Source: an uncultured virus (IMG/VR IMGVR_UViG_3300045996_004413) (taxonomy: Duplodnaviria; Heunggongvirae; Uroviricota; Caudoviricetes). Taken from it: a stretch of 57,453 nt of DNA. Below, one piece after another: positions 1 to 57,453 of the stretch (within the stretch, counting starts at the first letter, position 1; each line of letters opens with the position of its first letter). The notes beneath the pieces were generated by a model, which made no database searches, was not told the DNA's origin, and worked only from the letters and a program-made list of their open reading frames with translations. A program made the translations under genes and the position numbers. The stretch is taken from the IMG/VR virus record IMGVR_UViG_3300045996_004413; one strand, written 5' to 3'.

Positions 1-52
1 GCACACTCGGCGGTCGCGTACCTATTGGAAACAGCCGACAGGAGATCATCCC

Positions 53-1417
53 ATGGCACGGAACAACATCTGTCTCTTTGGTATCCGTCCGGACCGCATG
101 ACCCGCGAAAAGCAGAAGATCACCTTGGACGCCCCGGTCTCCCTGGGCGAAGGCGAGGTTAAGGTCTGGGGCCCTGACGGCGGCACCCTGATGTCCCTCC
201 GCAACGTCGAAATCATCACCCTCATGCCGATCGGCTACGACGGCAGGAAAAACCTCTACCAGCTCAATCGGATCTACGTCGCCGACGGCAACCGGTTCAA
301 CCCCGGCAGCCCCTTCATCCTCGACGCCGAGCGCCGGCAGTCCCAGACCCTCGACCCGTTCTGGGAAGAACAGCCCGGCGGCAAGAACAACTGGACCAAG
401 CCATCGCAGGGGGCAATGGACACCCTCGTGGCGCCGATGGTCGAATTGCTGGAAACCGCCGACCGGGTGTCCGAGCTTCCCACGATCTCCCGGCCCCAGT
501 TCTACGCGGGCTTCAACCGCGTGACGCTGGACTGCCTGCAGTTCAACCACGTGGAAGTCTTCCGGTGGGGCTGGCGGCACATCCAGGAAAAGTTCTGGGA
601 CCAGGAGCAGGTCATCACCAACGTCATGCGCAAGACTTCCGACGGCGGCGAAGAAGATTACGGGATGCTGTTCTCCCGCCTCCCCTGGGAAGGTGTCGAA
701 GAGACGCTGACCCGGGACACCGGCGGAGACCCCAAGATGATGTCGCTGCTGCCGCTGCTGCACGCCATCGTTCGCATCGCAATCTCGGAGCTTGACCCGG
801 TGGAAGAAGGCAAGTCCGCAAACCCCGTCGCCCACCTTCCGCTGACGTTCCTCAAGTCCACGATCGGCGTCAACGACGTGTACGTCCGCACCTCCCCGGT
901 GCAGCCGTATTACCTCGACCTGGATCCCCGGGATTACGACCAGATGGCCGGAACCTTCACCCAGTGCAACAACATGGACAAGTTGGCCCTGCGTCGCAAC
1001 GACGCCTCGCTGGTGTTCAGCGTGCCCGGTGTTGCCTACTTCCAGTTGTTCAACGGTGTTGGCCGGTCAAGGACCAACGGCGCCGCGATCCGCGCCAGCC
1101 GCATGATGAACGCCGGCAAGACGTTCGCCACGCGGATCGTCAAGAAGAAGCCCAAGTTCCAGACCGACCGCCCGGCGAAAGCCGCGCAGCGTCCCGAGCT
1201 GGTGACGGCCCAGGCGCAGGCGCGCGAAGCCGAGCAGGACATGGAGACCGCGGCCTTGGCGGCACCCAGCATGGGCGAGGTGCTCGGTGCCCAGCACCGT
1301 CAGGCGGCAAAGGTGCTGGCCGCCTTTGAATCCCTGATCCCCGAAGAAACCCCCAGCACCGGCGAAAAGAAAGGCGGGTTGGGCGACCAGCTCGGCCTGG
1401 ACCAGCCGGCACTGTAA
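53..1417 (+). CDS. Hypothetical protein (454 aa)
   Basis: AGGAGA SD upstream, strong GC3 codon bias, followed by a terminator; no family recognised. Confidence 0.85.
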   Translation: MARNNICLFGIRPDRMTREKQKITLDAPVSLGEGEVKVWGPDGGTLMSLRNVEIITLMPIGYDGRKNLYQLNRIYVADGNRFNPGSPFILDAERRQSQTLDPFWEEQPGGKNNWTKPSQGAMDTLVAPMVELLETADRVSELPTISRPQFYAGFNRVTLDCLQFNHVEVFRWGWRHIQEKFWDQEQVITNVMRKTSDGGEEDYGMLFSRLPWEGVEETLTRDTGGDPKMMSLLPLLHAIVRIAISELDPVEEGKSANPVAHLPLTFLKSTIGVNDVYVRTSPVQPYYLDLDPRDYDQMAGTFTQCNNMDKLALRRNDASLVFSVPGVAYFQLFNGVGRSRTNGAAIRASRMMNAGKTFATRIVKKKPKFQTDRPAKAAQRPELVTAQAQAREAEQDMETAALAAPSMGEVLGAQHRQAAKVLAAFESLIPEETPSTGEKKGGLGDQLGLDQPAL

Positions 1418-1432
1418 GCACTCCAGTGAAAG

Positions 1433-1473
1433 GAACCGGGTCGCGCTTATGCGTCCCCGGTTCTTTTTTTTTT
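1433..1473 (+). terminator. Intrinsic terminator
   Basis: GAACCGGG...CCCGGTTC stem followed by T10, just after the stop at 1417. Confidence 0.9.
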
Positions 1474-1484
1474 AGCTCTCAGAA

Positions 1485-1513
1485 TTGCAGCTATGCTCTG
1501 CTGTCGCTAGACT
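1485..1513 (+). promoter_or_regulatory. Sigma70-like promoter
   Basis: TTGCAG (1485-1490), 17 bp spacer, TAGACT (1508-1513); lies between the terminator and the TAAGGAG SD of the next gene. Confidence 0.65.
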
Positions 1514-1538
1514 CAGGTCAACCATAAGGAGCCTGGGC

Positions 1539-1823
1539 ATGACATCTTCTCCCAAAATCACCGACGCCGATCTCGCAAACCGTTTCACCTACCACGCCCC
1601 CAAGCCCGCCGTGGCGATGACCGCGGAAGTCGCCGCAGGCACTGTCCACACGGCCGTCGCACTCCCACAGACGGAACGGTATGCCGCAATTCGAGCCAAG
1701 CTCGAGGAGACGGCCAAGTTCATCCGAGACATGACCCCAGGTTCCCGCGAGCAGTCCCTCGTAATCACCAAGCTGGAAGAAGCGATGTTCTGGGCCAACG
1801 CCTCCATCGCGAGAAACGAATAA
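1539..1823 (+). CDS. Acb2/Tad1 hairpin-domain-like protein (putative cyclic-nucleotide sponge, anti-defence)
   Basis: Start moved to ATG 1539 (TAAGGAG SD). The sequence NRFTYHAPK...RYAAIR...SREQSLVITKLEEAMFWANASIARN resembles the SRE-x5-T-x2-EEA-x2-W helix of Tad1-type proteins. Confidence 0.6.
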   Translation: MTSSPKITDADLANRFTYHAPKPAVAMTAEVAAGTVHTAVALPQTERYAAIRAKLEETAKFIRDMTPGSREQSLVITKLEEAMFWANASIARNE

Positions 1824-1840
1824 CGCGGAGGAATCCCCCC

Positions 1841-2509
1841 ATGTCCCAGGCCCCCTCAACAGCCGGTCCCACCGGTCGGTTGGAATTTCTGTCTTCACCG
1901 GATGCCCGACGCGGCAACCTGCCCGGCGGCAAGCATAACCTGACCAGCGACATCCCGGTGCGGCCCATGCCCGAGAACACGAATATGGCCACGCCGCCGG
2001 ATACTGCGTGGATGGCGGCCACTGGCCTCAACATCAACAAACCCGCCCCGCCCCGGGGAGCGGCCCCTGCGGACACGGCGCCTGCCCCCAGCGGCGGCAT
2101 CGTCGAACTGGACATGACCGACGCCGAGGTGGAAGCCGAAGACGCAAAGCGGATCGAAGCTGTGCAGTTGCAGATTTCTCCGGCCTTGCCGCGACCTGTT
2201 CAGGCAGCCCCCCGGCTGATAGGCCGAGGGCAGGAGGCGGCGACACCAGTCGCATTTCATGTACCGGGCGGCACACTCCGTACGTCTTATCAACTGGTGG
2301 TGATAAACGAAGGTGAATCAGCTGTCATGCTGGGCGTATCTCACATGGCCCCCGGCATGGCAGTTTTTGAGCCAGAACCTGGGACAGACTTGAAAATCAC
2401 CGTTGGTGAAGGCGACGCCGCTGTCACATATCTCGTCATCAGTTGCGGAATCACCTTCAACCTTGATGGGTGGCGTCTGCTTGTGCTTCCGGTGAAGGCA
2501 AAGGCGTAA
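1841..2509 (+). CDS. Hypothetical protein (222 aa), Pro-rich N-terminus and beta-rich C-terminal domain
   Basis: GGAGG SD; continuous ORF downstream of the previous gene. Confidence 0.75.
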   Translation: MSQAPSTAGPTGRLEFLSSPDARRGNLPGGKHNLTSDIPVRPMPENTNMATPPDTAWMAATGLNINKPAPPRGAAPADTAPAPSGGIVELDMTDAEVEAEDAKRIEAVQLQISPALPRPVQAAPRLIGRGQEAATPVAFHVPGGTLRTSYQLVVINEGESAVMLGVSHMAPGMAVFEPEPGTDLKITVGEGDAAVTYLVISCGITFNLDGWRLLVLPVKAKA

Positions 2510-2660
2510 CCGCATTCACCTGCAGATACGCCGGCCTTGTTCGACTTTGTCCTTCTGGGCCAGCGTAAGAGCCGCCCGCCTGACACGATCCCGAGCGTTT
2601 TTTCGAGCACTGGCTGTTGATGGGGTTGCCGTCATACCCAGTGATCCTACGGCAATTATG

Positions 2661-2669
2661 TGGTATGCT
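2661..2669 (+). promoter_or_regulatory. Extended -10 promoter element
   Basis: TGGTATGCT (TGn-TATGCT) in the intergenic region upstream of the small ORF and portal; preceded by a TTGCCGT/ACGGCAA inverted repeat (2626-2655). Confidence 0.5.
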
Positions 2670-2701
2670 CAACAGGATGAGCTGAGGCAAGGAGTTGTTT
2701 C

Positions 2702-2863
2702 ATGATGACCAAAGACGGCAAAGTGCGAGAGAGCGTCACCAAGTGTGCCTGTGGCTTGCGGGCGACGTCGATCGTCGGCGGAGTGCCTACGTGCAACCGT
2801 GGCGTTAAGTGCCCAACCGCCGCCTCGCAGAAAGCCCTGAAGACCGCCAGTCGGTACCGCTGA
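2702..2863 (+). CDS. Small Cys-rich protein (53 aa), below the ORF track cutoff
   Basis: AAGGAG SD at 2689-2694; translates MMTKDGKVRESVTKCACGLRATSIVGGVPTCNRGVKCPTAASQKALKTASRYR. Confidence 0.6.
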   Translation: MMTKDGKVRESVTKCACGLRATSIVGGVPTCNRGVKCPTAASQKALKTASRYR

Positions 2864-2904
2864 TCTCCCGGCCCTTTCGCCCGCAGGGCAAGGAAGTATG
2901 AGCG

Positions 2905-4716
2905 ATGTCGCTTTTCACGCAATACAACGAGCCTTCAACTGCCGCCAGCGCCGGCGTGCTCGAGCGTCAGTCGAAGCAATTTCCCCAGCCGTGGCTCGAC
3001 CCCGCGTCCGCCCAGCTCCCCAGCGACATCACCCAGGTCTTTCGTTTCTGCGAGTTGCTCTGGTACTCCAACGGCATTTACTCCCAGGCAATGAACCGCA
3101 TCGCATCGTACTTCGTCACCCGTATCAAGATTGAAGGCGTCGACAACGAGAAGCACGACCGCTGGCAGGATTACCTGCAGAACGTGTTTTTCATCAACAA
3201 GTTCATGGTCAGCACCGGCCGGAACTTCCTCGCCTACGGCAACGTGATGATGACGCCCCGGGTCGCGGTCAGCCGCTTCCTGCGTTGCCCCTGCAACCAC
3301 ACCGCCCCGATCCAGCAGTGGAAGTACCGCTTCAACGCCGGCAAGTTCCGCCCCGAGGGCAAGGGCTGCCCGCGATGCCGCCGCACCAACGAACTGGAGC
3401 GGCTGGACTTCCGCCCCCTGAACCCCAAGTCGATCGACGTGCGGATCTGGAATCCCCACTCGATGAAACTCAAATACAACGGCATCACCGACCGGCTCGT
3501 GTACCGTCACATCCTCAGCCGCCAGGACGCGGAGATGATTCGCCGCGGCGACCCGGACATGCTGGAAGATACGCCGTGGGAATTTGTGGAAGCGGCGATG
3601 GAGCGGGTGCCGATCCGCGTGGCCAACGATCGCATGTACCACCTCAGGGACATGCCGCTGGCCGGCATCGACTCCCGCGGCGTGGGCGTGCCCCGCGGCA
3701 TGGCCAACTTCCGCCAGGCGTTTCTCACCCAGGTCCTCATGCGTCTGAACATGGTGCTGGGCCTGGAATACTCCACGCCCTTCCGCTCCGTGACGCCCGA
3801 ACCCGGCGGCAGCGAGGGTATGGATCCCAGCATGGGCAACGACCTGGGCGACGTGACGTCCCGGCTCACCGCCCTGCTTTCGGACTGGAAGCGGGATCCC
3901 GCAGCAATTCACACCTTCCCGATCCCCCTGCGGTACACCGCGTGGGGCGGCGAAGGCCTGCAGCTGGCAAGCCACCAGGTGCAGGAACAGGCCATGACCC
4001 AGTTGCTTACCGGCCTGGGTATCCCTGTCGATTTCTTCACCGGCTCGTTTAAGTCGGAACGCACCTTTGTTCCCACCCTCCGCCTGATGGAGCGCACGTG
4101 GGAAGAACTTGTCAGCAGCTACAACGCCACCCTGAGCTGGCTTGCCGAGACCCTCTCTGATCTCCTGCGCTGGGACAAGCCCAAGCTCACCATGGAATCG
4201 GTCACCACCGCCGACGACCTCGAGCTTCGCCAAATGCTCATGGACCTGTACATGCAGGGCCGGGTCAGCGGCACGACGGCGTTCGAGACGATCCAGAAAA
4301 ACCCCGTCGACGAAAACAAGAAGATGCTCGAGGAGCAGGTCGAAATGCAGGCCGACGCCGACAAGGCCAAGGCCAAGCAGGAAAAGGCCATGGGCAACCT
4401 CCAGCAGGTCAGCAGCACCTTCGCCCCGCCGCCGCAGCAGCCCGGGCAGCCAGGTGCTCCCGCCGACCCCAACCAGGCACAGACAGCTTCCCCCGGCTCG
4501 CCCGCGATGGGCAACACCCCTGTACGCCCACAGGACCTGCTGGAAAAGGCGCAGGCGAAGGCGACAGAGCTCCTGGCCAAGGCCCAGGAGCAGCGGAGGC
4601 CGGAGTTGAAACAATTGCAAGACACCGACCCATTGCTGCATGACGCGGTTGTGAAAGCGATGGAAGAACAGCGGTCGGCCCGTGGGTCGGATGCCGCGCA
4701 ATCACAACAAGGGTAG
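2905..4716 (+). CDS. Putative portal protein with zinc-ribbon-like insertion
   Basis: 603 aa, first large gene of the head module. It has a helical N-terminal segment (YSQAMNRIASYFVT), a GLGIPVDFF motif typical of portal C-terminal halves and a Gln/Pro-rich tail. Insertion: CPCNH...CPRC. Confidence 0.6.
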   Translation: MSLFTQYNEPSTAASAGVLERQSKQFPQPWLDPASAQLPSDITQVFRFCELLWYSNGIYSQAMNRIASYFVTRIKIEGVDNEKHDRWQDYLQNVFFINKFMVSTGRNFLAYGNVMMTPRVAVSRFLRCPCNHTAPIQQWKYRFNAGKFRPEGKGCPRCRRTNELERLDFRPLNPKSIDVRIWNPHSMKLKYNGITDRLVYRHILSRQDAEMIRRGDPDMLEDTPWEFVEAAMERVPIRVANDRMYHLRDMPLAGIDSRGVGVPRGMANFRQAFLTQVLMRLNMVLGLEYSTPFRSVTPEPGGSEGMDPSMGNDLGDVTSRLTALLSDWKRDPAAIHTFPIPLRYTAWGGEGLQLASHQVQEQAMTQLLTGLGIPVDFFTGSFKSERTFVPTLRLMERTWEELVSSYNATLSWLAETLSDLLRWDKPKLTMESVTTADDLELRQMLMDLYMQGRVSGTTAFETIQKNPVDENKKMLEEQVEMQADADKAKAKQEKAMGNLQQVSSTFAPPPQQPGQPGAPADPNQAQTASPGSPAMGNTPVRPQDLLEKAQAKATELLAKAQEQRRPELKQLQDTDPLLHDAVVKAMEEQRSARGSDAAQSQQG

Positions 4717-4722
4717 TACCAC

Positions 4723-5304
4723 ATGATGCACCTTCTTCTCGCGGCTGCTGCGACTCTCCCCGCTGATCAGGCGACGACACACAGCCTGTACAACAGCTGG
4801 ATCGCTATTGCGTCGATCCTTTCGCCGATCTGCCTGGGCTGGTGCATCCGGCAGGCTCGTGCCCTGCGGAAAAGCGAGAAACAAAACGCCCGCCTCGCCG
4901 CCCGCGCCCAGGTCTCCCGCTCGAGACTTGTCGCGATCGAAGCCCGGGCACAGAAGTACGCCCAGGAAACCCGCGCTGACTCGCTGAAGGTGCTGCTGGA
5001 CACCCTGGCCCTCCGGGACCGGGAGCGACTTGAGTTACAGGACACCGTCTCGCAGTTGAAGCGGGATAACGAAACTTTCAAAACCGCCTACAACGGCACG
5101 ATCTCGGAACTGGCATCGCTCAAGACCCAACTCGAGTCCACGCTGTCAGAGAACCGGGAATTGGTCAAAAAGGTTTCCGACGTTCTTGCCAAGAACAAGT
5201 ACCTGCAGGATCTGGCCGAAACCCAGGCAAAAACCATTAAGTCGCAGGAGCGGCGGATCCAGGCCTTGGAGGCTGCGTCAAAGACGGCGGAACCGCAATT
5301 ATGA
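4723..5304 (+). CDS. Membrane-anchored coiled-coil protein
   Basis: N-terminal hydrophobic segment (WIAIASILSPICLGWCI) followed by a long heptad coiled coil. Confidence 0.75.
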   Translation: MMHLLLAAAATLPADQATTHSLYNSWIAIASILSPICLGWCIRQARALRKSEKQNARLAARAQVSRSRLVAIEARAQKYAQETRADSLKVLLDTLALRDRERLELQDTVSQLKRDNETFKTAYNGTISELASLKTQLESTLSENRELVKKVSDVLAKNKYLQDLAETQAKTIKSQERRIQALEAASKTAEPQL

Positions 5305-5711
5305 ACGATTTCTGGCAATGGTATGTGGGCCCTTCGCGGCCCCAGGACGACCCGTTTTTCGGTTGCCTGATGATCGGTTGCTGCATCTGCCTGGTCCTCG
5401 GCTACGGCACGGTGATCCACCACCTGCGGTACGTCGCAGGCCTGGAAAACGATGAACACCTCCGCGACACCATGTTGGGCCTGCAGTGGCCGCTTCTGTG
5501 GGCAGCGATCTCGTCGCTCATCTTGCCCGTGGCCCTGGTCTGGTACCCCTTCTGGCGGCTGCTCACGGTTATCAACATGATCCGGGTGATCGTGCTGTTT
5601 GTTTACATCGCCCGTGTCACGCGGCTTACCAACCTGCGGCTGAGCGACAACGAGCTAGACGCGTTCGATGACGAGGTAGACCCCGGCTCCTACGACGAGG
5701 AGCAATCATGA
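5301..5711 (+). CDS. Small multi-pass membrane protein (holin-like candidate)
   Basis: Three hydrophobic segments, acidic C-tail, ATGA overlaps on both sides. Confidence 0.55.
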   Translation: MNDFWQWYVGPSRPQDDPFFGCLMIGCCICLVLGYGTVIHHLRYVAGLENDEHLRDTMLGLQWPLLWAAISSLILPVALVWYPFWRLLTVINMIRVIVLFVYIARVTRLTNLRLSDNELDAFDDEVDPGSYDEEQS

Positions 5712-6220
5712 GGCTGCACCCCTGCACCCCCGGCAGCTTCCTGTACCTCATCGTGTTCACCCTCGCGATGCTGTGCGTGGCCAGTTGCCTGAAACCGGAC
5801 ATCGCCGGCCTCAAGGGGGAGCTGCGAAACGAGATGAAGGCCGACATCCAGGCCGAGGTTAAGACCGTGGTCGACACCCGCATGTCCGGACTCAACACCG
5901 AGGTGGAGTCCATGGTCAAAGGCAAGATCGGCCAGCAGAACATCGGCATGTTCTCCGGCGGCGCCGGGATGATGCTGATTCTCTGCACCATCATCTTCGT
6001 ACTGCTTGCGGTCGTTGCGATTGCCTGCGTCGCGTTGAAGAAGGGCCGCACCAAAACCCAGAAGAAGGAAAAGCTGCTGCGGGTCTTCGCCAGCGGCGTC
6101 TCCCACGCGTCGGAGGCCCCCGTAGTAGAATCGATCATGAAGAACGCCAAGGACGCCGGAGTCGCCGGCGAAGCCACCAAGTATCTCGAGCAGGGCACCG
6201 ATGGCCGAGACCGAACCTAA
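5708..6220 (+). CDS. Lipoprotein with C-terminal transmembrane helix (unimolecular-spanin-like topology)
   Basis: Signal peptide ending in lipobox VAS-C, about 60 aa soluble segment, TM helix (LILCTIIFVLLAVVAIACVAL), then basic KKGRTKTQKK. Confidence 0.5.
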   Translation: MRLHPCTPGSFLYLIVFTLAMLCVASCLKPDIAGLKGELRNEMKADIQAEVKTVVDTRMSGLNTEVESMVKGKIGQQNIGMFSGGAGMMLILCTIIFVLLAVVAIACVALKKGRTKTQKKEKLLRVFASGVSHASEAPVVESIMKNAKDAGVAGEATKYLEQGTDGRDRT

Positions 6221-7964
6221 CCTCGCATTGCGCGACGAGCCAGAGACCCTGGCGTATCTCGCGTCACTCCCGGGAGTGCGAAAGCTTCTTGCTGCGCAAG
6301 TCCTGGAAGACTTCAAAAACGACGGCGCATCGCCCGAGACCCTGCAGCAGATCCAGCAGCAGATGGCGACCTCGCCGCAGACTTTCGAAGAGCTGCTTCG
6401 TGCCGCCGCAACCCCCGAGTTTCTGCAGGCCCGTGCCGCAGACGTGCTCAAGGCTGCCCCCGACGACGCGGTTGTTCGCAGCTACCTGAGCAAGGAACCA
6501 TCCCCCGCGCTGGGCGAGCAGAACCGGGCACTACACATCATCGGCAAGCGCATGGGCCTGTCCCCGGAACGGGTGCGGGACATCATTACCAGGGCCGGTA
6601 AAGAACCCACAGACAATTGGTTCACCAAGCTGACCCGCGACGCCGCCCCGGCGGCGGGGACGATCGCAAGCCAGCCACTTACCGGCAGGTTTTCGTCGGG
6701 AGTGGGGCCGGCGCTTTTCAACCTCGCCCGCACCCTGAGCCCCGAGGGCTCCGGCTGGAATTACAAAACCGCCCCCGAGCAGGCCCGCAAAGGCGGCATC
6801 GGGCAGGTGCTCCGGGCGACCACCCACCTTCCCCCCGACAAGCAGCGGGCCGCCCAGGAGTCCATGATCGAAGCGATCAACCGGGGGCACGACCAGCACG
6901 CGGAAGAGCTCACGGCCACGCAGAAAGCCTACGACGCCCCCCAAAGCCAGTCGGTCATGGATCCCACCGGCGGCATGCACATCGGTAAGCTTTTTGGCCT
7001 CACAGCTGCCAAGGAACCCACCACCGACGGCCAGAAATGGATCAACGCCGCCGAGAATACCGCGGGCCACCTGGTCGAGCCGTGGAACCTTGGACAGTGG
7101 AAAAACTTCCGCCCCGGCAAATTCCGTGGCGCCGTAAAGCCCATGATCCTTGCCAACACGGTGTTCGACGTCGGCAGCGATATCGCCCGCAACGCGAGTA
7201 GCGTCGACACGGCCAACGCCGGAAAAACCAACGGGGCCTGGGGTGCGATTTCCCAGACGCTCCTGAATACCGGCGGCGACGCACACCGGCGGACAGTCAA
7301 TGACGCCCCCCAGCTCGACGCCTCGCTGAAGACCAACAACTGGGGCCGCGGCTTCACCACGGCCGTGGAGCCGGCGGTGAACATCATCCAGGGTAAGAAC
7401 CTGGCGGCGTCGATCCCGCAGCTCGACAACCGGGTCGCCCAGTTGCTCAAGCTCACGCCCGATCAGCAAACACTTGCCGGCGCGGTCAACAGCTGGCGAG
7501 CCGGCAAAGGCTTTGGCACCGGATACGCCGAGGGGATCGATCAGCAAGGCAAGACGGTCGACACGGCCCTGAACAAGATTGAAAAGGGTTACCAGAATAT
7601 CGGCGGGCCCAACCAGAGCTTCCTGGGCGGTTTGTCGATCTACAAGCCCACCAACGTGTTTCGCGCCATGGGCGAGATCGCCGACTCCCGGGCGTACGTC
7701 AACAATGAGGCCCTCAAGACCCAGCAGGAAAACCAGCGGGCGATGGAAAAGGCCCAGCGAAACGTCACCTGGGGCACGAGCACCAGGGACCAGCGAGTGG
7801 CCGAAAATCAAAAGCTGCAACCAGGCGGATGGGACGGCGTCACCTGGGACCACCCCTCTTTCAAGAAAACCCCCACAACGCCCCCGGCAGCTACCACAGC
7901 TCAGCCGCCAGCGAGTACGATAGGGAAACCCCCGGGAGTGTTCGGCCGTGCCAATGCGAAGTAA
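6201..7964 (+). CDS. Hypothetical virion/internal protein (587 aa, Cys-free)
   Basis: Long ORF with phage codon bias; Gly/Ala/Gln/Thr-rich; no cysteine. Confidence 0.8.
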   Translation: MAETEPNLALRDEPETLAYLASLPGVRKLLAAQVLEDFKNDGASPETLQQIQQQMATSPQTFEELLRAAATPEFLQARAADVLKAAPDDAVVRSYLSKEPSPALGEQNRALHIIGKRMGLSPERVRDIITRAGKEPTDNWFTKLTRDAAPAAGTIASQPLTGRFSSGVGPALFNLARTLSPEGSGWNYKTAPEQARKGGIGQVLRATTHLPPDKQRAAQESMIEAINRGHDQHAEELTATQKAYDAPQSQSVMDPTGGMHIGKLFGLTAAKEPTTDGQKWINAAENTAGHLVEPWNLGQWKNFRPGKFRGAVKPMILANTVFDVGSDIARNASSVDTANAGKTNGAWGAISQTLLNTGGDAHRRTVNDAPQLDASLKTNNWGRGFTTAVEPAVNIIQGKNLAASIPQLDNRVAQLLKLTPDQQTLAGAVNSWRAGKGFGTGYAEGIDQQGKTVDTALNKIEKGYQNIGGPNQSFLGGLSIYKPTNVFRAMGEIADSRAYVNNEALKTQQENQRAMEKAQRNVTWGTSTRDQRVAENQKLQPGGWDGVTWDHPSFKKTPTTPPAATTAQPPASTIGKPPGVFGRANAK

Positions 7965-9840
7965 AGCGCAGCGACGTTGGATGCACGCGGTTCATCCCGA
8001 CATGGCCAAACGCTGGGAAAAACATACGCCCAAAGGTGCTGACTTGCCGGAACACGTGAAACAACAAAACAAGAAGATGGCCGCGGTACTTGCCGCCGCC
8101 ATCGTGCAGTCCAGTGGCCCGTGGCTGAAGGCAGCCAACAGCCCCGATGTCGTAAAGCCCGTGAAACCCCTCGGCGGCTTGAACAAGGCTCCGGCACCTG
8201 CTGCGCCGGCAGCGGCGACTGCCCCCGCCGCAAGCCCGGCCCCGACAGCACCAGTCGCAAAGCCTGCCCCGACAGCGCCGGCAGCGAAACCCGCTCCCAC
8301 TCCGGCCCCCGCGCCCGCTCCCACTCCGGCCCCCGCGCCCGCTCCCACACCCGCGGTGAACAACCTGAATCCGGCAAAGACCCTCGGTGGGATCGCCAAC
8401 AGCGTCAAAAGCATGACCCTGCCGACTGCCGCCCCCGGCCCTGCCACCCCGCCGCAGATTGGCAGCGCCGACACGGCAGTGGGCCTGCCCGCCGGCACCA
8501 GCCAAAAGCTGCTCGCCCCCGCTGGCCCACCTGCCCCGGCAAGCACTCCGCCTGAGGTTCAAAAGCCGTTTGAGAAAACCCTGAACGGCGACTCTGTCCA
8601 GGCGGTCACGTTGCGGAATCTCGGCGTCGACGTCCCCCCGGGCGCCGACATTACCCCTGTTGAATTCGAGGCTCGCCTTCAGGGCCTTTACCAGATCGAT
8701 AAGGCACGCGCCCAGCAACAGGGTGTCCAACTGGACTACAAGACCTGGTGGCAGAATACCGGATCCAAGGCGTCTCAGGATGCCTTTTCACTTCACCGCG
8801 CATCGCGACCTGTGCCACCCGCGTCGACGGCAAGCAAGGTACTGGGCGGAGCCGGGCAAATTGCAGCGGCTGTTACCAATCCTGCGCAAACAGGTCTTTC
8901 ACTGGGCCAGAAAGGTGGCGAGTTGCTTAACCAGGCCACCATCGCGGTTAAGCAAAAAGCCACTGAAGTTCTGCAGTCGGGCGCTGTCGACAAGGTAAAA
9001 CAGGGCTGGGATCTGGCGATCGCCGCCAAGAACAATGACTTGCCCGCTGCCATCGACGCAGTAAATGATCCTCGGTTCAAAGGTTTAGGCGGTGCGCTTC
9101 GCGGCCTCGGCGACCCGAAAGCAACCCCGGAACAACAGACGGCAGCGGCTGAGCAATTGCTGCAAGTGCCTGCAGTTAAAACAGCGGCCCCCGCTGTGAT
9201 GGCCGCTGTTGAGAAAAAGTACGAAATGCAAAAAGGCACGCTGACACCTTTGGTAGAAATTGCGCAACTGGGGCCTCGGCCCGCCGATCCCGCGCAAGCC
9301 CAGGCGTACGACACCAAGATTGCAGCGCTCAAAGCCCAGACGATTAAGAACCTCGGGAATGACCCCAAGAACGTTGCGGCGGCAGAGACAGCGATGGGTA
9401 TGCCCCAGGGCAGCCTCAGCATGGCCAAAAGCGCGATGGGCGTGCTGAGCCCGTTGATCGACGGGTTTAAGAACCTGTTCTCGATGGACAACGCGATCGC
9501 TGCTTTCAAGAGCGGCGACTTCACTAAGATGCTTCCCTACATCCTCGGCGGCGGAGCAATCCTCGGCCTGCTGGGGAACGTCATGGGCTTTGGCAGCGGT
9601 GAGGACGGCAAGCCTGGCTTGTTGTCGGTGCTGCTACCGTTGGCGGGCCTGGGCGCTGCCGCATGGGCCAACGGCTCGGGCGGGCAAAAGACAATCGGCG
9701 GGTGGATGGGGGCGGCAAGCGGCGCCGCTGCCAAGGTCGAAGAAATTGCCCGTAGTGCGGCAACGCCGCCCGCGGCGACTCCAACGCCCGCAGGCATTTC
9801 TGCCACCGCCCCCGGCATCTCAGCGGGGGTCGTGCGATGA
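7948..9840 (+). CDS. Pro/Ala-rich protein with N-terminal MPxRSKAQRRW module and C-terminal glycine-zipper TM pair (630 aa, Cys-free)
   Basis: GTG start with GGGAG SD; PAPT repeats; hydrophobic LGGGAILGLLG and LLPLAGLGAAAW segments. Confidence 0.8.
   Translation: MPMRSKAQRRWMHAVHPDMAKRWEKHTPKGADLPEHVKQQNKKMAAVLAAAIVQSSGPWLKAANSPDVVKPVKPLGGLNKAPAPAAPAAATAPAASPAPTAPVAKPAPTAPAAKPAPTPAPAPAPTPAPAPAPTPAVNNLNPAKTLGGIANSVKSMTLPTAAPGPATPPQIGSADTAVGLPAGTSQKLLAPAGPPAPASTPPEVQKPFEKTLNGDSVQAVTLRNLGVDVPPGADITPVEFEARLQGLYQIDKARAQQQGVQLDYKTWWQNTGSKASQDAFSLHRASRPVPPASTASKVLGGAGQIAAAVTNPAQTGLSLGQKGGELLNQATIAVKQKATEVLQSGAVDKVKQGWDLAIAAKNNDLPAAIDAVNDPRFKGLGGALRGLGDPKATPEQQTAAAEQLLQVPAVKTAAPAVMAAVEKKYEMQKGTLTPLVEIAQLGPRPADPAQAQAYDTKIAALKAQTIKNLGNDPKNVAAAETAMGMPQGSLSMAKSAMGVLSPLIDGFKNLFSMDNAIAAFKSGDFTKMLPYILGGGAILGLLGNVMGFGSGEDGKPGLLSVLLPLAGLGAAAWANGSGGQKTIGGWMGAASGAAAKVEEIARSAATPPAATPTPAGISATAPGISAGVVR
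8290..8348 (+). repeat. In-frame 24-bp tandem repeat (about 2.5 copies) encoding PAPTPAPA
   Basis: CCCGCTCCCACTCCGGCCCCCGCG at 8290-8313 and 8314-8337, partial copy to 8348. Confidence 0.9.
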
Positions 9841-10538
9841 GTTTTGATTGGCGGAACGTATTACCAGCGGCGGGGCACGCCACGCTTTTTGCCCCCACAG
9901 CCATCAAGGGAACGGCTCTGCCCACCGGTCCTCTGCCAGGTGCCATTGCCACTACCGCGATTGGCGCGGGCCTCGGCTATGCCGGGGGCCAGGTCACGAA
10001 CCTTTTCAACGACGATCCCCCGGAAGTCAAAAAGCAGCGAGCCCGCCGCTGGGCCCTGATCGGCGGACTTGCCGGGGCAGCTCCGGCAGCAATTCAGGCT
10101 TACGGCATGGCCAGAAGCTCGGTCCCGGAAAAAGGCTGGGTCCGCGGGCTTGTCGACACCCCGATGCCCGCCTCCCCCAAACCGCCCGCTCCGCCGACGG
10201 TGAAACCTGCCAGCGAGACGGTCCCCCAGCTATACCCCGTGGTGCCGGTGGGCGAGGCGATCGCCCAGATCGCGATGAGCCCCCAGTTCACCCCCTACCA
10301 GAAAGCGATGGCGGTCAACGTGCTGCTGGAAGCCAATGACGGCCAACCCGATGGAGCAGTTACCTTCGGGGACCTGCTGCGAGGCGCCGTGGGTTCGCAG
10401 CTCGGTATCGCCGCCGGTCGCACCGTGGCCCGGGCAATGACCTCTCTCTTTGGGATACCCGACCGCTCCGATTCCCTGGGTGCGTATGGCGGCGTGGCCG
10501 GCGCCCTGCTGGGCACAGGTATGGTAAAGTATCGCTAG
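9837..10538 (+). CDS. Glycine-zipper membrane-type protein (233 aa)
   Basis: GAGLGYAGG, IGGLAGAA and YGGVAGALLG GxxxG segments; ATGA coupling. Confidence 0.8.
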   Translation: MSFDWRNVLPAAGHATLFAPTAIKGTALPTGPLPGAIATTAIGAGLGYAGGQVTNLFNDDPPEVKKQRARRWALIGGLAGAAPAAIQAYGMARSSVPEKGWVRGLVDTPMPASPKPPAPPTVKPASETVPQLYPVVPVGEAIAQIAMSPQFTPYQKAMAVNVLLEANDGQPDGAVTFGDLLRGAVGSQLGIAAGRTVARAMTSLFGIPDRSDSLGAYGGVAGALLGTGMVKYR

Positions 10539-10546
10539 GAGATTTT

Positions 10547-10969
10547 ATGACCGACGCCGACATCACCCAGTTCAAGCTCGACGCCCTGACCAAGATGGCC
10601 CACCTGGGCATCACCCCGGGACAGTTCGGTCGTGCGATCAAGCAAGCCAATCCCCTGGCCTTCGCCTCCAGCGCAGTAAAAGGCACGATGGACGCCGGCC
10701 AGACGGCGGCAAGCGGCGTTTACAACCTCGGAAAGGGGGTTCTTATCCCAGCCTCTGCTCTTCTGCTGGGCGCAGGGGCCCTCGCTGGCTATGCTGGGGA
10801 GCATGTGCTCGGCCCCCGCAAGCCGGACGTCGATGAAGCCCGGGAAAACGCCCGCATCGAACAGCTTCGCCGCGGGGCTCTGCGTTTGAAGGCAGAAACC
10901 CAAGCGGAGACAGCGAATGCCCCCCGTCGCCGAAAACCCCCCGCCCTATCAATTCTCTCCTCCGTCTAA
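10547..10969 (+). CDS. Small glycine-zipper protein with K-x-A-terminated leader (140 aa)
   Basis: AGGAGA SD; leader ...TKMAHLGITPGQFGRAIKQA; TM-like LLLGAGALAGYAG. Confidence 0.8.
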   Translation: MTDADITQFKLDALTKMAHLGITPGQFGRAIKQANPLAFASSAVKGTMDAGQTAASGVYNLGKGVLIPASALLLGAGALAGYAGEHVLGPRKPDVDEARENARIEQLRRGALRLKAETQAETANAPRRRKPPALSILSSV

Positions 10970-11342
10970 CTCCCATTACGTCGACCCCGCGCCCGAACAG
11001 CGCTCTTTGGTCTTCCTCCCGGGATATGACGGGATCCCCGTCCGCGGGTTCAACAACGGCAACATCATCGACGACGAAGTGGTCAAACGGCTCCGCCCGG
11101 TGTGCGAGATGCATTTCCGGTTTTTCGACCTGCGGGACGACAAGGATAAGACCCTGTTCGAGGCGCTGTGCACTGTCGCGGCGAGCAAACCCAAGCACGT
11201 TCGGGTAATCACAAAAAAGTTTCCAAACGATGTCAGCTCAACCGGGAAGTGGGAGGTTGCAGTAGAATGGGTTGAGATGTACTTGGACATCCCGGTGACA
11301 GGGGTGTTCGCCAAAACCGTAAGCCCGCTCGAAGGAGTTTGA
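10917..11342 (+). CDS. Hypothetical protein (141 aa)
   Basis: GGAGA SD; globular composition; fills the gap to the next gene. Confidence 0.7.
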   Translation: MPPVAENPPPYQFSPPSNSHYVDPAPEQRSLVFLPGYDGIPVRGFNNGNIIDDEVVKRLRPVCEMHFRFFDLRDDKDKTLFEALCTVAASKPKHVRVITKKFPNDVSSTGKWEVAVEWVEMYLDIPVTGVFAKTVSPLEGV

Positions 11343-11345
11343 TTC

Positions 11346-12296
11346 ATGAAATCCGCTTATGCCACCCAGGCCCTCAAATCGCTGGGCGTGATGGCGACTC
11401 CGCAAGTCCCCCTGACTGTCTCTCCTGAGAACCTGGGCAACCTCGAATCCCGCGCCCACAACAACGCCAACCACAGCCTCGCCAACTGGGGCCTCGGAGC
11501 TGCAGCCGTCGGCGGCGGGCTTGCCGGTCTTGCGGCGATCGTCCGCAAGATGAGCCAGCCGGAGTTCGAAACCGACCCGGCCAAGGCCGTGGAAAAGACA
11601 AGCCCGGTCATCACCGTCACCCCCAAGAAAAAAGAAGAAGAGAAGGTCGCCAACACGAATCCCGAGGCGGCCGTGGGCTCCCCTGTTTCCCCCTCTGCTC
11701 CCGCGATGCCCAAGGTGCGCGAGACCACGGACATCCCGTGGCTTGGACCAGCCACGGCGGTTACTGCCGGTGCCGGGCTGCTCGGCGGCTACATGCTGTC
11801 CCGCCACATGCTCGACAAGTCCAAGGCCAACGATCTCAAGAAAAAGCGCGAGCAGGCGGAAGCCGAATTCCAGCAGGCCATCAACCAGGCCCTCGCCCCC
11901 CGCGGCCTGCAGGTATCGACACCCAAGACGGCGGGTGCCGTCGATCAGGACGTCGAAGCCTGCATGAACATCCTGGACTTCGTGGCACACCAGCCCGCCC
12001 ACGTGAAGAAGGCGTTCCTCGACAAGGCCATGTGGTGGGCCGCCCTTGCCGGCGCTGTTCCCCTGACCGCCGGTGCTGTCGCAGGCTGGCGGTACTCCGC
12101 GAACAATAACCCCGCCCGCAAGGAGCTCAAAGACATCCAGCACCGCATGACCCTGCAGGCGCTCAACAGCCCCACGCCACCTTTGCTGATGGCCCAGTCG
12201 CCCCAGGAAGAAAAGCAGGAAGACGACAACAACACCCCGGAAGATCAAAAGGCCCTGCACTCGGCCAACACCGGGCTGATTCGTGAGGTCGGCTAA
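11346..12296 (+). CDS. Glycine-zipper protein with three hydrophobic segments and K-x-A motifs (316 aa)
   Basis: AAGGAG SD; GLGAAAVGGGLAGL, AGAGLLGGY and ALAGAVPLTAGAVAG segments separated by KVAN, KTAG and KKAF. Confidence 0.8.
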   Translation: MKSAYATQALKSLGVMATPQVPLTVSPENLGNLESRAHNNANHSLANWGLGAAAVGGGLAGLAAIVRKMSQPEFETDPAKAVEKTSPVITVTPKKKEEEKVANTNPEAAVGSPVSPSAPAMPKVRETTDIPWLGPATAVTAGAGLLGGYMLSRHMLDKSKANDLKKKREQAEAEFQQAINQALAPRGLQVSTPKTAGAVDQDVEACMNILDFVAHQPAHVKKAFLDKAMWWAALAGAVPLTAGAVAGWRYSANNNPARKELKDIQHRMTLQALNSPTPPLLMAQSPQEEKQEDDNNTPEDQKALHSANTGLIREVG

Positions 12297-12301
12297 CAGC
12301 C

Positions 12302-15300
12302 ATGCTCGACGACGAAGAGAAAAAACTCGGCATCCGGGACATGGATGACGTTGGCGCAATCCGCGAAAACGTCACAACCGGCGTTGCGTCCGCAATCCAG
12401 GGCGTCAAGCCGCTAAATTACGGTGGCGTTTCTCTTTCGCTGCACGACGTCACCCTCGGCAAGTCGCCGGATCTCTCGTACGCCGCCCAGAAGAAGGCCC
12501 TCCTCAACCGCGGCTCGGTGGGCACCCCCGTCTACGGCACCTGGCGACTCACGGACACCGAGGGCAAGGTCCTCGACGAAAAGAAGAAGCTTCTTGCCAA
12601 CGTGCCGACGATCAACAACGGCGGCACCTACATTCGCCGCGGCATCGAGTACAGCTTGGCCAACCAGGGCCGCCTGCGGTTTGGCATCTACACCCACAAG
12701 AAACTCAACGGCGAGCTGGAGAGCCACTTCAACGTGGAGCCGGGCACCGGCAACCAGTTCAAGCTCAAGCTCGAGCCGGACACCGGCAAGTTCGTGATGC
12801 GGGTCGGGCAGGCCAACCTGCCGATCGTGCCGATCCTGCGGGCAATGGGCACTGCCGACGAAAAGATCAAGCAGGTACTTGGCCAGGAGTTGTTCGACGT
12901 CAACACCGCCCGCCTCCGCGGCGACGTGGTGGCAAAGGCCGTCGAATCCCTCGGCGGCCGCGACAAGAACAAGCACGGTGATCTGCCGACGGACGAAAAC
13001 GAGGCCCTGCGGACCATCCTCGCCAAGGCCCGGTTGGATCCGGACGTCAACACCAAGACGCTGGTGGGCAAGCCATACGACCACGTCTCCCCGGACGCAA
13101 TTCTCGACTCGGTGCAGGCCCTGGTGAAACTGCACTCGGGCAAGGCCCCGCCGGACAACCGCAACAACCAGTTGTACCAGCGGGTGTGGAGCCACGAGGA
13201 CCTGTTCCCTGAGCGGATCAAGAAAGACGCTGGCGGCATCCTCCGCAAGGTTATGTGGCAGGTGTCCCGCAAAAAGAGCCTCGACGCGATCCCCTCGGGG
13301 ATCTTCAACAAGCATCTCGACCAGGTGCTCCTGGGCAGCGGACTTTCCCAGAGCCCGGAAGAGACCAACCCCACCGAAGTACTGGACCAGTTGCATCGCG
13401 TGGTGCGTATCGGCGAAGGTGCGATCCCCACGATTGACGCCGTCCCCGACGACGCCCGCGCGGTGCAGGGGTCCTACGCCGGCTTCATTGACCCGATCCG
13501 CTCCCCGGAATCCGAGAAGGTGGGCGTTGACAACCGATTCGCCCACGGCGTGAGAAAGGGAAAAGATGGCCAGATCTACACCAAAATGCTCGACGTTAAA
13601 ACGGGGAAGCAGCGTCTGGTATCCGCCGACGAAGCCGGGACTGCCGTGGTTGCTTTTCCGCATGAAATGGATCGCCCTGGCAATGACCGGGTGCGTGCGG
13701 TCGTCCAAGGCCGCATCCAGCGGGTCGACCGCGACCAAGTCAACCTCGTGATGGCCCATCCGGCGAACCTGTTCACCATGCAGTCAAACCTGATGCCCAG
13801 CATCGGCTCGGTGGCCGGCGGCCGCGTGTTCCTCGGCGCCAAGTTCGTGTCCCAGGCCCTGCCGCTGATCAACCGCGAGGCGCCGCTGGTGCAGGCCGAG
13901 CACCCCGACGGTGAGTCGTTCGAAAGCAAGATCGGCCGGAAGATCGGCACCGTGGCGTCCGACCGTGACGGGCTTGTCACCAACGTGACCGACGACGAGA
14001 TCACCGTGGAAGGCCCTCGAGGGCAGAAGGTGTTCTCGATCGCCAATTTCGTGCCCTACAACCGCAAGACATTCCTCAAGCATCACCCGTCGGTCAAGAT
14101 CGGCGACCGTGTCACTGCCGGCCAACTCCTGGCCACCAGCAACATGACCGACAAGAACGGCAACCTCGCACTGGGCACCAACCTGCGGGTGGCCTACGTG
14201 CCGTTTTCCCGCGGCGGGGGCAACAACTACGAAGACGCGATCGTTCTGTCGGAGTCCGGAGCCAAGAAGCTCACCGCCGAACAGATGTACACTCACAAGC
14301 TTGACTTCAACGAAGGCAAGCCCGACGCCGCCCAGCACCGCTCCCTGTTCCCGGGGATCTTCAACAAGAAACAGTTGGACCGCATCGGCCCCAACGGCAT
14401 CATCCTGCCCGGCAGCACCGTGGAGAAGGGTGACCCCATTGTCCTCGCCGTGCGTCAGCGGGATCCCAAGAAACCAGGCATGGGCAAGAGCAATTCATCT
14501 CGCCGATACGCGGATGCATCCATCCTTTGGGACCATGACCACCCGGGGTACATCACGGACTCGGCGATCGGCCCCAATGGCGTGGTCGTCGCGAGTCGTG
14601 TCGAGAATCCCATCCATGTCGGGGACAAGATGGCTGGACGGTTCGGCGACAAGCACATCGTCAGTGCGATCGTTCCCGACGCCCAGATGCCCGTCGATGA
14701 AAAGGGCAATGTTTTCCATGCGATTGTGAATCCGCACGGGATCATCAGCCGCGGCAACCCCGCGCAGATCGCTGAAGCTGCGTGGGGGCGAATCGCCGAA
14801 CTCACCGGCAAACCCTCGATCGTGCCGAGCATGAGCCTCGACGACCTGAACGCCAAGGCCAAAGAGGGGCTTGCGTTCCACGGCCTGCGGGACACCTCGG
14901 ACATGTTCGACCCGGTCCTCAACCGCAAGATTGCCAACATCGCCTCGGGCAATCGCTTCTACATGCGTCTGCACCACCTTGCTGAAGGCAAGCTCACTGG
15001 CCGCAGCGACACGGGTAACTTCAACCAGGACGGCGAACCGTCCAAGGGCGGCGGCGAGTCTGCCCCCCGCGTGGGCCTCATGGAGGTCAACGCCCTGTAC
15101 GCCGCCGGCGCCAACCACGTGCTGGACGACACCCATCAGGTCAAAGGCTCGCGCAACGAAGATTACTGGCGGGCCATCCGCATGGGCTTCTCCCCGCCAG
15201 CCCCCAAGTCCCCCGAGGTGCTCAAGAAATTCCTCGCTCTCCTTGCCGCCTCCGGCGTGAACGTGCAGCAGGAAGGTTCCCGCCTGCACGTGATGGCAAT

Positions 15301-16717
15301 GACCGACAGCCAGGTCGACGACATCGCCCAGGGCGAGATCAAGGTCGCCGATACCGTGCGGTTCCCCGACATGCAGCCGATCGATGGCGGCCTGTTTGAC
15401 CGCGGCATCACCGGGGGCCACGGAGGCGACCGCTTCGGCAAGATCGAACTGGGGGTCAAGATCCCCAACCCGGTCATGGAAGAGCCGATTCGCAAACTGT
15501 TGGGACTTACCGAAAAGTCCCTACGAAACGTAATGAGCGGAAAAGATGAGCTCAATGGAGAAACGGGACCCAAGGCGATCGCTGAGGCCCTGCGAGGCAT
15601 CAACGTTGACCGTGAGATCGAGAACGCCAAGCAGAAGATCCGCACAGCGAAACGATCGCCCCGAGATGCCGCCATCAAGAAGCTCCGGGTCCTCGAGATG
15701 TTCAAACGCACGGACCTCAAACCTGAAGACATGATGATCTCCAAGCTGCCGGTGCTGCCGCCATCGTTCCGCCCGATCTCGATGATGAACGATGTGCCGC
15801 TGGTGAACGGCAGCAACATGCTCTACAAGGACCTGCTGCAGGCCAAGGAAAATTACCACGGCCTGCTCAAGAGCCTCGGCCCGGCCAACACCGGCGATGA
15901 AATGCTCGCGGTGTACGACGCTGCCAAGGCCGTGGTAGGCCTGGGCGAGCCGATCAACAAGGAAACGCAGCAGCGGCGGGCCAAGGGCCTGCTGTCGGTC
16001 ATCTTCGGCGACAGCCCCAAGAACGGCACGTTCCAACGGAAGATGATGGGCAAGACCGTCAACCTGGGCGGCCGCGCGGTGATCACCCCGGACCCCCGCC
16101 TCAACATGGACCAGGTCGGCGTCCCCGAGGAAATCCTGTGGAAGTCCTACGCCCCCTTTGTGATGCGTCGCATGGTGCGCCGCGGCATGAAGCCCCTGGA
16201 GGCCCAGCAGGCGATCAAGGAGCGCACCCCCTCGGCCTACGGCGAATTGCACAACGAGATGCAGGAACGCCCGGTGATGATCAACCGCGCTCCTTCGCTG
16301 CACCGCTACAGCATCATGGCGGCCTGGCCGGTGCTCACCAAGGCCAAGAGCCTGCGAATCTCCCCGGTGGTCACTTCGGCCTTCAACGCCGACTTCGATG
16401 GCGACACCATGGCGGTCCACGTGCCCGCCAGCGACAAGGCGATCGAAGAAATGATCGACAAGCTGATGCCCAGCCGTCAGCTCCTGAGCACCAAAAACTT
16501 CAAGGCCCACTTCCTGCCCCGGCAGGAATACCAGCTGGGTTTGTACGAGGCGACCAAGCCTTCGGCAAAGAAAAATCCGGTGGTTTTCGAAGATCTAAAA
16601 GCTGCAATTCGCGCTTTTAGACAAGGTCAGCTCAACCTTGATGATATAATCGAAGTTCCTGGGGCCCAGCCCCATCCAACTGCTGTCGCAGACGTCACGC
16701 AAGGATTACTGTCATGA
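12302..16717 (+). CDS. rpoBC: DNA-directed RNA polymerase: complete beta fused to N-terminal half of beta-prime (1471 aa)
   Basis: Beta motifs: GGTYIRRGIEYSLANQ, RSPESEKVG, GAKFVSQALPL, LALGTNLRVAY..NYEDAIVLSE, GDKMAGRFGDK, NPHGIISRGN, YMRLHHL, RVGLMEVNAL. Beta-prime motifs follow: GLFDRGITGG, LPVLPPSFRP, GKTVNLGGRAVI, NRAPSLHR and catalytic NADFDGD (16385-16405). Confidence 0.97.
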   Translation: MLDDEEKKLGIRDMDDVGAIRENVTTGVASAIQGVKPLNYGGVSLSLHDVTLGKSPDLSYAAQKKALLNRGSVGTPVYGTWRLTDTEGKVLDEKKKLLANVPTINNGGTYIRRGIEYSLANQGRLRFGIYTHKKLNGELESHFNVEPGTGNQFKLKLEPDTGKFVMRVGQANLPIVPILRAMGTADEKIKQVLGQELFDVNTARLRGDVVAKAVESLGGRDKNKHGDLPTDENEALRTILAKARLDPDVNTKTLVGKPYDHVSPDAILDSVQALVKLHSGKAPPDNRNNQLYQRVWSHEDLFPERIKKDAGGILRKVMWQVSRKKSLDAIPSGIFNKHLDQVLLGSGLSQSPEETNPTEVLDQLHRVVRIGEGAIPTIDAVPDDARAVQGSYAGFIDPIRSPESEKVGVDNRFAHGVRKGKDGQIYTKMLDVKTGKQRLVSADEAGTAVVAFPHEMDRPGNDRVRAVVQGRIQRVDRDQVNLVMAHPANLFTMQSNLMPSIGSVAGGRVFLGAKFVSQALPLINREAPLVQAEHPDGESFESKIGRKIGTVASDRDGLVTNVTDDEITVEGPRGQKVFSIANFVPYNRKTFLKHHPSVKIGDRVTAGQLLATSNMTDKNGNLALGTNLRVAYVPFSRGGGNNYEDAIVLSESGAKKLTAEQMYTHKLDFNEGKPDAAQHRSLFPGIFNKKQLDRIGPNGIILPGSTVEKGDPIVLAVRQRDPKKPGMGKSNSSRRYADASILWDHDHPGYITDSAIGPNGVVVASRVENPIHVGDKMAGRFGDKHIVSAIVPDAQMPVDEKGNVFHAIVNPHGIISRGNPAQIAEAAWGRIAELTGKPSIVPSMSLDDLNAKAKEGLAFHGLRDTSDMFDPVLNRKIANIASGNRFYMRLHHLAEGKLTGRSDTGNFNQDGEPSKGGGESAPRVGLMEVNALYAAGANHVLDDTHQVKGSRNEDYWRAIRMGFSPPAPKSPEVLKKFLALLAASGVNVQQEGSRLHVMAMTDSQVDDIAQGEIKVADTVRFPDMQPIDGGLFDRGITGGHGGDRFGKIELGVKIPNPVMEEPIRKLLGLTEKSLRNVMSGKDELNGETGPKAIAEALRGINVDREIENAKQKIRTAKRSPRDAAIKKLRVLEMFKRTDLKPEDMMISKLPVLPPSFRPISMMNDVPLVNGSNMLYKDLLQAKENYHGLLKSLGPANTGDEMLAVYDAAKAVVGLGEPINKETQQRRAKGLLSVIFGDSPKNGTFQRKMMGKTVNLGGRAVITPDPRLNMDQVGVPEEILWKSYAPFVMRRMVRRGMKPLEAQQAIKERTPSAYGELHNEMQERPVMINRAPSLHRYSIMAAWPVLTKAKSLRISPVVTSAFNADFDGDTMAVHVPASDKAIEEMIDKLMPSRQLLSTKNFKAHFLPRQEYQLGLYEATKPSAKKNPVVFEDLKAAIRAFRQGQLNLDDIIEVPGAQPHPTAVADVTQGLLS
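16642..16650 (+). promoter_or_regulatory. Internal extended -10 promoter (TGATATAAT) in the 3' end of the RNAP gene
   Basis: Perfect TGn-TATAAT in a locally AT-rich, codon-atypical stretch about 65 bp upstream of the next start. Confidence 0.55.
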
Positions 16718-18195
16718 CCAAGATCGCTGAGCTTCGGGCCAAGGCCAAGAACATCAAAGTCGCTGCCGATTTCTGGTGCAAGTCGTGCAAGCGGCCCAAG
16801 TCAGGCTGCCCTTGCACAATGAAGACCAAGAACAAGGTGGCGGCCGCCGGCGCGCCGGCACCTTCGCCGGGCTCCCCGCCGCCGACTCCCGGCGCTGCCC
16901 CCGCTGGCGGCGCTCCGACTCCTGGCGCTCCCGCCCCGGCATCTGCCGCCCCGCCCGCTGGCGGCCCGCAGGTCCCGGATCCCACCCAGCCCAACATGCC
17001 CCCGGGCGCCGCAGGCACCGTCCCCACGGGCGTGACGCAACAGGTGGACGCTCTCACGCAGGCCAAGCAGCAGGCTGAACAAGCCAAGCAGCAGGCCGAC
17101 CTGATCCGTGCTGAAGGCATCAAGGTCAAATCCCAGATGCAGATCGCCAAGGAGCAGCAGAACCTGCAGAAGATCCAGCAGCAGGCCCAACAGTTCCAAC
17201 AGGCAGCCGCTGCCCCCGCCCCTGCACCCGCCCCCGGCGGCGGTGCAATGGGTGCAACCCCAGGTGCAATGGGCGGTACAACCCCCGGCGGCGCACCTGG
17301 CGGTGCACCGGGCGGCGCTCCCGCCCCGGCCGCCCCCAAGATGGCGAGTGCCAAGATCGCCAGCGTGAAGCTCACGCTGCTCAAGAAGAAAGCTGCCGCG
17401 AACCGCCGCATCAACGACACGATGGCCGACCTGTGCGCGATCAACGAAGTATTGATCTGCGATCTCAATCCCGAGCACGTGAAAGCAGCGAGTAGCACGA
17501 TCCCGCTGTCGTCCACGCAGCCCTGGCTGGTGGACTTCTGCCTGAACTCCAACGGCAGCGGCCGGGTCGCCGACATGATCAACCAGCGCCTCCACGGCAA
17601 CGCCCGCGTCGAGAAGATCGCCGCCGGGGATCTTCTCGCCTACCGCAACGTCCTCGAGCGGGGCATTCGCCTTGATCGCGGCATCCGCAAGATGGCAGGC
17701 ATCATCGCTACCTCAGTGGAAAAGCGTGCCGCGGACGCCCAGACGCCGATCCCCGCCATGGTGCTAACCAAGGCCGCGACCGTGGTGGGAGAAGACATTC
17801 TCCTGCCCCTGCGACAGGCCGTGGCCCTCAAGTTTGACCGCTACCTGCGTAAACAGGCAGCGATGCTCTCGACCGTGACGGTGACCACCAAGCAAGGGTC
17901 CAAGACCCTGCCGGTTGTTACCCTCGATGACGCGTCGCGCAGCCTCGCCGAAGTCATGCAGGCGGATGACGCGACCCCGGAGACGCAGGCCCAGAAGGAA
18001 GCCGCGGTACGCGTGATCTTCCTCAAGCATGCTGCCCTGCGGAAAGCGGCAAACATCCAGGTGTTGGAACACGCGGGCGCAGCAGCCCTTGTCGGTAATG
18101 ACAGCGTGGGCCTGTCCAAGTGTCTCATTGGCCTTGCTGCCGAAGGCGTCTTTGGCGACGCCGCCATGAGCAGCGTTCTTGGAATCGAAGCATGA
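16714..18195 (+). CDS. K-x-A-rich, Pro/Ala/Gln low-complexity protein with N-terminal Cys cluster (493 aa); putative inner-head/scaffold-like protein
   Basis: ATGA-coupled to the RNAP gene; CKSC...CPC; more than a dozen K-x-A motifs. Confidence 0.8.
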   Translation: MTKIAELRAKAKNIKVAADFWCKSCKRPKSGCPCTMKTKNKVAAAGAPAPSPGSPPPTPGAAPAGGAPTPGAPAPASAAPPAGGPQVPDPTQPNMPPGAAGTVPTGVTQQVDALTQAKQQAEQAKQQADLIRAEGIKVKSQMQIAKEQQNLQKIQQQAQQFQQAAAAPAPAPAPGGGAMGATPGAMGGTTPGGAPGGAPGGAPAPAAPKMASAKIASVKLTLLKKKAAANRRINDTMADLCAINEVLICDLNPEHVKAASSTIPLSSTQPWLVDFCLNSNGSGRVADMINQRLHGNARVEKIAAGDLLAYRNVLERGIRLDRGIRKMAGIIATSVEKRAADAQTPIPAMVLTKAATVVGEDILLPLRQAVALKFDRYLRKQAAMLSTVTVTTKQGSKTLPVVTLDDASRSLAEVMQADDATPETQAQKEAAVRVIFLKHAALRKAANIQVLEHAGAAALVGNDSVGLSKCLIGLAAEGVFGDAAMSSVLGIEA

Positions 18196-18671
18196 ACCAG
18201 ACATTGACCATCGTGGTGCCTGAGACCCGGGCGCAGATCAAGATCGCCTTCACCAAGGAGGCGGCGACGGTCGCACCGGGACTTGGGTTCGACTTTCAAA
18301 ACAAGATCGACGTTGCCGCTATGGTCAACACCTGCCAGATGCTGCGCAACAGCGAGATCGTCGCGCCGCCTGCCGTGAAGGCCGCGGTGGTTGCTGTTCC
18401 CGGCGGACAAGAGCAGGGTGCTCAGGGCACCCAGGCCCCGCCCCCGGGGGCAGATGCCCCCCAATTGGTGGACCGCCAGACATTCGATTCAACGGTGCAG
18501 CAGATGCAGCAACAGATCGCCGCCCTCGAACAGGCGCTGGCCTCCCAGGGCGGCGCACCTGCAGCACCCCCGGCATCGCCTCCGCCGGTCGCCGGAGCGG
18601 CTCAGCCTCAAGCCGCTCCGGCCCCCCAGGCGACGCCCAAAGCAGCCAAGGTCACTTGTCACTTGCTGTGA
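18192..18671 (+). CDS. Hypothetical Pro/Ala/Gln-rich protein (159 aa)
   Basis: Start moved to ATG 18192 (ATGA overlap); KIAFTKEAA motifs; short coiled coil. Confidence 0.7.
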   Translation: MNQTLTIVVPETRAQIKIAFTKEAATVAPGLGFDFQNKIDVAAMVNTCQMLRNSEIVAPPAVKAAVVAVPGGQEQGAQGTQAPPPGADAPQLVDRQTFDSTVQQMQQQIAALEQALASQGGAPAAPPASPPPVAGAAQPQAAPAPQATPKAAKVTCHLL

Positions 18672-18678
18672 GATTCCC

Positions 18679-18906
18679 GTGCTTGTCGAACTTCACAATG
18701 GCTCGGTGCTTACCCGGCCCTCAGTTTTTGACAACGTGTCAGCGGTCAAGGTTTTCGGCCTCAACCGGCAGCTCATTGCGATCATCCACGAGTTACAACC
18801 CGGGGTGACGCAGGTCGTCGACGCCGACGATCCGGACTTTGCATCGGTATGCAAGAACTACGGGATCAACACCAAACCCGCCGTGGCTATCGAGGTGGAT
18901 CAGTGA
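18679..18906 (+). CDS. Small hypothetical protein (75 aa) coupled to the beta-prime C-terminal gene
   Basis: GTG start within ORF 18391..18906; globular sequence VELHNGSVLTRPSVFDNV...; its stop overlaps the next start (GTGA). Confidence 0.65.
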   Translation: MLVELHNGSVLTRPSVFDNVSAVKVFGLNRQLIAIIHELQPGVTQVVDADDPDFASVCKNYGINTKPAVAIEVDQ

Positions 18907-20723
18907 GAGCGACGCTCGGCGCAATCCTGGTGAACTCCGTCCTGCCGGAGGAGTTCCGCGACTACAACCGCACGTGGGACAAGAAAACCACGTCCGCGGT
19001 CATGGACGCGGTCGCCAAGAAATACCCCAACGATTACCGGGACATCGTCCATAAGCTCCACGAGATCGGAGGCCTGGCAGCATATACCTCCGGTCACACG
19101 GTCACCCTTAACGACCTCGCCTCCGTCGCCCTCCCACCCGAAAAGACCATGGAGATCAACCGGGCCATCGACAAGATCACCGACTCCAAGGGGTCCTTTG
19201 ATGAAAAGAACAAGCAATTGCTGGAGTTCCTCGGCAAGATCGGCGAGGACGCCGAAGTTTCCACGCTGCAGGCCCTGACCCAGAGAAACAACCCCCTGGC
19301 CAAGGAAGTCAACGCCGGTGCCCGTGGAAACGCCACGCAGCTCAACTCCATGGTCGGCTCTTCTTCGCTGGTGCTCGACCAGGACAACAACCCCGCCCCC
19401 GTGGCAATCATGAACAGCCTGTCGCACGGCCTGTCTCCTGCGGAGTATTTCGCCCAGAGCTTCGGCACCCGCCGCGGGGCGATCTCCACCAAGATGGCCA
19501 CCGCCGACTCAGGCTTTCTCGGCAAGCAGCTGGCACTGGCGGCCCACCGCCTGATCGCCACCGACGATGAACCTATGCCGGGCCTGGGGCTGCCAGTGGA
19601 CGCCTTCGATGAAGACAACGTGGGCGCTGCCTTGGCCCAGGACGTTGGCCCTTACAAAGCAGGCACGATCATTACGTCCTCCATGGTCAAAAGCTGGCCC
19701 AAGGGCACAAAGCGGATCCTGGTGCGCAGCCCGGTCTCCGACATCTCCCCCGACGGTGGCGTGCCGCGTCTTTCTTTAGGTATCCGGGAAAATGGGATTC
19801 CGGAACACGGCGAAGAAGTGGGGATACCGGCAATCCAGACGATCACCAACGACCTCAGCCAGGGGGCGCTCAATGAAAAACACCGCGGCGGGGCCGGCGG
19901 CGTGCGCAAAGCCGGATTCAAGGTCATTAACCAACTCGTCCAGGTTCCCAAGGTATTCCCGTCCGGCGCTGCTCATGCCGCCCTCGACGGGAACGTCACC
20001 GCGATTACCGACGCCCCACAGGGGGGCAAGTACATCCACATCGGAGACACCAAGCATTACGTTGCCCCCGACCAGTCGCCGACGGTCCAGAAGGGCGCCA
20101 GCGTCGAAGCCGGCGACGTGATGAGCAACGGCCTGCCCAACCCCTCGGTGATCGTGCACCACAAGGGCATCGGCGAAGGCCGGCGATACTTCACCGACCT
20201 GATGCGGGACGTGCTCAACGAGAGCAAGCTGGGGGCAAATCGGCGGAACATTGAGTTGATGGCCCGCTCGGTCATCAACCACGTGCGGGTGAAAGACGAG
20301 TCCGACGCCCTGCCCGGGGCGCTCCCCGGCGACGTGGTGGAATACGATCGGCTCGCCCACTCCTACCAGCCCCGCGAAGGGGCCCTGGAAGTCCCGGCCA
20401 CCAGCGCCAAGGGCGGGTACCTTGAGAAGCCGGTGCTGCACTACTCCATCGGCACCCAGATCAAGCCCAGTGTCAGCCGCACCCTCAAGGAGTTCGGCGT
20501 CAAGACAGTCACTGTCCACAAGGACCCGCCGCCGTTCGAGCCCTACCAGGAACGGGTCATGACCTCCATGCTGCAGTCTCCCGACTGGGCCGAGCGGCTG
20601 GGCGGATTCTACACCTCCAAGGGCATGCTCGACGCCGTTCACCGCGGCGGTTCGAGCGACCTGAACAGCAACTCCTACATCCCCAAGCTGGTGTTCGGCG
20701 CCCCGCTGGCCGGCGACAAATAA
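18903..20723 (+). CDS. rpoC: DNA-directed RNA polymerase beta-prime C-terminal half (606 aa)
   Basis: GTG start with GAGGTGG SD. Motifs: TLGAILVNSVLP, GARGNATQL, bridge helix GLSPAEYFAQSFGTRRGAISTKMATADSGFLGKQL, trigger loop GEEVGIPAIQTITNDLSQGALNEKHRGG, RRNIELMARS. Confidence 0.95.
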   Translation: MRATLGAILVNSVLPEEFRDYNRTWDKKTTSAVMDAVAKKYPNDYRDIVHKLHEIGGLAAYTSGHTVTLNDLASVALPPEKTMEINRAIDKITDSKGSFDEKNKQLLEFLGKIGEDAEVSTLQALTQRNNPLAKEVNAGARGNATQLNSMVGSSSLVLDQDNNPAPVAIMNSLSHGLSPAEYFAQSFGTRRGAISTKMATADSGFLGKQLALAAHRLIATDDEPMPGLGLPVDAFDEDNVGAALAQDVGPYKAGTIITSSMVKSWPKGTKRILVRSPVSDISPDGGVPRLSLGIRENGIPEHGEEVGIPAIQTITNDLSQGALNEKHRGGAGGVRKAGFKVINQLVQVPKVFPSGAAHAALDGNVTAITDAPQGGKYIHIGDTKHYVAPDQSPTVQKGASVEAGDVMSNGLPNPSVIVHHKGIGEGRRYFTDLMRDVLNESKLGANRRNIELMARSVINHVRVKDESDALPGALPGDVVEYDRLAHSYQPREGALEVPATSAKGGYLEKPVLHYSIGTQIKPSVSRTLKEFGVKTVTVHKDPPPFEPYQERVMTSMLQSPDWAERLGGFYTSKGMLDAVHRGGSSDLNSNSYIPKLVFGAPLAGDK

Positions 20724-20776
20724 CCCCTGACAACTAATTGCTCAGCTGCGCCACCTTTCCACAGCCTCCTAACTCA

Positions 20777-20785
20777 TGGTAAGCT
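20777..20785 (+). promoter_or_regulatory. Extended -10 promoter element
   Basis: TGGTAAGCT in the AT-richer intergenic gap upstream of 20831. Confidence 0.5.
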
Positions 20786-20830
20786 GTACTCTGCTATTAC
20801 TCTTACCCGAATTACGTGAGGGCCGCGGAC

Positions 20831-23134
20831 ATGGGCGCCACCAAGCAAGCCACCAACGACGTTGAATTCGAGCAGCGGTTGCAGCAGCTCTGCCTGCCGC
20901 AGATCAAGTCCAAGATTCCGCGCCTCGCCCCCATGATGATGGGTTTCGAGTTGCTCAACGTCAATGACGACGAGACCGAGGCCGCTGGGATCTACGCGTT
21001 CCGCGTGGGTGAGCAGCTGGTGTACGTGCCGGTCTTTTTCCGCGAAGGCATGATCAAGGGTTTGAACATGCTGTACCTGGAGAAGGACGATCTCTTTCTC
21101 CCGGCCGAGGAAGAATGGATCTCCTACATCATCAACCGCGAACCCTACACCGTCGGCAAACTCACAAGCCGCGAAGAACTCAACCGCGATTACCGTGACA
21201 CCTTCTCCAACGTCGCCAACGCCTTTGGTAAGACCGCCGCTGATGGCCGCCGCGCCTTCCAGAAGATGGCAGCCGTTGCCACGCTGGCTGCGCACGCAAA
21301 ACAGGTCCCTGATCTCGAAGCGCTGCTGCAGCGGTTCCCCAAGTCCGCCACCCTGAGCCTCCTGAACACCATGCAGATGGACGACGATTTTGGGCGGGCT
21401 GTGCTCCAGTTCTATCCCTTCCAGAAGCTCGCGGCGATCGCCGAGAAGATCGAGAACAACAAACGGCAGGAAAACGCCTCGGCCGACCCGATCAACGGCA
21501 AGGAAAACCAGGGCATCAAGTACAAGCGTAAGCCGCTGGCCCTGACCTCCGACGACAGCGGCCTGCTCGACGCCGACCTGACCGATGACGAACGCAAGCA
21601 GATCCGCGTGGACGGCGTTGCAATCCGCGACGACCGGGATTCCAAGGACGTCACTGATGTTCTGCGGACCGAGACCCCCACCCAGTGGTTTGCTCCGACC
21701 CACCCCGGCGTTTACGACCTCATCGACGTCAAGGGCGCCATTCAAAAGGCCGTGATCTTCACCAGCGTCATCACCGTGGGCGATGGTTCCGCCCGCTGCA
21801 TCGTTGCTGTCACCAAGGACAAGGACGGCGGGGTATTTGCCCCGGGCGTCATGACCGCCACTGATGCCTACCCGGATGAGGCTTGGAACCGCTGGCACGA
21901 CGAGCTGCCGACGATCGGCGAAGCCGACATCTCCGACGGAGATCGGTTCGTCCTTGTCACCCGTGACATGCGGGCGACACCCCTGCTCCGGGCGATCGGC
22001 GTTAAGACCAAGAACTCTGACGATCGCACCACCACGCTGTTTGTCGACCACACCACCCACGTCGAGTTGCCCCGCAGCTCCGATCTGTACGGCGACAGCT
22101 ACGGCACCGGGCCGGTTGGATACGTTGGCGGCAACTCCAAGCGGGGCCAGCGACCCGGGATCTCCATGGACAACGAACCCGAAAGCACCGGGGTGCTCGA
22201 CAAGTACTTCGAACGACGGATTGAACGCGGCGAGGCTAAGGCCAGCGACGCGGAGTCCTACGACTACAAGCGCGGCCGCCGGATCACGATCGTCAAGAAC
22301 GACGAGACCCAGGAGATGGAAACCAGCGGCAACCAGCTGCTGGTCAGCGATGCAGTCCGCGTGCTCAAGCTCTCCAAGGACGACAAGGACACGGCCCGCA
22401 ACCTGATGGCCCCCTGCGACAGCTCGTTGTGGCCACGCATCAAGCAGGCCAACGCCAAGTTCCAGAAAATGGTCGTCGCCGCCCGCGGCACCAACGAGTA
22501 CGACATCTCCTGCGGCCTGGTCAAGAGCGGCACGGTCAACCACCGCGACGCAATCCTCCACCTGGTCATGGTCCATGGGACCAACAAGGCAGCGGCGATC
22601 CGCATGATGGCTGAGGCCCAGAAGGCAGCGTCCAAGCGGAAGGAAGCCCCGGTCTTTGCGGTCAAGCACGCTGATTCCTACCCCGACTTGGACATCAGCA
22701 GCAGCGCCGGGGGCAGCGGGGGCGTGGAAGAGACCGCAAACCGGGTCCACCAGGACTCCGGCGGCGGAAACCCTTTCCTGACCGAAGACATCAAGAGCAT
22801 CACCAACGCCGCCAAGTCCGGTGAGAAGTCGATGTTTGACACCGCGGTGCTTGTCTCGCTGGTTCGCCGGCATGACATCGGCGCTGCGATCGACGAACTC
22901 ATCAGCCCGGCAACGCTGGGCATCGACAGTTGGTGCCGCGCCCTGTTCCTGCTGTACGCCCACCGCCAGGCCTTCGAAGACAAGTACGGGACCGAAGATG
23001 TCCCGCAGCTCGAAGACGCTCTCGAGAACCTGATCAAGGAGAGCGGCGAGGTCCTGCTGATCCTGAAGAAGCAGTCCACCGAAGCGGAATCTGGTCTCGC
23101 CGAGCCCAAGAACGATCTCGAGCCCAGCGCCTAA
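20831..23134 (+). CDS. Large hypothetical head-module protein with K-x-A motifs (767 aa)
   Basis: ATG 20831 with GAGG SD preferred over GTG 20816; strong codon bias; KQAT, KTAA, KMAA, KLAA, KQAN, KHAD. Confidence 0.85.
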   Translation: MGATKQATNDVEFEQRLQQLCLPQIKSKIPRLAPMMMGFELLNVNDDETEAAGIYAFRVGEQLVYVPVFFREGMIKGLNMLYLEKDDLFLPAEEEWISYIINREPYTVGKLTSREELNRDYRDTFSNVANAFGKTAADGRRAFQKMAAVATLAAHAKQVPDLEALLQRFPKSATLSLLNTMQMDDDFGRAVLQFYPFQKLAAIAEKIENNKRQENASADPINGKENQGIKYKRKPLALTSDDSGLLDADLTDDERKQIRVDGVAIRDDRDSKDVTDVLRTETPTQWFAPTHPGVYDLIDVKGAIQKAVIFTSVITVGDGSARCIVAVTKDKDGGVFAPGVMTATDAYPDEAWNRWHDELPTIGEADISDGDRFVLVTRDMRATPLLRAIGVKTKNSDDRTTTLFVDHTTHVELPRSSDLYGDSYGTGPVGYVGGNSKRGQRPGISMDNEPESTGVLDKYFERRIERGEAKASDAESYDYKRGRRITIVKNDETQEMETSGNQLLVSDAVRVLKLSKDDKDTARNLMAPCDSSLWPRIKQANAKFQKMVVAARGTNEYDISCGLVKSGTVNHRDAILHLVMVHGTNKAAAIRMMAEAQKAASKRKEAPVFAVKHADSYPDLDISSSAGGSGGVEETANRVHQDSGGGNPFLTEDIKSITNAAKSGEKSMFDTAVLVSLVRRHDIGAAIDELISPATLGIDSWCRALFLLYAHRQAFEDKYGTEDVPQLEDALENLIKESGEVLLILKKQSTEAESGLAEPKNDLEPSA

Positions 23135-23167
23135 CGGTTCCCTGTTTTTGTAGCGGTACTTTGCACG

Positions 23168-24022
23168 ATGTATATCCGTCCGACCTCCAAATTCGTCAAC
23201 CAGCACGAACGCCGCTGGACCCGCGTGGTGCAGCTTTGCAGCACGCAGGGTGCAATTCCGTCGCCGCCCGCGGACGACCAGTACGTCATGGACGCGTTCA
23301 GGTTCCTCACGGCCATGAACGAGGCTGCCGGGAACGAGGCCAGGCAGGCAAAGGTCTCCCACCGGTACCCCTCCCTCTACGAAGCCTACACCCTCAAGAA
23401 GGCGGCGAACCCCACCACCCGCAGCGCCGTCGAGGCGCTGATCGTAGGCCACGTCGACATCGCGGTCATCGCCCGGGAATACGACGTCTCGCCCGAGGTG
23501 ATCACCTGGTACAAAAAGCTGTGGTTCGACGTGGGTGAGAAACCCCTCAGCCGCCTGCAGGTCACCACCGTGCTTGTGCCGGAGCTTCATGGCTCTGGCA
23601 TGTCCGCCGACAACGTGGACGCCCTGGCCAAGCTCATGGCCACCTCCTTCAGTCCCGACCACGCCCTGGACTTTCTCGAGCTGCGGGAACTCCGCGATGG
23701 CGACTTCAGCAAGCACCAGAACATGTACCGCACGCTGCTGATGTACAAGGCGACCCGTGCCGTGGCTTGCGTGCCGGTCAACAGCTTCACCGCGCTGCCG
23801 CTCATGGAAACGCAGTTGCAGATCGAACGCATGGACAAAGAAATGTCGCTGGCCCAAGGCGCCAGCGGCGGTACCCAGTCAGAAGTCATGGACATGATGC
23901 TCAAGGGCGCCGCGTCGGCCTGGGTCGTCATGAACAAAGGCGATATCCCGTCCGACGTCAACGGAAAACTCCGCCTGGCGGAAACCAGTTCAAACCTTGC
24001 TCAACTTGGGAGTGGATCATGA
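23168..24022 (+). CDS. Hypothetical helical protein with possible HTH (284 aa)
   Basis: DIAVIAREYDVSPEVITWYKKLWFD resembles a helix-turn-helix; no SD, TACTTT 5 nt before the ATG. Confidence 0.7.
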   Translation: MYIRPTSKFVNQHERRWTRVVQLCSTQGAIPSPPADDQYVMDAFRFLTAMNEAAGNEARQAKVSHRYPSLYEAYTLKKAANPTTRSAVEALIVGHVDIAVIAREYDVSPEVITWYKKLWFDVGEKPLSRLQVTTVLVPELHGSGMSADNVDALAKLMATSFSPDHALDFLELRELRDGDFSKHQNMYRTLLMYKATRAVACVPVNSFTALPLMETQLQIERMDKEMSLAQGASGGTQSEVMDMMLKGAASAWVVMNKGDIPSDVNGKLRLAETSSNLAQLGSGS

Positions 24023-25293
24023 AACGCGCTGGCGAAGATGCCCTGCAACTCTTGCACGAAACCGCAGCCTCGGTCTATGAACAATCCGCCGCCGGTGCTA
24101 ACCCCACCCAGTGCGTGATCAAGGCCTCGAAAGAGGCGTCGATGACCAAGGCCTGGACGGAGCGCCTTTGCGAAGTTACGAATCGCCTTTTAACGGTCGA
24201 CCACCTGGAGAACGCCCCGGCCGACAAGCGGGCCGCCGCGCACCCCCTAGTCAACAAGGACGAAGTTCTCGAAACCCTTTTCCCCGCGACGCTGGCGCCG
24301 GCGCCAACTCGCAAGGCCGCCTCCGCGGGGAACCCCTTTGTCACCTATACCTACCGGGACGTGTTCTCTTCGGAGAAAGCAGCTTCCACCAAAGCCGCCG
24401 CTGACGAGAAAGACATGGATCCGCTGGGCGGCTCCAACGAGAAGGACATCCTGCAGCGGGCCATCGGCCTGCAGCGGACGCTGAAACTGGCTGCGGGCGA
24501 GGTGGGCACGATCACCTATGCCGGCGAACAGCGTGTCAGCAGCCTTGCCGACATCTGCGCTAAGGCCGTCAAAAAAGCCTGCATCCCCCTGCAGACACTG
24601 GAAGAGCGGGCGCTTCACTGGTTCGGCAAAGACACGATCAAGGCGGCTGACATTCTTGCCGTCCGCCTGCCAGTACAGCCTCGTTTCAAGGCGGCGTCGC
24701 CGCGGACTTTCACTACCGCCTGGCCGAAAGACGCCTCACCCTACAAGGAATTTTCCGACCTGCTCATCGCGGCGCGAGAAGAAGCGCTGCGGATCAAGCT
24801 GGCCCAGGACACCGCCGCGGTGGCCACCAAGTTTGCCAGGCTCATCGACCTGAAGCTCAATCACATCAGCAAGCAGGCGGCGGGCAAGGTCAGCGAATTG
24901 GGCAGCCACGCCATCAACGAAAAGGTGCTCTCCGCACTCGTACCCGAGGGCGGCGACAAGGGCGAGTCGTCGAGTGGCGATCTGGATCTCATCACCGCCG
25001 GGGTTAAACCCGAGGACGCCCAGTTCGCCAACAGCATCCAGGCTCGGATGGCCCTGGTCGGAGCACTGAAGGATCCCGTGATCGCCCGCCGCGATCTGTC
25101 GGACGTGGTCAAGGCGTACAACCGCTTCGCCGACACCTCGCCCCGGGCTTTCATGCACGAATCTTCGCTGACAAGCCTGCTGCGACACACGCTCGAGCAG
25201 CCTGATCAGGCCCCGCACGATTTGGCCCAGATGCAGCAGCTCGAGAAGGGGCTTGCCGCACAGGATGACATCACCAACGCCTCGAACCGGTAG
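24019..25293 (+). CDS. K-x-A-rich hypothetical head protein (424 aa)
   Basis: Start moved to ATG 24019 (GGGAG SD, ATGA overlap); numerous KAAS, KLAA and KQAA motifs. Confidence 0.8.
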   Translation: MKRAGEDALQLLHETAASVYEQSAAGANPTQCVIKASKEASMTKAWTERLCEVTNRLLTVDHLENAPADKRAAAHPLVNKDEVLETLFPATLAPAPTRKAASAGNPFVTYTYRDVFSSEKAASTKAAADEKDMDPLGGSNEKDILQRAIGLQRTLKLAAGEVGTITYAGEQRVSSLADICAKAVKKACIPLQTLEERALHWFGKDTIKAADILAVRLPVQPRFKAASPRTFTTAWPKDASPYKEFSDLLIAAREEALRIKLAQDTAAVATKFARLIDLKLNHISKQAAGKVSELGSHAINEKVLSALVPEGGDKGESSSGDLDLITAGVKPEDAQFANSIQARMALVGALKDPVIARRDLSDVVKAYNRFADTSPRAFMHESSLTSLLRHTLEQPDQAPHDLAQMQQLEKGLAAQDDITNASNR

Positions 25294-25299
25294 GACCTT

Positions 25300-26526
25300 A
25301 TGAGCCCGAACGAAGTATCAGATCTTGCCGTTGCCCTGTCCACGATTGCTGTCTCGGCGAACCTGCCCATGAAGATCGCCGCGGACTGGTCGTCGCCTCT
25401 CGCCGCTGGCGGCATCGGCGCCGGCGTCGGCGGCCTAGGCGGGTTGATTACGTCCATCGCCAAGGGCAAGAACCTCAAGGAAACCCTGACCAACACCGGT
25501 CTGGGCGCCGCCGCTGGCGGCGCTGCGGGCTTCGGCGGCAAACTGCTGCTGGACCAGGCGGGCGTGACTGGCACCCCGGCCCCAGGCATCTCCAAGGCCC
25601 CGCCCACCGCTGGCGGCAAGGGCTTTATCCGGATGGGCGACGACGGGCAGATGCACGTCACTGACCCGTCGGGCAAATTCCTGTCGTACGCGGGCAAGCC
25701 CGGGCAGAACGCCCAGATCCGCCAGGTCCTCGACCACGACCCGGGTTTTAGCGATGCGTGGTCGCATAAGGGCGATCACGCCATGGCTGGAGCCGTCGGC
25801 GCCGGCGCGGGCACTGGCGCTGTGGGCGCTGTTCACCTGACGTCTAAGGCGATCTCCGACATCTTGAACTCCAGCAACGCCCGCAAGGCAGTAATGCGAG
25901 ACGTAACCGGCCTCAAAGACAAAGGATTTGTTGCAGACCACCTGCGGAAGATCCCCGACGGCTCCCGCAAATCGCTGGCCAATATCCTGAGCCCCAAACC
26001 AATCTGGACCGGCGGCAATCCGCTGACGAAACCCCTGGATAAGTCCAGGGTGGAGCAATTCATCGAAAACGACCCGAAACTCAAAGGCGTGCTTTCCGGG
26101 TCCGAAAGGCTGCCGAGCGGTGACCCCCTAGAGTCCGCTCAAGGCCAGCACATGAAGACGGTCAATGACCTGCAAATAGCAGAAAAGCGACTGGCTGCTT
26201 TGAAAGCCATGGGCGGCAAGGTTGGACCCGCAACCCTGGAAGCCGCGCAGCACCGCGTCGATCGCCTCAGGGGCGAAAGCCAAAATTTCAAGACGACGCT
26301 CAGGTCGGACATCACCAACAAGCTCAACCCTGTGGCGAAGGGCGCGCCCCCCAGCCGCGGCAAAGGACTGCCGATCGGACGTGGTTCGTACATGACCGGC
26401 GGTGCCTTGGGCGCCCTCGGAAGTGGCATCCTGTCCGTCTACAACCACAACATCAAGGATCAGGACTCCGCCAACGCCTTCTACAACGCCGCCGACCGCG
26501 ACGACTTCTACAGCTCTGCCAAGTAA
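25300..26526 (+). CDS. Glycine-zipper protein with K-x-A-terminated leader (408 aa, Cys-free)
   Basis: Leader ending PMKIA; GGIGAGVGGLGG, GLGAAAGGAAGFGG and GGALGALGSG segments. Confidence 0.8.
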   Translation: MSPNEVSDLAVALSTIAVSANLPMKIAADWSSPLAAGGIGAGVGGLGGLITSIAKGKNLKETLTNTGLGAAAGGAAGFGGKLLLDQAGVTGTPAPGISKAPPTAGGKGFIRMGDDGQMHVTDPSGKFLSYAGKPGQNAQIRQVLDHDPGFSDAWSHKGDHAMAGAVGAGAGTGAVGAVHLTSKAISDILNSSNARKAVMRDVTGLKDKGFVADHLRKIPDGSRKSLANILSPKPIWTGGNPLTKPLDKSRVEQFIENDPKLKGVLSGSERLPSGDPLESAQGQHMKTVNDLQIAEKRLAALKAMGGKVGPATLEAAQHRVDRLRGESQNFKTTLRSDITNKLNPVAKGAPPSRGKGLPIGRGSYMTGGALGALGSGILSVYNHNIKDQDSANAFYNAADRDDFYSSAK

Positions 26527-26535
26527 GGAACCGCC

Positions 26536-27990
26536 ATGTTCAAGATCTGGTCCCCCTACGGCTTCAACACCGACGTCGACCCCTTCAAGATCGTGCGGAT
26601 CTCCAGCAAGGGCGCCGACCGGTCGTGGATGAAGTCCGCCTCCGTCTCCCCCCTGCTGCAGGGGATCCTTGCGGGCGAGTTCCAGAACTATAAGCTGGCC
26701 AAGGATCACACCTTGGTGTGGCTTGCGCCCGTGGCCCAATCCGAGTGGTTTTCCTGCAACGTCAACGGCGACGGCTTCAGCAAGAGGGCCTGCGAGAACT
26801 TCCACGAGACCTTCCTGACCGGGCACAATTTCCGCGAACACGATAACCAGGATCCCAAGAAGGGATTCGGCCGCCCGGTCGCCACGGCCTACAACCCGGA
26901 GATGGGCCGCATCGAGCTGCTGTCCGACGTGGACAACACCAAGAACGCCAGCGTCATCGAGGCGCTGGAAAACGGTCGCGCCGTGGACTGGTCCATGGCC
27001 TGCCGGATCGACTACGACGTGTGCAACGTGCCCGAGTGCGGCAACCGCGCCACCACCCCCCACGGCCCCGGCCCCAAGGATGCCAGCCGCCAGGAACTCG
27101 ATCGGCCCAAGCCGGGATACTGCAAACACGCCCGGGAAATGCTCGGGGCAATCCTCTCCGACGGCCACCGGGTTTACGTCGACAACCCCCACCCCTACTT
27201 CTTTGACTGCAGCCAGGTTGCGACCCCGGCCGAAGTCATCGCCCGGACCATGCAGTTCCGCAAAGCGGCCTCCAGCAAGGTGGTCGCCGGGCAGAGCGGG
27301 GCGGACCTGGCGATCGCCGCCGGCCTCGAGACCCCCCTGTACATCACCGCAAGCCTCCCCTCGGCGTTCACCCGCAAGGCGGCCATCGCCCAGAAGCTGG
27401 CGGAGATGGAGAAGCGGATGCCCATGGAAATGACCGCCTGGCGGTCTCTGGCGGCGGGCAAACCGACCATCTCAGAAGAGTCGAAGAAAAAAATCAAAGA
27501 AAAAACTGCCAGCGAAACGGCGACTCTCGGGGCCTTCCGCGCACAGGAAATTTTCCTCGATCTTCGGACCTTCTCCCAGGTCACAAAACTTGCCTCGGAA
27601 TCGACCATCGAAGAAGCCGAGAAACACCTGCCGGTCTTGTTCACCAAGCTTGCGGATCGCCAGCTGCTCACCGACGCGGCCAATGACGGCACGTACGATA
27701 ATTGCCCTGTTTCCCCGGGAAATTCTGCAAGTGTCAAACTGGCCAGCGAACTCGCCCCCGAGTTGTCGCTCGCGGCACACCACGTTCGGACACGCCTGAT
27801 CGAGACCGAGGAATCGGCTCCGATTCTCGCGTCGAAAAACACTCCGAAAATCGCCTCGGTTTCCGCCGACCGTTTGCTCCGGAAATACGCCGCCTACGTG
27901 TTGAGCGAATTGACCAACTGCAAGGACGCAGGCGAGTTGAACGTGCGGATGCCCTTGACTGTGCTCAGCCGTGCGGTAGCATCGAACTGA
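26536..27990 (+). CDS. Prohead (capsid maturation) serine protease with Zn-binding insertion
   Basis: NGDGF, FREH (candidate catalytic His), WSMAC (candidate catalytic Ser), CNVPECGN...YCKH, and FFDCSQVATPA matching the E/D-x-S-x-V-x-x-P-A end of HK97-type proteases. Directly upstream of scaffold and capsid genes. Confidence 0.75.
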   Translation: MFKIWSPYGFNTDVDPFKIVRISSKGADRSWMKSASVSPLLQGILAGEFQNYKLAKDHTLVWLAPVAQSEWFSCNVNGDGFSKRACENFHETFLTGHNFREHDNQDPKKGFGRPVATAYNPEMGRIELLSDVDNTKNASVIEALENGRAVDWSMACRIDYDVCNVPECGNRATTPHGPGPKDASRQELDRPKPGYCKHAREMLGAILSDGHRVYVDNPHPYFFDCSQVATPAEVIARTMQFRKAASSKVVAGQSGADLAIAAGLETPLYITASLPSAFTRKAAIAQKLAEMEKRMPMEMTAWRSLAAGKPTISEESKKKIKEKTASETATLGAFRAQEIFLDLRTFSQVTKLASESTIEEAEKHLPVLFTKLADRQLLTDAANDGTYDNCPVSPGNSASVKLASELAPELSLAAHHVRTRLIETEESAPILASKNTPKIASVSADRLLRKYAAYVLSELTNCKDAGELNVRMPLTVLSRAVASN

Positions 27991-28040
27991 ACACCCAATT
28001 TTTCATTCTTGGCCCCAAGATTTCCAATCGGGAGTGACCC

Positions 28041-29243
28041 ATGACGATGAACGGCTCCATTATCGAAGCTCTCACTGCGTTGGGCGGCAACCTCAAGACC
28101 GCTGGCCGCAAGAGCGCCGCTGATGCCCCGACCAGCCACCCGGTTGGCAGCGCCGATGACGGTGCGATTCCCGCCAAGGAAGGGGAATTTGCCAAGACCA
28201 ACCTCACCGACTCCAAGCGCACCGGCGGACCCCTGAGCGTCGATAACGCCGAAGATGGCGTCCACCCCACCAAGAAACAGAAGAACCTCCCCCAGCAGCA
28301 GGAACTGAATCCCACCTCCGCTGACGGCCCCGTCCCCTCCGAAATCAAGCCCAAGAAAACTGTTGAATCCGGCGATGACGACAACGACGCCGGCGCCCTC
28401 GGCGGCCAGGAAACTGGCGGCGGCAAAGGCGAAGGACACGTCGGCGGCGTTGGCGGTCCGAAGTTCGCCAACGCCAAGGTCGTCAGCGACATGGACGAGT
28501 TCCTCAAGTTGGCCTCGGCCATCATCCCCCAGGAAGAAAAGCCAATGGGAGCCGCGGGGAACGCCACACCGGCGTCTCAGACGTCGGCCCCCGCGGGGTC
28601 CAAGGCCGCCGGCGCGGTTGAAGACGGCATCTCGCAGGAAGAAGCCAACGATCTCCTGGAACAGGAGAAGCAGGCCTCGATCCTCATCAAGCACACCCTC
28701 GCCAAGATGAACGTTCCCGAGAACGCTTCCGTGGCGACCAAGCGTGCGGCGCTGGTTCAGGCTGTCGCCGCGGAAGGCGAGAAAGCTGCCAACGGCTGGC
28801 TCGCTTCCATGGACGAACGCGTCCTCACCGCAATCACGACCGGCAACCTCGACGTCCTCGGCCTGAAGAAGGCTGACGATGCGGGCGCCGCTCTCCCCCC
28901 GTCGGTTCCCAGCGGTGACGCTGGTGCGGCCGCTGGCGGCGAAGCTCCCCCGGCAGGTGCCGAAGGCGCTGCTCCCCCGGCTGGCGGCGAAGGCGGCGGC
29001 GACGTCGAACAGGTCATCCAGCAGGTTCTCGCGGCAGTCCAGGCGGGCGAGATCCCGGCGGAAGAAGCCCTGGGCCTGCTCAAGGAAATGGGCGTTCCGG
29101 ATGAGATCATCGCCCAGATCGCCCAGCAACTCGGCGGCGCCGGTGGCGCTGCCGCGGGCGGCGAAGGCGCTGCCCCGGCCGGTGACCCGGCTGCAGCTGG
29201 TGGCGCCCCGGTGGCGTCCCCGGAATCTGGCACCACGGTTTAA
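28041..29243 (+). CDS. Putative scaffolding protein (400 aa)
   Basis: Acidic, Gly/Ala/Pro low complexity, many K-x-A motifs, located between protease and capsid. Confidence 0.6.
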   Translation: MTMNGSIIEALTALGGNLKTAGRKSAADAPTSHPVGSADDGAIPAKEGEFAKTNLTDSKRTGGPLSVDNAEDGVHPTKKQKNLPQQQELNPTSADGPVPSEIKPKKTVESGDDDNDAGALGGQETGGGKGEGHVGGVGGPKFANAKVVSDMDEFLKLASAIIPQEEKPMGAAGNATPASQTSAPAGSKAAGAVEDGISQEEANDLLEQEKQASILIKHTLAKMNVPENASVATKRAALVQAVAAEGEKAANGWLASMDERVLTAITTGNLDVLGLKKADDAGAALPPSVPSGDAGAAAGGEAPPAGAEGAAPPAGGEGGGDVEQVIQQVLAAVQAGEIPAEEALGLLKEMGVPDEIIAQIAQQLGGAGGAAAGGEGAAPAGDPAAAGGAPVASPESGTTV

Positions 29244-29300
29244 GTGCCGCTTCGGCGGCTGATGACGAGCAACCACGAGCACTTCACACGGAGACTCTCC

Positions 29301-29717
29301 ATGTCGGACAAGACGACCAAAACGGCGGCTGAACTTCTCGTTCAAGGCGTTGCCACGGTGAAGGCGGCCAAGGCCGACATCGCCCGCCTGGAAGGGGAAC
29401 TGACCAAGAAGGACGCCACGATCGCGGACTTCACCAAGCAGGCCAACGACGCCGCTTCCATGGGCGACACGATCGGTGATCTGCTCGTTCGCGCGGGCCG
29501 GATCAAGCCGACGCAGAAAGCTGCGGCGATCAAGAACCTGAGCAACCCGGCGAAGCTCGCCAGCGAGCTCAAGGATGTTCTCGAGCTGATGACCTCCAGC
29601 ACCTCGGTCGGCAACCCCGACCCCGCTGGCGCCCAGACGCCCAACACCAAGCAGGCCAGCGAACACCCGATGCAGAACGCCGACGACTCGCACCGTCGCC
29701 GTATCGGCCTCGCCTAA
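29301..29717 (+). CDS. Small coiled-coil head protein with K-x-A motifs (138 aa)
   Basis: Start moved to ATG 29301 (GGAGA SD). Confidence 0.75.
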   Translation: MSDKTTKTAAELLVQGVATVKAAKADIARLEGELTKKDATIADFTKQANDAASMGDTIGDLLVRAGRIKPTQKAAAIKNLSNPAKLASELKDVLELMTSSTSVGNPDPAGAQTPNTKQASEHPMQNADDSHRRRIGLA

Positions 29718-29794
29718 CGAACTCCCCATCGTGTTGCAGAACGTCTGCAACCTGTAACTGTTAAAAACCATCGTCTTGTACGAAGGGAAATACA

Positions 29795-30373
29795 ATGAGC
29801 CGCGGACCAGTCCCCTTTCAGAATCAGTCTGCCACCAGCGCAGTGACCCGTGTTGCCCAGGAAGAACTGTATGCCAAGCTCCTGACCCAGACTCAGGGCG
29901 CTTTCGGCACCAACACCCAGATCGACATGGTCGCCCCCAACGGCGAAGCCGATCCGTCGGACATCGAAGCCGGCATGGTGGTCTACCTCGACACCAACAC
30001 CCAGAGCTTCAAGCTCGGCATGGCGGGTTACTCCCTGCCGTACTTCGCGAAGCCGGCCGGCGGGTATAACGGCGTTCCCGCCGCGGGCAACGTCTACGGC
30101 GACGGCATCCTCGCCCTCCCGGCGTGCGTGCCCTACCGCATGATCACCAACAACTACGCTGCAGGCACCTACAACCCCGGCACCCCGCTGGGTGTCGTGA
30201 ACACCGGCGCCAGCAAGGGCAAGGTTTCGCCCGGCAGCTACTACAACGATCACATCGTCGGCATCGTCGCCCGTGGCGTCCTGACGAACTACGACAAGGC
30301 GGGTCGCTCCGTCCTCGAGTTCTTCACCTACTGGCTGCCGGCGCTGCACACCCAGGGCTCCACGATCAGCTAA
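29795..30373 (+). CDS. Putative head decoration / capsid-stabilising protein (192 aa)
   Basis: Beta-rich Gly/Tyr sequence (IEAGMVVYL, YNPGTPL, IVGIV) immediately before the capsid gene; highly expressed codon bias. Confidence 0.55.
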   Translation: MSRGPVPFQNQSATSAVTRVAQEELYAKLLTQTQGAFGTNTQIDMVAPNGEADPSDIEAGMVVYLDTNTQSFKLGMAGYSLPYFAKPAGGYNGVPAAGNVYGDGILALPACVPYRMITNNYAAGTYNPGTPLGVVNTGASKGKVSPGSYYNDHIVGIVARGVLTNYDKAGRSVLEFFTYWLPALHTQGSTIS

Positions 30374-30408
30374 CGCTGGTCTAGCCTCGGCTGACAACGA
30401 CCCTTAAC

Positions 30409-30430
30409 GGGGGCTTCGGCCCCCTTCCTT
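30409..30430 (+). terminator. C(UUCG)G-tetraloop hairpin, weak terminator or mRNA stabiliser
   Basis: GGGGGC-TTCG-GCCCCC followed by TTCCTT, between the decoration and capsid genes. Confidence 0.55.
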
Positions 30431-30503
30431 CCCCCGGGTTTCGCCCCCGAGTGAATGGTGAGAAAAAGGCGCTTTTAACAAGACCCCTGCAGGAGATTCT
30501 CCC

Positions 30504-31511
30504 GTGAAAGAATACATGGGTTCCACTCTGACTCCCGCCGAAGTCAAGCAGTCGAACGAGCAGATGCTCGAATGGCTGCGGTCTGACTCGGAAGGAGGCG
30601 GGACGAAAGCCGCCGCGTCCACCACGGAGATGATCCGTACGCGTGTTCGCGAAGGTTCAATCGCCCGGAACATCCTTTCGCCGCGCAACATCGGCCCCGC
30701 GGACCTCGTGCCGTCGCTGACGGACGACGATCCTCGCTACCTGGGCGAGATCGAGCCGGACACCCCGGGCGGCGTCGTGCTGCCGTTGGGCGCCCGTCCG
30801 CAGGCGTGGTACTTCTTCGGCAAGCGTTACGAAGCGCGGTTCAACCGCCTCGAGACGCCGCGCTACATGAAGGACACCACCCAGCTGCTCACCTACAAGA
30901 CGGACCTCCGGCAGGTGCTCAGCGACGCGTCGCTCAAGGACCTCCTGTCCCTGGAAGACACCCGGTTCATCCAGATGTGCAACAACGTCATGGCGCCCAC
31001 CACGCTGACCTACGGGGAAACCAACCCCAGCAGCGGCGTGATCCAGTGGGACTCGATCAACGACGACATCAACCCCACCTCGGTGGCCGATGCGTTGACG
31101 ATCATGAACCGCTCCAACTACGGCCTCGATCCCGCGACCGTGCTCGTGAACCTCAACTTCGCCAAGCAGATGATGAAGTGGGGCCGCGACGACTTCGGTG
31201 GTGATCTCGCCGAAGATGTGAAGAAGAACGGCTTCACCGAGCGCCAGTTCATGGGCGTGCGGTGGCTGGTGACGATCAAGAACTGGCTGGTTCCGGACGG
31301 GGCCATGTTCCAGTTCGCTCCGCAGGAATTCATCGGGGAAACCCTGATCCTGACGGACTCGACGATGCACGTCCGCAAGGACGCGTACAACATCGAGTTC
31401 TGGTCGTACCAGGAAGTCGCCCAGATCCTGGCCAACTCGGCTGGTATCGCCCGCTGTGACTTCCTCCTGGCCAGCTGGTCGGGCGGTGACGGCACCCGCA
31501 CCTACGTCTAA
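30504..31511 (+). CDS. Major capsid protein (HK97 fold, 335 aa)
   Basis: AGGAG SD. Size, position after protease/scaffold, strong codon bias and downstream terminator fit. Also IRTRVREGSIARNIL, a KDLLSLEDTRFI spine-helix-like segment, and FMGVRWLVT. Confidence 0.8.
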   Translation: MKEYMGSTLTPAEVKQSNEQMLEWLRSDSEGGGTKAAASTTEMIRTRVREGSIARNILSPRNIGPADLVPSLTDDDPRYLGEIEPDTPGGVVLPLGARPQAWYFFGKRYEARFNRLETPRYMKDTTQLLTYKTDLRQVLSDASLKDLLSLEDTRFIQMCNNVMAPTTLTYGETNPSSGVIQWDSINDDINPTSVADALTIMNRSNYGLDPATVLVNLNFAKQMMKWGRDDFGGDLAEDVKKNGFTERQFMGVRWLVTIKNWLVPDGAMFQFAPQEFIGETLILTDSTMHVRKDAYNIEFWSYQEVAQILANSAGIARCDFLLASWSGGDGTRTYV

Positions 31512-31542
31512 GTAGCTGCGGTCAACCCCTGAGTATGTAAAG

Positions 31543-31590
31543 TTGGCTCCGGTTGCTGGCACCAACCGGCAACCGGAGCCAAAACCTTTT
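31543..31590 (+). terminator. Intrinsic terminator / strong hairpin after the capsid gene
   Basis: 14-bp perfect inverted repeat TTGGCTCCGGTTGC (31543-31556) / GCAACCGGAGCCAA (31569-31582), then AACCTTTT. Confidence 0.7.
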
Positions 31591-31623
31591 CTGACGACCT
31601 TCTAGTCCCCTGCGGAGACAGCC

Positions 31624-31983
31624 ATGTCCACGACCACCAAAGTGGCCCGCCCCTCGACCCCGAACCTCGACCTGCTCAGCGCGCTGCACGAGAACGTGTT
31701 TCGCCCCGCCGGCGCCCAGAAGCTCGCCAGCGTGAACCAGGTTCCCAACAACATCGAAGAGCTCGACCAGGCCCTCACCGTCGGCCAGAACGTCGCGCGT
31801 TTCGTCGAAGCCAAGGCCGCGGCCGTCAACCGCGTCTCGCCCGTGCTCGCCCATGCCAACAAGGTCGCCAAGGCCCTCGGCATGCCCAACAACGAGCAGG
31901 ACGTGTACGCCGACCAGGTCAACGCCCAGATCGACGCGAACCCCGCCCTCGCCCAGAAGTTCGCCGCCGCCCTCGGCCAGTAA
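31624..31983 (+). CDS. Small Ala-rich head protein with K-x-A motifs (119 aa)
   Basis: GGAGA SD; KVAR, KLAS, KAAA, KVAK, KFAA. Confidence 0.8.
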   Translation: MSTTTKVARPSTPNLDLLSALHENVFRPAGAQKLASVNQVPNNIEELDQALTVGQNVARFVEAKAAAVNRVSPVLAHANKVAKALGMPNNEQDVYADQVNAQIDANPALAQKFAAALGQ

Positions 31984-31990
31984 GCCAACC

Positions 31991-32038
31991 CCGGAGATCG
32001 CATCTCCGGCCTGACGCCCCGAAAGGGGCGTTCCTCTT
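31991..32038 (+). terminator. Two tandem hairpins, the second with a GAAA tetraloop
   Basis: CCGGAGAT-cgc-ATCTCCGG (31991-32009) and ACGCCCC-GAAA-GGGGCGT followed by TCCTCTT. Confidence 0.55.
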
Positions 32039-32063
32039 CGCTCTCCTTTAACCCGGAGCTTGC

Positions 32064-32777
32064 ATGTTTCTGCCCATTCGCACGCGTATCACCAACACGA
32101 CTGGCACCGGCAAGACGCCGGCCCAGTCGCTTCGCATGCCATACCTGAGCCGGTTCGGGATGTTCATCCCCCCGGGCGGATCCGTTACGATTCCGGGTCA
32201 CCTGGAATCCCAGCTCCGGGCCAGCAAGACGCAGCTCGTGGGCCTTCACCGGCATTGCGAAGCCGGCGACCTCAAGCTCGAACACGAAGCCAAAGTTGGC
32301 GACGCGTGGGTCTCCATTGAAACCGCCCTGGGTTTCGCGCCCCCCGCCGCCGTTCCAGTCGCTCCGACCACTCCGGCTCCCGCTGACACGGCCCCGGCCG
32401 AGAAGGTGGAACTGGCCCGTGGCACCGGTGAGCCGGAGCTGGCGGCCTTCAACGCCCTCCCCCTGCCGACCGTCGAACCGGTCGTCGAATCGCCCACCGT
32501 CGTCGAGACGGTCGCTGAGAACCTCCCGACCCCCACGACCGAGTTGCCGCCGGTGACGGCCACCGTGACTGCGGCCGAGTCCGAGGAAGCCGCGCAAGAG
32601 CAGCCTTTCGTCGCTGGCTCGCTCCCCCCGGAGCAGCCGCCGTTTGTTGACGAGCCGCTCCCGGTCACCGATGGCCCCGCCCTTGTCGATGCCCCGTTTA
32701 ACCCGGCCTCCGAGCCGACGCACGAGATCACACCCGAATTGATGGACGGTGACCCCGACAACCTTTCCGCGGAATGA
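32064..32777 (+). CDS. Hypothetical protein with acidic Pro/Thr/Glu-rich tail (237 aa)
   Basis: GGAG SD; globular N-terminal ~90 aa followed by low complexity. Confidence 0.75.
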   Translation: MFLPIRTRITNTTGTGKTPAQSLRMPYLSRFGMFIPPGGSVTIPGHLESQLRASKTQLVGLHRHCEAGDLKLEHEAKVGDAWVSIETALGFAPPAAVPVAPTTPAPADTAPAEKVELARGTGEPELAAFNALPLPTVEPVVESPTVVETVAENLPTPTTELPPVTATVTAAESEEAAQEQPFVAGSLPPEQPPFVDEPLPVTDGPALVDAPFNPASEPTHEITPELMDGDPDNLSAE

Positions 32778-32785
32778 GGTGATGG

Positions 32786-33646
32786 GTGTTTGCCAACCAA
32801 AATATCTTCTCGGGTCATGGACCTGAGCCGGTTGTTGTCACAATCCCCCAGAACAGCAGCCCCCGTATCCCCTTCACCCTCGTCGACGGCGAGGGTGCAG
32901 CCATTGATTGCGTGAGCCAACTCTCCACGCAGGACGCCGCCTCATACGCCAACTGGGCGGCCACCGGGGGATACGTGAAAGCCGCTGCGCGGGAAGCCGT
33001 CTTCACCGACGCCCTGTTCGCTGTCTCGGCAACCCCGGTCGACCCCACCGCCGGCACCTTTACCTTCCAGCCCCCGATCGCTAACACCGGCTCCCCCGGG
33101 ATCTACCTGCTGGAGTACTTCCTCTTCAACTCCCAGGACATCCTGGTGGCGAGCAACCCCGGCCACCTCGAGATCCGCGAATCGATCGCCCAGCGCAGCG
33201 ACAAGCTGCCCGGCTTCTCGATCGCCCGCCTCCGCCAGCGGATCCGCGACACCAGCCCCCGGTCCAACCGGGTACTCGAGGAGTGCGAGTTCAGCCTGGC
33301 GGAGATCACCTCCGCAGCCAGCAACGCGGTCAGCTATTACAACGAGCACATGCCTTTCCAGGATGCCTTCACCACTGCCGACTTTCCCTGGGGCGAACAC
33401 CTGTGCCTCGGGGTGATGGCCGAGATCTTCCAAACGGCCGCACTCTGGTACATCCGGAACGACTTGAAGATTCAGACCGGTGGCCTCGCCGCCGACGACA
33501 TGGGCAAAGGTCCCGTCTACATGCAGATGGCTGAGAACTTCCGCCAGCGGTGGGAGAAATGGGTGGTCGCGCACAAGCGTGACCGCAACATCAAACGTGG
33601 CTGGGGCACCGTGGGCAGCGGCATGTATCGCTCCCGGAGGCCGTAA
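32786..33646 (+). CDS. Putative neck / head-tail adaptor protein (286 aa)
   Basis: GAGGTG SD; Ig-like N-terminal half; adaptor-like helical C-terminal half (IARLRQRIRD...EFSLAEI); post-capsid position. Confidence 0.55.
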   Translation: MFANQNIFSGHGPEPVVVTIPQNSSPRIPFTLVDGEGAAIDCVSQLSTQDAASYANWAATGGYVKAAAREAVFTDALFAVSATPVDPTAGTFTFQPPIANTGSPGIYLLEYFLFNSQDILVASNPGHLEIRESIAQRSDKLPGFSIARLRQRIRDTSPRSNRVLEECEFSLAEITSAASNAVSYYNEHMPFQDAFTTADFPWGEHLCLGVMAEIFQTAALWYIRNDLKIQTGGLAADDMGKGPVYMQMAENFRQRWEKWVVAHKRDRNIKRGWGTVGSGMYRSRRP

Positions 33647-34518
33647 TGTCCTTCGACGAAAACGAAAACCCCTTCGAAAAGGTAGCGGTCTTCCTTGGCG
33701 TCCAGGGCGGCGCCGAGGTTTCGTGGATCCCCAAGGCCTCGCTCCCCCAGTACCCCGCCCCGTGGACATTCCGCGTCGAGGTCGCCCCCACGCCTGTCGC
33801 CCCCTGGGTGGCCGTGGGGACGGTGAGCAGCGCCAACTGGTACCTCGCAGATCCTGCCCGCTACAAGTACGACACGCTCGCCGAGGTCTGGTACCGCGTG
33901 GTGCTTGTCGACGCTGACGAGGCAGAACACCCCGGCGCCCCGGTGCAGCCCGGTTCGGTTCTCAACCGCCGGGACTGGATCAACGCCCGGGAGATCTGCC
34001 GGCAGGCCTACCAGCGGCTTCGCCTGGAAACCGGTCGCCCCGGCTGGCTGCTCAAACGCAAGCAGTTCTGGGGTCCCTTGTGCGAAACCTGCGGCCGAGA
34101 GACCACCGGCTCCAACACCAACAGCCAGTGCCCGGAGTGCTACGGCGTGGGCATCACCGGCGGTTACTACGAGCCGTTCCCCATGACACTGGAATTTGGC
34201 CGCTACGGTATCGAAGCCGTGGATGAGCCCTCCGGCGGATACCGCCAACACAACGACATCCTTGCGGTGAACTTTCCGCGCATCGACCCGCTGGACGTCT
34301 GGATCGACAAGCTCAGCGATCGCCGCTTTGCAATCCAACCACGGATCGAGACCGTGACATCGCACCGCGGCATCCCCCTGGTCGTGGGCCTGCGGCTCTC
34401 GCCGATCGAGACCAAAGACGTCGTGTACACCATCGCCCGGCCCAGCACAAACTCCCCGATGTCGCCGGCCGCAAGCAGTATCGGCGGCCTGTACTCCAGC
34501 AGCGAGTATTTCCGATGA
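33646..34518 (+). CDS. Putative neck / head-closure protein with Zn finger (290 aa)
   Basis: CETC...CPECYGVGITGGY motif; position between adaptor and tail completion genes. Confidence 0.55.
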   Translation: MSFDENENPFEKVAVFLGVQGGAEVSWIPKASLPQYPAPWTFRVEVAPTPVAPWVAVGTVSSANWYLADPARYKYDTLAEVWYRVVLVDADEAEHPGAPVQPGSVLNRRDWINAREICRQAYQRLRLETGRPGWLLKRKQFWGPLCETCGRETTGSNTNSQCPECYGVGITGGYYEPFPMTLEFGRYGIEAVDEPSGGYRQHNDILAVNFPRIDPLDVWIDKLSDRRFAIQPRIETVTSHRGIPLVVGLRLSPIETKDVVYTIARPSTNSPMSPAASSIGGLYSSSEYFR

Positions 34519-34676
34519 CCACGTATGGACAGCCAGGCAAGAGAGAGCCCAACCAGCCCACAAGCGTGGTGAAAGAGAACGCTGCGCCCAAAGATCGCGA
34601 GCAGCCAATCATCGAAACCGTTTCCGTGCGAGAGTGGAAACCCTCATGGGAGTCGATCATCAGAGCTTTGAGGTAA
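34515..34676 (+). CDS. Possible small protein (53 aa)
   Basis: ATGA-coupled to the previous gene (MTTYGQPGKREPNQ...WESIIRALR); 3' end overlaps the convergent endonuclease gene. Confidence 0.35.
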   Translation: MTTYGQPGKREPNQPTSVVKENAAPKDREQPIIETVSVREWKPSWESIIRALR

Positions 34677-35172
34677 CGATTTTTCTCCGGGCGGCGGACG
34701 GTTTAACGATCAACCGCATCTCCTTTGCCGGAGGCTTTTTAAGGTAATCAATTGCTGCAGCCAGTATTCGACAGTCATCACGAAACAGACCAACTGCGGT
34801 GTTACACCGAGAACACAAGCAGCCGCGGATCTCGTGCGTTTTGTGATCGTGATCAATATGCAGCCGCCGTCCCGCAGCAGGCGCCGCGCCGCATATTGCA
34901 CATTTGCCGCCGTGACAGGCAAGCAGTTGATCGGTTTCGGCTGGAGACAACCCGTAGTTATACGCCAGCGACAACTGCCAATATCTGCCTTTGTGCTTGT
35001 GGTAATACGCTCGCCGCTTGGCAACGATCACTTTCGCATTCCGTTGAAACCAAGCCTTTTTTCGAAGTTGGATCCGAGCCCTGTTTTTTCGGTAATACGC
35101 CCGCTTTCTGGCTCGTATCCGTTCCGCGTTCTTCGCGTGATATTCCTTGTCGTAGGCCACTTGGTCTCGCAT
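34660..35172 (-). CDS. Endonuclease VII-family (His-Me finger) protein, probable free-standing homing endonuclease
   Basis: CAICG...RLHIDHDHKTHEIRGCLCSRCNTAVGLFRDD...AAIDYL; basic N-terminal repeats; AGGAGA SD; lower GC; only credible minus-strand gene. Confidence 0.9.
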   Translation of the reverse strand: MRDQVAYDKEYHAKNAERIRARKRAYYRKNRARIQLRKKAWFQRNAKVIVAKRRAYYHKHKGRYWQLSLAYNYGLSPAETDQLLACHGGKCAICGAAPAAGRRLHIDHDHKTHEIRGCLCSRCNTAVGLFRDDCRILAAAIDYLKKPPAKEMRLIVKPSAARRKIVTSKL

Positions 35173-35199
35173 GTAATCTCCTTTCGATGAAAGTATACG

Positions 35200-35850
35200 A
35201 TGCCTTACGATGAACGCATCAGAGACCCGCTACTGACAACCCGGATTGCGTCCGAGGGCCTGTCCGAAGACATCGTTTCGATCATCCTGCTCGAGACGAT
35301 GAAGGGTTTCTTTTTGAGCACGGCGAACTTCACCACCTGGCGGATGCGTCACCGCACCCCGCCGCTCCTGTACACCGCCAGCGAGGCCACCACCAAGATC
35401 CGCATTGTGCGGGACATCGACTGGGTACCCGAGACCATGGGCGCATCGCCCGAGCTTGTCATCCGCCCCCAGGGCACCATGTGGACCCGCATCAACAACG
35501 CCGGGCTGATGGACCAGCTGGAAGACACCGTCGAGGATCCGGACCGCATCACCAACCAGATCACCGGCCGCTGCACGATCTGGGCGATCTCCCAGGTCGC
35601 CGACGAGGCCTCCATGATTGCCACCGAAATCGCCGCGTTTTTGTCGGTCTTCTCGCTTCCCCTGATGAAGGAATACGGCTTCGACAACCTCGCCGTCGCG
35701 GGCCTGGGCAACGCGGTGCGGATCAAGGAACGCAAACAGTACTGGGGCTACGCCCTGACCATCGGGTACGTGTGGACCCTGGCCCAGGAGCTGATTGAGC
35801 AGCAACCCCGCTTGGCGGAGTTGTACCTGACAACGACACCGACCCCGTAG
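35200..35850 (+). CDS. Putative tail completion / terminator protein (216 aa)
   Basis: Directly upstream of the sheath gene; alpha/beta pattern (PELVIR, ITGRCTIWAIS, EASMIATEIAAFL). Confidence 0.5.
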   Translation: MPYDERIRDPLLTTRIASEGLSEDIVSIILLETMKGFFLSTANFTTWRMRHRTPPLLYTASEATTKIRIVRDIDWVPETMGASPELVIRPQGTMWTRINNAGLMDQLEDTVEDPDRITNQITGRCTIWAISQVADEASMIATEIAAFLSVFSLPLMKEYGFDNLAVAGLGNAVRIKERKQYWGYALTIGYVWTLAQELIEQQPRLAELYLTTTPTP

Positions 35851-35852
35851 CA

Positions 35853-35876
35853 CGATAGCTATCGGGTGGGTAGAAT
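35853..35876 (+). promoter_or_regulatory. Putative sheath-operon promoter with palindrome
   Basis: Perfect 12-bp palindrome CGATAGCTATCG (35853-35864) just upstream of GGG-TAGAAT (-10 at 35871-35876). Confidence 0.45.
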
Positions 35877-35938
35877 GAAAACTTGAGCTGAGCTATATCT
35901 CTTCCAGAGCATTCAAGGCCGCGTCCACGGAGACTGCA

Positions 35939-38692
35939 ATGACACTGACCAACACCGTCCCGGTTGTCCGCATCAACCAACAGTTCGCACACATCCCCAG
36001 TGAGCTGACTGAGAACCTGCTGGCGATGTGCATTGCACCGCACTACTACATTTGCCGCTACTCCGATTCCTCGGAGAAGGCCAAGGGTGCATTTGGCACC
36101 TACAACGGCGGCGCGGTGACGGCGGCGTGGCCCAACCGCCCCGCTGGCGGCGTAGTGGACGCTGAGTCTGTCCGCGTGTTCATCGACAACGCCCTTCTCC
36201 GCTACTTCAACGACCCGCTGGATGACGCTTCGTTCGTCCAGATGGGTTCCGCGAACAACCGCCTGGTCGCCTCGGACCTGGTGTTCCGCACCGCCAACGG
36301 CGTCGATCGCTCTGCTGCCTTCCTCGACCGCGACGTCAAGGTGGGCGACCCGATCCGCATCCGCACCGCGGGCGGCGACGACTTCTGGACCACGGTTGCC
36401 GGCTTCGACTACGAAGAAGTCGACGCGGAACTGGAAGCCGTTGGCGGCGACGACAACAACCAGGAAGCTCTCACCCTCAGCGCCAGCCGCACTGCCAGTG
36501 GTTTCACCGGCTGCGTCACCTCCGTCTCGGCGGCGGCTTACGACGGCCTGGCTGACGGGTTCCCGGAAGAGACCTACGTGCTTACCTGCACCTCGGCAAT
36601 GGTCGGCACCGATCCCACCACCGCCACCTTCAAGCTGGTTTCCGCCAGCGGCACCGATGACGATGCCTCAGTCACCCTCTCTGCCTCGGGCGTCGCTACC
36701 AACATCGGCAGCCGCGGGGCAACCCTGACGGTCACCACCTCCTCGGGCGACACGATCGCCGTGGGTGACTCGATCACCATGACCTTCAAGCAGGTGTACG
36801 ACACGGTCACCTTTGCCGTGAAGCCGACGGCCATCTACACCGGCACCGTGGACCGTCGCTACGTAATCACGGTCACCGGGCTGAATGGCGCGGACCCGAT
36901 CGTGGTCGCCCGCAGCACCACCGGCGACGATGTCGACGGCCCCAAGACAATCACTCTGGGCACCTACACCGCCATCGGCTCATACGGTGTGCAGATCCGC
37001 TTTACCGCGGGTTCCAACGGCAACGCTCCCTGCCCCGGCGACAAGTACTACTTGGACGCGACGGCGGCTACCGAAGGCGCCTGCAACGAGCTGATTCTCG
37101 CCCGCGGCTTGCCGGACGACATCGTGGAAGACGTGGATTCGGGCCTGCTCTCGTCCTCGCTGGCCGGCGGCACCGCTGCCGACCTCGACATCTCGCTGTA
37201 CATCAAGAAAAACATCGAGGTGACCAAGTACTCGGCTTACCCGACGACCAACTTCACCCCCGGTGAACTGACGCTGACGCTCAACGCGGCCCTGACTTCG
37301 ACGGACTCGAGCTGGACCAGCGACGGCGAGCTGCAGGATCTGCCGATCGTAGGCGGCTCGGTGTTCGTCCAGTACCGCGCCCTGTTGACGACCTACGCCA
37401 ACGGCCGCTCGGAACTCTCCGATGCCGACGAAGTCACAAGCACACTGGGACCGGCTATTGCCGACAACCCCCTGTCGCTGATGGTGTACTCTGCCCTCCT
37501 GAACTCCGGCGGTCAGCCGGTGGGCTTCATCTCCCTGGAATCGGGTGACACCTCGGAAGAGCTCGACTCCTACAACGAAGCCCTGGGCAAGATCCGCGAC
37601 GACATCCGCTGCTACGGCATCACGGTGGGCACGCAAAACGCCGACGTGCTGGACGCGGTCAAGGCCCACGTTCTGGCCCAATCCAGCTCCGACCGCAAAC
37701 GCTTCCGCGTGGCTTTCCTCAGCGCTGCGTCCGCAGAAGTGGTGCTCGTAACCGACACCGGCGACGATGACGAGAACCTGACCGCCCGCGTCCGGCTCCA
37801 CACGGACACCGGCACCAACATCCGCATCACGTCCGCCCACGGCAACTTCATCACTGATGGTGTTCGCGCTGGCGACGAAGTTCGCCTCAACTACGCGTAC
37901 GATGATTTCGGCGTCGAAACCTACGACAGCTACGTCGTGGACTCGGTGGTGTCGGAAGACGAACTGCTGCTGGTCAGCGGGCCGGCTGCTGCGACCTCCG
38001 TCGAAGACAAGCTCGAGATCTGGCGGGCCTGGACGGCGACCGAGGAAGCCACCGCTTTCGCCGGCAAGTCCTCGGCCTTCAACGATCGCCGCATCCGCAA
38101 CATCTGGCCGCCCGAGATCGAAACGTCCGACGGCACCACGGTTCCCGGCTGGGCGGCGTGCGCTGCTCTGGCGGGTCTCCGCTCGGGCGCCGCTCCCCAC
38201 CAGCCGCTGTCGAACGCCGAGCTTAACGGCTTTGCGTCAGTGTCCCGGACCACGACCCGTATGCGGGAATCGGATCTGGACATCATGGCCAACGGCGGTA
38301 CCTGGATCCTCACGCAGGAACCCACCGGCGGGAAGGTCTACACGCGGCTGGCGATCACCACCGACGTGTCGGACGCCAACCACTGGCAGGACTGCCGCAC
38401 GACCAACTGCGACAGCATCAGCTTCGGCTACAACAACCGCCTCAAGGGGATCGTTGGCAAGACCAACATCACCGAGCGGACGTTGACCTTCATCGCCAAC
38501 GAGTTCAACGCGACGAGCCAGTACTTCATGAGCGAGGCCCGGACGCCGGAACTTGGACCGCAGCTGATCTCCGCGACGCTGACCACGCCCCCGACCCAGA
38601 ACGCCGTGCTGCGTGACTCGGTGGACATGGTGGCGACGCTGGAGCTGCCGTACGAGCTCGATGCGATCAACTTGACCCTGAACGTTCAGTAA
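35939..38692 (+). CDS. Contractile tail sheath protein (917 aa)
   Basis: N-terminal PVVRINQQF; C-terminal sheath-like VPGWAACAALAGLRSG, GGTWILTQ, RLAITTD, VDMVATLELPYELDAINLTL; large central beta-rich insertions. Confidence 0.8.
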   Translation: MTLTNTVPVVRINQQFAHIPSELTENLLAMCIAPHYYICRYSDSSEKAKGAFGTYNGGAVTAAWPNRPAGGVVDAESVRVFIDNALLRYFNDPLDDASFVQMGSANNRLVASDLVFRTANGVDRSAAFLDRDVKVGDPIRIRTAGGDDFWTTVAGFDYEEVDAELEAVGGDDNNQEALTLSASRTASGFTGCVTSVSAAAYDGLADGFPEETYVLTCTSAMVGTDPTTATFKLVSASGTDDDASVTLSASGVATNIGSRGATLTVTTSSGDTIAVGDSITMTFKQVYDTVTFAVKPTAIYTGTVDRRYVITVTGLNGADPIVVARSTTGDDVDGPKTITLGTYTAIGSYGVQIRFTAGSNGNAPCPGDKYYLDATAATEGACNELILARGLPDDIVEDVDSGLLSSSLAGGTAADLDISLYIKKNIEVTKYSAYPTTNFTPGELTLTLNAALTSTDSSWTSDGELQDLPIVGGSVFVQYRALLTTYANGRSELSDADEVTSTLGPAIADNPLSLMVYSALLNSGGQPVGFISLESGDTSEELDSYNEALGKIRDDIRCYGITVGTQNADVLDAVKAHVLAQSSSDRKRFRVAFLSAASAEVVLVTDTGDDDENLTARVRLHTDTGTNIRITSAHGNFITDGVRAGDEVRLNYAYDDFGVETYDSYVVDSVVSEDELLLVSGPAAATSVEDKLEIWRAWTATEEATAFAGKSSAFNDRRIRNIWPPEIETSDGTTVPGWAACAALAGLRSGAAPHQPLSNAELNGFASVSRTTTRMRESDLDIMANGGTWILTQEPTGGKVYTRLAITTDVSDANHWQDCRTTNCDSISFGYNNRLKGIVGKTNITERTLTFIANEFNATSQYFMSEARTPELGPQLISATLTTPPTQNAVLRDSVDMVATLELPYELDAINLTLNVQ

Positions 38693-38719
38693 CCCGGAAG
38701 CCCCGCAGAGGACCTCGCG

Positions 38720-41005
38720 ATGCGAGCTTTGACTATCCTACCGCCGACCACCAAGGCCGCCCTGACTGTTGAACAGGGCGGCCTCCCCTCGCGCATTGCG
38801 GCAAACTCTATTGGGCATGTGGGCAACCTGCTAACCGGCGCGCCCATTGTGTCGATGCGCAGTTTCGTGAATCCCAGTGGCGAACGGGCAGAGAAACACG
38901 AAGAGTCTGCCGAGTTGCTGGAAAGTGCCGAGCCGCACGCCCTCAAGGACACCAAGCTCCGGCTGGGCGGGGGCGATATCGTCGACGACATCCTCTGGAA
39001 ACGGGAAAACGCCGACACCGGCCCACTCAAGTGGAATCAGCGAATCGGCGGGCGAGTATGGCACAACCCCCGTACTGGCATTCTCGGCAAACTCCTGGGA
39101 ACCGTGGGCACCCCCCTGGCCTCCACGCTCACGCCGCTGCTTCGCGCCCCCCACTACTCTCCTTACACCGATGTCGCCACCAACTTCTGGGATGAACGCG
39201 GCGTGACCGAGCACGAACTGGGCCACGCAATCGATTTCAACACGGTCTCCAGCGAAAAAGGCAAGGGCAAACTTTCACCGACGGCGCTAGGCAGGCAAGG
39301 TCGAGGCTTGGCTCGCGACGCTTATGGTATCGCCTACAACCTGCCGCTAGTAAAGCTTTGGCACGAGGCGATGGCCAACCGACGTAGCAGCAAGGCGCTC
39401 GACAAATCCCTGGGCAAAAACTCAGACGAACGACTGCGGCATCAGGCAGATCGCGACAAGGTATTGCCTGCGGCGTATGGCAGCTACGTCGGGAGAGAGC
39501 TGGCACCGGTCGTCGGCGGCGTAGGACCGCTGGCTGGCATGCTGGTCGGCAAGGGTGTGGGCATGGGTCTCAAAAGCGAGACCGACGCCAAACTCCAGCA
39601 GCGGGAAGAAACCAAAAAAGAACCCAAGAAAAAAGACAAGGAAAAAGACATGGCCGACCGCAAGGAACTGTCTCGCAAAGCCGCGACCGCTGCGGCAGTG
39701 GAATTGCTGCAAGACGCGGGCTTTAAGCTGGCCGGCAGCATTTTCGGCGGCATGAACGAACAACCCGAGCAGCCGACGCAGATCCCCACGCCGACGCCGG
39801 CTCCCGCGAAACCCAAGACCCCTATGACCCAGCCGGCCGCCAAGATGCCCAAGCCTGTGGCGAGCCCGCCACCCCCGATGGGTCTTGCCGGTGCGAAGCT
39901 TGCCTCGCTGCGAGTTTCCCATGCGAAGCTGGCCGCCGTGCAGAACATCCTCGCCCGCCGCAAGCTCGCTATCGGCGGAGCACTTGAAGTGTGCAAGGCC
40001 GCGTTGGCGATGCCCAACCTCGGCGGCGTACAGCCGTATGTTGACCGTGCGTCCGCGGCCACCGGGATCTCCCAGGGTGGGCTCGTCGGCGGAGCCGCCG
40101 GCGCTCTCGGCGGTGCTGCTCTTGGCGGCCTTGCCACTGCCCTAGGCGGCGGCAAGAAAAAGAACTACCTGCAGAATATGCTCCTGGGCGGACTCGCCGG
40201 CGCCGGCGCCGGTGGCGTGGCTGGGCACATGGGGTTAACCCCGGCTGCCAAGCCTCAGGCCCCTGCGGCTCCCGCAACTCCCTCAGATCCCGCAACAGTC
40301 CAGATTGGCAGCGGTGCCGCGGACGGCGTGGCCACAACCCTCGATACCGGCCTGGGCCGGATTCTTGGCGGCGGAGCCGGCGCAATCGGCGGCGCTGCCA
40401 ACTCGATCAACGGGGCGATCGCTAAGTCCCCCAACCCGTCTGCCGCAATTCCCACGCCCCCGTCAGCGGGCGGTCCGGCGAACGTCGGGAAGGTTCCCTT
40501 CCCGGACAAGTCCAAGCAGGACGCGTTCGTGCAGGAGCACCAGCAGCAACTCGCGATGGAAGCGGCCAGGAAAATCGTCGAGGGCGTCACGCCGTACAAA
40601 GGCACGACCCAGGACTTCGTGGCACAACTTGGCGGCAAGGGTGGCCCGCAGCACCGTCTGAGCTCGCCCATCGAGCGGCCCCTGTCTCCGGCCGAGCAAC
40701 TGAAGAAAAAGCAGGAAGCCCTGACCGCAAGCTTCAAGCCGAAGCCCGGCATCGGCGCCAAGATCCGCAATACGGGCCAGCAGGCCTTTAACAAGGTGAC
40801 CGACACCGTGGCCGGCGGCATCAACAAGGCCCGCGAAGGCGTCGAGAGCGTTGGAGAGGTCGGCAAAGAGCTTATCCAAAGCGGCAAGGACACCTTCGAC
40901 GGCGTCACTGACGAAGTAGCTGGCGGCATAGACAAGGTCCGCGAAGGCGTCGAGGGCGCCGACGGCGAGGCCAAGAAATTCGTTGACGAGCTCACTGGGA
41001 AATAA
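38720..41005 (+). CDS. Multidomain protein: HExxH zincin-like domain, K-x-A linkers, glycine zippers and C-terminal helical repeats (761 aa)
   Basis: HELGH (39212-39226) with downstream WHEAMAN; GGLVGGAAGALGGAALGG; two 36-aa repeats at the C-terminus. Confidence 0.7.
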   Translation: MRALTILPPTTKAALTVEQGGLPSRIAANSIGHVGNLLTGAPIVSMRSFVNPSGERAEKHEESAELLESAEPHALKDTKLRLGGGDIVDDILWKRENADTGPLKWNQRIGGRVWHNPRTGILGKLLGTVGTPLASTLTPLLRAPHYSPYTDVATNFWDERGVTEHELGHAIDFNTVSSEKGKGKLSPTALGRQGRGLARDAYGIAYNLPLVKLWHEAMANRRSSKALDKSLGKNSDERLRHQADRDKVLPAAYGSYVGRELAPVVGGVGPLAGMLVGKGVGMGLKSETDAKLQQREETKKEPKKKDKEKDMADRKELSRKAATAAAVELLQDAGFKLAGSIFGGMNEQPEQPTQIPTPTPAPAKPKTPMTQPAAKMPKPVASPPPPMGLAGAKLASLRVSHAKLAAVQNILARRKLAIGGALEVCKAALAMPNLGGVQPYVDRASAATGISQGGLVGGAAGALGGAALGGLATALGGGKKKNYLQNMLLGGLAGAGAGGVAGHMGLTPAAKPQAPAAPATPSDPATVQIGSGAADGVATTLDTGLGRILGGGAGAIGGAANSINGAIAKSPNPSAAIPTPPSAGGPANVGKVPFPDKSKQDAFVQEHQQQLAMEAARKIVEGVTPYKGTTQDFVAQLGGKGGPQHRLSSPIERPLSPAEQLKKKQEALTASFKPKPGIGAKIRNTGQQAFNKVTDTVAGGINKAREGVESVGEVGKELIQSGKDTFDGVTDEVAGGIDKVREGVEGADGEAKKFVDELTGK

Positions 41006-41036
41006 CAACGGCAATCTGATCTGACTAGGAGATCTC

Positions 41037-41522
41037 ATGGATATTTTCGCACGTCGCACCACCTTCGGCGGCGGCTTTAACGCGGTAAGCGCCAAGGTGC
41101 TGTTTGCCGGTTTCCGCTCGGGACTCGCCTTTGAGACCGTGGGCGTCCAATACCAGCAGCAGCTCATCCGTCTCTGGGATTTGGACGGGGATTCTGGAAA
41201 TACTTATCTGGTCGCCGGGCACCCGTCGGGCAACGCAAGCATCTCCAAGGCGATCGGTCCTCGCGCCCTTGGCGTGGCGTTCTACCAGCGATACGCGGAC
41301 GTCTGCCAGGCTGCTGAGAACAACCTGATGCTCTCAGCCGCCGTGGGTTGCATCACCAGCACCACGCAGAACCGCCGCACGGGCGCCGTGCAGATCTCGC
41401 TGACGGGCGTCGTGATCGCGGGCTTGGGCATCAACGTCAGCGCCAATGACCCGGTCTTCCGGCAGAACATGGGCATGACGTTCATCTCGCTGGACTGGAA
41501 CGAACAGGGTCCTGGCGCCTAA
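41037..41522 (+). CDS. Putative tail tube protein (161 aa)
   Basis: AGGAGA SD; size and beta-strand pattern (VQYQQQLIRLWDL, ISLTGVVIAGLGINVSA, MTFISL); follows the sheath and precedes a strong terminator. Confidence 0.65.
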   Translation: MDIFARRTTFGGGFNAVSAKVLFAGFRSGLAFETVGVQYQQQLIRLWDLDGDSGNTYLVAGHPSGNASISKAIGPRALGVAFYQRYADVCQAAENNLMLSAAVGCITSTTQNRRTGAVQISLTGVVIAGLGINVSANDPVFRQNMGMTFISLDWNEQGPGA

Positions 41523-41550
41523 GCTCGCGTTGGCTGAGCCCATCTATTAC

Positions 41551-41582
41551 AATAAGGTCCGCTTCGGCGGGCCTTATTTTTT
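41551..41582 (+). terminator. Intrinsic terminator
   Basis: AATAAGGTCCGC-TTCG-GCGGGCCTTATT followed by a T-tract. Confidence 0.9.
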
Positions 41583-41593
41583 AGGAACACGCA

Positions 41594-44209
41594 ATGGCTC
41601 ATAACGACTTCCAGGCGGGGCCATACACCCAACGCAACCGCATCAACCCGGAAGCCACAGCAGCGGCTGCCGACCCGGGTTCCAACATGGGCGAAGAGAA
41701 CACCGAGCTTGGCAGCAGCGGTGTTCTTACCATTGGCCGCGTGCTCTCCTATTACGGCGGCCTGCAGGGCTACCGCGTCTCCACCCCCACCCGCGGCCCC
41801 CGCATGGCCTGTGCGATCCCCGACGTGCTCAACGTCATGGGTGCTCGCGCCTTTAACCCCATCAGCCCCAACACCTCGGTTCTGATCTGGTGGGCAAACC
41901 AGGAGAGCGAGATCGGCTACATCATCGCCGTCCTGCCCCGCCTCCCCGTTCACAACTGGGCCAACCTCGGCGGCTTTATCCGCGAGGGCGCCGGCGTGGG
42001 CTTCCTCTACGACCAGGTTCACCGCAAGCAGCTCGGCGTCGATAACGAAGCCAGCGAAGTGCCCCTGGGTGCTCCCGACTTCAACGAAGGGCGGCCCTGG
42101 GACACGCTGGCGGGCGACTGGGGCGTGATCAACGAATTGGGCGTCGGCATTGCCGTTCTCAAGATGATGGCCTCAATGCAGGCAGGCTATGCCGAGATCG
42201 GCGTTTCCTTCATCGACCAGGAAGCCTACATCGCGGGCGAACGCATCACGATCGAATCCGAGACCACCGATTACAGGCACTTCAACGACCAGGGCGAAGG
42301 CAGCACCATCCGCCAGTTCACCCCATACGCGTGGGAGGGTCTCGGGGCCAAGGAACCGGCGACCGGAGAACTGCTCAAGGAACTCACCGAAGATCCCAAG
42401 AGCAGCGACGAGCAACTGTCTCGCTACGCCCCCAAGGACTGGGAACAAGTCGGCATCTTCCGTTTCCTCGAGCTGGAAGGCCTGCTGGGCGGCCTGCTGC
42501 ACCAGTGGGTGATCTGCCCCAAGGATCCCCCGGAAATCGTCAAGCGATCCACCGCCCGCAACTGGCCGGGCCTTGCAGAGATCAACATCGGTGAAGACGG
42601 GTTTATCACGCAGCGCACTGCCAAGGGGTTCCTAATCGAGAAGACCTCGATCATCGCCGTCCCCGAGGAGCGCCGCGAGCCGTGGGATCCCCAGGGGGAC
42701 AAGGACGAAGCATGCGATTACGGGCTTGAGGCCCTGCCTGATGCAGAGGTCGACTACCCGTGGAACGATACGGATCCCACCAGCCGCGGCCCACGCATCG
42801 CCGACCACAACGCCTGGCGATCGCAGGTCAAGAACCTGGCCGGTATCCGCGGCCATAAAAAAGACTGGGCCGTGCCGGAGGAGTCGGCAGCAGCTGTTGT
42901 CTCAGGCACCGTCCCGGTCACCCCCCTGGGCCGCAAGTTCCGGGCTGACATGCCCGAGGGCGAGGATGTCAAGATCGACCACCGCCGACCCAAGGTGCGA
43001 TACCGTCCCGGGCGGGCGTTTATCTACCTCGGGGATGACGGCTCGATCCACCAGCAGGACGCTTACGGCTCGACGTTCAGCAGCGCCGGCGGCAACCACG
43101 AGTTCGCCCCCCGGGGAGACTTCATCGTCCGCCCCGCCCGGCGGTTCATCGTACAGGCACCGCTGGACGCGATCATCAACGGCGGCCGCAACGTAGAGCT
43201 GGCAGCGTCCAAAGGAGACATCCGCCTCAAGGCTGAAAAGAACATGCACCTGCTCGCGGGCAACGGAGGCACGGTGGGCGGGGTACTCATCGAGACACGG
43301 TCGGACGACAGCGCCGGCGAGAAAAACGATTACACCAAGCAGGGGCAAGACACCGTCTCCACCGGCATCATGCTCAAATCCGTCAAGGCCCCGGTGGTCA
43401 CCTGGGGCTCGAGCGTCATGGTCCAGGCCAAGAATGGGGACATCGTCATCGACGGCCAGGAAGGCGGAAAGGATGTTTCGATCTTCGGCAAGAACGTTCG
43501 CCTGTTTGGTGCCGAGTCTGCATCGCTCTCGGCCACCGTCAAACCCGGCCAGGGTCTGAGCAATTCCGACACAAGCCCCCTGATTCGCGTCTCCGCCGAG
43601 TCGCTCACCATGCTGTGCGGCACCGCCGGCGCCGCGTTTACCGAGGGCCAGATGCGGGTCCTCACCGAGGTCAAGGTGTTGGGCAACGTGACGACCACCG
43701 AGTCGTTCTTCAGCCCGGACGTCGAGATCCAGTCCTTCGACGACTCACAGATGAACCCCAGCGCCTCGCAAATGAAAGCCGACGCCAAGGATGCCCGCAA
43801 GCCGGTAAAGAAGGCCGTAGCCGACATGCAGGCACAGGTCTACACCGGGGAAAAGGCGTTCTTCAACACGTCGCTGATCGAGAAGATCTCATTCTCGTTC
43901 AACAACTCCGAACAGTACTGGACCAACGAAGGCTTCGTGCTCAACGCCACCTACTGGCAGGTCATGTTCGGCAGCTCGACGACCTGGGACCAGCCGGAAG
44001 TAAAATTCAAAACCTCGATGCCCACCATGCCCTGGCCCGGCAAGGAAACCTGGGAAGGTTCCTCGTTTGGCCAGATCCAGAAATCAGCTTTCAAGAACTA
44101 CGACCTGGAGACCGGCGCTGCCAAGGCCCTGCCTCGCGCCGTGGAAGGCGCCGCTGCACCGACACTCGTTTCCCTCAAGGGAAATTACACAATCGACACC
44201 CAAGGTTAG
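41594..44209 (+). CDS. Putative baseplate central spike / hub protein (gp5/VgrG-like, 871 aa)
   Basis: N-terminal OB-like segment (LTIGRVL...YRVS...NTSVLIWW...YIIAVLP); beta-helix-like repeats (GGRNVELAASKGDIRLKAEKNMHLLA). Confidence 0.55.
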   Translation: MAHNDFQAGPYTQRNRINPEATAAAADPGSNMGEENTELGSSGVLTIGRVLSYYGGLQGYRVSTPTRGPRMACAIPDVLNVMGARAFNPISPNTSVLIWWANQESEIGYIIAVLPRLPVHNWANLGGFIREGAGVGFLYDQVHRKQLGVDNEASEVPLGAPDFNEGRPWDTLAGDWGVINELGVGIAVLKMMASMQAGYAEIGVSFIDQEAYIAGERITIESETTDYRHFNDQGEGSTIRQFTPYAWEGLGAKEPATGELLKELTEDPKSSDEQLSRYAPKDWEQVGIFRFLELEGLLGGLLHQWVICPKDPPEIVKRSTARNWPGLAEINIGEDGFITQRTAKGFLIEKTSIIAVPEERREPWDPQGDKDEACDYGLEALPDAEVDYPWNDTDPTSRGPRIADHNAWRSQVKNLAGIRGHKKDWAVPEESAAAVVSGTVPVTPLGRKFRADMPEGEDVKIDHRRPKVRYRPGRAFIYLGDDGSIHQQDAYGSTFSSAGGNHEFAPRGDFIVRPARRFIVQAPLDAIINGGRNVELAASKGDIRLKAEKNMHLLAGNGGTVGGVLIETRSDDSAGEKNDYTKQGQDTVSTGIMLKSVKAPVVTWGSSVMVQAKNGDIVIDGQEGGKDVSIFGKNVRLFGAESASLSATVKPGQGLSNSDTSPLIRVSAESLTMLCGTAGAAFTEGQMRVLTEVKVLGNVTTTESFFSPDVEIQSFDDSQMNPSASQMKADAKDARKPVKKAVADMQAQVYTGEKAFFNTSLIEKISFSFNNSEQYWTNEGFVLNATYWQVMFGSSTTWDQPEVKFKTSMPTMPWPGKETWEGSSFGQIQKSAFKNYDLETGAAKALPRAVEGAAAPTLVSLKGNYTIDTQG

Positions 44210-44217
44210 GAGACCCC

Positions 44218-45030
44218 ATGAACGAACCGCCCATCGGCTTACCCATCAAACCGGGCCAGCCCATCCCCGAGCAAGTTGCCGAGGGACTGGTAGACCCGCA
44301 GGCACTCAAGAACATGCAGCCAGTTACCAAGAAGCAACTCGAGGACGACCTGAAAAAGATGCGGGAGAACGCCGCAGACCTCAAGCAGGCCCCCGCGGCT
44401 GCGCCGACCCAGGCAGAGCCGCCCGCCCCTGCCGCCCCGGCGGATCACAACCCCAAGTACTGCCCCCGCTGTAACTGGGACCAGGGCCTGAAGTACGAGG
44501 TTCAGATCAGCGACGAAGACAAGCGGGCCTTCTGCCGGTTTGTTCTCACCGGCGGCCGGTTCATCAAAACCTACACCATCTTCGACGGCCTGGTTCGCAT
44601 CACCTTCCGCAGCCGCACCATGGTGGAATCCGAAGACGTCTCGAGCCACGTGCACTGGAAGGCACGCTCGGGGCAGTTGGATGTGCACATGCTGTTCGTC
44701 GAGGGCAACAAGATGTCCCTGGCGTACTCGATCGCCAAGGTCGAGACGCTGGGCGATGACGGACAGTACAAAGAGCTCGCCACCTATCCCGACGTCACCG
44801 ACGAGAGCTACCCGGTCAATACGCCCAAGACCCCTGCCGGCACCGTGCCCCCGGATGCCCCGCGGGTCTGCAAGCGGGCCCACGACAGCATCTTCGCGAC
44901 CCGCAGTGTTTCGGAAATGCACTACAATGCAATCTACAACGAATTTATGAAATTCGACCGGCTGCAGGAAGTGCTCACGATCAGGGGTAGCGAACCGGGT
45001 TTTTTGAGGGCGACTCAGTCTGCCAGCTGA
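44218..45030 (+). CDS. Tail assembly chaperone (G-like, 270 aa)
   Basis: Start moved to ATG 44218 (AGGAGA SD); ends with a slippery site; two genes upstream of the tape measure; contains CPRC. Confidence 0.65.
   Translation: MNEPPIGLPIKPGQPIPEQVAEGLVDPQALKNMQPVTKKQLEDDLKKMRENAADLKQAPAAAPTQAEPPAPAAPADHNPKYCPRCNWDQGLKYEVQISDEDKRAFCRFVLTGGRFIKTYTIFDGLVRITFRSRTMVESEDVSSHVHWKARSGQLDVHMLFVEGNKMSLAYSIAKVETLGDDGQYKELATYPDVTDESYPVNTPKTPAGTVPPDAPRVCKRAHDSIFATRSVSEMHYNAIYNEFMKFDRLQEVLTIRGSEPGFLRATQSAS
44997..45006 (+). other. Programmed -1 ribosomal frameshift site G GGT TTT TTG
   Basis: X XXY YYZ heptamer in the correct phase; the -1 frame is open (FEGDSVCQL) into ORF 45030..45446. Confidence 0.8.
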
Positions 45031-45446
45031 TGACAGTCGCCGCGACCCGTGGCTTACTTAAGCCCTTGGCCCCCGACGATCGAATCGGCTGGCTGAGGGA
45101 GCACACAATCCTGAGGCAACTGGAGCGCGAGATGCACGTGAGTGCGTACGAGCTTCAGTTTCAGCGGGAGATTGCTGGGATGCAGTTTCCCTTCCACGAC
45201 AAGGAAGGGAAGGTATACACCCACCACCGCGAGTCGTCGCAGAAGGTCTTCTACCGGTACCTGGCCAACCTGCAGCCCTGGGTCAACTGGCAGGCGGAAG
45301 TCGAGAGGGTCGAGAAAGAGGAGTACCAGAAGGACGTCGACCTCTGGGAGAACAACTTCGGCAAGATGGACGACCCGGAAGTCGTCGCCGAGGTCGACAG
45401 ACTTGTGGAGCACCTGAAGAATCCCCCGGCCCCGAAGGACGAGTAG
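45030..45446 (+). CDS. Tail assembly chaperone T-like segment, probably expressed as a G-T frameshift fusion
   Basis: Lies in the -1 frame relative to the upstream gene, immediately before the tape measure. Confidence 0.65.
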   Translation: MTVAATRGLLKPLAPDDRIGWLREHTILRQLEREMHVSAYELQFQREIAGMQFPFHDKEGKVYTHHRESSQKVFYRYLANLQPWVNWQAEVERVEKEEYQKDVDLWENNFGKMDDPEVVAEVDRLVEHLKNPPAPKDE

Positions 45447-45447
45447 C

Positions 45448-48219
45448 ATGTCAGAAGATTTTGGATTTTACGGCAGCGGCGGCGGGGAAGTTCCCTACAA
45501 CATGTCGAACCCCTCATGGTCCAACCCCGGCATGGGGTATGGACGAGCGTTCGAAAACGCCATCCGTACCGGCACCGGCGGCCACCGCCCGGGGGGCATG
45601 GAAGGCCTGGCCTCGATGGTCGGCATGATGTTCCCCGGCCTGCAGCCGTTTCTCCCCACTGGCGGCACGTTCTCTCCCGTGGGCCGTGCGATCACCGAAC
45701 AGCGTTTCCAGGACATGGCCAAGCTCCGCGGGATGCTCACCAGCCAAAACGACTTCGACATGCAGCAGCGAACGGAGACGCACTACCGCATGCAGGCGGC
45801 GCTGGGCATCGACTCGCGATCCGCGGCCGAAACGTGGGCCGCAGGCAGCCTCGCGGTTACCCGCAACCCAGCCATGGCCGCGGTGATGAGTCAAAACCCG
45901 GGCCTCGCCCAGATGATCGAACGCTTCGATCCCAACGGCTCGACGTGGGCCGCTGGCGCTGCCCCCACGATGTACCTGGGCACCCGTCACCTGGGAAACG
46001 TCTCCACCGAGAACGTCTTTGCGATGACCGAGGCGATGGCCCGCCGCTACCAGTACGCCCCAGGCACCGCCCTTGCCGGCGTCACCGATCGCTCCTTCAG
46101 CTACGGCCTGAACCAACGTGAGATAGCCGAGACCATGAATCAGGGCTTTCAAAATCACGTGCTCAACGCCCAGGTCGCCTCTGGCTCCGCGCTCGCAGAT
46201 CCCATGCGGCAAGCCTTGCTTGCCGGCGGGGCGCCATCACACATCACCGCCGGTCTTGCAGGCATGCAGACCGAGAGCCAGCAGCAGTTCGCCAAGCAGG
46301 CGCAGCAATATGCTGCCCTCACCTCCAGCCTCAAGGACCTGTTCGGAGCCGACGCCCCAATCCCCGAGCTGTACAAGAACCTGCAGTCCATGACCATGGG
46401 CGGCATGAACGACATCAGCGTGAGCGACCTGCGGACGCTGGTCGACAAGGTCAAAATGCTCACGACCAAATCCAACCTCTCGGTCGAAGCCATGACCGCC
46501 GTGGTTGCCCAGGGCGCCATGTTCGCCAAGCAGATCGGCTTACCCGGCGTCGCCGGGGCAAACATGGCAATCGCCGCAATCCAGACCGGCGATGTCGTGA
46601 TGAACAACCGGGAACAGGCAGCGGTCTGGGGCCAGGCAGACGATGCCACCATGCGGGCGTTCATCGCCCGGGCGCAAGGTGACGTCACCGCCTCCTCCGG
46701 CGGCTCGGCCATGACCGGAATCATCCGGATGCGAGAGATGATCAAGCGGAACGGCGGCGACACCAAGAAGCTCGATGATCTTGCGGGCAAGATCCAAAGC
46801 GGCAATCTCAAGGACGAGGATCTCGCGAAGCTGGGAGACGTGCAGGGGCTTGCCGGAAGCCTTGCGGGCGTTGGCGGCCTCTCCAGCGGCGACTGGATGG
46901 CAGCTCTGACCAATGACCGCGCCAACGCGGAATACATCCCCCAGGCGTCTGCGGGAATCGCAGCGGCAACCCGGGATCGTAACCGCAGCCTGGCTCGCAA
47001 TGCCCTCGCAGGTATGGAGGGCCGCCTGAGTGCTCGCGGCTTGAACTCCGAAGAGGTCTTAGCCGCCCTCTCAAGCGCGGACAACTCAGTAGAAGATCGC
47101 CGTAAAAAGCTCGCCGGGCTGCTGCAACGAGCCAACCCCAACGCCTCGACGTCGGATATCGCAACGCAGGCGGCAAGCCTGTACGAGGAGTTCAACAACA
47201 CCGCTTACAACTACACCAACAAGCAGGTCAACGGAAACGACCTGCTCAACACCTTCAGCAACGAAACCACGGCGGCGGCTGCAAAAGCCGACGCGGAAAC
47301 CAACCAGAAGCTGCTGGTGGAACGCCGTGCTAAGGATCTGGGCATCGGCGCTCAGGGGCCGCTGGCCGCACGCATGGTCTCCCTGCTCACGTCGGACACA
47401 CCGGTGGATACCACCAAGTTCCTTGGCACCCTGCTGGGCATGAACAATGACCAGGAGCGGGCGGCGGTCGTGAGCATGCTCCGGGGCGGGACCGGGGGCA
47501 AGGAATCCATGGACCACGTGAAATCGCTCATCGACCGCACCAAGGTCCTGGGCGAAAAGATCAAGGCGGGCGACGCCAGCGAGGCCGACAAGAAGGAATA
47601 CCGCGAGATCGAAAAAGACCTGGAGTCCACGCTGAACAGCAACGAGATGAAGCTGCTGGGCACGACCGACCTGCAGCGGCAGGCGGACGCTCTCATGGGC
47701 GGCCTGCGGTTCGTCGCGGAGTCCAAGAACGGCACCACCGAAGCGCTGGACAACCAGCTCAAGAAACAAAAGGAGTTCTACTCCAGCGCCGAGGGCAAGA
47801 AGTACCTCGAAGCCCAGGCCCAGTTGTACAACGCCCGCACCGGCCAGAAGGTATCCGCCGACGAACTCGGCAAGTCGCTCATCGGCGACATCCAGGGAAT
47901 CATCGATTCCAAGGCTGATGTCGCCAGCCGCAGCAAGATGGCACAGGACCTGGTGGGCAAATACGGCAAGAACCTCTCGAGCATCGAGCACCGTGACAAG
48001 GACGGCAAAATCGACTCCAACCTTACCCACGGTCACGAAATCGAGGCGATCGATCCCAACGCCGGAGGCGACGGGAGCAAGGTCAAGAGCCTCACCGCCG
48101 GGTCTATCACCGTTACCGGGGACATTATCGTCCAAGGACGAACCCGCGAAGATTCTCGCGCCGGGATACAGGACGGCCTGCGGCATGACTCCAGCGCTAT
48201 CCCCAGCGGCTTCGCCTAA
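45448..48219 (+). CDS. Tape measure protein (923 aa)
   Basis: Long Ala/Gly/Met-rich helical protein directly after the frameshifting chaperone pair; Cys-free. Confidence 0.8.
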   Translation: MSEDFGFYGSGGGEVPYNMSNPSWSNPGMGYGRAFENAIRTGTGGHRPGGMEGLASMVGMMFPGLQPFLPTGGTFSPVGRAITEQRFQDMAKLRGMLTSQNDFDMQQRTETHYRMQAALGIDSRSAAETWAAGSLAVTRNPAMAAVMSQNPGLAQMIERFDPNGSTWAAGAAPTMYLGTRHLGNVSTENVFAMTEAMARRYQYAPGTALAGVTDRSFSYGLNQREIAETMNQGFQNHVLNAQVASGSALADPMRQALLAGGAPSHITAGLAGMQTESQQQFAKQAQQYAALTSSLKDLFGADAPIPELYKNLQSMTMGGMNDISVSDLRTLVDKVKMLTTKSNLSVEAMTAVVAQGAMFAKQIGLPGVAGANMAIAAIQTGDVVMNNREQAAVWGQADDATMRAFIARAQGDVTASSGGSAMTGIIRMREMIKRNGGDTKKLDDLAGKIQSGNLKDEDLAKLGDVQGLAGSLAGVGGLSSGDWMAALTNDRANAEYIPQASAGIAAATRDRNRSLARNALAGMEGRLSARGLNSEEVLAALSSADNSVEDRRKKLAGLLQRANPNASTSDIATQAASLYEEFNNTAYNYTNKQVNGNDLLNTFSNETTAAAAKADAETNQKLLVERRAKDLGIGAQGPLAARMVSLLTSDTPVDTTKFLGTLLGMNNDQERAAVVSMLRGGTGGKESMDHVKSLIDRTKVLGEKIKAGDASEADKKEYREIEKDLESTLNSNEMKLLGTTDLQRQADALMGGLRFVAESKNGTTEALDNQLKKQKEFYSSAEGKKYLEAQAQLYNARTGQKVSADELGKSLIGDIQGIIDSKADVASRSKMAQDLVGKYGKNLSSIEHRDKDGKIDSNLTHGHEIEAIDPNAGGDGSKVKSLTAGSITVTGDIIVQGRTREDSRAGIQDGLRHDSSAIPSGFA

Positions 48220-48228
48220 TGGTAGACT
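48220..48228 (+). promoter_or_regulatory. Extended -10 promoter for a leaderless transcript
   Basis: TGG-TAGACT, 6 nt, then ATG 48235; no SD. Confidence 0.55.
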
Positions 48229-48234
48229 TGAGCT

Positions 48235-48849
48235 ATGGCAAAGATTTTCGTCAATAACGTTGGCCGCATCGGAGTCATCCGCGAGGGTGGTCTCCCGGGG
48301 ATCGTCAAGATCGATGGCTGGTCTGCGTCCGCCTGTCTCATTACGCGGCTGGGCGTGGCGCAACGGTCCAACATCCAGATCCAGCCGGCCCTCCGCAACG
48401 GCATCTACGTGTACGCCTTCGGAGACGGCATGGGCGAGCTGCAGGTAGGCGGCGTGTGCTTCATCGGCGACATCTGCAATGGTGCGCAGGGGGCCGCTGA
48501 CGGCGTGCAGCAGGCCTTGCAGTTTTACGCCCGCAACCGGGTGGCGAAAACCCTAACCCACGTAAACGTCACCATCGGCCGCACCCCCTTCTCCGGATTC
48601 CTCGTGGGCGTACAACTCGGCACCGAAAGCGCCGAAAACCGAATCTTTACCTGGCAACTGTCTTTCGCGTCCCTGCCCAACTTCGAAGGACTTGCCTCGG
48701 GTCTCAGCGACGAGGGGCCAGGCGCCGCGCTCACCACCACCGGTGCATCAAGCTCAAGCTCGGGCTTTTCCTTAACCAGCACGGGCAGTGGGACAGGCGG
48801 CCGCGGGCGAAACAACAACGGAAACACGCTCGCTTTCTTGAGGGGTTGA
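48235..48849 (+). CDS. Putative baseplate / tube-initiator protein (204 aa)
   Basis: Tube-like fold pattern (NIQIQPALRNGIYVYAFGDGMGELQVGG); first gene after the tape measure. Confidence 0.5.
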   Translation: MAKIFVNNVGRIGVIREGGLPGIVKIDGWSASACLITRLGVAQRSNIQIQPALRNGIYVYAFGDGMGELQVGGVCFIGDICNGAQGAADGVQQALQFYARNRVAKTLTHVNVTIGRTPFSGFLVGVQLGTESAENRIFTWQLSFASLPNFEGLASGLSDEGPGAALTTTGASSSSSGFSLTSTGSGTGGRGRNNNGNTLAFLRG

Positions 48850-49610
48850 CCATTATTAACCACGCTCGCACCCTTCTCCTGAACCGCAGCCGCGACCAAC
48901 TCGCAGGCACGTGGGACCAGTATGTCGATCCGCTGTTTATCCAGCAGGAGTTGCCCCCGCACCTGACATCGGTGTGGACGATCCTGTTTGGCGCCGAGCC
49001 GGACCGGGAAATGCTCAATTGGCGGGCCAACCAGTACATGCAGATTCTTCACAGCTCCGAATACGCTGCATATGTAACGGAACTGGATTCCCGCATCTCG
49101 TATCGCATCCCCACCAAGCTCGACGCCGACGAATTGCCCGTGGTCACCGTCGAAGCCTCCAACGGCGACGCCTCGACGATCTCCGTGATCGGCACGCCCC
49201 GGGACGACCCTGTCGCCGGCCGCCTCAGCCGCCACATGCTGATTCGCAAAGAGTCCTCAACCAGCGCCTCCTACGTCGACCTTCGAACAGGGCAGGGAGA
49301 CACAGTGACGATCGGGCCTGCGCACTCGCCGCTGACACCGTCGGGATTGTCCTTCCTGATCAACGGCGGATCCACCAACGACACGTGGGAGGTAAGCACC
49401 ATGAGCGCCCCCAGCCGTGGCATGATCGATATCGTGCGAAGCCTCGAGGCAGTGTCCAGCTCCTACATGCTTACGCTTTTCCGCCCCAGCCTCGGCGACC
49501 CGTATTACTCGTTCTACCGCCTCTGGTCTGATTCCCGCGGTTTTACCCTGCGGCTTACCGGCCTGTTGTTGGCGTGGATCTACCAGGCGGAGAAACTGCG
49601 AAATGGCTGA
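48846..49610 (+). CDS. Hypothetical baseplate-module protein (254 aa)
   Basis: TTG start overlapping the upstream stop; continuous packing. Confidence 0.7.
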   Translation: MTIINHARTLLLNRSRDQLAGTWDQYVDPLFIQQELPPHLTSVWTILFGAEPDREMLNWRANQYMQILHSSEYAAYVTELDSRISYRIPTKLDADELPVVTVEASNGDASTISVIGTPRDDPVAGRLSRHMLIRKESSTSASYVDLRTGQGDTVTIGPAHSPLTPSGLSFLINGGSTNDTWEVSTMSAPSRGMIDIVRSLEAVSSSYMLTLFRPSLGDPYYSFYRLWSDSRGFTLRLTGLLLAWIYQAEKLRNG

Positions 49611-51387
49611 GACTTCCTATTTCCTCTCCAAGGTCGAGTGCTGGCTGGAGGTCACGACCGCTAACGGGATCGTGGAAGTGCCCGTGCAGTCTGCCCGCGT
49701 CGCGTTCTCACTGAACATGATCCCGGCAGCCAGCGTCACGCTGGCCGTGGGCGTCAACGCAGCCTCGCCCAGCTCCAAGTCGGGGGCTCACAAGCTCGGG
49801 GACATCAAGCGTGGAACCCGGGCCCGCATTATGTGCCAGATCGCAGGTAACGCCGGCAAGCTCGACGGCAAACGCGTCAGTTGGCCTGCAGCCCCCTTTG
49901 CGATCTTTGACGGCGCTATCACCACCGGCGCCCCCGAGGTCGGCAACGGCCTGCGGTCCACGATCGGCCTCACCCACTGGCTTAACGTGCTCGACGAGAC
50001 CCACTGGATGAGTTGCCTGCTGGACGTCTCGGCCCCCGAGTCGCTGGTGCAGGCCGTCGGGATACAGCCGCCGAACATGAACTTGAACGTGCCGATTTTC
50101 TTCCTCGACATCTTCCAGAAAAATGCGGTCGCCAATTACAAGAAAGACCTGTGGGGGGCGTCGATCAAGCCCATGCTGATCAAGCTGGCAGAGAACGACA
50201 CCTCCACGGTCAGTTCGCTTCGCAAGAAGACCACCTTTCTCAAGTCATTGCTGGGGGAAGACCTGCCCAACAAGGAAGCCGCTGAAGCCCTTAAGCGGAT
50301 GGATGATCCCAAGCACATCAAGCCCGGCACGCTTCCCTTGCTGTCCGGGATGGAGGATCCCGGTGGCCAGATTTCCTCGAAATTTATCGGCGCCCTCGGG
50401 CTTACCTTCTGGTCGCTGAACGGCTCTCCCACGCTGTGGTCCAAGATCCTGCGGTTTGCCAAGTACAACCAGGCCGCGATCGTGCCTACTGTCGAGACCG
50501 CCACGATCGTGCCCTTTGTCCCCACGTTGAACAAAAAGTGGCTGACGCTGGAAGAAGACGATATCTGGGCGATCGCCGCCAACTCGTTTATCCCCCGGAT
50601 GTGGCGTGGCGTCGCCCTCCTGCCGCGAGGCGCCTCCCCCTGGAGCAGCGCCGCGGCCAAGGGGAACGAGCCGGCGATGGCCTGTGCGCTGGCGGGCCTG
50701 TACGACGTTGTGCTCGACGGCATCCCCAAGGACCTGCTGGGCAAATCCGCAGGTACCATGAAATTCGACTACGCCCCGCCCTGGCTGCAGAACGACATCA
50801 TGCGGCCGGTGGACCAGTACGGCGCCGCGATCCGCACGGCCCTGAACCCGGCCGCCAAGCCCAAGGGAAACGCCAACTCCCTGAAGATCGGGGTGGAGGC
50901 GTATCAGAAGATCGGCGACGCGATCGCCAAGGGCATCTTCATGCAGGAGGTGTTCAAGGCCCGCGGCGGGGCAGTCGCCACCCGCCTGCGCTTTGACATC
51001 GCCCCAGGCTCGATCATTCGCTTCCGCGGCGGCAACAAGGGGTTTAACGTCCCTGGCTACACCGCCGAAGGTGTCGTCGCCATGGTATCCGCCGTCCGGA
51101 TCTCAATCGAAAGCAGCGCCGGAGGCGGTGGTCGCTGCGGCACCACCCTGGACTTCACCCACATGCGGCTGGACCATGAGTCACCCTTCACCATGGACGC
51201 CCACCCGTTCTTTGGCAATAGCTGGCCCGGCGGTCCGCTGGTCAACCTCCCGGGCCTTACCCCGGAACTGGGCAACACAAGTCCTGCAGACTCTGACAGC
51301 AACGGCAAGGGCGGGGGCAGCCCTTTTGACGGTTCGGACGCAGATACCAACGATGCCCTCTCGCAAGATGGCACAGGTGAGCCGTAA
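49603..51387 (+). CDS. Putative baseplate hub protein (gp27/Mu gp44-like, 594 aa)
   Basis: VQSARVAFSLNMIPAASVTL, IFDGAIT and RFDIAPGSIIRF patterns typical of hub beta-barrels. Confidence 0.55.
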   Translation: MAETSYFLSKVECWLEVTTANGIVEVPVQSARVAFSLNMIPAASVTLAVGVNAASPSSKSGAHKLGDIKRGTRARIMCQIAGNAGKLDGKRVSWPAAPFAIFDGAITTGAPEVGNGLRSTIGLTHWLNVLDETHWMSCLLDVSAPESLVQAVGIQPPNMNLNVPIFFLDIFQKNAVANYKKDLWGASIKPMLIKLAENDTSTVSSLRKKTTFLKSLLGEDLPNKEAAEALKRMDDPKHIKPGTLPLLSGMEDPGGQISSKFIGALGLTFWSLNGSPTLWSKILRFAKYNQAAIVPTVETATIVPFVPTLNKKWLTLEEDDIWAIAANSFIPRMWRGVALLPRGASPWSSAAAKGNEPAMACALAGLYDVVLDGIPKDLLGKSAGTMKFDYAPPWLQNDIMRPVDQYGAAIRTALNPAAKPKGNANSLKIGVEAYQKIGDAIAKGIFMQEVFKARGGAVATRLRFDIAPGSIIRFRGGNKGFNVPGYTAEGVVAMVSAVRISIESSAGGGGRCGTTLDFTHMRLDHESPFTMDAHPFFGNSWPGGPLVNLPGLTPELGNTSPADSDSNGKGGGSPFDGSDADTNDALSQDGTGEP

Positions 51388-51389
51388 GC

Positions 51390-51398
51390 TGCTAGAAT
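51390..51398 (+). promoter_or_regulatory. Extended -10 promoter for a leaderless sigma-factor transcript
   Basis: TGC-TAGAAT, 6 nt, then ATG 51405; no SD. Confidence 0.55.
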
Positions 51399-51404
51399 GC
51401 ACTT

Positions 51405-52112
51405 ATGGCTCAGCCCGACCAGATCCAACCTCTCTTCGATGCCTGGCGTACAAGCCCGCATCCGCAGAACGCCACCCGCGTTTTAGACGCCATGTCCAAC
51501 CACATGGATCACGCGATTCAGACGTTCGGCGGGCAACCCTCGCCCCTGACCCGGGGCCTGGCCAAGCAGGTCACCCTGGACGCCATGAAGACCTTCGACC
51601 CCAAGGGCGGGGCGTCTTTTAAGTCGTGGGCCCAGACGCAGTACCAACGGCTCGCCCGTCCTATCCGCAGCACAAAATTCACCATGCGGGTGCCGGAGAT
51701 GCGGGCTCGGGAAGCCCACCGGGTCCGCGGCATCATCAGCGAGCTGGAAGCCGAAACCGGTTTTGAGCCCAGCGACGGCGAGATCTCCGAAAAGCTCGGC
51801 ATCCCGCTTCACCGCGTCCAGGTGGCCCGCCGCAGTACCGCCCCGGAGGTGGTCTCCAACGATCTCGACACCACGCAGAACCACAGCCCCAACGAAGACT
51901 CCAAGCTCATTCATGACATGGTCTATTACTCCTTGCCGCCCAAGGACCAGGTCATCATGGAATACATCTTTGGCTACAACGGCGTGAAGCCGAAATCCGG
52001 CATCGACGTCGCCCAAAAACTGCGGATCACCCCCGCTGCTGTCAGCCAGCGCGTCGCCAAGATCCGGGCCATGCTGCAGCAGGCGGAGGAGGTATCCAAT
52101 GGCCCAGTCTGA
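51405..52112 (+). CDS. Sigma-70 family RNA polymerase sigma factor (group 3 / FliA-WhiG-like architecture, divergent)
   Basis: Region 2 AMKTFDPKGGASFKSWA; region 3 EPSDGEISEKLGIPLHRV; region 4 LPPKDQVIMEYIFG...DVAQKLRITPAAVSQRVAKIR. Confidence 0.88.
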   Translation: MAQPDQIQPLFDAWRTSPHPQNATRVLDAMSNHMDHAIQTFGGQPSPLTRGLAKQVTLDAMKTFDPKGGASFKSWAQTQYQRLARPIRSTKFTMRVPEMRAREAHRVRGIISELEAETGFEPSDGEISEKLGIPLHRVQVARRSTAPEVVSNDLDTTQNHSPNEDSKLIHDMVYYSLPPKDQVIMEYIFGYNGVKPKSGIDVAQKLRITPAAVSQRVAKIRAMLQQAEEVSNGPV

Positions 52113-52521
52113 TCCCACGATTTATCCCCAGTTCAAGGACCTGATCAACACCCTCGTTGAGCACACCCGCACCGGCTTTAAGGCGAGCAAGAACGACGTC
52201 CAGCCCAAGTGGTTTGAACCCTCGGAAGACACCAGCTCGCGCATCAAGCTCACCGAGAAACTGGACCGCAAGGAGATCAACGAGGCGTACAAGGTCGCCA
52301 TGGAAAAAGCCGGCGATACGTCGGAGGCGGCCGCACAAGTCATGGCCTTGCAGCACGACTTCATCGCCGGCGCCGCCCGCGACTTGTTCCACCGTCGGCG
52401 AGGCCGTTTGCACCGCCTGGCTGCTCGGACCTCCGTCTACGAGGGGTTGCAGCACGATCGCGGCGTCCTGCGGGAAACGGTTACCGGCTACCTGCAAGGG
52501 ATCATTGAGAACAACCCATGA
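52099..52521 (+). CDS. Hypothetical protein (140 aa)
   Basis: GGAGG SD; overlaps the sigma stop. Confidence 0.75.
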   Translation: MAQSDPTIYPQFKDLINTLVEHTRTGFKASKNDVQPKWFEPSEDTSSRIKLTEKLDRKEINEAYKVAMEKAGDTSEAAAQVMALQHDFIAGAARDLFHRRRGRLHRLAARTSVYEGLQHDRGVLRETVTGYLQGIIENNP

Positions 52522-52955
52522 TCGAGCTCGGAAGAGATTACGACATCTACCTCCTTGGCAACACTGTCAAAGGACAGCTCGACATGCGCGTCAACAAGGA
52601 CGGGCTGCTCGCATTCGGGCCCGCGGCGGCAGTCCAGAAGTTCCTGGCCAACTTCCTGCTGACCCGCGGAACCGATGTCACCAGCCCCTCTCGCGGCACG
52701 CTGTTCATGCGGCAACTGGTTTCCGGCCAACTCCGCACCGAGTCGCAGGTCACCATGGCCTTCGCCACCGCCGCCCACGACACGCTGCTGTACCTCGCGG
52801 GTATCCGCGGGGTCGACGCGGACCCGGACGAAGAACCCGTGGCCGTGGAAGTCGAACACGTAGTCGTCGCGGTTAACTCGGTCTCCGTAGAAGCAAGCCT
52901 GCGGACGGCCGCCGGTCGGACACTTAACTTTTCGGTACCCCTAAGCCTCGGGTGA
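52518..52955 (+). CDS. Baseplate wedge subunit (gp25/gp46-like)
   Basis: VQKFLANFLLTRGTD...RGTLF motif; directly upstream of baseplate J. Confidence 0.65.
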   Translation: MIELGRDYDIYLLGNTVKGQLDMRVNKDGLLAFGPAAAVQKFLANFLLTRGTDVTSPSRGTLFMRQLVSGQLRTESQVTMAFATAAHDTLLYLAGIRGVDADPDEEPVAVEVEHVVVAVNSVSVEASLRTAAGRTLNFSVPLSLG

Positions 52956-54553
52956 GACTCATGGCCCAAGATGTGACATTTGCGGGATTGGATCCTGTCG
53001 CCGTCGACGAATATGCCGACTTGCTCGCGACCCTGCTGCGGGAGGCCTACCCCTCGTTGAACTTCAACAAGGGCTCGATGCTGTACGAGTTGGTGGTGTC
53101 CAAGGCTTCCGCGATGCATGTGTACGAGGGCACGCCCCTGTCGCAGCTCCGGGACAACTGGAACATGATCGCGGTGAAGGCAAGCCCCAACGACGTCGAC
53201 CCCACGCTCGTGGACCAGATCCTGTCGAACCTGAACGTGGAGCGGTCTCCGGGCGTCGCGGCGTCCGGCGAAGTCGAAGTCATCGTGAGCACCAATGCCC
53301 CGCTCACCGTCACCGCAGGCACCAATTTCCTCGCCGGCACGGTACGGTTTCAAAACGTAGTCGACGTGGTGGTGGTAGCCAGCGAAGCTGACGCCACGAA
53401 CTCCACCGACAAAGTCTTCGCCCGCCGCACCAATGGCACGTACTCCTTTCGCGTGCCGGTGGTGGCCAACGAAGCGGGTTCAGACGGCAACATCGGGCAA
53501 GGCACCGCCATCGCCATGTCGCCGCCTCCCACGTTCTTCGTATCGGCAACCGTAGCGGCCGACTTCGGCGGCGGGTCGGACGTTGAAACCAACGCCGAGG
53601 TCATCGCCCGCATCCCCTCTCGCCTCTCTGGCCGGCTCCTGTCGAGCCCCAGCAACGCAGCGGCCCTGCTGCTTAACAACTTCCAGAGTGCCACCGCGGC
53701 CTCCATCGTCGGGGCTGCGGACCCCGAGATGACCCGCGACCAGGTTTCCCTGCTGGGGGTCTCGGTCGGGGGCAAGGCCGATCTTTACCTGCGGGCACAA
53801 AACGCCGTCGGCGTCTCGGTCATCACGGTCACCGCAGAGCGAACTAACAGCGACACCAACACCTACGAGATCGTGCTGGGCCGCGACGTGACAGCCGGGG
53901 CTTACCGCGTCGTGTCAGTTGTTCCCCAGGGAGCAGCGGCGACCGGGAACGAACTGGGCATCGTGTCGGAGGTGTGGGGTTTCGACAACACTGGAAACCC
54001 ACCTGTCCCGTACATCGCCAGCGCAGCAGACGCCGCGTTCTCCATGTACCAGACCGTCACGATCACCTTCACCGACCCGGCGAACAAGGGCACGTACGAC
54101 GTTCGCCTGCTGCAGATGCAGCTGATCGACTCCGCCCAGGCCTTCTGCCTGGCCGACACGCGAAGGGATCCGCTGGGGGACTGGCTTGTGCGGGCGCCGG
54201 TGCCGGTGCTCACAGGCGTCTCCTTGAAAATCTGTGTCCCCGCCGGCGAGACCGTCGACGTGGACCGCATCAAGGACGCGGCCGCGGCCGCCGTCTGCAA
54301 CCGCAGCTTCTGCGGCGAATTGAACGCAAGCACGCTGATCACCACGGTCGACGCCGTGCTTCCGCCTGACGCTTACGTGGCGATGCCCGTGGACATGGTC
54401 GGAGAAATTATCCCGCCCTCCCGCGAGTCCAAGTGGCTGCGATCTGCGCACGCCCTGGTCGTGCCCTATGAGCCGGCCCTGGGCATTTCCAAGAAAACCG
54501 TGGCGTTCTTCGCCAACGCTGATGACATCGATGTCCAGGTGGAGACCGTCTGA
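52952..54553 (+). CDS. Baseplate J-like (gp47/gp6) wedge protein
   Basis: SNLNVERSPGVAASGEV, TVTAGTNF, VANEAGSDGNI and GGSDVETNAEVIARI motifs; start may be ATG 52961. Confidence 0.88.
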   Translation: MRLMAQDVTFAGLDPVAVDEYADLLATLLREAYPSLNFNKGSMLYELVVSKASAMHVYEGTPLSQLRDNWNMIAVKASPNDVDPTLVDQILSNLNVERSPGVAASGEVEVIVSTNAPLTVTAGTNFLAGTVRFQNVVDVVVVASEADATNSTDKVFARRTNGTYSFRVPVVANEAGSDGNIGQGTAIAMSPPPTFFVSATVAADFGGGSDVETNAEVIARIPSRLSGRLLSSPSNAAALLLNNFQSATAASIVGAADPEMTRDQVSLLGVSVGGKADLYLRAQNAVGVSVITVTAERTNSDTNTYEIVLGRDVTAGAYRVVSVVPQGAAATGNELGIVSEVWGFDNTGNPPVPYIASAADAAFSMYQTVTITFTDPANKGTYDVRLLQMQLIDSAQAFCLADTRRDPLGDWLVRAPVPVLTGVSLKICVPAGETVDVDRIKDAAAAAVCNRSFCGELNASTLITTVDAVLPPDAYVAMPVDMVGEIIPPSRESKWLRSAHALVVPYEPALGISKKTVAFFANADDIDVQVETV

Positions 54554-56130
54554 TGGCTCTGCCTTATGAAACTGATGACGTGGTAGAACGCGGACGGGCG
54601 GTCCTTTCGACGCTGGGTTCGTTCTGGCTGTCGCTGCACCGCGACAAGGCCATGTTCAAGCAGTACGGCATCGGCCTGAGCTGGCTGCTCGCACAGCGGC
54701 TCGCCGACATGCTCTACACGCTGCAGTCGCTCAACCGCCATACCTTGCCGGCCCTCAAGCCCCAGACGTGGAAACGCATCTCGTTCCGGGAATCGACCTT
54801 CACCACGTCACAGGCAAGCTCCGTGAAATACGGCCAGGGTATCTACTACGGCGAGGGCTCGGGGGCGGTGACCATTTACCTGTTCGGCGGCGGAAGCGGC
54901 TCGCCGATCAAGGGCACGGACATCCAGGTGGAGCTCGAGCAGGTCGCCACGCTGACCAACACCCCCATCGCTGCCTCCATGTGCCTGGTCTACGGGACCG
55001 ACTTCTGGATCGAAAACGGCGGCCTGTTCTTCCGCGCAAACCCCTTCGATAACCCCGCCGCCCCGGTCGTCGAGATCTACGACACGGCTGGAACCCTCGT
55101 CGACCGCGAGATCACGCTCTGGGGCTTTAACGCACAGCTCAACATCCAGGCCATGAGCGACCATTTTGGCACCATCATCGGCGTCACCGGCGGCAACGGA
55201 GACGAGTACAACACCCTGATCAACGCCGCGTTCGACGCTCTCATGGACGGGCCTTCCACGGCAAGTTTCGTCGACATGGTGGCCTCGGTCTTCGGTGTGC
55301 CTTTTACGAGGACCGACGGGGAAGTGGTGCAGGACAGCACCATCGCCGGCGACGAGCTTGTCATCGCCACGGATAAAAACGTCTACTGTTTTAACAAAGC
55401 GGCGACATCCCTGGTCACCGTCGGCCAGGTACTGGACAAGGGCCAGGCCCTCACGGACGCCGTGCAGATCCTGACCACCCCCCGGGAGCTGGCGAACCTC
55501 GATGGGCTCACGATCGATAACCGCCTGGCCTCCTCGCTGGGATCGCACGCGATCGCTTTCCCCAACGCCGATTACCCCATCACGATCACCACCCAGTACG
55601 CCAAGACCAAGGTCTCGACGACCCTGCTCGGCAACCCTGCGGTCATTCGAAAATTCTGGACAGATGCCCACGTCCGAGGGGTGGCAGCAGGTACCACGCT
55701 GGCCGACGCGCTGGACCAGCGGACAGACCCGGAAACCGAACCGGGCGTGGCGGATCTGCCGCCCACCCTGAACCCCCTCACCCTGCTGCTGCAGGAACTC
55801 GGTCATTCCCTGCTTGTGGTCAAGGTCAAAATGGCAGCAGTGGGAGATCGCCGCCCCAACGCCGCCCTCGGAGATCTTCTTCACCGGGTGCTCCCCTCTC
55901 GCTACATAACTCTGCTCATCATTGAGCACCCTGCGTTTGAAGAGTATATTGAATTGAGCGACCAATTTTCAGCAAGCCTTCCCGGCGGCACCGACAGCGC
56001 AGACGCTGGCATCGTTGCCGGGGATGGCTTCACCGAAAGCCTGCCGATCCTCGGCTCTCTTGTCGGCACCGATGCCGGCGTCGAGGACGTCGGTCCTGTT
56101 GCGTGGATTTCTGGTAACCCGTGCCCGTAA
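54553..56130 (+). CDS. Putative baseplate wedge protein (gpI/gp7-like, 525 aa)
   Basis: Follows baseplate J; HFGTIIGV...EYNTLINAAFDALMDGPS and LHRVLPS motifs typical of gpI-like proteins. Confidence 0.5.
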   Translation: MALPYETDDVVERGRAVLSTLGSFWLSLHRDKAMFKQYGIGLSWLLAQRLADMLYTLQSLNRHTLPALKPQTWKRISFRESTFTTSQASSVKYGQGIYYGEGSGAVTIYLFGGGSGSPIKGTDIQVELEQVATLTNTPIAASMCLVYGTDFWIENGGLFFRANPFDNPAAPVVEIYDTAGTLVDREITLWGFNAQLNIQAMSDHFGTIIGVTGGNGDEYNTLINAAFDALMDGPSTASFVDMVASVFGVPFTRTDGEVVQDSTIAGDELVIATDKNVYCFNKAATSLVTVGQVLDKGQALTDAVQILTTPRELANLDGLTIDNRLASSLGSHAIAFPNADYPITITTQYAKTKVSTTLLGNPAVIRKFWTDAHVRGVAAGTTLADALDQRTDPETEPGVADLPPTLNPLTLLLQELGHSLLVVKVKMAAVGDRRPNAALGDLLHRVLPSRYITLLIIEHPAFEEYIELSDQFSASLPGGTDSADAGIVAGDGFTESLPILGSLVGTDAGVEDVGPVAWISGNPCP

Positions 56131-56138
56131 GGACTCTT

Positions 56139-56726
56139 ATGCGAACCGCCAAACTCCCCTTCTCGGCAATGCGAGGCCGGTTGTCTGCATGCCTGCACCG
56201 GCCGGGTGACCCGCTCCCCCCGCTCCCCCAGGCCTGGGACAAGAACACGCTGCAGTTTGGTCTGGCCGACGCCTTTGGGCTGCTCCTCTCCGGAGGCCTG
56301 ACCAGCGCCCGGCTCGGCATGTACATCCAGTACTGCAACAACATGGGCAGCTGGACGACCCCGACTGGCTATGGCCGCAGCGGCAAGACGTATTTCCACA
56401 CGCTCGCCGACGGCATCAGCGACATCATCCGGGTCCCGCTTGTTATCGCCCCCGCCTCGGCCGCAAGCAGCGACGTGTACGAATTCAACAGCACCACGTT
56501 CCTCGCGCAAAGCGCCGGCGCCAACGGGGCCGCAGGCCTCATTCAACCCGCGGTGACCTTCCAGCGCAGCGTGAGCACGATCGTGGGCGGTGGGCTTATC
56601 GCGATGCCCACCCCGGACGACTACACCAAGGACATCGTGCTCACCCGTGGTTACCTCTCCGACACGCTGCTGCGTCCGGCGAGCCCCTTTGAAGTTCTGA
56701 TGCGGTGGCAAATCATCGTTGGCTAG
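56139..56726 (+). CDS. Hypothetical baseplate / tail-fibre attachment protein (195 aa)
   Basis: Start moved to ATG 56139 (AAGGA SD); ends in the beta strand FEVLMRWQIIVG. Confidence 0.6.
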   Translation: MRTAKLPFSAMRGRLSACLHRPGDPLPPLPQAWDKNTLQFGLADAFGLLLSGGLTSARLGMYIQYCNNMGSWTTPTGYGRSGKTYFHTLADGISDIIRVPLVIAPASAASSDVYEFNSTTFLAQSAGANGAAGLIQPAVTFQRSVSTIVGGGLIAMPTPDDYTKDIVLTRGYLSDTLLRPASPFEVLMRWQIIVG

Positions 56727-56734
56727 GAGTCGGT

Positions 56735-57453
56735 ATGAACGAGAACTTGAAAACCTCCCTGGCAACGGCGGCCGTCGCTGAATTGCTTGGCCACAAGGCC
56801 GCTGGCACCAACGTCAGCTTCCCCGCAGGCCTGATCAACGAATACGTGCCGCTGGTGCACCGCCGGGAGTTCACGCCCGCGGAAGAAACGGAAGTGGCAG
56901 CAGGGGAAAGCCAGTTCATTCCCCAGCTGATCACCACCGACTCCACCCGCATCCCCAAGCTGCTTAGCAGCCCCCGCAAGGGTGGACTTGCCGCAGGTAT
57001 TGCGGGGGGCGGCCTGGGCGCAGCAGCGGGCGGTGCCATCGGCTACGGCGCTGGCGGGGTGCCCGGAGCGGTCATTGGCGGTGTTGCTGGTGGGGCGCTT
57101 GGCGGGGGCATTGCGGGCGTTCGCCAGTACCTCAAGCGGCTGCGCCACAACGAGTACACCAAGGAGATGATGCGGCGGTTGCCCGAGGGTGCCACCAAGC
57201 GGGACCTTGATCTCGAGATCCTGATCGGTGGCGCGCTCAAGAACAACTTTGAGAAGATGGGCGCCAAGGCCGAATCTGTCGCCGCTCTCTCGGGCCGGCT
57301 GCAGCTTTCTTCCAGCGGGTGGCTCTTACTCAACGTGCCCAACGCGATCGTCAACGGCCTGTTCCAGGCGATCAACGAGCATGGCGTCGAGATGCCCCCG
57401 GCCCGCGCCGCCAACGGCGTCTACCAGGCTCACATCAGCGTCATGCACCGTAC
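56735..57453 (+). CDS. Partial CDS (runs off the window): glycine-zipper protein with possible 2H phosphoesterase domain
   Basis: AGGAG SD; open frame MNENLKTSLATAAVAELLGHKAAG...GGLGAAAGGAIGYGAGG...SGWLLLNVP...YQAHISVMHR; missing from the ORF track because it has no stop. Confidence 0.75.
   Translation, partial: MNENLKTSLATAAVAELLGHKAAGTNVSFPAGLINEYVPLVHRREFTPAEETEVAAGESQFIPQLITTDSTRIPKLLSSPRKGGLAAGIAGGGLGAAAGGAIGYGAGGVPGAVIGGVAGGALGGGIAGVRQYLKRLRHNEYTKEMMRRLPEGATKRDLDLEILIGGALKNNFEKMGAKAESVAALSGRLQLSSSGWLLLNVPNAIVNGLFQAINEHGVEMPPARAANGVYQAHISVMHR

Follow-up and report, generated by a model that had tools for sequence, protein, structure and literature searches.

The phages phiKZ and AR9 encode RNA polymerases of the beta/beta-prime type that function without alpha or omega and consist of four or five pieces, beta being split as well as beta-prime, the latter after its catalytic barrel. 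According to the available sections of the two sources (PMC7598289, PMC7824862), each genome holds two sets of polymerase genes, the virion packages one form of the enzyme, and sigma homologues are absent. The multimeric-RNAP-encoding Caudovirales (mReC) described by Weinheimer and Aylward in 2020 (PMC7481178) are uncultured tailed phages, some with genomes of over 200 kb, in which bacterial COG models recognise beta and beta-prime amid virion genes. In that work beta and beta-prime are handled as two subunits: the words "fused" and "fusion" are used for crAss-like phages only, and "split" does not occur. In the part of its supplement that we compared, the first 10 of the 118 and 116 places per term, the COG0085 and COG0086 genes are mostly separate and adjacent, often with two sets per contig. 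Fusion proteins could have passed unnoticed through the rule used for detection, which asks for both models, at least 800 aa and NADxDGD.

Rearranged beta-prime subunits are found in cells too. In cyanobacteria and plastids, a break a short way past the catalytic barrel divides the subunit into gamma and beta'' (rpoC1/rpoC2), and cyanobacterial gamma is not fused to beta. In the full fusions modelled by NCBIfam as NF007172 and NF011417, presumably those of Helicobacter and Wolbachia, the chain passes directly from the C-terminus of beta into the N-terminus of an entire beta-prime (about 2840-2890 positions in all); these are cellular enzymes that work with alpha and omega.

Here we describe a phage polymerase that is both fused and split; our literature search found no paper describing such a plan. 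The window, that is, the whole stretch of DNA that was analysed, comprises 57,453 nucleotides of an uncultured soil phage of the Caudoviricetes (IMG/VR IMGVR_UViG_3300045996_004413). A preliminary description had proposed that one chain of 1471 residues runs through beta and into beta-prime up to NADFDGD, and that the bridge helix and the trigger loop are encoded by a second gene 2.2 kb downstream. We argue that the phage makes its own bacterial-type RNA polymerase from these two catalytic chains, and we assign a probability of about 0.7 to this reading, together with the packaging, the use of a sigma factor and the replacement of alpha that it would entail.

Table 1. Positions of the polymerase genes, their landmarks and neighbouring genes in the window
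Feature	Position	Strand	Remark
Portal protein homologue, upstream border of head region	2905..4716	+	603 aa; tblastn
Fusion gene: complete beta and first part of beta-prime through catalytic barrel	12302..16717	+	1471 aa
Beta active-site motif GDK...GDK (D775, K776, R780, K784)	14624..14653	+	invariant in 26 family members
Junction: last beta strand, two-residue turn, first beta-prime strand	15257..15298	+	residues 986-999
Site of missing N-terminal zinc-binding segment of beta-prime	15413..15430	+	residues ~1038-1043
DFDGD, Mg-binding aspartates of beta-prime	16391..16405	+	residues 1364-1368; within Rpb1_2 match
ORF between the polymerase genes	16714..18195	+	493 aa; start ATG overlaps stop of fusion gene
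Small conserved gene	18679..18906	+	75 aa from GTG 18679; stop overlaps C-part start
Beta-prime C-part gene: bridge helix, trigger loop, C-terminal clamp part	18903..20723	+	606 aa from GTG 18903
Virion-protein homologue, directly after polymerase genes	20816..23134	+	772 aa
Major capsid protein homologue, downstream border of head region	30504..31511	+	335 aa; tblastn
Sigma-70-family-like protein, candidate promoter-specificity factor	51405..52112	+	235 aa

The first gene is free of stops in a single frame, and the Pfam domains and the alignments to E. coli RpoB and RpoC agree with the proposed reading of its product. Pfam recognises domains of beta (Rpb2_3 at residues 353-414; Rpb2_6 at 559-902, E 1.3e-40) and of beta-prime (Rpb1_2, best stretch 1319-1385, E 4.1e-29), with Rpb1_1 at 1103-1163 falling below its cut-off. 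The protein matches beta and beta-prime chains of the PDB with E values down to 2.6e-54 as a single sequence and down to 2.5e-117 as a family profile. With bacterial beta and beta-prime it shares an identity of only about 25-37%. We take the two lysines of the GDK...GDK motif to be the counterparts of the catalytic pair in bacterial beta; DFDGD is invariant in 26 of 26 fusion-family sequences, and the chain ends about 100 residues past it. Long helices predicted by AlphaFold2 at residues 1170-1192 and 1198-1212 occupy the position of the clamp coiled-coil, based on the alignment to the E. coli enzyme. For residues 560-1471, the AlphaFold2 model is of mediocre quality (pLDDT 73, pTM 0.47), and its domain arrangement superposes poorly on solved polymerases (rmsd about 22 A). 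Its top Foldseek matches are cyanobacterial gamma and plastid RpoC1 chains, which are also among the best sequence matches of the fusion.

E. coli RpoB can be aligned up to residue 1338 of 1342, at position 991 of a profile of 26 family members, and fusion residues 996-1110 align to residues 1-200 of E. coli RpoC, from about RpoC residue 35 (score 72.5, versus 29.5 +/- 4.7, maximum 44.5, in 200 shuffles). Since RpoC starts just after the end of RpoB, the junction lies at residues ~990-995, about nt 15270-15285, which is where the preliminary description had seen it (near 15270). AlphaFold2 predicts two adjacent strands there (986-991 and 994-999), with a pLDDT of 61 for residues 990-999 and of 79 and 87 for the flanking blocks.

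The second gene, 2.19 kb downstream as announced, codes for the rest of beta-prime. Its product contains Rpb1_5 (E 1.6e-14), and its matches to beta-prime chains of the PDB (E 8e-26) take in the bridge helix and the first helix of the trigger loop; the trigger-loop helix is divergent and its histidine invariant. On the rpoC model TIGR02386 (1147 positions), the fusion covers 155-533 and the C-part 542-1065, so that the two pieces abut and no part of beta-prime appears to have been lost. The C-part gene could also be read from ATG 18849 (18849-20723, 624 aa). The GTG at 18903 overlaps the stop TGA (18904-18906) of the small upstream gene, GAGGTGGA sits just upstream of it, and the alignments of relatives begin at the residue that it encodes in 50 of 75 loci, which favours the GTG as the more likely start; read in this manner, the protein has the length of Arash gp216 (606 aa), which matches it at E 8e-48. 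The 493-aa ORF that follows the fusion gene has a homologue in just one of 82 loci and no match in Pfam, PHROG, NCBIfam, PDB or Atlas; it was considered as the counterpart of a ~240-aa gene of the relatives and rejected (hhalign probability 27%).

In a local alignment, the stretch of E. coli RpoC that holds C70, C72, C85 and C88 falls opposite gaps, and neither polymerase chain of the window contains a single cysteine. In the phages Arash and D69, the second zinc site still has its four cysteines, of which the window retains none. The first zinc site has been deleted, and the second, like every cysteine, has been lost within the sub-clade of the window. Bacterial NCBIfam models match the window polymerase far better than archaeal ones do, and it is to this extent only that the earlier statement that it derives from the bacterial enzyme stands. 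Judging from its sequence, the polymerase is a bacterial-type multisubunit enzyme with both barrels on one chain, encoded by the phage and not by its host, and it would be active in RNA synthesis.

The absence of alpha and omega and the break of beta-prime after the catalytic barrel are common to the window and to phiKZ and AR9. On the contrary, beta is whole and fused in the window, a sigma-like gene is present, and complete relatives hold one polymerase set. The phiKZ and AR9 enzymes are also far more divergent from bacterial ones, and none of their chains is among the best 60 PDB matches of the window polymerase proteins. The direct joining of beta to beta-prime is as in the bacterial full fusions, and of the NCBIfam models it is NF007172 that gives the fusion protein its highest score (E 8e-96), but the score of 321 bits versus a cut-off of 5372 means that it is not a member of that family; its chain stops earlier. 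The preliminary description had placed the split as in rpoC1/rpoC2: it is near that site but not at it, roughly 20-50 residues earlier according to the NCBIfam gamma and beta'' models, with scores that come nowhere near the family cut-offs (177 versus 975.9). The gamma model runs to position 619, whereas the aligned part of the fusion ends at 551 with 20 residues left, and the beta'' model begins opposite residue 39 of the 624-aa reading of the C-part. The mReC resemble the window in being uncultured tailed phages with bacterial-type beta and beta-prime amid virion genes; their capsid proteins match PF07068 (PMC7481178), whereas the capsid homologue of the window has no Pfam match.

The two-gene plan itself is present in Salmonella phage Arash and in Vibrio phages D69, D148 and D181, all four with the same junction within one frame. 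The Arash proteins are named plainly beta and beta-prime in GenBank and in the available text of PMC10585845, which leaves the fusion unremarked. The chains have 1525 and 606 aa in Arash and 1527 and 609 aa in D69; both genomes contain one set, no alpha or omega match, one or more sigma genes, and the same order as the window (portal, fusion, C-part, virion protein, capsid). Arash gp206 (OQ632216) aligns with the window fusion as a single piece, 31.6% identical over 96% of the length; across the group of four phages, the fusions are only about 31% and the C-parts 26% identical to those of the window. Unlike the window, Arash has nine genes between the polymerase genes, most of them on the other strand, and a helicase gene after the C-part gene. 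In IMG/VR, 237 of 317 stretches are relatives, on contigs of up to 229 kb. The fused-and-split plan is common to hundreds of large phages; its clade is a large one of myoviruses (roughly 180-230 kb) that includes Arash, D69, D148 and D181.

That no alpha or omega gene can be recognised in the window was confirmed for 42 ORFs, mostly from the plus strand (Pfam, E <= 0.01). Among five complete relatives (Arash, D69 and three from IMG/VR with a completeness rating of 100%), neither alpha (PF01000) nor omega (PF01192) is matched in any at E <= 1, by Pfam models that very divergent versions might escape; the controls of this search were matched in 14 of 14 genomes. In each of the five, Rpb2_6 is found at exactly one place, and the frame there is also the only one that bears Rpb1_2. 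The absence of matches suggests that the enzyme may be independent of alpha, and the sequence is also compatible with the use of host alpha.

The polymerase genes do lie inside the head module, as had been noticed. By tblastn, the portal homologue matches Arash gp204 (annotated as portal, E 4e-40) and D69 gp259 (E 8e-47), and the capsid homologue Arash gp226 (annotated as major capsid protein, E 3.5e-28) and D69 gp275 (E 2.9e-27); the former has no Pfam or PHROG match. A 53-member profile of the virion-protein family finds D69 gp266 (E 3e-16) and Arash gp218 (E 2.6e-25), a structural protein detected by mass spectrometry according to the available text of PMC10585845. The putative sigma factor matches PHROG 351, "RNA polymerase sigma factor" (E 2.5e-13), and Sigma70_r3 of Pfam (26.8 bits, cut-off 25.3), with TIGR02937 below its cut-off (E 2.9e-9); Sigma70_r2 is detected in only three of the five complete relatives.

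Nothing speaks in favour of the fusion being an assembly chimera, a sequencing frameshift or a misplaced piece of bacterial rpoBC, and we regard the probability of this as negligible. Two contigs from soil runs, of 17.7 kb and, in the run of another study, 5.7 kb, cover the junction with 0 differences; the window DNA may itself come from both runs, so that they are not fully independent. All 82 related loci, among them those of three cultured phages whose genomes come from other laboratories, have one alignment and one open frame across the junction. PF00562 and PF00623 are both present in all 120 matches listed of 865, and, with clustering at 50% identity, the best 150 representatives all span the junction (hence at least 150 clusters). 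The low identity to bacterial subunits and the surrounding portal, capsid, sheath and baseplate genes of phage type also oppose an artefact, and when species genomes of bacteria and archaea are searched, the best 80 of 599 matches turn out to be rpoB-rpoC regions of the ordinary kind and not the fusion family. These comparisons indicate that the fusion is not an assembly artefact. The fusion protein could be a precursor that is cut at or near the junction, by a prohead protease for example, to give beta and the N-part of beta-prime. Some large phages do process virion proteins with a head protease, and the Arash proteome gives peptide coverage, not intact mass, in the available part of PMC10585845. 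We nevertheless find such a cut very improbable, considering that the junction is modelled as a tight two-residue turn between strands, not as an exposed linker, and that the 26-member alignment shows no conserved cleavage motif there. Natural full fusions stay uncut in some bacteria, and NCBIfam holds models of them.

Whether the enzyme is packaged is judged from Arash only, about 31% identical to the window. In the available virion data (PMC10585845), Gp206 has 3516 spectra, the most of all proteins, Gp216 has 1210 and the sigma factor Gp10 has 467; the helicase neighbouring the polymerase genes is abundant too. With both homologues among the top-spectra virion proteins, the window polymerase is probably packaged, which would explain its position between the portal and capsid genes. 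The Arash authors raise carry-over of abundant enzymes as an alternative, and the window itself gives no sign of packaging; the polymerase could then be intracellular and use host alpha (perhaps omega) as a platform for assembly, and it would be incidental that its genes lie amid head genes and that Arash virions contain it. We consider this unlikely in view of the spectra, of the place between portal and capsid genes, kept in Arash, D69 and the window, and of the virion-protein homologue that in 62 of 82 loci lies downstream of the C-part gene; moreover, phiKZ- and AR9-type polymerases work without alpha or omega (available part of PMC7598289). Somewhat less improbable, though still doubtful, is that more than two phage chains are involved, the small protein (in relatives also a ~240-aa one) being an extra subunit or assembly factor that replaces omega or alpha. 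The "two-chain" label given earlier holds for the catalytic chains and may undercount, given the coupled ~75-aa gene and the sigma-like gene. Between the polymerase genes, 71 of 75 loci holding the C-part gene have a ~80-aa family, whose profile matches the small gene of the window over its full length (E 1.7e-8), and 70 of 75 have the ~240-aa family. The small gene is start/stop-coupled to the C-part gene, and its product is confidently predicted by AlphaFold2 (pLDDT 85.6) as five strands and one helix. Omega is helical, so this beta-rich fold is not omega-like. The small protein has no Pfam match, and its fold has none in the PDB (best E 1.1). In Arash and D69 neither family can be detected, a profile search shows the window to lack the ~240-aa family, and gene neighbourhood by itself is weak evidence.

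In the two-chain reading that we favour, the 1471-aa chain would contribute the whole of beta, the two-residue turn, and the stretch of beta-prime that begins at its N-terminus and takes in the clamp helices and the Mg-binding barrel, and the 606-aa chain would supply the bridge helix, the trigger loop and the clamp's C-terminal portion. With both halves of the active site on one polypeptide, they would be made in a fixed 1:1 ratio, and the covalent link between beta and beta-prime may have taken over the role of the alpha dimer in assembly. Packaged in the capsid as in Arash, the enzyme would enter the cell alongside the DNA and initiate phage transcription without depending on the host enzyme, its promoter specificity coming from phage sigma-like proteins that would act via the retained clamp helices.

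The window (63% G+C, most genes on the plus strand) contains at 12302-16717 a single frame without a stop codon, which codes for 1471 residues. The preliminary description had read this ORF as a beta subunit fused to the N-terminal part of beta-prime and named an HMM scan as a check; Pfam indeed finds Rpb2 and Rpb1 domains in this one ORF (see the table). The fusion also matches two PHROGs phage families, one beta-like and the other beta-prime-like, and its two halves are matched by bacterial beta and beta-prime chains of the PDB, with E values down to 2.6e-54 when the single sequence is used and of 2.5e-117 (beta) and 2.5e-75 (beta-prime) with a profile of the 26-member family. Both catalytic barrels are present: D775, K776, R780 and K784 of the beta barrel, and D1364-D1368 of the beta-prime barrel with its NADFDGD motif, are invariant in the 26 sequences.

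Pfam domains of the fusion, and genes of the window assigned by homology to annotated or MS-verified proteins of Salmonella phage Arash and Vibrio phage D69
Feature	Position	Strand	Evidence
Rpb2_3	fusion residues 353-414		Pfam
Rpb2_6	fusion residues 559-902		Pfam, E 1.3e-40
Rpb1_1	fusion residues 1103-1163		Pfam, below own cut-off
Rpb1_2	fusion		Pfam, E 4.1e-29
Portal	2905-4716		homology to Arash/D69 protein, E 4e-40
Virion protein after the polymerase genes	20816-23134		profile vs Arash gp218, E 2.6e-25
Another structural protein	~26683-27432	+	tblastn with Arash gp222 and D69 gp270
Major capsid protein	30504-31511		homology to Arash/D69 protein, E 3.5e-28
Tail sheath	35939-38692		
Sigma-like gene	51405-52112		
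Baseplate J	52952-54553		

The passage from beta to beta-prime had been placed near 15270, with beta running directly into beta-prime, and the alignments agree with this. We located the junction with the family profile and with pairwise alignments against the E. coli subunits, including a shuffle control. E. coli RpoB is aligned through residue 1338 of 1342, at position 991 of the profile, and the ~115 residues after this position align with the segment 1-200 of E. coli RpoC, beginning near its residue 35, with a score of 72.5 compared to 29.5 ± 4.7 (maximum 44.5) for 200 shuffles. A complete beta is thus followed without a break by the start of beta-prime, the joint lying at residues ~990-995 (about nt 15270-15285). 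A single-sequence search of the PDB with a 161-aa piece around the junction returned no relevant match. The AlphaFold2 model of residues 560-1471 (42-row alignment, pLDDT 73, pTM 0.47) is mediocre overall; its beta-prime half matches gamma and beta-prime chains (E about 1e-29), and since its global superposition on solved polymerases is poor (TM about 0.24), we used it for local features only. At the junction, it predicts two adjacent strands (986-991 and 994-999) separated by a two-residue turn.

The bridge helix and the trigger loop had been assigned to a separate second gene, and this is confirmed by the presence of Rpb1_5 (Pfam) in that gene and by the coverage of the NCBI rpoC model (1147 positions): the fusion accounts for positions 155-533 and the C-part protein for 542-1065, so that no segment is missing between the two chains. 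The C-part aligns residue by residue with the beta-prime subunit of M. tuberculosis, across the bridge helix and the first helix of the trigger loop; a Lys-His pair in this helix is invariant in 46 sequences, and the rest of the helix is divergent. We read the C-part gene as 18903-20723, since the stop codon of the small gene upstream (TGA, 18904-18906) overlaps the GTG at 18903, the alignments of relatives start exactly at the residue of this GTG in 50 of 75 loci, and the resulting protein has 606 aa, the same length as Arash gp216. The GTG is preceded by GAGGTGGA.

The same plan is present in cultured phages. A tblastn search of the fusion against 50,697 phage records matched 48 of them, and four (Salmonella phage Arash and Vibrio phages D181, D148 and D69) cover at least 80% of the query; the Arash match is in one piece, with 31.6% identity. 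In the annotated relatives the fusion is 1525 and 1527 aa long, and a beta-prime C-part of 606 or 609 aa lies downstream. A query that spans the junction (residues 850-1250) gave 865 matches at E <= 0.001 among 8000 scored candidates, and PF00562 and PF00623 occur together in all 120 listed matches. A protein identical to that of the window is recorded with a contig of 119 kb. The exhaustive comparison of residues 760-1471 with 1.84 billion cluster representatives gave 10,999 matches at E <= 0.001, the best 150 of which (E <= 4e-164) all span the junction. IMG/VR gave 317 candidate stretches, of which 237 code for a relative. We kept 80 IMG/VR loci, on contigs of up to 229 kb, which with Arash and D69 makes 82 loci. 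The junction is crossed by one alignment in one open frame in every one of them, and the C-part is found downstream, on the same strand as the fusion, in 75, which is also the arrangement of the window. The gap between the two genes in these relatives has a median of 982 nt (850-1110 nt in 51 of the 75). Among the seven loci that have no C-part, five end within 2 kb, and two (L016 and L030) lack it despite a flank of about 10 kb.

Many homologues of the fusion in protein collections are 1800-3000 aa long (P0003, P0006, P0010, P0016, P0018, P0032 and others), and their precomputed Pfam annotations include intein/LAGLIDADG (PF14890, PF14528), GNAT acetyltransferase (PF13673, PF13508, PF00583) or SET (PF00856) domains; the polymerase gene often receives inserts.

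The stretch itself is present in two soil-metagenome runs from two studies, both of which may be sources of the window. A 17.7-kb contig of one run covers 12302-20723 entirely and a 5.7-kb contig of the other covers 14137-19795, in both cases with no difference. No RNA run is among the sequencing runs listed for the stretch. Short contigs from both soil runs (31-32 letters, depth up to 110) stack on 16377-16405, a stretch whose last codons are those of DFDGD; the same conserved rpoC motif in many other organisms is their probable origin. The "joint" records in the read layout, whose sides are of 21 letters, are probably other organisms' DNA and were set aside. In prokaryote species genomes, the best 80 of 599 matches are ordinary rpoB-rpoC regions (25-37% identity) which do not belong to the fused-and-split family, and these 80 give no clue to the host.

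In most relatives the fusion and the C-part are separated by two conserved genes, one from a ~240-aa family (70 of 75 loci) and one from a ~80-aa family (71 of 75 loci); their presence there is a new observation. The window copy of the smaller family, aligned over its full length (profile E 1.7e-8), is the gene at 18679-18906 whose stop overlaps the start of the C-part. AlphaFold2 predicts for this ~75-aa protein a confident fold of five strands and one helix (pLDDT 85.6); it has no Pfam match, and Foldseek found nothing in the PDB at E <= 0.001 (best 1.1). The prediction of a complex with this protein as partner of chain 2 scored 0.00, which speaks neither for nor against binding. With the profile of the ~240-aa family, nothing was found at E <= 1 in the loci of the window, of Arash and of D69. 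The corresponding place in the window is occupied by a 493-aa ORF (16714-18195) with a Gln/Ala/Pro-rich stretch, common only to the window and its closest relative (L004). We rejected it as a member of the ~240-aa family, the hhalign probability being only 27%. It has no match in the libraries tried, the ESM Atlas gave no usable one, and neither this ORF nor a 772-aa ORF matches a PDB sequence below E 0.1.

No alpha or omega gene had been recognised in the window, and this holds under a Pfam search: neither family is found among its 42 ORFs. We also searched five complete relatives: Arash and D69 are two of them, and the other three are IMG/VR genomes with sizes of 224-229 kb and a completeness rating of 100%. 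PF01000 (alpha) and PF01192 (omega) are found in none of the five at E <= 1 and both are found in 14 of 14 control genomes, so that by Pfam an alpha dimer and omega are not encoded with the enzyme, either in the window ORFs or in these relatives. In each of the five genomes Rpb2_6 occurs at one place and Rpb1_2 in one frame, and both are in the same frame (1459-1546 aa); Sigma70_r2 is found in three of the genomes. In the window, a 587-aa ORF at 6201-7964 has a weak match to Sigma70_r4 in residues 106-132 (E 0.0027, below the cut-off); the ORF may code for another sigma-like protein of divergent sequence, or the match could be due to chance. A G+C-rich hairpin followed by a T run (41553-41583), just before the gene that starts at 41594, has the appearance of an intrinsic terminator and, if functional, is a signal of the type that bacterial-type polymerases read. 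A candidate promoter motif, TTGRGCTGAGC, was dropped (4 matches vs 2.84 expected).

The zinc sites of beta-prime have a role in RNAP assembly. Neither of the two sites of bacterial beta-prime is found in the window, and these losses, together with that of the cysteines, are a new observation. The stretch of E. coli beta-prime that carries the first site (C70, C72, C85, C88) lies opposite gaps just after the junction. In the C-part, the window residues opposite E. coli C814, C888, C895 and C898 are P, D, P and S. The fusion and C-part of the window contain no cysteine in 2077 aa, where about 12 are expected from the other ORFs of the window (66 in 11,542 aa). Cysteines are likewise absent from 23 of 26 sequences of the fusion family and from 41 of 46 of the C-part family. 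The other five C-parts have exactly four (those of Arash and D69 have four each), which align exactly with the four cysteines of the second E. coli site. A quick maximum-likelihood tree was built from C-part sequences (50 rows, midpoint root, with the beta-prime subunits of E. coli and of a Rhizobium phage as outgroups). Its 41 cysteine-free rows form one clade (SH-aLRT 99), to which the window belongs, on a long branch, and which is nested among four-cysteine rows that form a grade; Arash and D69 branch first. The tree suggests that the family lost the second zinc site in one event, after its own origin.

The chain plan of the window was compared with known ones. The full beta/beta-prime fusions (NF007172/NF011417) have the same direct joining of the C-terminus of beta to the N-terminus of beta-prime, but they hold the whole of beta-prime, whereas chain 1 of the window ends at about position 550 of 1147 of the rpoC model; its score is 321 bits, below the curated cut-off of 5372. 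The split was said to be placed similarly to that of cyanobacterial rpoC1/rpoC2. It is indeed nearby, but the boundary is not the same: the aligned part of the fusion ends at 551 of 619 in the gamma model, with 20 residues left, and the start of the beta'' model lies across from residue 39 in a 624-aa reading of the C-part, so that by these model coordinates (TIGR02387, TIGR02388) the break is roughly 20-50 residues earlier in the window. The window scores on both models are below the cut-offs. Last, the accessible parts of two reviews on jumbo-phage polymerases (PMC7598289, PMC7824862) describe the RNAPs of phiKZ and AR9 as having beta and beta-prime each in several chains, with two sets per genome (virion and non-virion) and no sigma homologue. 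In contrast, the beta of the window is whole and fused, a sigma-like gene is present, and the complete relatives have one set per genome.

The window shares with the multimeric-RNAP-encoding Caudovirales (mReC) the features used to detect them, namely matches to bacterial models of beta and beta-prime, NADxDGD and a tailed-phage contig. The available portion of the mReC paper gives PF07068 for the capsid protein and PF03237 for the terminase (PMC7481178); the capsid homologue of the window has no Pfam match at E <= 0.01, and no terminase was identified within the window. We found no description of the fused-and-split plan in a search of the literature outside subscription journals. In the same portion of the mReC paper, beta and beta-prime are treated as subunits and "fused" is used only of crAss-like phages (PMC7481178), and the consulted parts of the two reviews mention mReC and describe only the phiKZ/AR9 plans. 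The accession of Arash is cited, in the literature searched, only by its own paper. The "Moraphage" paper (PMC12619734) was discarded as not relevant, those phages being without RNAP genes.

Another arrangement was seen in Rhizobium phage RHph_Y65 (L085, MN988525, 8953-12336) and Vibrio phage Va2 (L086, MW073017, 8737-12315), which code for a single unsplit, full-length beta-prime-like protein of 1127 and 1192 aa, respectively. Both proteins match the N-part and the C-part of the beta-prime of the window. No beta catalytic domain (PF00562) is found in the whole records at E <= 0.01 (controls 14/14); judging from sequence, each is a lone phage beta-prime without a recognisable beta.

The polymerase genes had been described as lying inside the head module, and homologues of the portal and capsid genes do flank them, as in Arash. 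We note that the longest-ORF map put minus-strand ORFs at 26683-27432; in this G+C-rich window, long ORFs on the antisense strand are often spurious. A 170-aa ORF on the minus strand (34660-35172), located after the capsid gene and before that of the tail sheath, matches recombination endonuclease VII (PF02945, E 2.3e-21). According to the accessible part of the Arash paper (PMC10585845), the fusion Gp206 gave the most spectra of all virion proteins (3516) in mass spectrometry, and the C-part Gp216, the helicase Gp217 and the sigma Gp10 gave 1210, 1148 and 467; its authors suggest a function in early transcription, with carry-over as an alternative (PMC10585845). On the fused-and-split side, packaging of the phiKZ/AR9 type is known only for Arash, by virion mass spectrometry.

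The catalytic elements of the enzyme are complete, divided over two chains and kept across a very large phage clade. In the usual view, cellular RNAPs depend for their assembly on the zinc sites of beta-prime and on the alpha (Rpb3/11-like) platform. In the mechanism that we propose, the covalent link between beta and beta-prime would fix their stoichiometry and take the place of this platform. By analogy with Arash, and given its conserved place among virion genes, the enzyme may be packaged and injected. Phage sigma-like factors would direct it by way of the clamp helices, which are retained and which the model places at 1170-1192 and 1198-1212. The most far-reaching reading is a minimal, self-sufficient, capsid-borne bacterial-type RNAP made of two catalytic chains, lacking both alpha and omega, and zinc- and cysteine-free in the branch of the window, which would be the sole polymerase from the first to the last gene and be re-aimed by phage sigmas; the beta/beta-prime link would replace the alpha platform, and the loss of metal and thiols would be an adaptation to packing, passage through the tail and refolding in a new cell. 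We consider this reading tentative, with a probability of about 0.3.

This natural and very widespread enzyme is still about 30% identical to bacterial beta/beta-prime, has a rewired chain plan with both catalytic barrels on a single polypeptide, and seems to do without alpha, omega, both zinc sites and all cysteines. Regarding annotation, hundreds of database entries that carry the name "RNA polymerase subunit beta" or "hypothetical protein" actually consist of beta and half of beta-prime. The enzyme raises the questions of the smallest set of chains that makes an active bacterial-type polymerase, of how so large an enzyme is packed and delivered, and of whether one enzyme with several sigmas serves the whole phage programme; these are directly testable, since there are cultured relatives (Arash on Salmonella, D69-type phages on Vibrio). 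The family is also relevant to the dispute about an ancient or a derived origin of phage multisubunit polymerases, since it contributes a further lineage, one in which the changes are clearly step-wise.

What the first reader, a model, noticed from the sequence alone, without database searches (positions are those of the whole stretch)
12302..20723. Both RNAP chains contain zero cysteines and have lost both zinc sites, suggesting a virion-packaged, ejected polymerase
Seen: no Cys in 1471 + 606 aa, whereas portal, protease, capsid, neck and sheath proteins here all contain Cys. The beta-prime N-terminal zinc-binding domain is cleanly deleted (GLFDRGITGG-HGG-DRFGKIEL, about 15390-15450), and the second Zn site reads RSPVSDISPDGGVPRLSLG instead of RS..C....G.C..CYG. 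Established: the injected virion RNAP of phage N4 is cysteine-free. The tape measure here, normally an ejected protein, is also Cys-free. Inference: this RNAP is packaged in the head, passes unfolded through the tail and periplasm, and refolds without Zn to transcribe early genes.
Basis: partly seen in the sequence, partly recalled or inferred. Interest (0 to 1): 0.88.

Follow-up and report, generated by a model that had tools for sequence, protein, structure and literature searches.

The report
Cysteine-free, zinc-less phage RNA polymerase
A large tailed phage encodes its own bacterial-type RNA polymerase that has lost every cysteine and both zinc sites, as in well over a hundred relatives, most likely because the enzyme travels inside the virus particle and is injected into the host.

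Summary
The fused beta-beta'N chain (12302-16717, 1471 aa) and the beta'C chain (18903/18849-20723, 606/624 aa) contain no Cys; about 14 are expected from the other ORFs of the window (P about 8e-7). The beta' zinc-binding domain is replaced by a short loop, and all four ligands of the second zinc site are substituted. The catalytic NADFDGD motif is intact.

The trait is family-wide. In 120 homologues of chain 1 (42-67% identical), 110 have no Cys in 1465 core columns. Basal relatives, including the cultured phages Arash and Vibrio D69, keep the second zinc site as almost their only cysteines. The window's clade has lost that too.

In Arash, published virion mass spectrometry found the homologous chain to be the most-detected protein, along with beta'C and a Cys-free sigma factor that has an orthologue here.

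N4 virion RNAP (3500 aa, 0 Cys) and its ejection proteins show the same purge. The phiKZ virion RNAP does not, with 16 Cys.

Verdict: this is very probably a virion-carried, injected, sigma-dependent RNAP of the known mReC phage lineage. The link between Cys loss and ejection is inference. It is a new variant of a known kind.

The parts
12302..16717 (+). RNAP chain 1: beta fused to the N-terminal half of beta' (1471 aa, 0 Cys)
   Evidence: Pfam Rpb2_3, Rpb2_6 (E 1.3e-40), Rpb1_1, Rpb1_2 (E 4.1e-29). PDB phmmer matches to bacterial beta and beta'. 0 Cys.
15386..15451 (+). Scar of the deleted beta' N-terminal zinc-binding domain: GGLFDRGITGGHGGDRFGKIEL
   Evidence: Translation. Alignment to Salmonella RpoC shows the roughly 32-residue segment with C70/C72/C85/C88 absent. 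G1029-G1042 are invariant in 39 homologues. The spacer is 22-27 aa with 0 Cys in 165 of 165 chains that carry both anchors.
16385..16405 (+). Catalytic NADFDGD motif (Mg-binding aspartates), intact
   Evidence: phmmer alignment to B. subtilis and cyanobacterial beta'/gamma. A1363-D1368 are invariant in alignment A1.
16714..18195 (+). Intervening ORF: 493 aa, 8 Cys, Pro/Ala/Gln-rich, with an N-terminal CxxC...CxC cluster. No family match.
   Evidence: Translation. No Pfam or PHROG hit. Relatives carry a roughly 240-aa Pro/Ala-rich ORF at the same place, but no sequence match was detected.
18903..20723 (+). RNAP chain 2: C-terminal half of beta' (606 aa from GTG 18903, or 624 aa from ATG 18849; 0 Cys either way)
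   Evidence: Pfam Rpb1_5. PDB matches to beta' residues about 660-1190. AlphaFold model pLDDT 84.9; Foldseek to Thermus beta' E 1e-24, TMq 0.6. Start codon context.
19572..19574 (+). Position of the first Zn2 ligand (E. coli/Salmonella C814), here Pro
   Evidence: phmmer alignment to M. tuberculosis beta'. MAFFT alignments.
19725..19781 (+). Remodelled Zn2 segment RSPVSDISPDGGVPRLSLG in place of RS..C....G.C..CYG
   Evidence: The model's pLDDT in this region is 88-95.
51405..52112 (+). Sigma-70-like factor (235 aa, 0 Cys) inside the baseplate module; orthologue of Arash gp10
   Evidence: Pfam Sigma70_r3 (E 5.8e-6) and phrog_351 (E 2.5e-13). Matches Arash gp10. 10 of 10 database homologues have 0 Cys.
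45448..48219 (+). Probable tape measure protein (923 aa, 0 Cys)
   Evidence: Lies between the sheath/tube region and the baseplate genes. Atlas leads to TMP clusters at 0.89/0.87 only. Weak.
2905..4716 (+). Portal protein (603 aa, 5 Cys); context and Cys-containing control
   Evidence: phmmer to Arash gp204 portal, E 9e-42. 10 length-matched homologues in related loci have a median of 7 Cys.
20816..23134 (+). Conserved structural-module ORF just downstream of chain 2 (772 aa, 5 Cys); Cys-containing control
   Evidence: Matches Arash gp218, annotated 'structural protein'. 50 homologues in related loci have a median of 8 Cys, and none has 0.
30504..31511 (+). Major capsid protein (335 aa, 2 Cys); context
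   Evidence: phmmer to Arash gp226 major capsid protein, E 4e-27.
35939..38692 (+). Tail sheath (917 aa, 10 Cys); context
   Evidence: phrog_279 tail sheath. Matches Arash gp236.

Best explanation
The window is the head-tail module of a large myophage. Its contig is at least 119 kb, and complete relatives are 181-229 kb. It belongs to the lineage described as multisubunit-RNAP-encoding Caudovirales (mReC).

The phage encodes one bacterial-type RNAP core made of two chains, beta fused to beta'N and a separate beta'C, plus a sigma-70-like factor. I infer that core and sigma are made late with the structural proteins, packed into the head, and delivered into the cell with the DNA. There they would transcribe early genes without host RNAP or new protein synthesis.

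Strong, long-standing selection has removed every cysteine. The beta' zinc-binding domain was deleted in the family's ancestor. Non-ligand Cys were purged family-wide. In the window's clade the last four Cys, the Zn2 ligands, were replaced by a metal-free segment that is predicted to stay folded.

The likely reason (inference) is that a protein stored in a virion and threaded through the tail and cell envelope must avoid thiol oxidation and disulfide trapping, and must regain activity without re-acquiring zinc.

Shown here: gene identities, Cys and Zn loss, family-wide conservation, synteny with Arash.
Shown in print for a relative only: presence in virions.
Inferred: packaging in this phage, ejection, early transcription, and why Cys is lost.
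For: 1. Cys purge in chain 1. 84 of the 89 listed homologues of core length have 0 Cys. In 1465 core columns, 110 of 120 have 0 Cys and only 12 Cys occur in all.

2. Cys purge in chain 2. 35 of the 37 Zn2-less relatives have 0 Cys. 9 of the 11 Zn2-keeping relatives have exactly the 4 ligand Cys. Among 150 representatives, each standing for a cluster at 50% identity, 101 of the 138 Zn2-less have 0 core Cys, giving 0.053% overall.

3. The purge is specific to these proteins. Other ORFs of the same 78 loci hold 1.10% Cys. The adjacent ORF has a median of 8 Cys in 50 homologues and is never 0. The portal has a median of 7.

4. Arash virion mass spectrometry (passages read of PMC10585845):
- gp206, the chain 1 homologue: 128 unique peptides and 3516 spectra, the highest of all proteins.
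- gp216: 40 unique peptides.
- sigma gp10 (0 Cys): 24 unique peptides.
- The second sigma, gp196 (3 Cys), is not in the table.

5. The order portal, RNAP, capsid, neck, sheath, sigma, baseplate J is the same in the window and in Arash.

6. The sigma factor is also Cys-free: 10 of 10 database homologues and 4 of 5 orthologues in complete genomes.

7. Precedent. N4 vRNAP has 0 Cys in 3500 aa, and its ejection proteins gp51 and gp52 have 0 Cys. Cys suppression across Schitoviridae ejection proteins is published.

8. phiKZ parallel. The virion beta'N subunit gp180 shows no ZBD motif, while the non-virion gp55 keeps CxC...CxxC.

9. Only one beta/beta' gene set is found in Arash and in 4 relatives with CheckV completeness of 100%.
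Against: - There are no virion data for this phage. Arash is only 31.6% identical.
- The Arash table lists 116 proteins, including ribonucleotide reductase and ligases. Its authors state that abundant infection proteins may simply co-purify. Purification was by sucrose gradient only.
- The phiKZ virion RNAP is packaged yet has 16 Cys in 2614 aa, against 33 in 2850 aa for the non-virion enzyme. That is only a two-fold depletion.
- Being Cys-free is not specific to ejected proteins. The N4 and Arash major capsid proteins also have 0 Cys.
- Some homologues carry Cys-containing inserts with GNAT or SET domains and no recognised intein.
- Met is not depleted in the RNAP (2.2-3.0% against 2.6%), which argues against general oxidation-proofing.
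- The host is unknown, so a periplasm cannot be assumed.
- If this is the phage's only RNAP, its composition could reflect constraints unrelated to packaging.
Confidence: 0.6

Rival explanations
1. The polymerase is packaged, but the Cys and Zn loss serves storage rather than transit. It would protect a dormant enzyme from thiol oxidation, zinc loss and cross-linking while it sits for long periods in a particle exposed to oxidising surroundings. Passage through a periplasm would play no part.
For: - Non-ejected virion proteins are also Cys-free in N4 (major capsid protein, gp57) and Arash (major capsid protein, gp227, gp228).
- The four most-detected Arash virion proteins other than beta'C have 0-2 Cys in 307-2548 aa.
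- The host, and therefore the envelope type, is unknown.
Against: - Met, which is also prone to oxidation, is not depleted.
- Portal, sheath and neck proteins of the same particle keep 3-10 Cys.
- phiKZ stores a virion RNAP that has 16 Cys.
Confidence: 0.2
2. The polymerase is not a virion component. It is made after infection like other phage RNAPs. Its Cys- and Zn-free state would then reflect a different pressure, such as independence from zinc supply, resistance to a thiol- or metal-directed host defence or phage-induced redox change, or simpler assembly of a minimal enzyme without alpha and omega.
For: - The Arash authors themselves allow that abundant enzymes may contaminate the particle preparation.
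- Only one RNAP set is found per genome, so the enzyme must also work late in infection.
- A phage sigma factor could in principle redirect host RNAP for early genes.
Against: - gp206 has the most unique peptides of any Arash protein (128), far above true contaminants such as the helicases gp193 and gp197 with 2 each.
- The RNAP genes lie inside the head module, co-oriented with portal and capsid genes, in both phages.
- The Cys-free sigma is detected in Arash virions while its Cys-containing paralogue is not.
- The closest analogue in degree of Cys purge is an ejected polymerase.
Confidence: 0.17
3. The absence of Cys is a by-product of base composition, drift or gene-calling, with no selective meaning.
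For: - The window as a whole is Cys-poor (0.59%).
- 15 of the 43 ORFs lack Cys, and about 7 would be expected by chance, mostly short ones.
Against: - P about 8e-7 within the window.
- Conserved at 42-67% identity across 120 homologues from contigs of varied composition, with 12 Cys in about 176,000 core residues.
- Neighbouring conserved ORFs keep 7-8 Cys.
- The only Cys retained in basal lineages are exactly the four zinc ligands.
Confidence: 0.01

Closest known systems
Multisubunit-RNAP-encoding Caudovirales (mReC; Weinheimer & Aylward 2020, PMC7481178), with cultured members Salmonella phage Arash (gp206/gp216) and Vibrio phages D69/D148/D181
   Same: - Bacterial-type beta and beta' on large myophage genomes.
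- The same beta-beta'N fusion and separate beta'C: one tblastn piece covers 95-96% of chain 1.
- The same position in the head module, and the same sigma in the baseplate module.
- ZBD deleted, and chain 1 nearly Cys-free: 1 Cys in Arash, 2 in D69.
   Different: - Arash and D69 keep the second zinc site as the only 4 Cys of beta'C. The window's clade has replaced all four.
- The 2020 paper's main text has no occurrence of 'virion', 'sigma', 'zinc' or 'cysteine'. Its supplements were not seen.
- Membership in the published clade rests on homology to IMG/VR contigs, not on the authors' own tree.
Phage N4 virion RNA polymerase gp50 and the Schitoviridae ejection proteins (gp51, gp52)
   Same: - Complete absence of Cys in a very large polymerase: 0 in 3500 aa.
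- The purge is conserved family-wide and is published: 0.00075% against a proteome value of 0.865% (PMC11445570).
- The gene lies among late/structural genes.
- The enzyme is ejected to transcribe early genes (literature).
   Different: - N4 vRNAP is a single-subunit, T7-like enzyme in a podovirus. There is no homology.
- N4 uses two further RNAPs later in infection, whereas only one RNAP set is found here.
- Ejection is shown for N4 and not shown here.
phiKZ/AR9-type jumbo phage virion RNAP (phiKZ gp80, gp149, gp178, gp180)
   Same: - A multisubunit beta/beta'-like enzyme that is packaged in the head and injected (review PMC7598289, passage; record notes 'structural head protein').
- The virion beta'N subunit shows no ZBD motif, while the beta'C subunit keeps a Zn2-like motif. 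That matches the basal state of this family.
   Different: - phiKZ chains are split rather than fused and are too divergent for Pfam: 1 of 6 recognised.
- They keep 16 Cys.
- phiKZ has a second, non-virion RNAP and no sigma-70-like factor (the last point is recalled, not tested here).
- Subunit roles are taken from record notes and memory.
Cellular bacterial RNAP core (Salmonella RpoB/RpoC used as reference)
   Same: - Domain order, the NADFDGD active site, and a fold match of chain 2 to Thermus, E. coli and Mycobacterium beta'.
- Dependence on a sigma-70-type factor is inferred from the phage sigma gene.
   Different: - Salmonella has 7 + 15 Cys including two Cys4 zinc sites; this enzyme has none.
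- beta is fused to beta'N here, and beta' is split near the point where cyanobacteria split it. The top PDB hits to chain 1 include the cyanobacterial gamma subunit.
- No alpha or omega homologue was seen among the window's Pfam hits.

Membership tests
Bacterial-type multisubunit RNAP (beta/beta') | beta catalytic-core domains (Rpb2 domains 3 and 6) | tested here: met
   PF00562 E 1.3e-40 and PF04565 E 8.7e-5, both above their cut-offs.
Bacterial-type multisubunit RNAP (beta/beta') | beta' active-site motif NADFDGD in Rpb1 domain 2 | tested here: met
   The motif aligns to PDB beta' chains and is invariant in 39 homologues.
Bacterial-type multisubunit RNAP (beta/beta') | beta' N-terminal Cys4 zinc-binding domain | tested here: not met
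   The segment is absent. 165 of 165 checkable homologues have a 22-27 aa Cys-free spacer instead.
Bacterial-type multisubunit RNAP (beta/beta') | Second beta' Cys4 zinc site (C814/C888/C895/C898 in Salmonella numbering) | tested here: not met
   All four positions are substituted in the window. The site is retained in 11 of 48 relatives and in Arash and D69.
Bacterial-type multisubunit RNAP (beta/beta') | alpha dimer and omega subunits | tested here: inconclusive
   No alpha or omega Pfam family among the 42 window ORFs scanned. The rest of the genome is not held.
mReC phage lineage | Tailed-phage contig encoding beta and beta' that are recognisably homologous to cellular subunits and group with other phage copies | tested here: met
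   446 IMG/VR stretches encode relatives. Contigs reach 235 kb and carry portal, capsid and sheath genes. Placement on the published tree was not tested.
Virion-packaged, injected RNAP (N4 vRNAP, phiKZ vRNAP) | Polymerase present in purified virions | not testable with these tools
   Reported only for the homologue in Arash (PMC10585845, passages).
Virion-packaged, injected RNAP (N4 vRNAP, phiKZ vRNAP) | Early transcription independent of host RNAP and of new protein synthesis | not testable with these tools
   No experimental data for this lineage came up in the five literature searches run; none of them asked this question directly.
Cys-suppressed phage ejection proteins (Schitoviridae gp50/51/52 type) | Cys frequency orders of magnitude below the proteome, conserved across the family | tested here: met
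   Chain 1 core holds 12 Cys in about 176,000 residues. The Zn2-less chain 2 core holds 0.053%. The locus background is 1.10%.
Cys-suppressed phage ejection proteins (Schitoviridae gp50/51/52 type) | Protein demonstrably leaves the virion and enters the cell | not testable with these tools
   Inference only.

The most novel reading that the evidence does not exclude
The phage's only RNA polymerase is a natural holoenzyme (fused core plus sigma) with no cysteine and no zinc, built to be stored in the particle and injected.

In this lineage, 'no cysteine' would mark the whole set of injected proteins. In this window that set would be the 15 Cys-free ORFs: RNAP, sigma, the probable tape measure, and the unexplained blocks at 6201-10969, 25300-26526 and 28041-29717. 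The ejected proteome of a contractile-tailed phage could then be read from sequence alone.

The family also preserves the order in which a universal metalloenzyme shed its metals: ZBD first, then stray Cys, then the Zn2 site.
Probability: 0.3. Interest if true: 0.8.

Novelty: new variant of a known kind. Interest (0 to 1): 0.64.

Why it matters
Both zinc sites of beta' are usually treated as near-universal structural features of bacterial RNAP. Here a large natural family shows that a bacterial-type enzyme can do without either, and living intermediates are available in the cultured phages Arash and Vibrio D69.

If the packaging reading is right, this is a third, independent solution to host-independent early transcription, after N4 and phiKZ. 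It would use a single sigma-dependent multisubunit enzyme for the whole infection. It would also extend the 'ejected proteins lack cysteine' rule from podoviruses to contractile-tailed phages, giving a sequence-only predictor of injected proteins.

There is a practical use too. A naturally Cys-free multisubunit RNAP would be a convenient scaffold for site-specific thiol labelling in single-molecule work.

Tried and rejected
- **Whole-genome search for a second RNAP.** Not possible, because no genome is held for the window. I used five complete relatives instead.
- **Megablast of the region against phages.** No match.
- **The search for related loci with the single protein.** Gave one short locus, so I repeated it with alignment A1.
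- **Two independent losses of the Zn2 site.** The free trees place Zn2-keeping lineages between the window and the main Zn2-less clade, needing at least 2 changes. However, the tree constrained to one Zn2-less clade has a log-likelihood 15.6 higher and p-AU 0.648. The number of losses is therefore left open.
- **C-terminal extensions of chain 2 as a fusion to the downstream structural protein.** These occur in 79 of 150 representatives. No window ORF matched them. 6 of the 8 scanned had no Pfam family beyond Rpb1. Rejected.
- **HMM of the conserved Pro/Ala-rich ORF between the chains in relatives.** No hit in the window or in Arash.
- **Pfam on phiKZ subunits.** Only 1 of 6 was recognised. I therefore repeated the search for a second RNAP with phiKZ-type PHROG profiles, which also found only the one ORF.
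- **PF00940 (T7-like RNAP).** Found nothing, but it had no positive control.
- **Protein Atlas on the 630-aa Cys-free ORF.** Nothing usable.
- **General oxidation-proofing.** Weakened because Met is not depleted.
- **Composition or drift.** Rejected on the neighbour controls.

Full report
**What is in the window**

Nearly all genes lie on the + strand of a 63% G+C sequence. Phage structural genes are recognisable:
- tail sheath at 35939-38692 (phrog_279);
- baseplate J at 52952-54553;
- by phmmer to annotated proteins of Salmonella phage Arash: portal (2905-4716), major capsid protein (30504-31511), two neck-region proteins, and a conserved structural ORF (20816-23134).

No whole genome is held for the window. 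The identical protein occurs on a contig of 119 kb.

**The polymerase**

ORF 12302-16717 (1471 aa) carries Pfam Rpb2_3 and Rpb2_6, followed by Rpb1_1 and Rpb1_2. It is therefore beta fused to the N-terminal half of beta'. ORF 18849-20723 carries Rpb1_5 and aligns to beta' residues about 660-1190 of solved bacterial enzymes. Its true start is probably the GTG at 18903, giving 606 aa. That codon overlaps the upstream stop and follows a Shine-Dalgarno-like stretch, and homologues begin to align there.

The catalytic NADFDGD motif is present and invariant in 39 homologues. An AlphaFold model of chain 2 built on 36 sequences has mean pLDDT 84.9. It matches Thermus, E. coli and Mycobacterium beta' at Foldseek E about 1e-24.

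**Check of the observation**

Both chains have 0 Cys. The other 41 + strand ORFs hold 102 Cys in 15,251 aa. That predicts 14 Cys in the 2095 RNAP residues, so P(0) = 7.8e-7. For comparison, Salmonella RpoB and RpoC hold 7 and 15 Cys.

The N-terminal zinc-binding domain (ZBD) of beta' is gone. The window reads GGLFDRGITGGHGGDRFGKIEL (nt 15386-15451). Salmonella has about 32 more residues there, carrying C70, C72, C85 and C88.

At the second zinc site (Zn2), the C814 position is a gap/Pro. RSPVSDISPDGGVPRLSLG replaces RSVVSCDTDFGVCAHCYG. This region of the model has pLDDT 88-95, so it is predicted to remain folded without metal.

**The trait is family-wide**

- **Chain 1, database search.** The search returned 370 proteins at E <= 1e-10, of which 120 were listed, at 42-67% identity.
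  - Of the 89 with core length, 84 have 0 Cys, 4 have 1 and 1 has 2.
  - The 31 longer proteins carry inteins, LAGLIDADG, GNAT or SET inserts.
  - In a MAFFT alignment of all 120, the 1465 core columns hold 0 Cys in 110 sequences, 1 in 8 and 2 in 2. All other Cys lie in insert columns.
- **Spread in IMG/VR.** 446 stretches encode relatives. 78 loci were fetched, from contigs of up to 235 kb.
- **Background in those loci.** 1332 other ORFs of at least 100 aa hold 1.10% Cys by crude ORF calling. The ORF just downstream of chain 2 has a median of 8 Cys in 50 homologues and is never 0. The portal has a median of 7 in 10. The purge is therefore specific to the polymerase.
- **ZBD.** Of 190 chain-1 homologues, 165 have both sequence anchors around the ZBD site. 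All 165 have a 22-27 residue spacer with no Cys. The other 25 could not be anchored.

**A graded series for the second zinc site**

Among 48 chain-2 homologues of 600-670 aa:
- 11 keep the canonical D-C-GT ... RSPxTC....GxCxxCxG. Of these, 9 have exactly four Cys (L063 has 7 and L072 has 6).
- 37 lack it. Of these, 35 have 0 Cys (L044 has 1 and L032 has 2).

Where chain 1 has core length in Zn2-keeping loci, it holds 0 Cys (L047, L056, L058) or 1 (L084). The whole enzyme there has essentially only the four ligands.

The two cultured lineages are of this type:
- Arash: gp206 has 1 Cys in 1525 aa and gp216 has 4 Cys, all at the Zn2 site.
- Vibrio phage D69: 2 Cys in 1527 aa, and 4 Cys at the Zn2 site.
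- Both lack the ZBD.

Among the best 150 representatives at 50% clustering, 12 keep the motif (9 with 4 core Cys and 3 with 5) and 138 do not. Of the 138, 101 have 0 core Cys, 32 have 1, 4 have 2 and 1 has 4, which is 0.053% overall.

Rooted on Salmonella, Zn2-keeping lineages branch first, so the loss is derived. The free tree needs at least two losses. The AU test, however, does not reject a single Zn2-less clade: the constrained tree has a log-likelihood 15.6 higher, with p-AU 0.648. I leave the number of losses open.

**Is the enzyme in the virion?**

There are no data for this phage. The closest cultured relative is Arash, where one tblastn piece covers 96% of chain 1 at 31.6% identity. 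In Arash the RNAP genes sit in the same place, directly after the portal.

I read passages, not the whole text, of PMC10585845. It reports mass spectrometry of sucrose-gradient particles:
- gp206 has the most spectra (3516) and the most unique peptides (128) of all proteins.
- gp216 has 40 unique peptides.
- The adjacent SNF2-type helicase gp217 has 38.
- Sigma gp10 has 24.

The authors list 116 proteins, including ribonucleotide reductase. They note that abundant infection proteins may co-purify.

Two contrasts between paralogues in Arash fit the hypothesis:
- Sigma gp10 (0 Cys, orthologue of window 51405-52112) is detected. Sigma gp196 (3 Cys) is not in the table.
- Helicase gp217 (0 Cys) has 38 unique peptides. 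Helicases gp193 (6 Cys) and gp197 (9 Cys) have 2 each.

The window's sigma is itself Cys-free, as are 10 of 10 database homologues and 4 of 5 orthologues in complete genomes.

**One polymerase only**

I searched Arash and four relatives rated 100% complete by CheckV (211-229 kb). Pfam PF00562 and PF00623, and the phiKZ-type profiles phrog_2987 and phrog_3295, each hit only the one fused ORF. PF00940 found nothing but had no positive control. A very divergent second enzyme cannot be excluded. As it stands, the same enzyme would serve early and late, with sigma factors as the likely switch (inference).

**Comparison with known injected polymerases**

- **N4.** From its record, N4 vRNAP has 0 Cys in 3500 aa. 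The ejection proteins gp51 and gp52 also have none. Lokareddy et al. 2024 (PMC11445570, passages) report Cys frequencies of 0.00075% in vRNAP homologues against 0.865% for the proteomes. They cite the idea that passage through a periplasm with disulfide-forming enzymes selects against Cys. They credit Kazmierczak et al. 2002, which I did not see, for the N4 observation.
- **phiKZ.** phiKZ is a counter-example in degree. Its virion subunits, marked 'structural head protein' in the record, hold 16 Cys in 2614 aa. The non-virion set holds 33 in 2850 aa. Even so, the virion beta'N-like gp180 shows no CxC...CxxC motif while the non-virion gp55 does, and both beta'C-like subunits keep a Zn2-like motif. 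That is the same state as Arash. These are motif scans only, and the subunit roles are partly recalled.

**Literature**

The lineage matches the mReC clade of Weinheimer & Aylward 2020. The main text of that paper has no occurrence of 'virion', 'sigma', 'zinc' or 'cysteine'; its supplements were not seen. The jumbo-phage RNAP review PMC7598289 has no occurrence of 'zinc' or 'cysteine'. Five full-text searches turned up no paper that describes a Cys- or Zn-free multisubunit phage RNAP. That is the limit of my claim that this is not in print.

**Mechanism, with status of each step**

- Shown: an apparently active bacterial-type core in two chains plus a sigma factor, with total Cys and Zn-site loss under strong family-wide selection.
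- Shown for a relative, in print: abundance in particle preparations.
- Inferred: late synthesis, packaging in the head, ejection with the DNA, and early transcription independent of the host.
- Inferred: Cys loss avoids thiol oxidation or disulfide trapping during storage and transit, and Zn loss lets the enzyme become active without recapturing metal.

Points against the causal step:
- Met is not depleted.
- Capsid proteins of N4 and Arash are also Cys-free.
- Some homologues carry Cys-bearing GNAT or SET inserts.
- The host is unknown.

**Verdict**

I put packaging and injection at about 0.6. This is a new variant of known kinds: mReC RNAP, virion RNAPs, and Cys-suppressed ejection proteins.

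Noticed in passing
window 6201-10969, 25300-26526, 28041-29717, 45030-48219, 48846-49610, 52099-52955: Besides RNAP and sigma, 12 more + strand ORFs have no Cys. Five of them are large: 587, 630, 408, 400 and 923 aa. In all, 15 of the 43 ORFs are Cys-free, against about 7 expected, and the expected ones are mostly short. None has a family match, except a sub-threshold Sigma70_r4 hit in the 587-aa ORF. They may be further internal or ejected proteins.
   Followed up: partly
window 16714-18195: The ORF between the two RNAP chains is Pro/Ala/Gln-rich and starts with a CxxC...CxC cluster (8 Cys in all). 52 relatives carry a roughly 240-aa Pro/Ala-rich ORF at the same place, 40 of them with 0 Cys and 12 with 1. 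No sequence match to the window or to Arash was detected.
   Followed up: partly
window 18391-18906: The first roughly 100 codons of this ORF look like an out-of-frame Arg/Pro-rich artefact. Only the last roughly 70 residues look genuine. Its stop overlaps the GTG start of chain 2 (GTGA), which suggests translational coupling.
   Followed up: no
homologues P0003-P0115; loci L007, L008, L011, L027, L042, L053, L055, L063: Chain 1 is a hot spot for insertions. 31 of the 120 listed homologues are 1650-2450 aa, with intein, LAGLIDADG, GNAT, SET or other domains. All their extra Cys lie in the inserts.
   Followed up: partly
representatives P0140-P0284: In 79 of 150 representatives, chain 2 carries a C-terminal extension of at least 150 aa, making some proteins over 1600 aa long. 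The extensions are also Cys-suppressed: 18 Cys in 49,557 aa. 6 of the 8 scanned had no Pfam family beyond Rpb1 (DUF5661 in 2, one of them also with DUF4269), and none matched any window ORF.
   Followed up: partly
L001 23067-24485 (Arash gp217): An SNF2-family helicase with 0 Cys lies directly after beta'C. It is strongly detected in Arash virions, with 38 unique peptides. This may be an RNAP-associated ATPase that is co-packaged. No counterpart was seen in the window.
   Followed up: no
L003/L005 (phiKZ gp55, gp74, gp80, gp180): Motif scan of phiKZ subunits. The non-virion beta'N-like gp55 keeps a CxC...CxxC zinc motif. The virion gp180 has none and only 2 Cys. Both beta'C-like subunits keep a Zn2-like motif. 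The tail-lysin/tape-measure-like gp181 has 1 Cys in 2237 aa.
   Followed up: partly
L002 (phage N4 gp56, gp57): The N4 major coat protein (401 aa) and gp57 (405 aa) also have 0 Cys, so Cys absence in N4 is not confined to ejected proteins.
   Followed up: no
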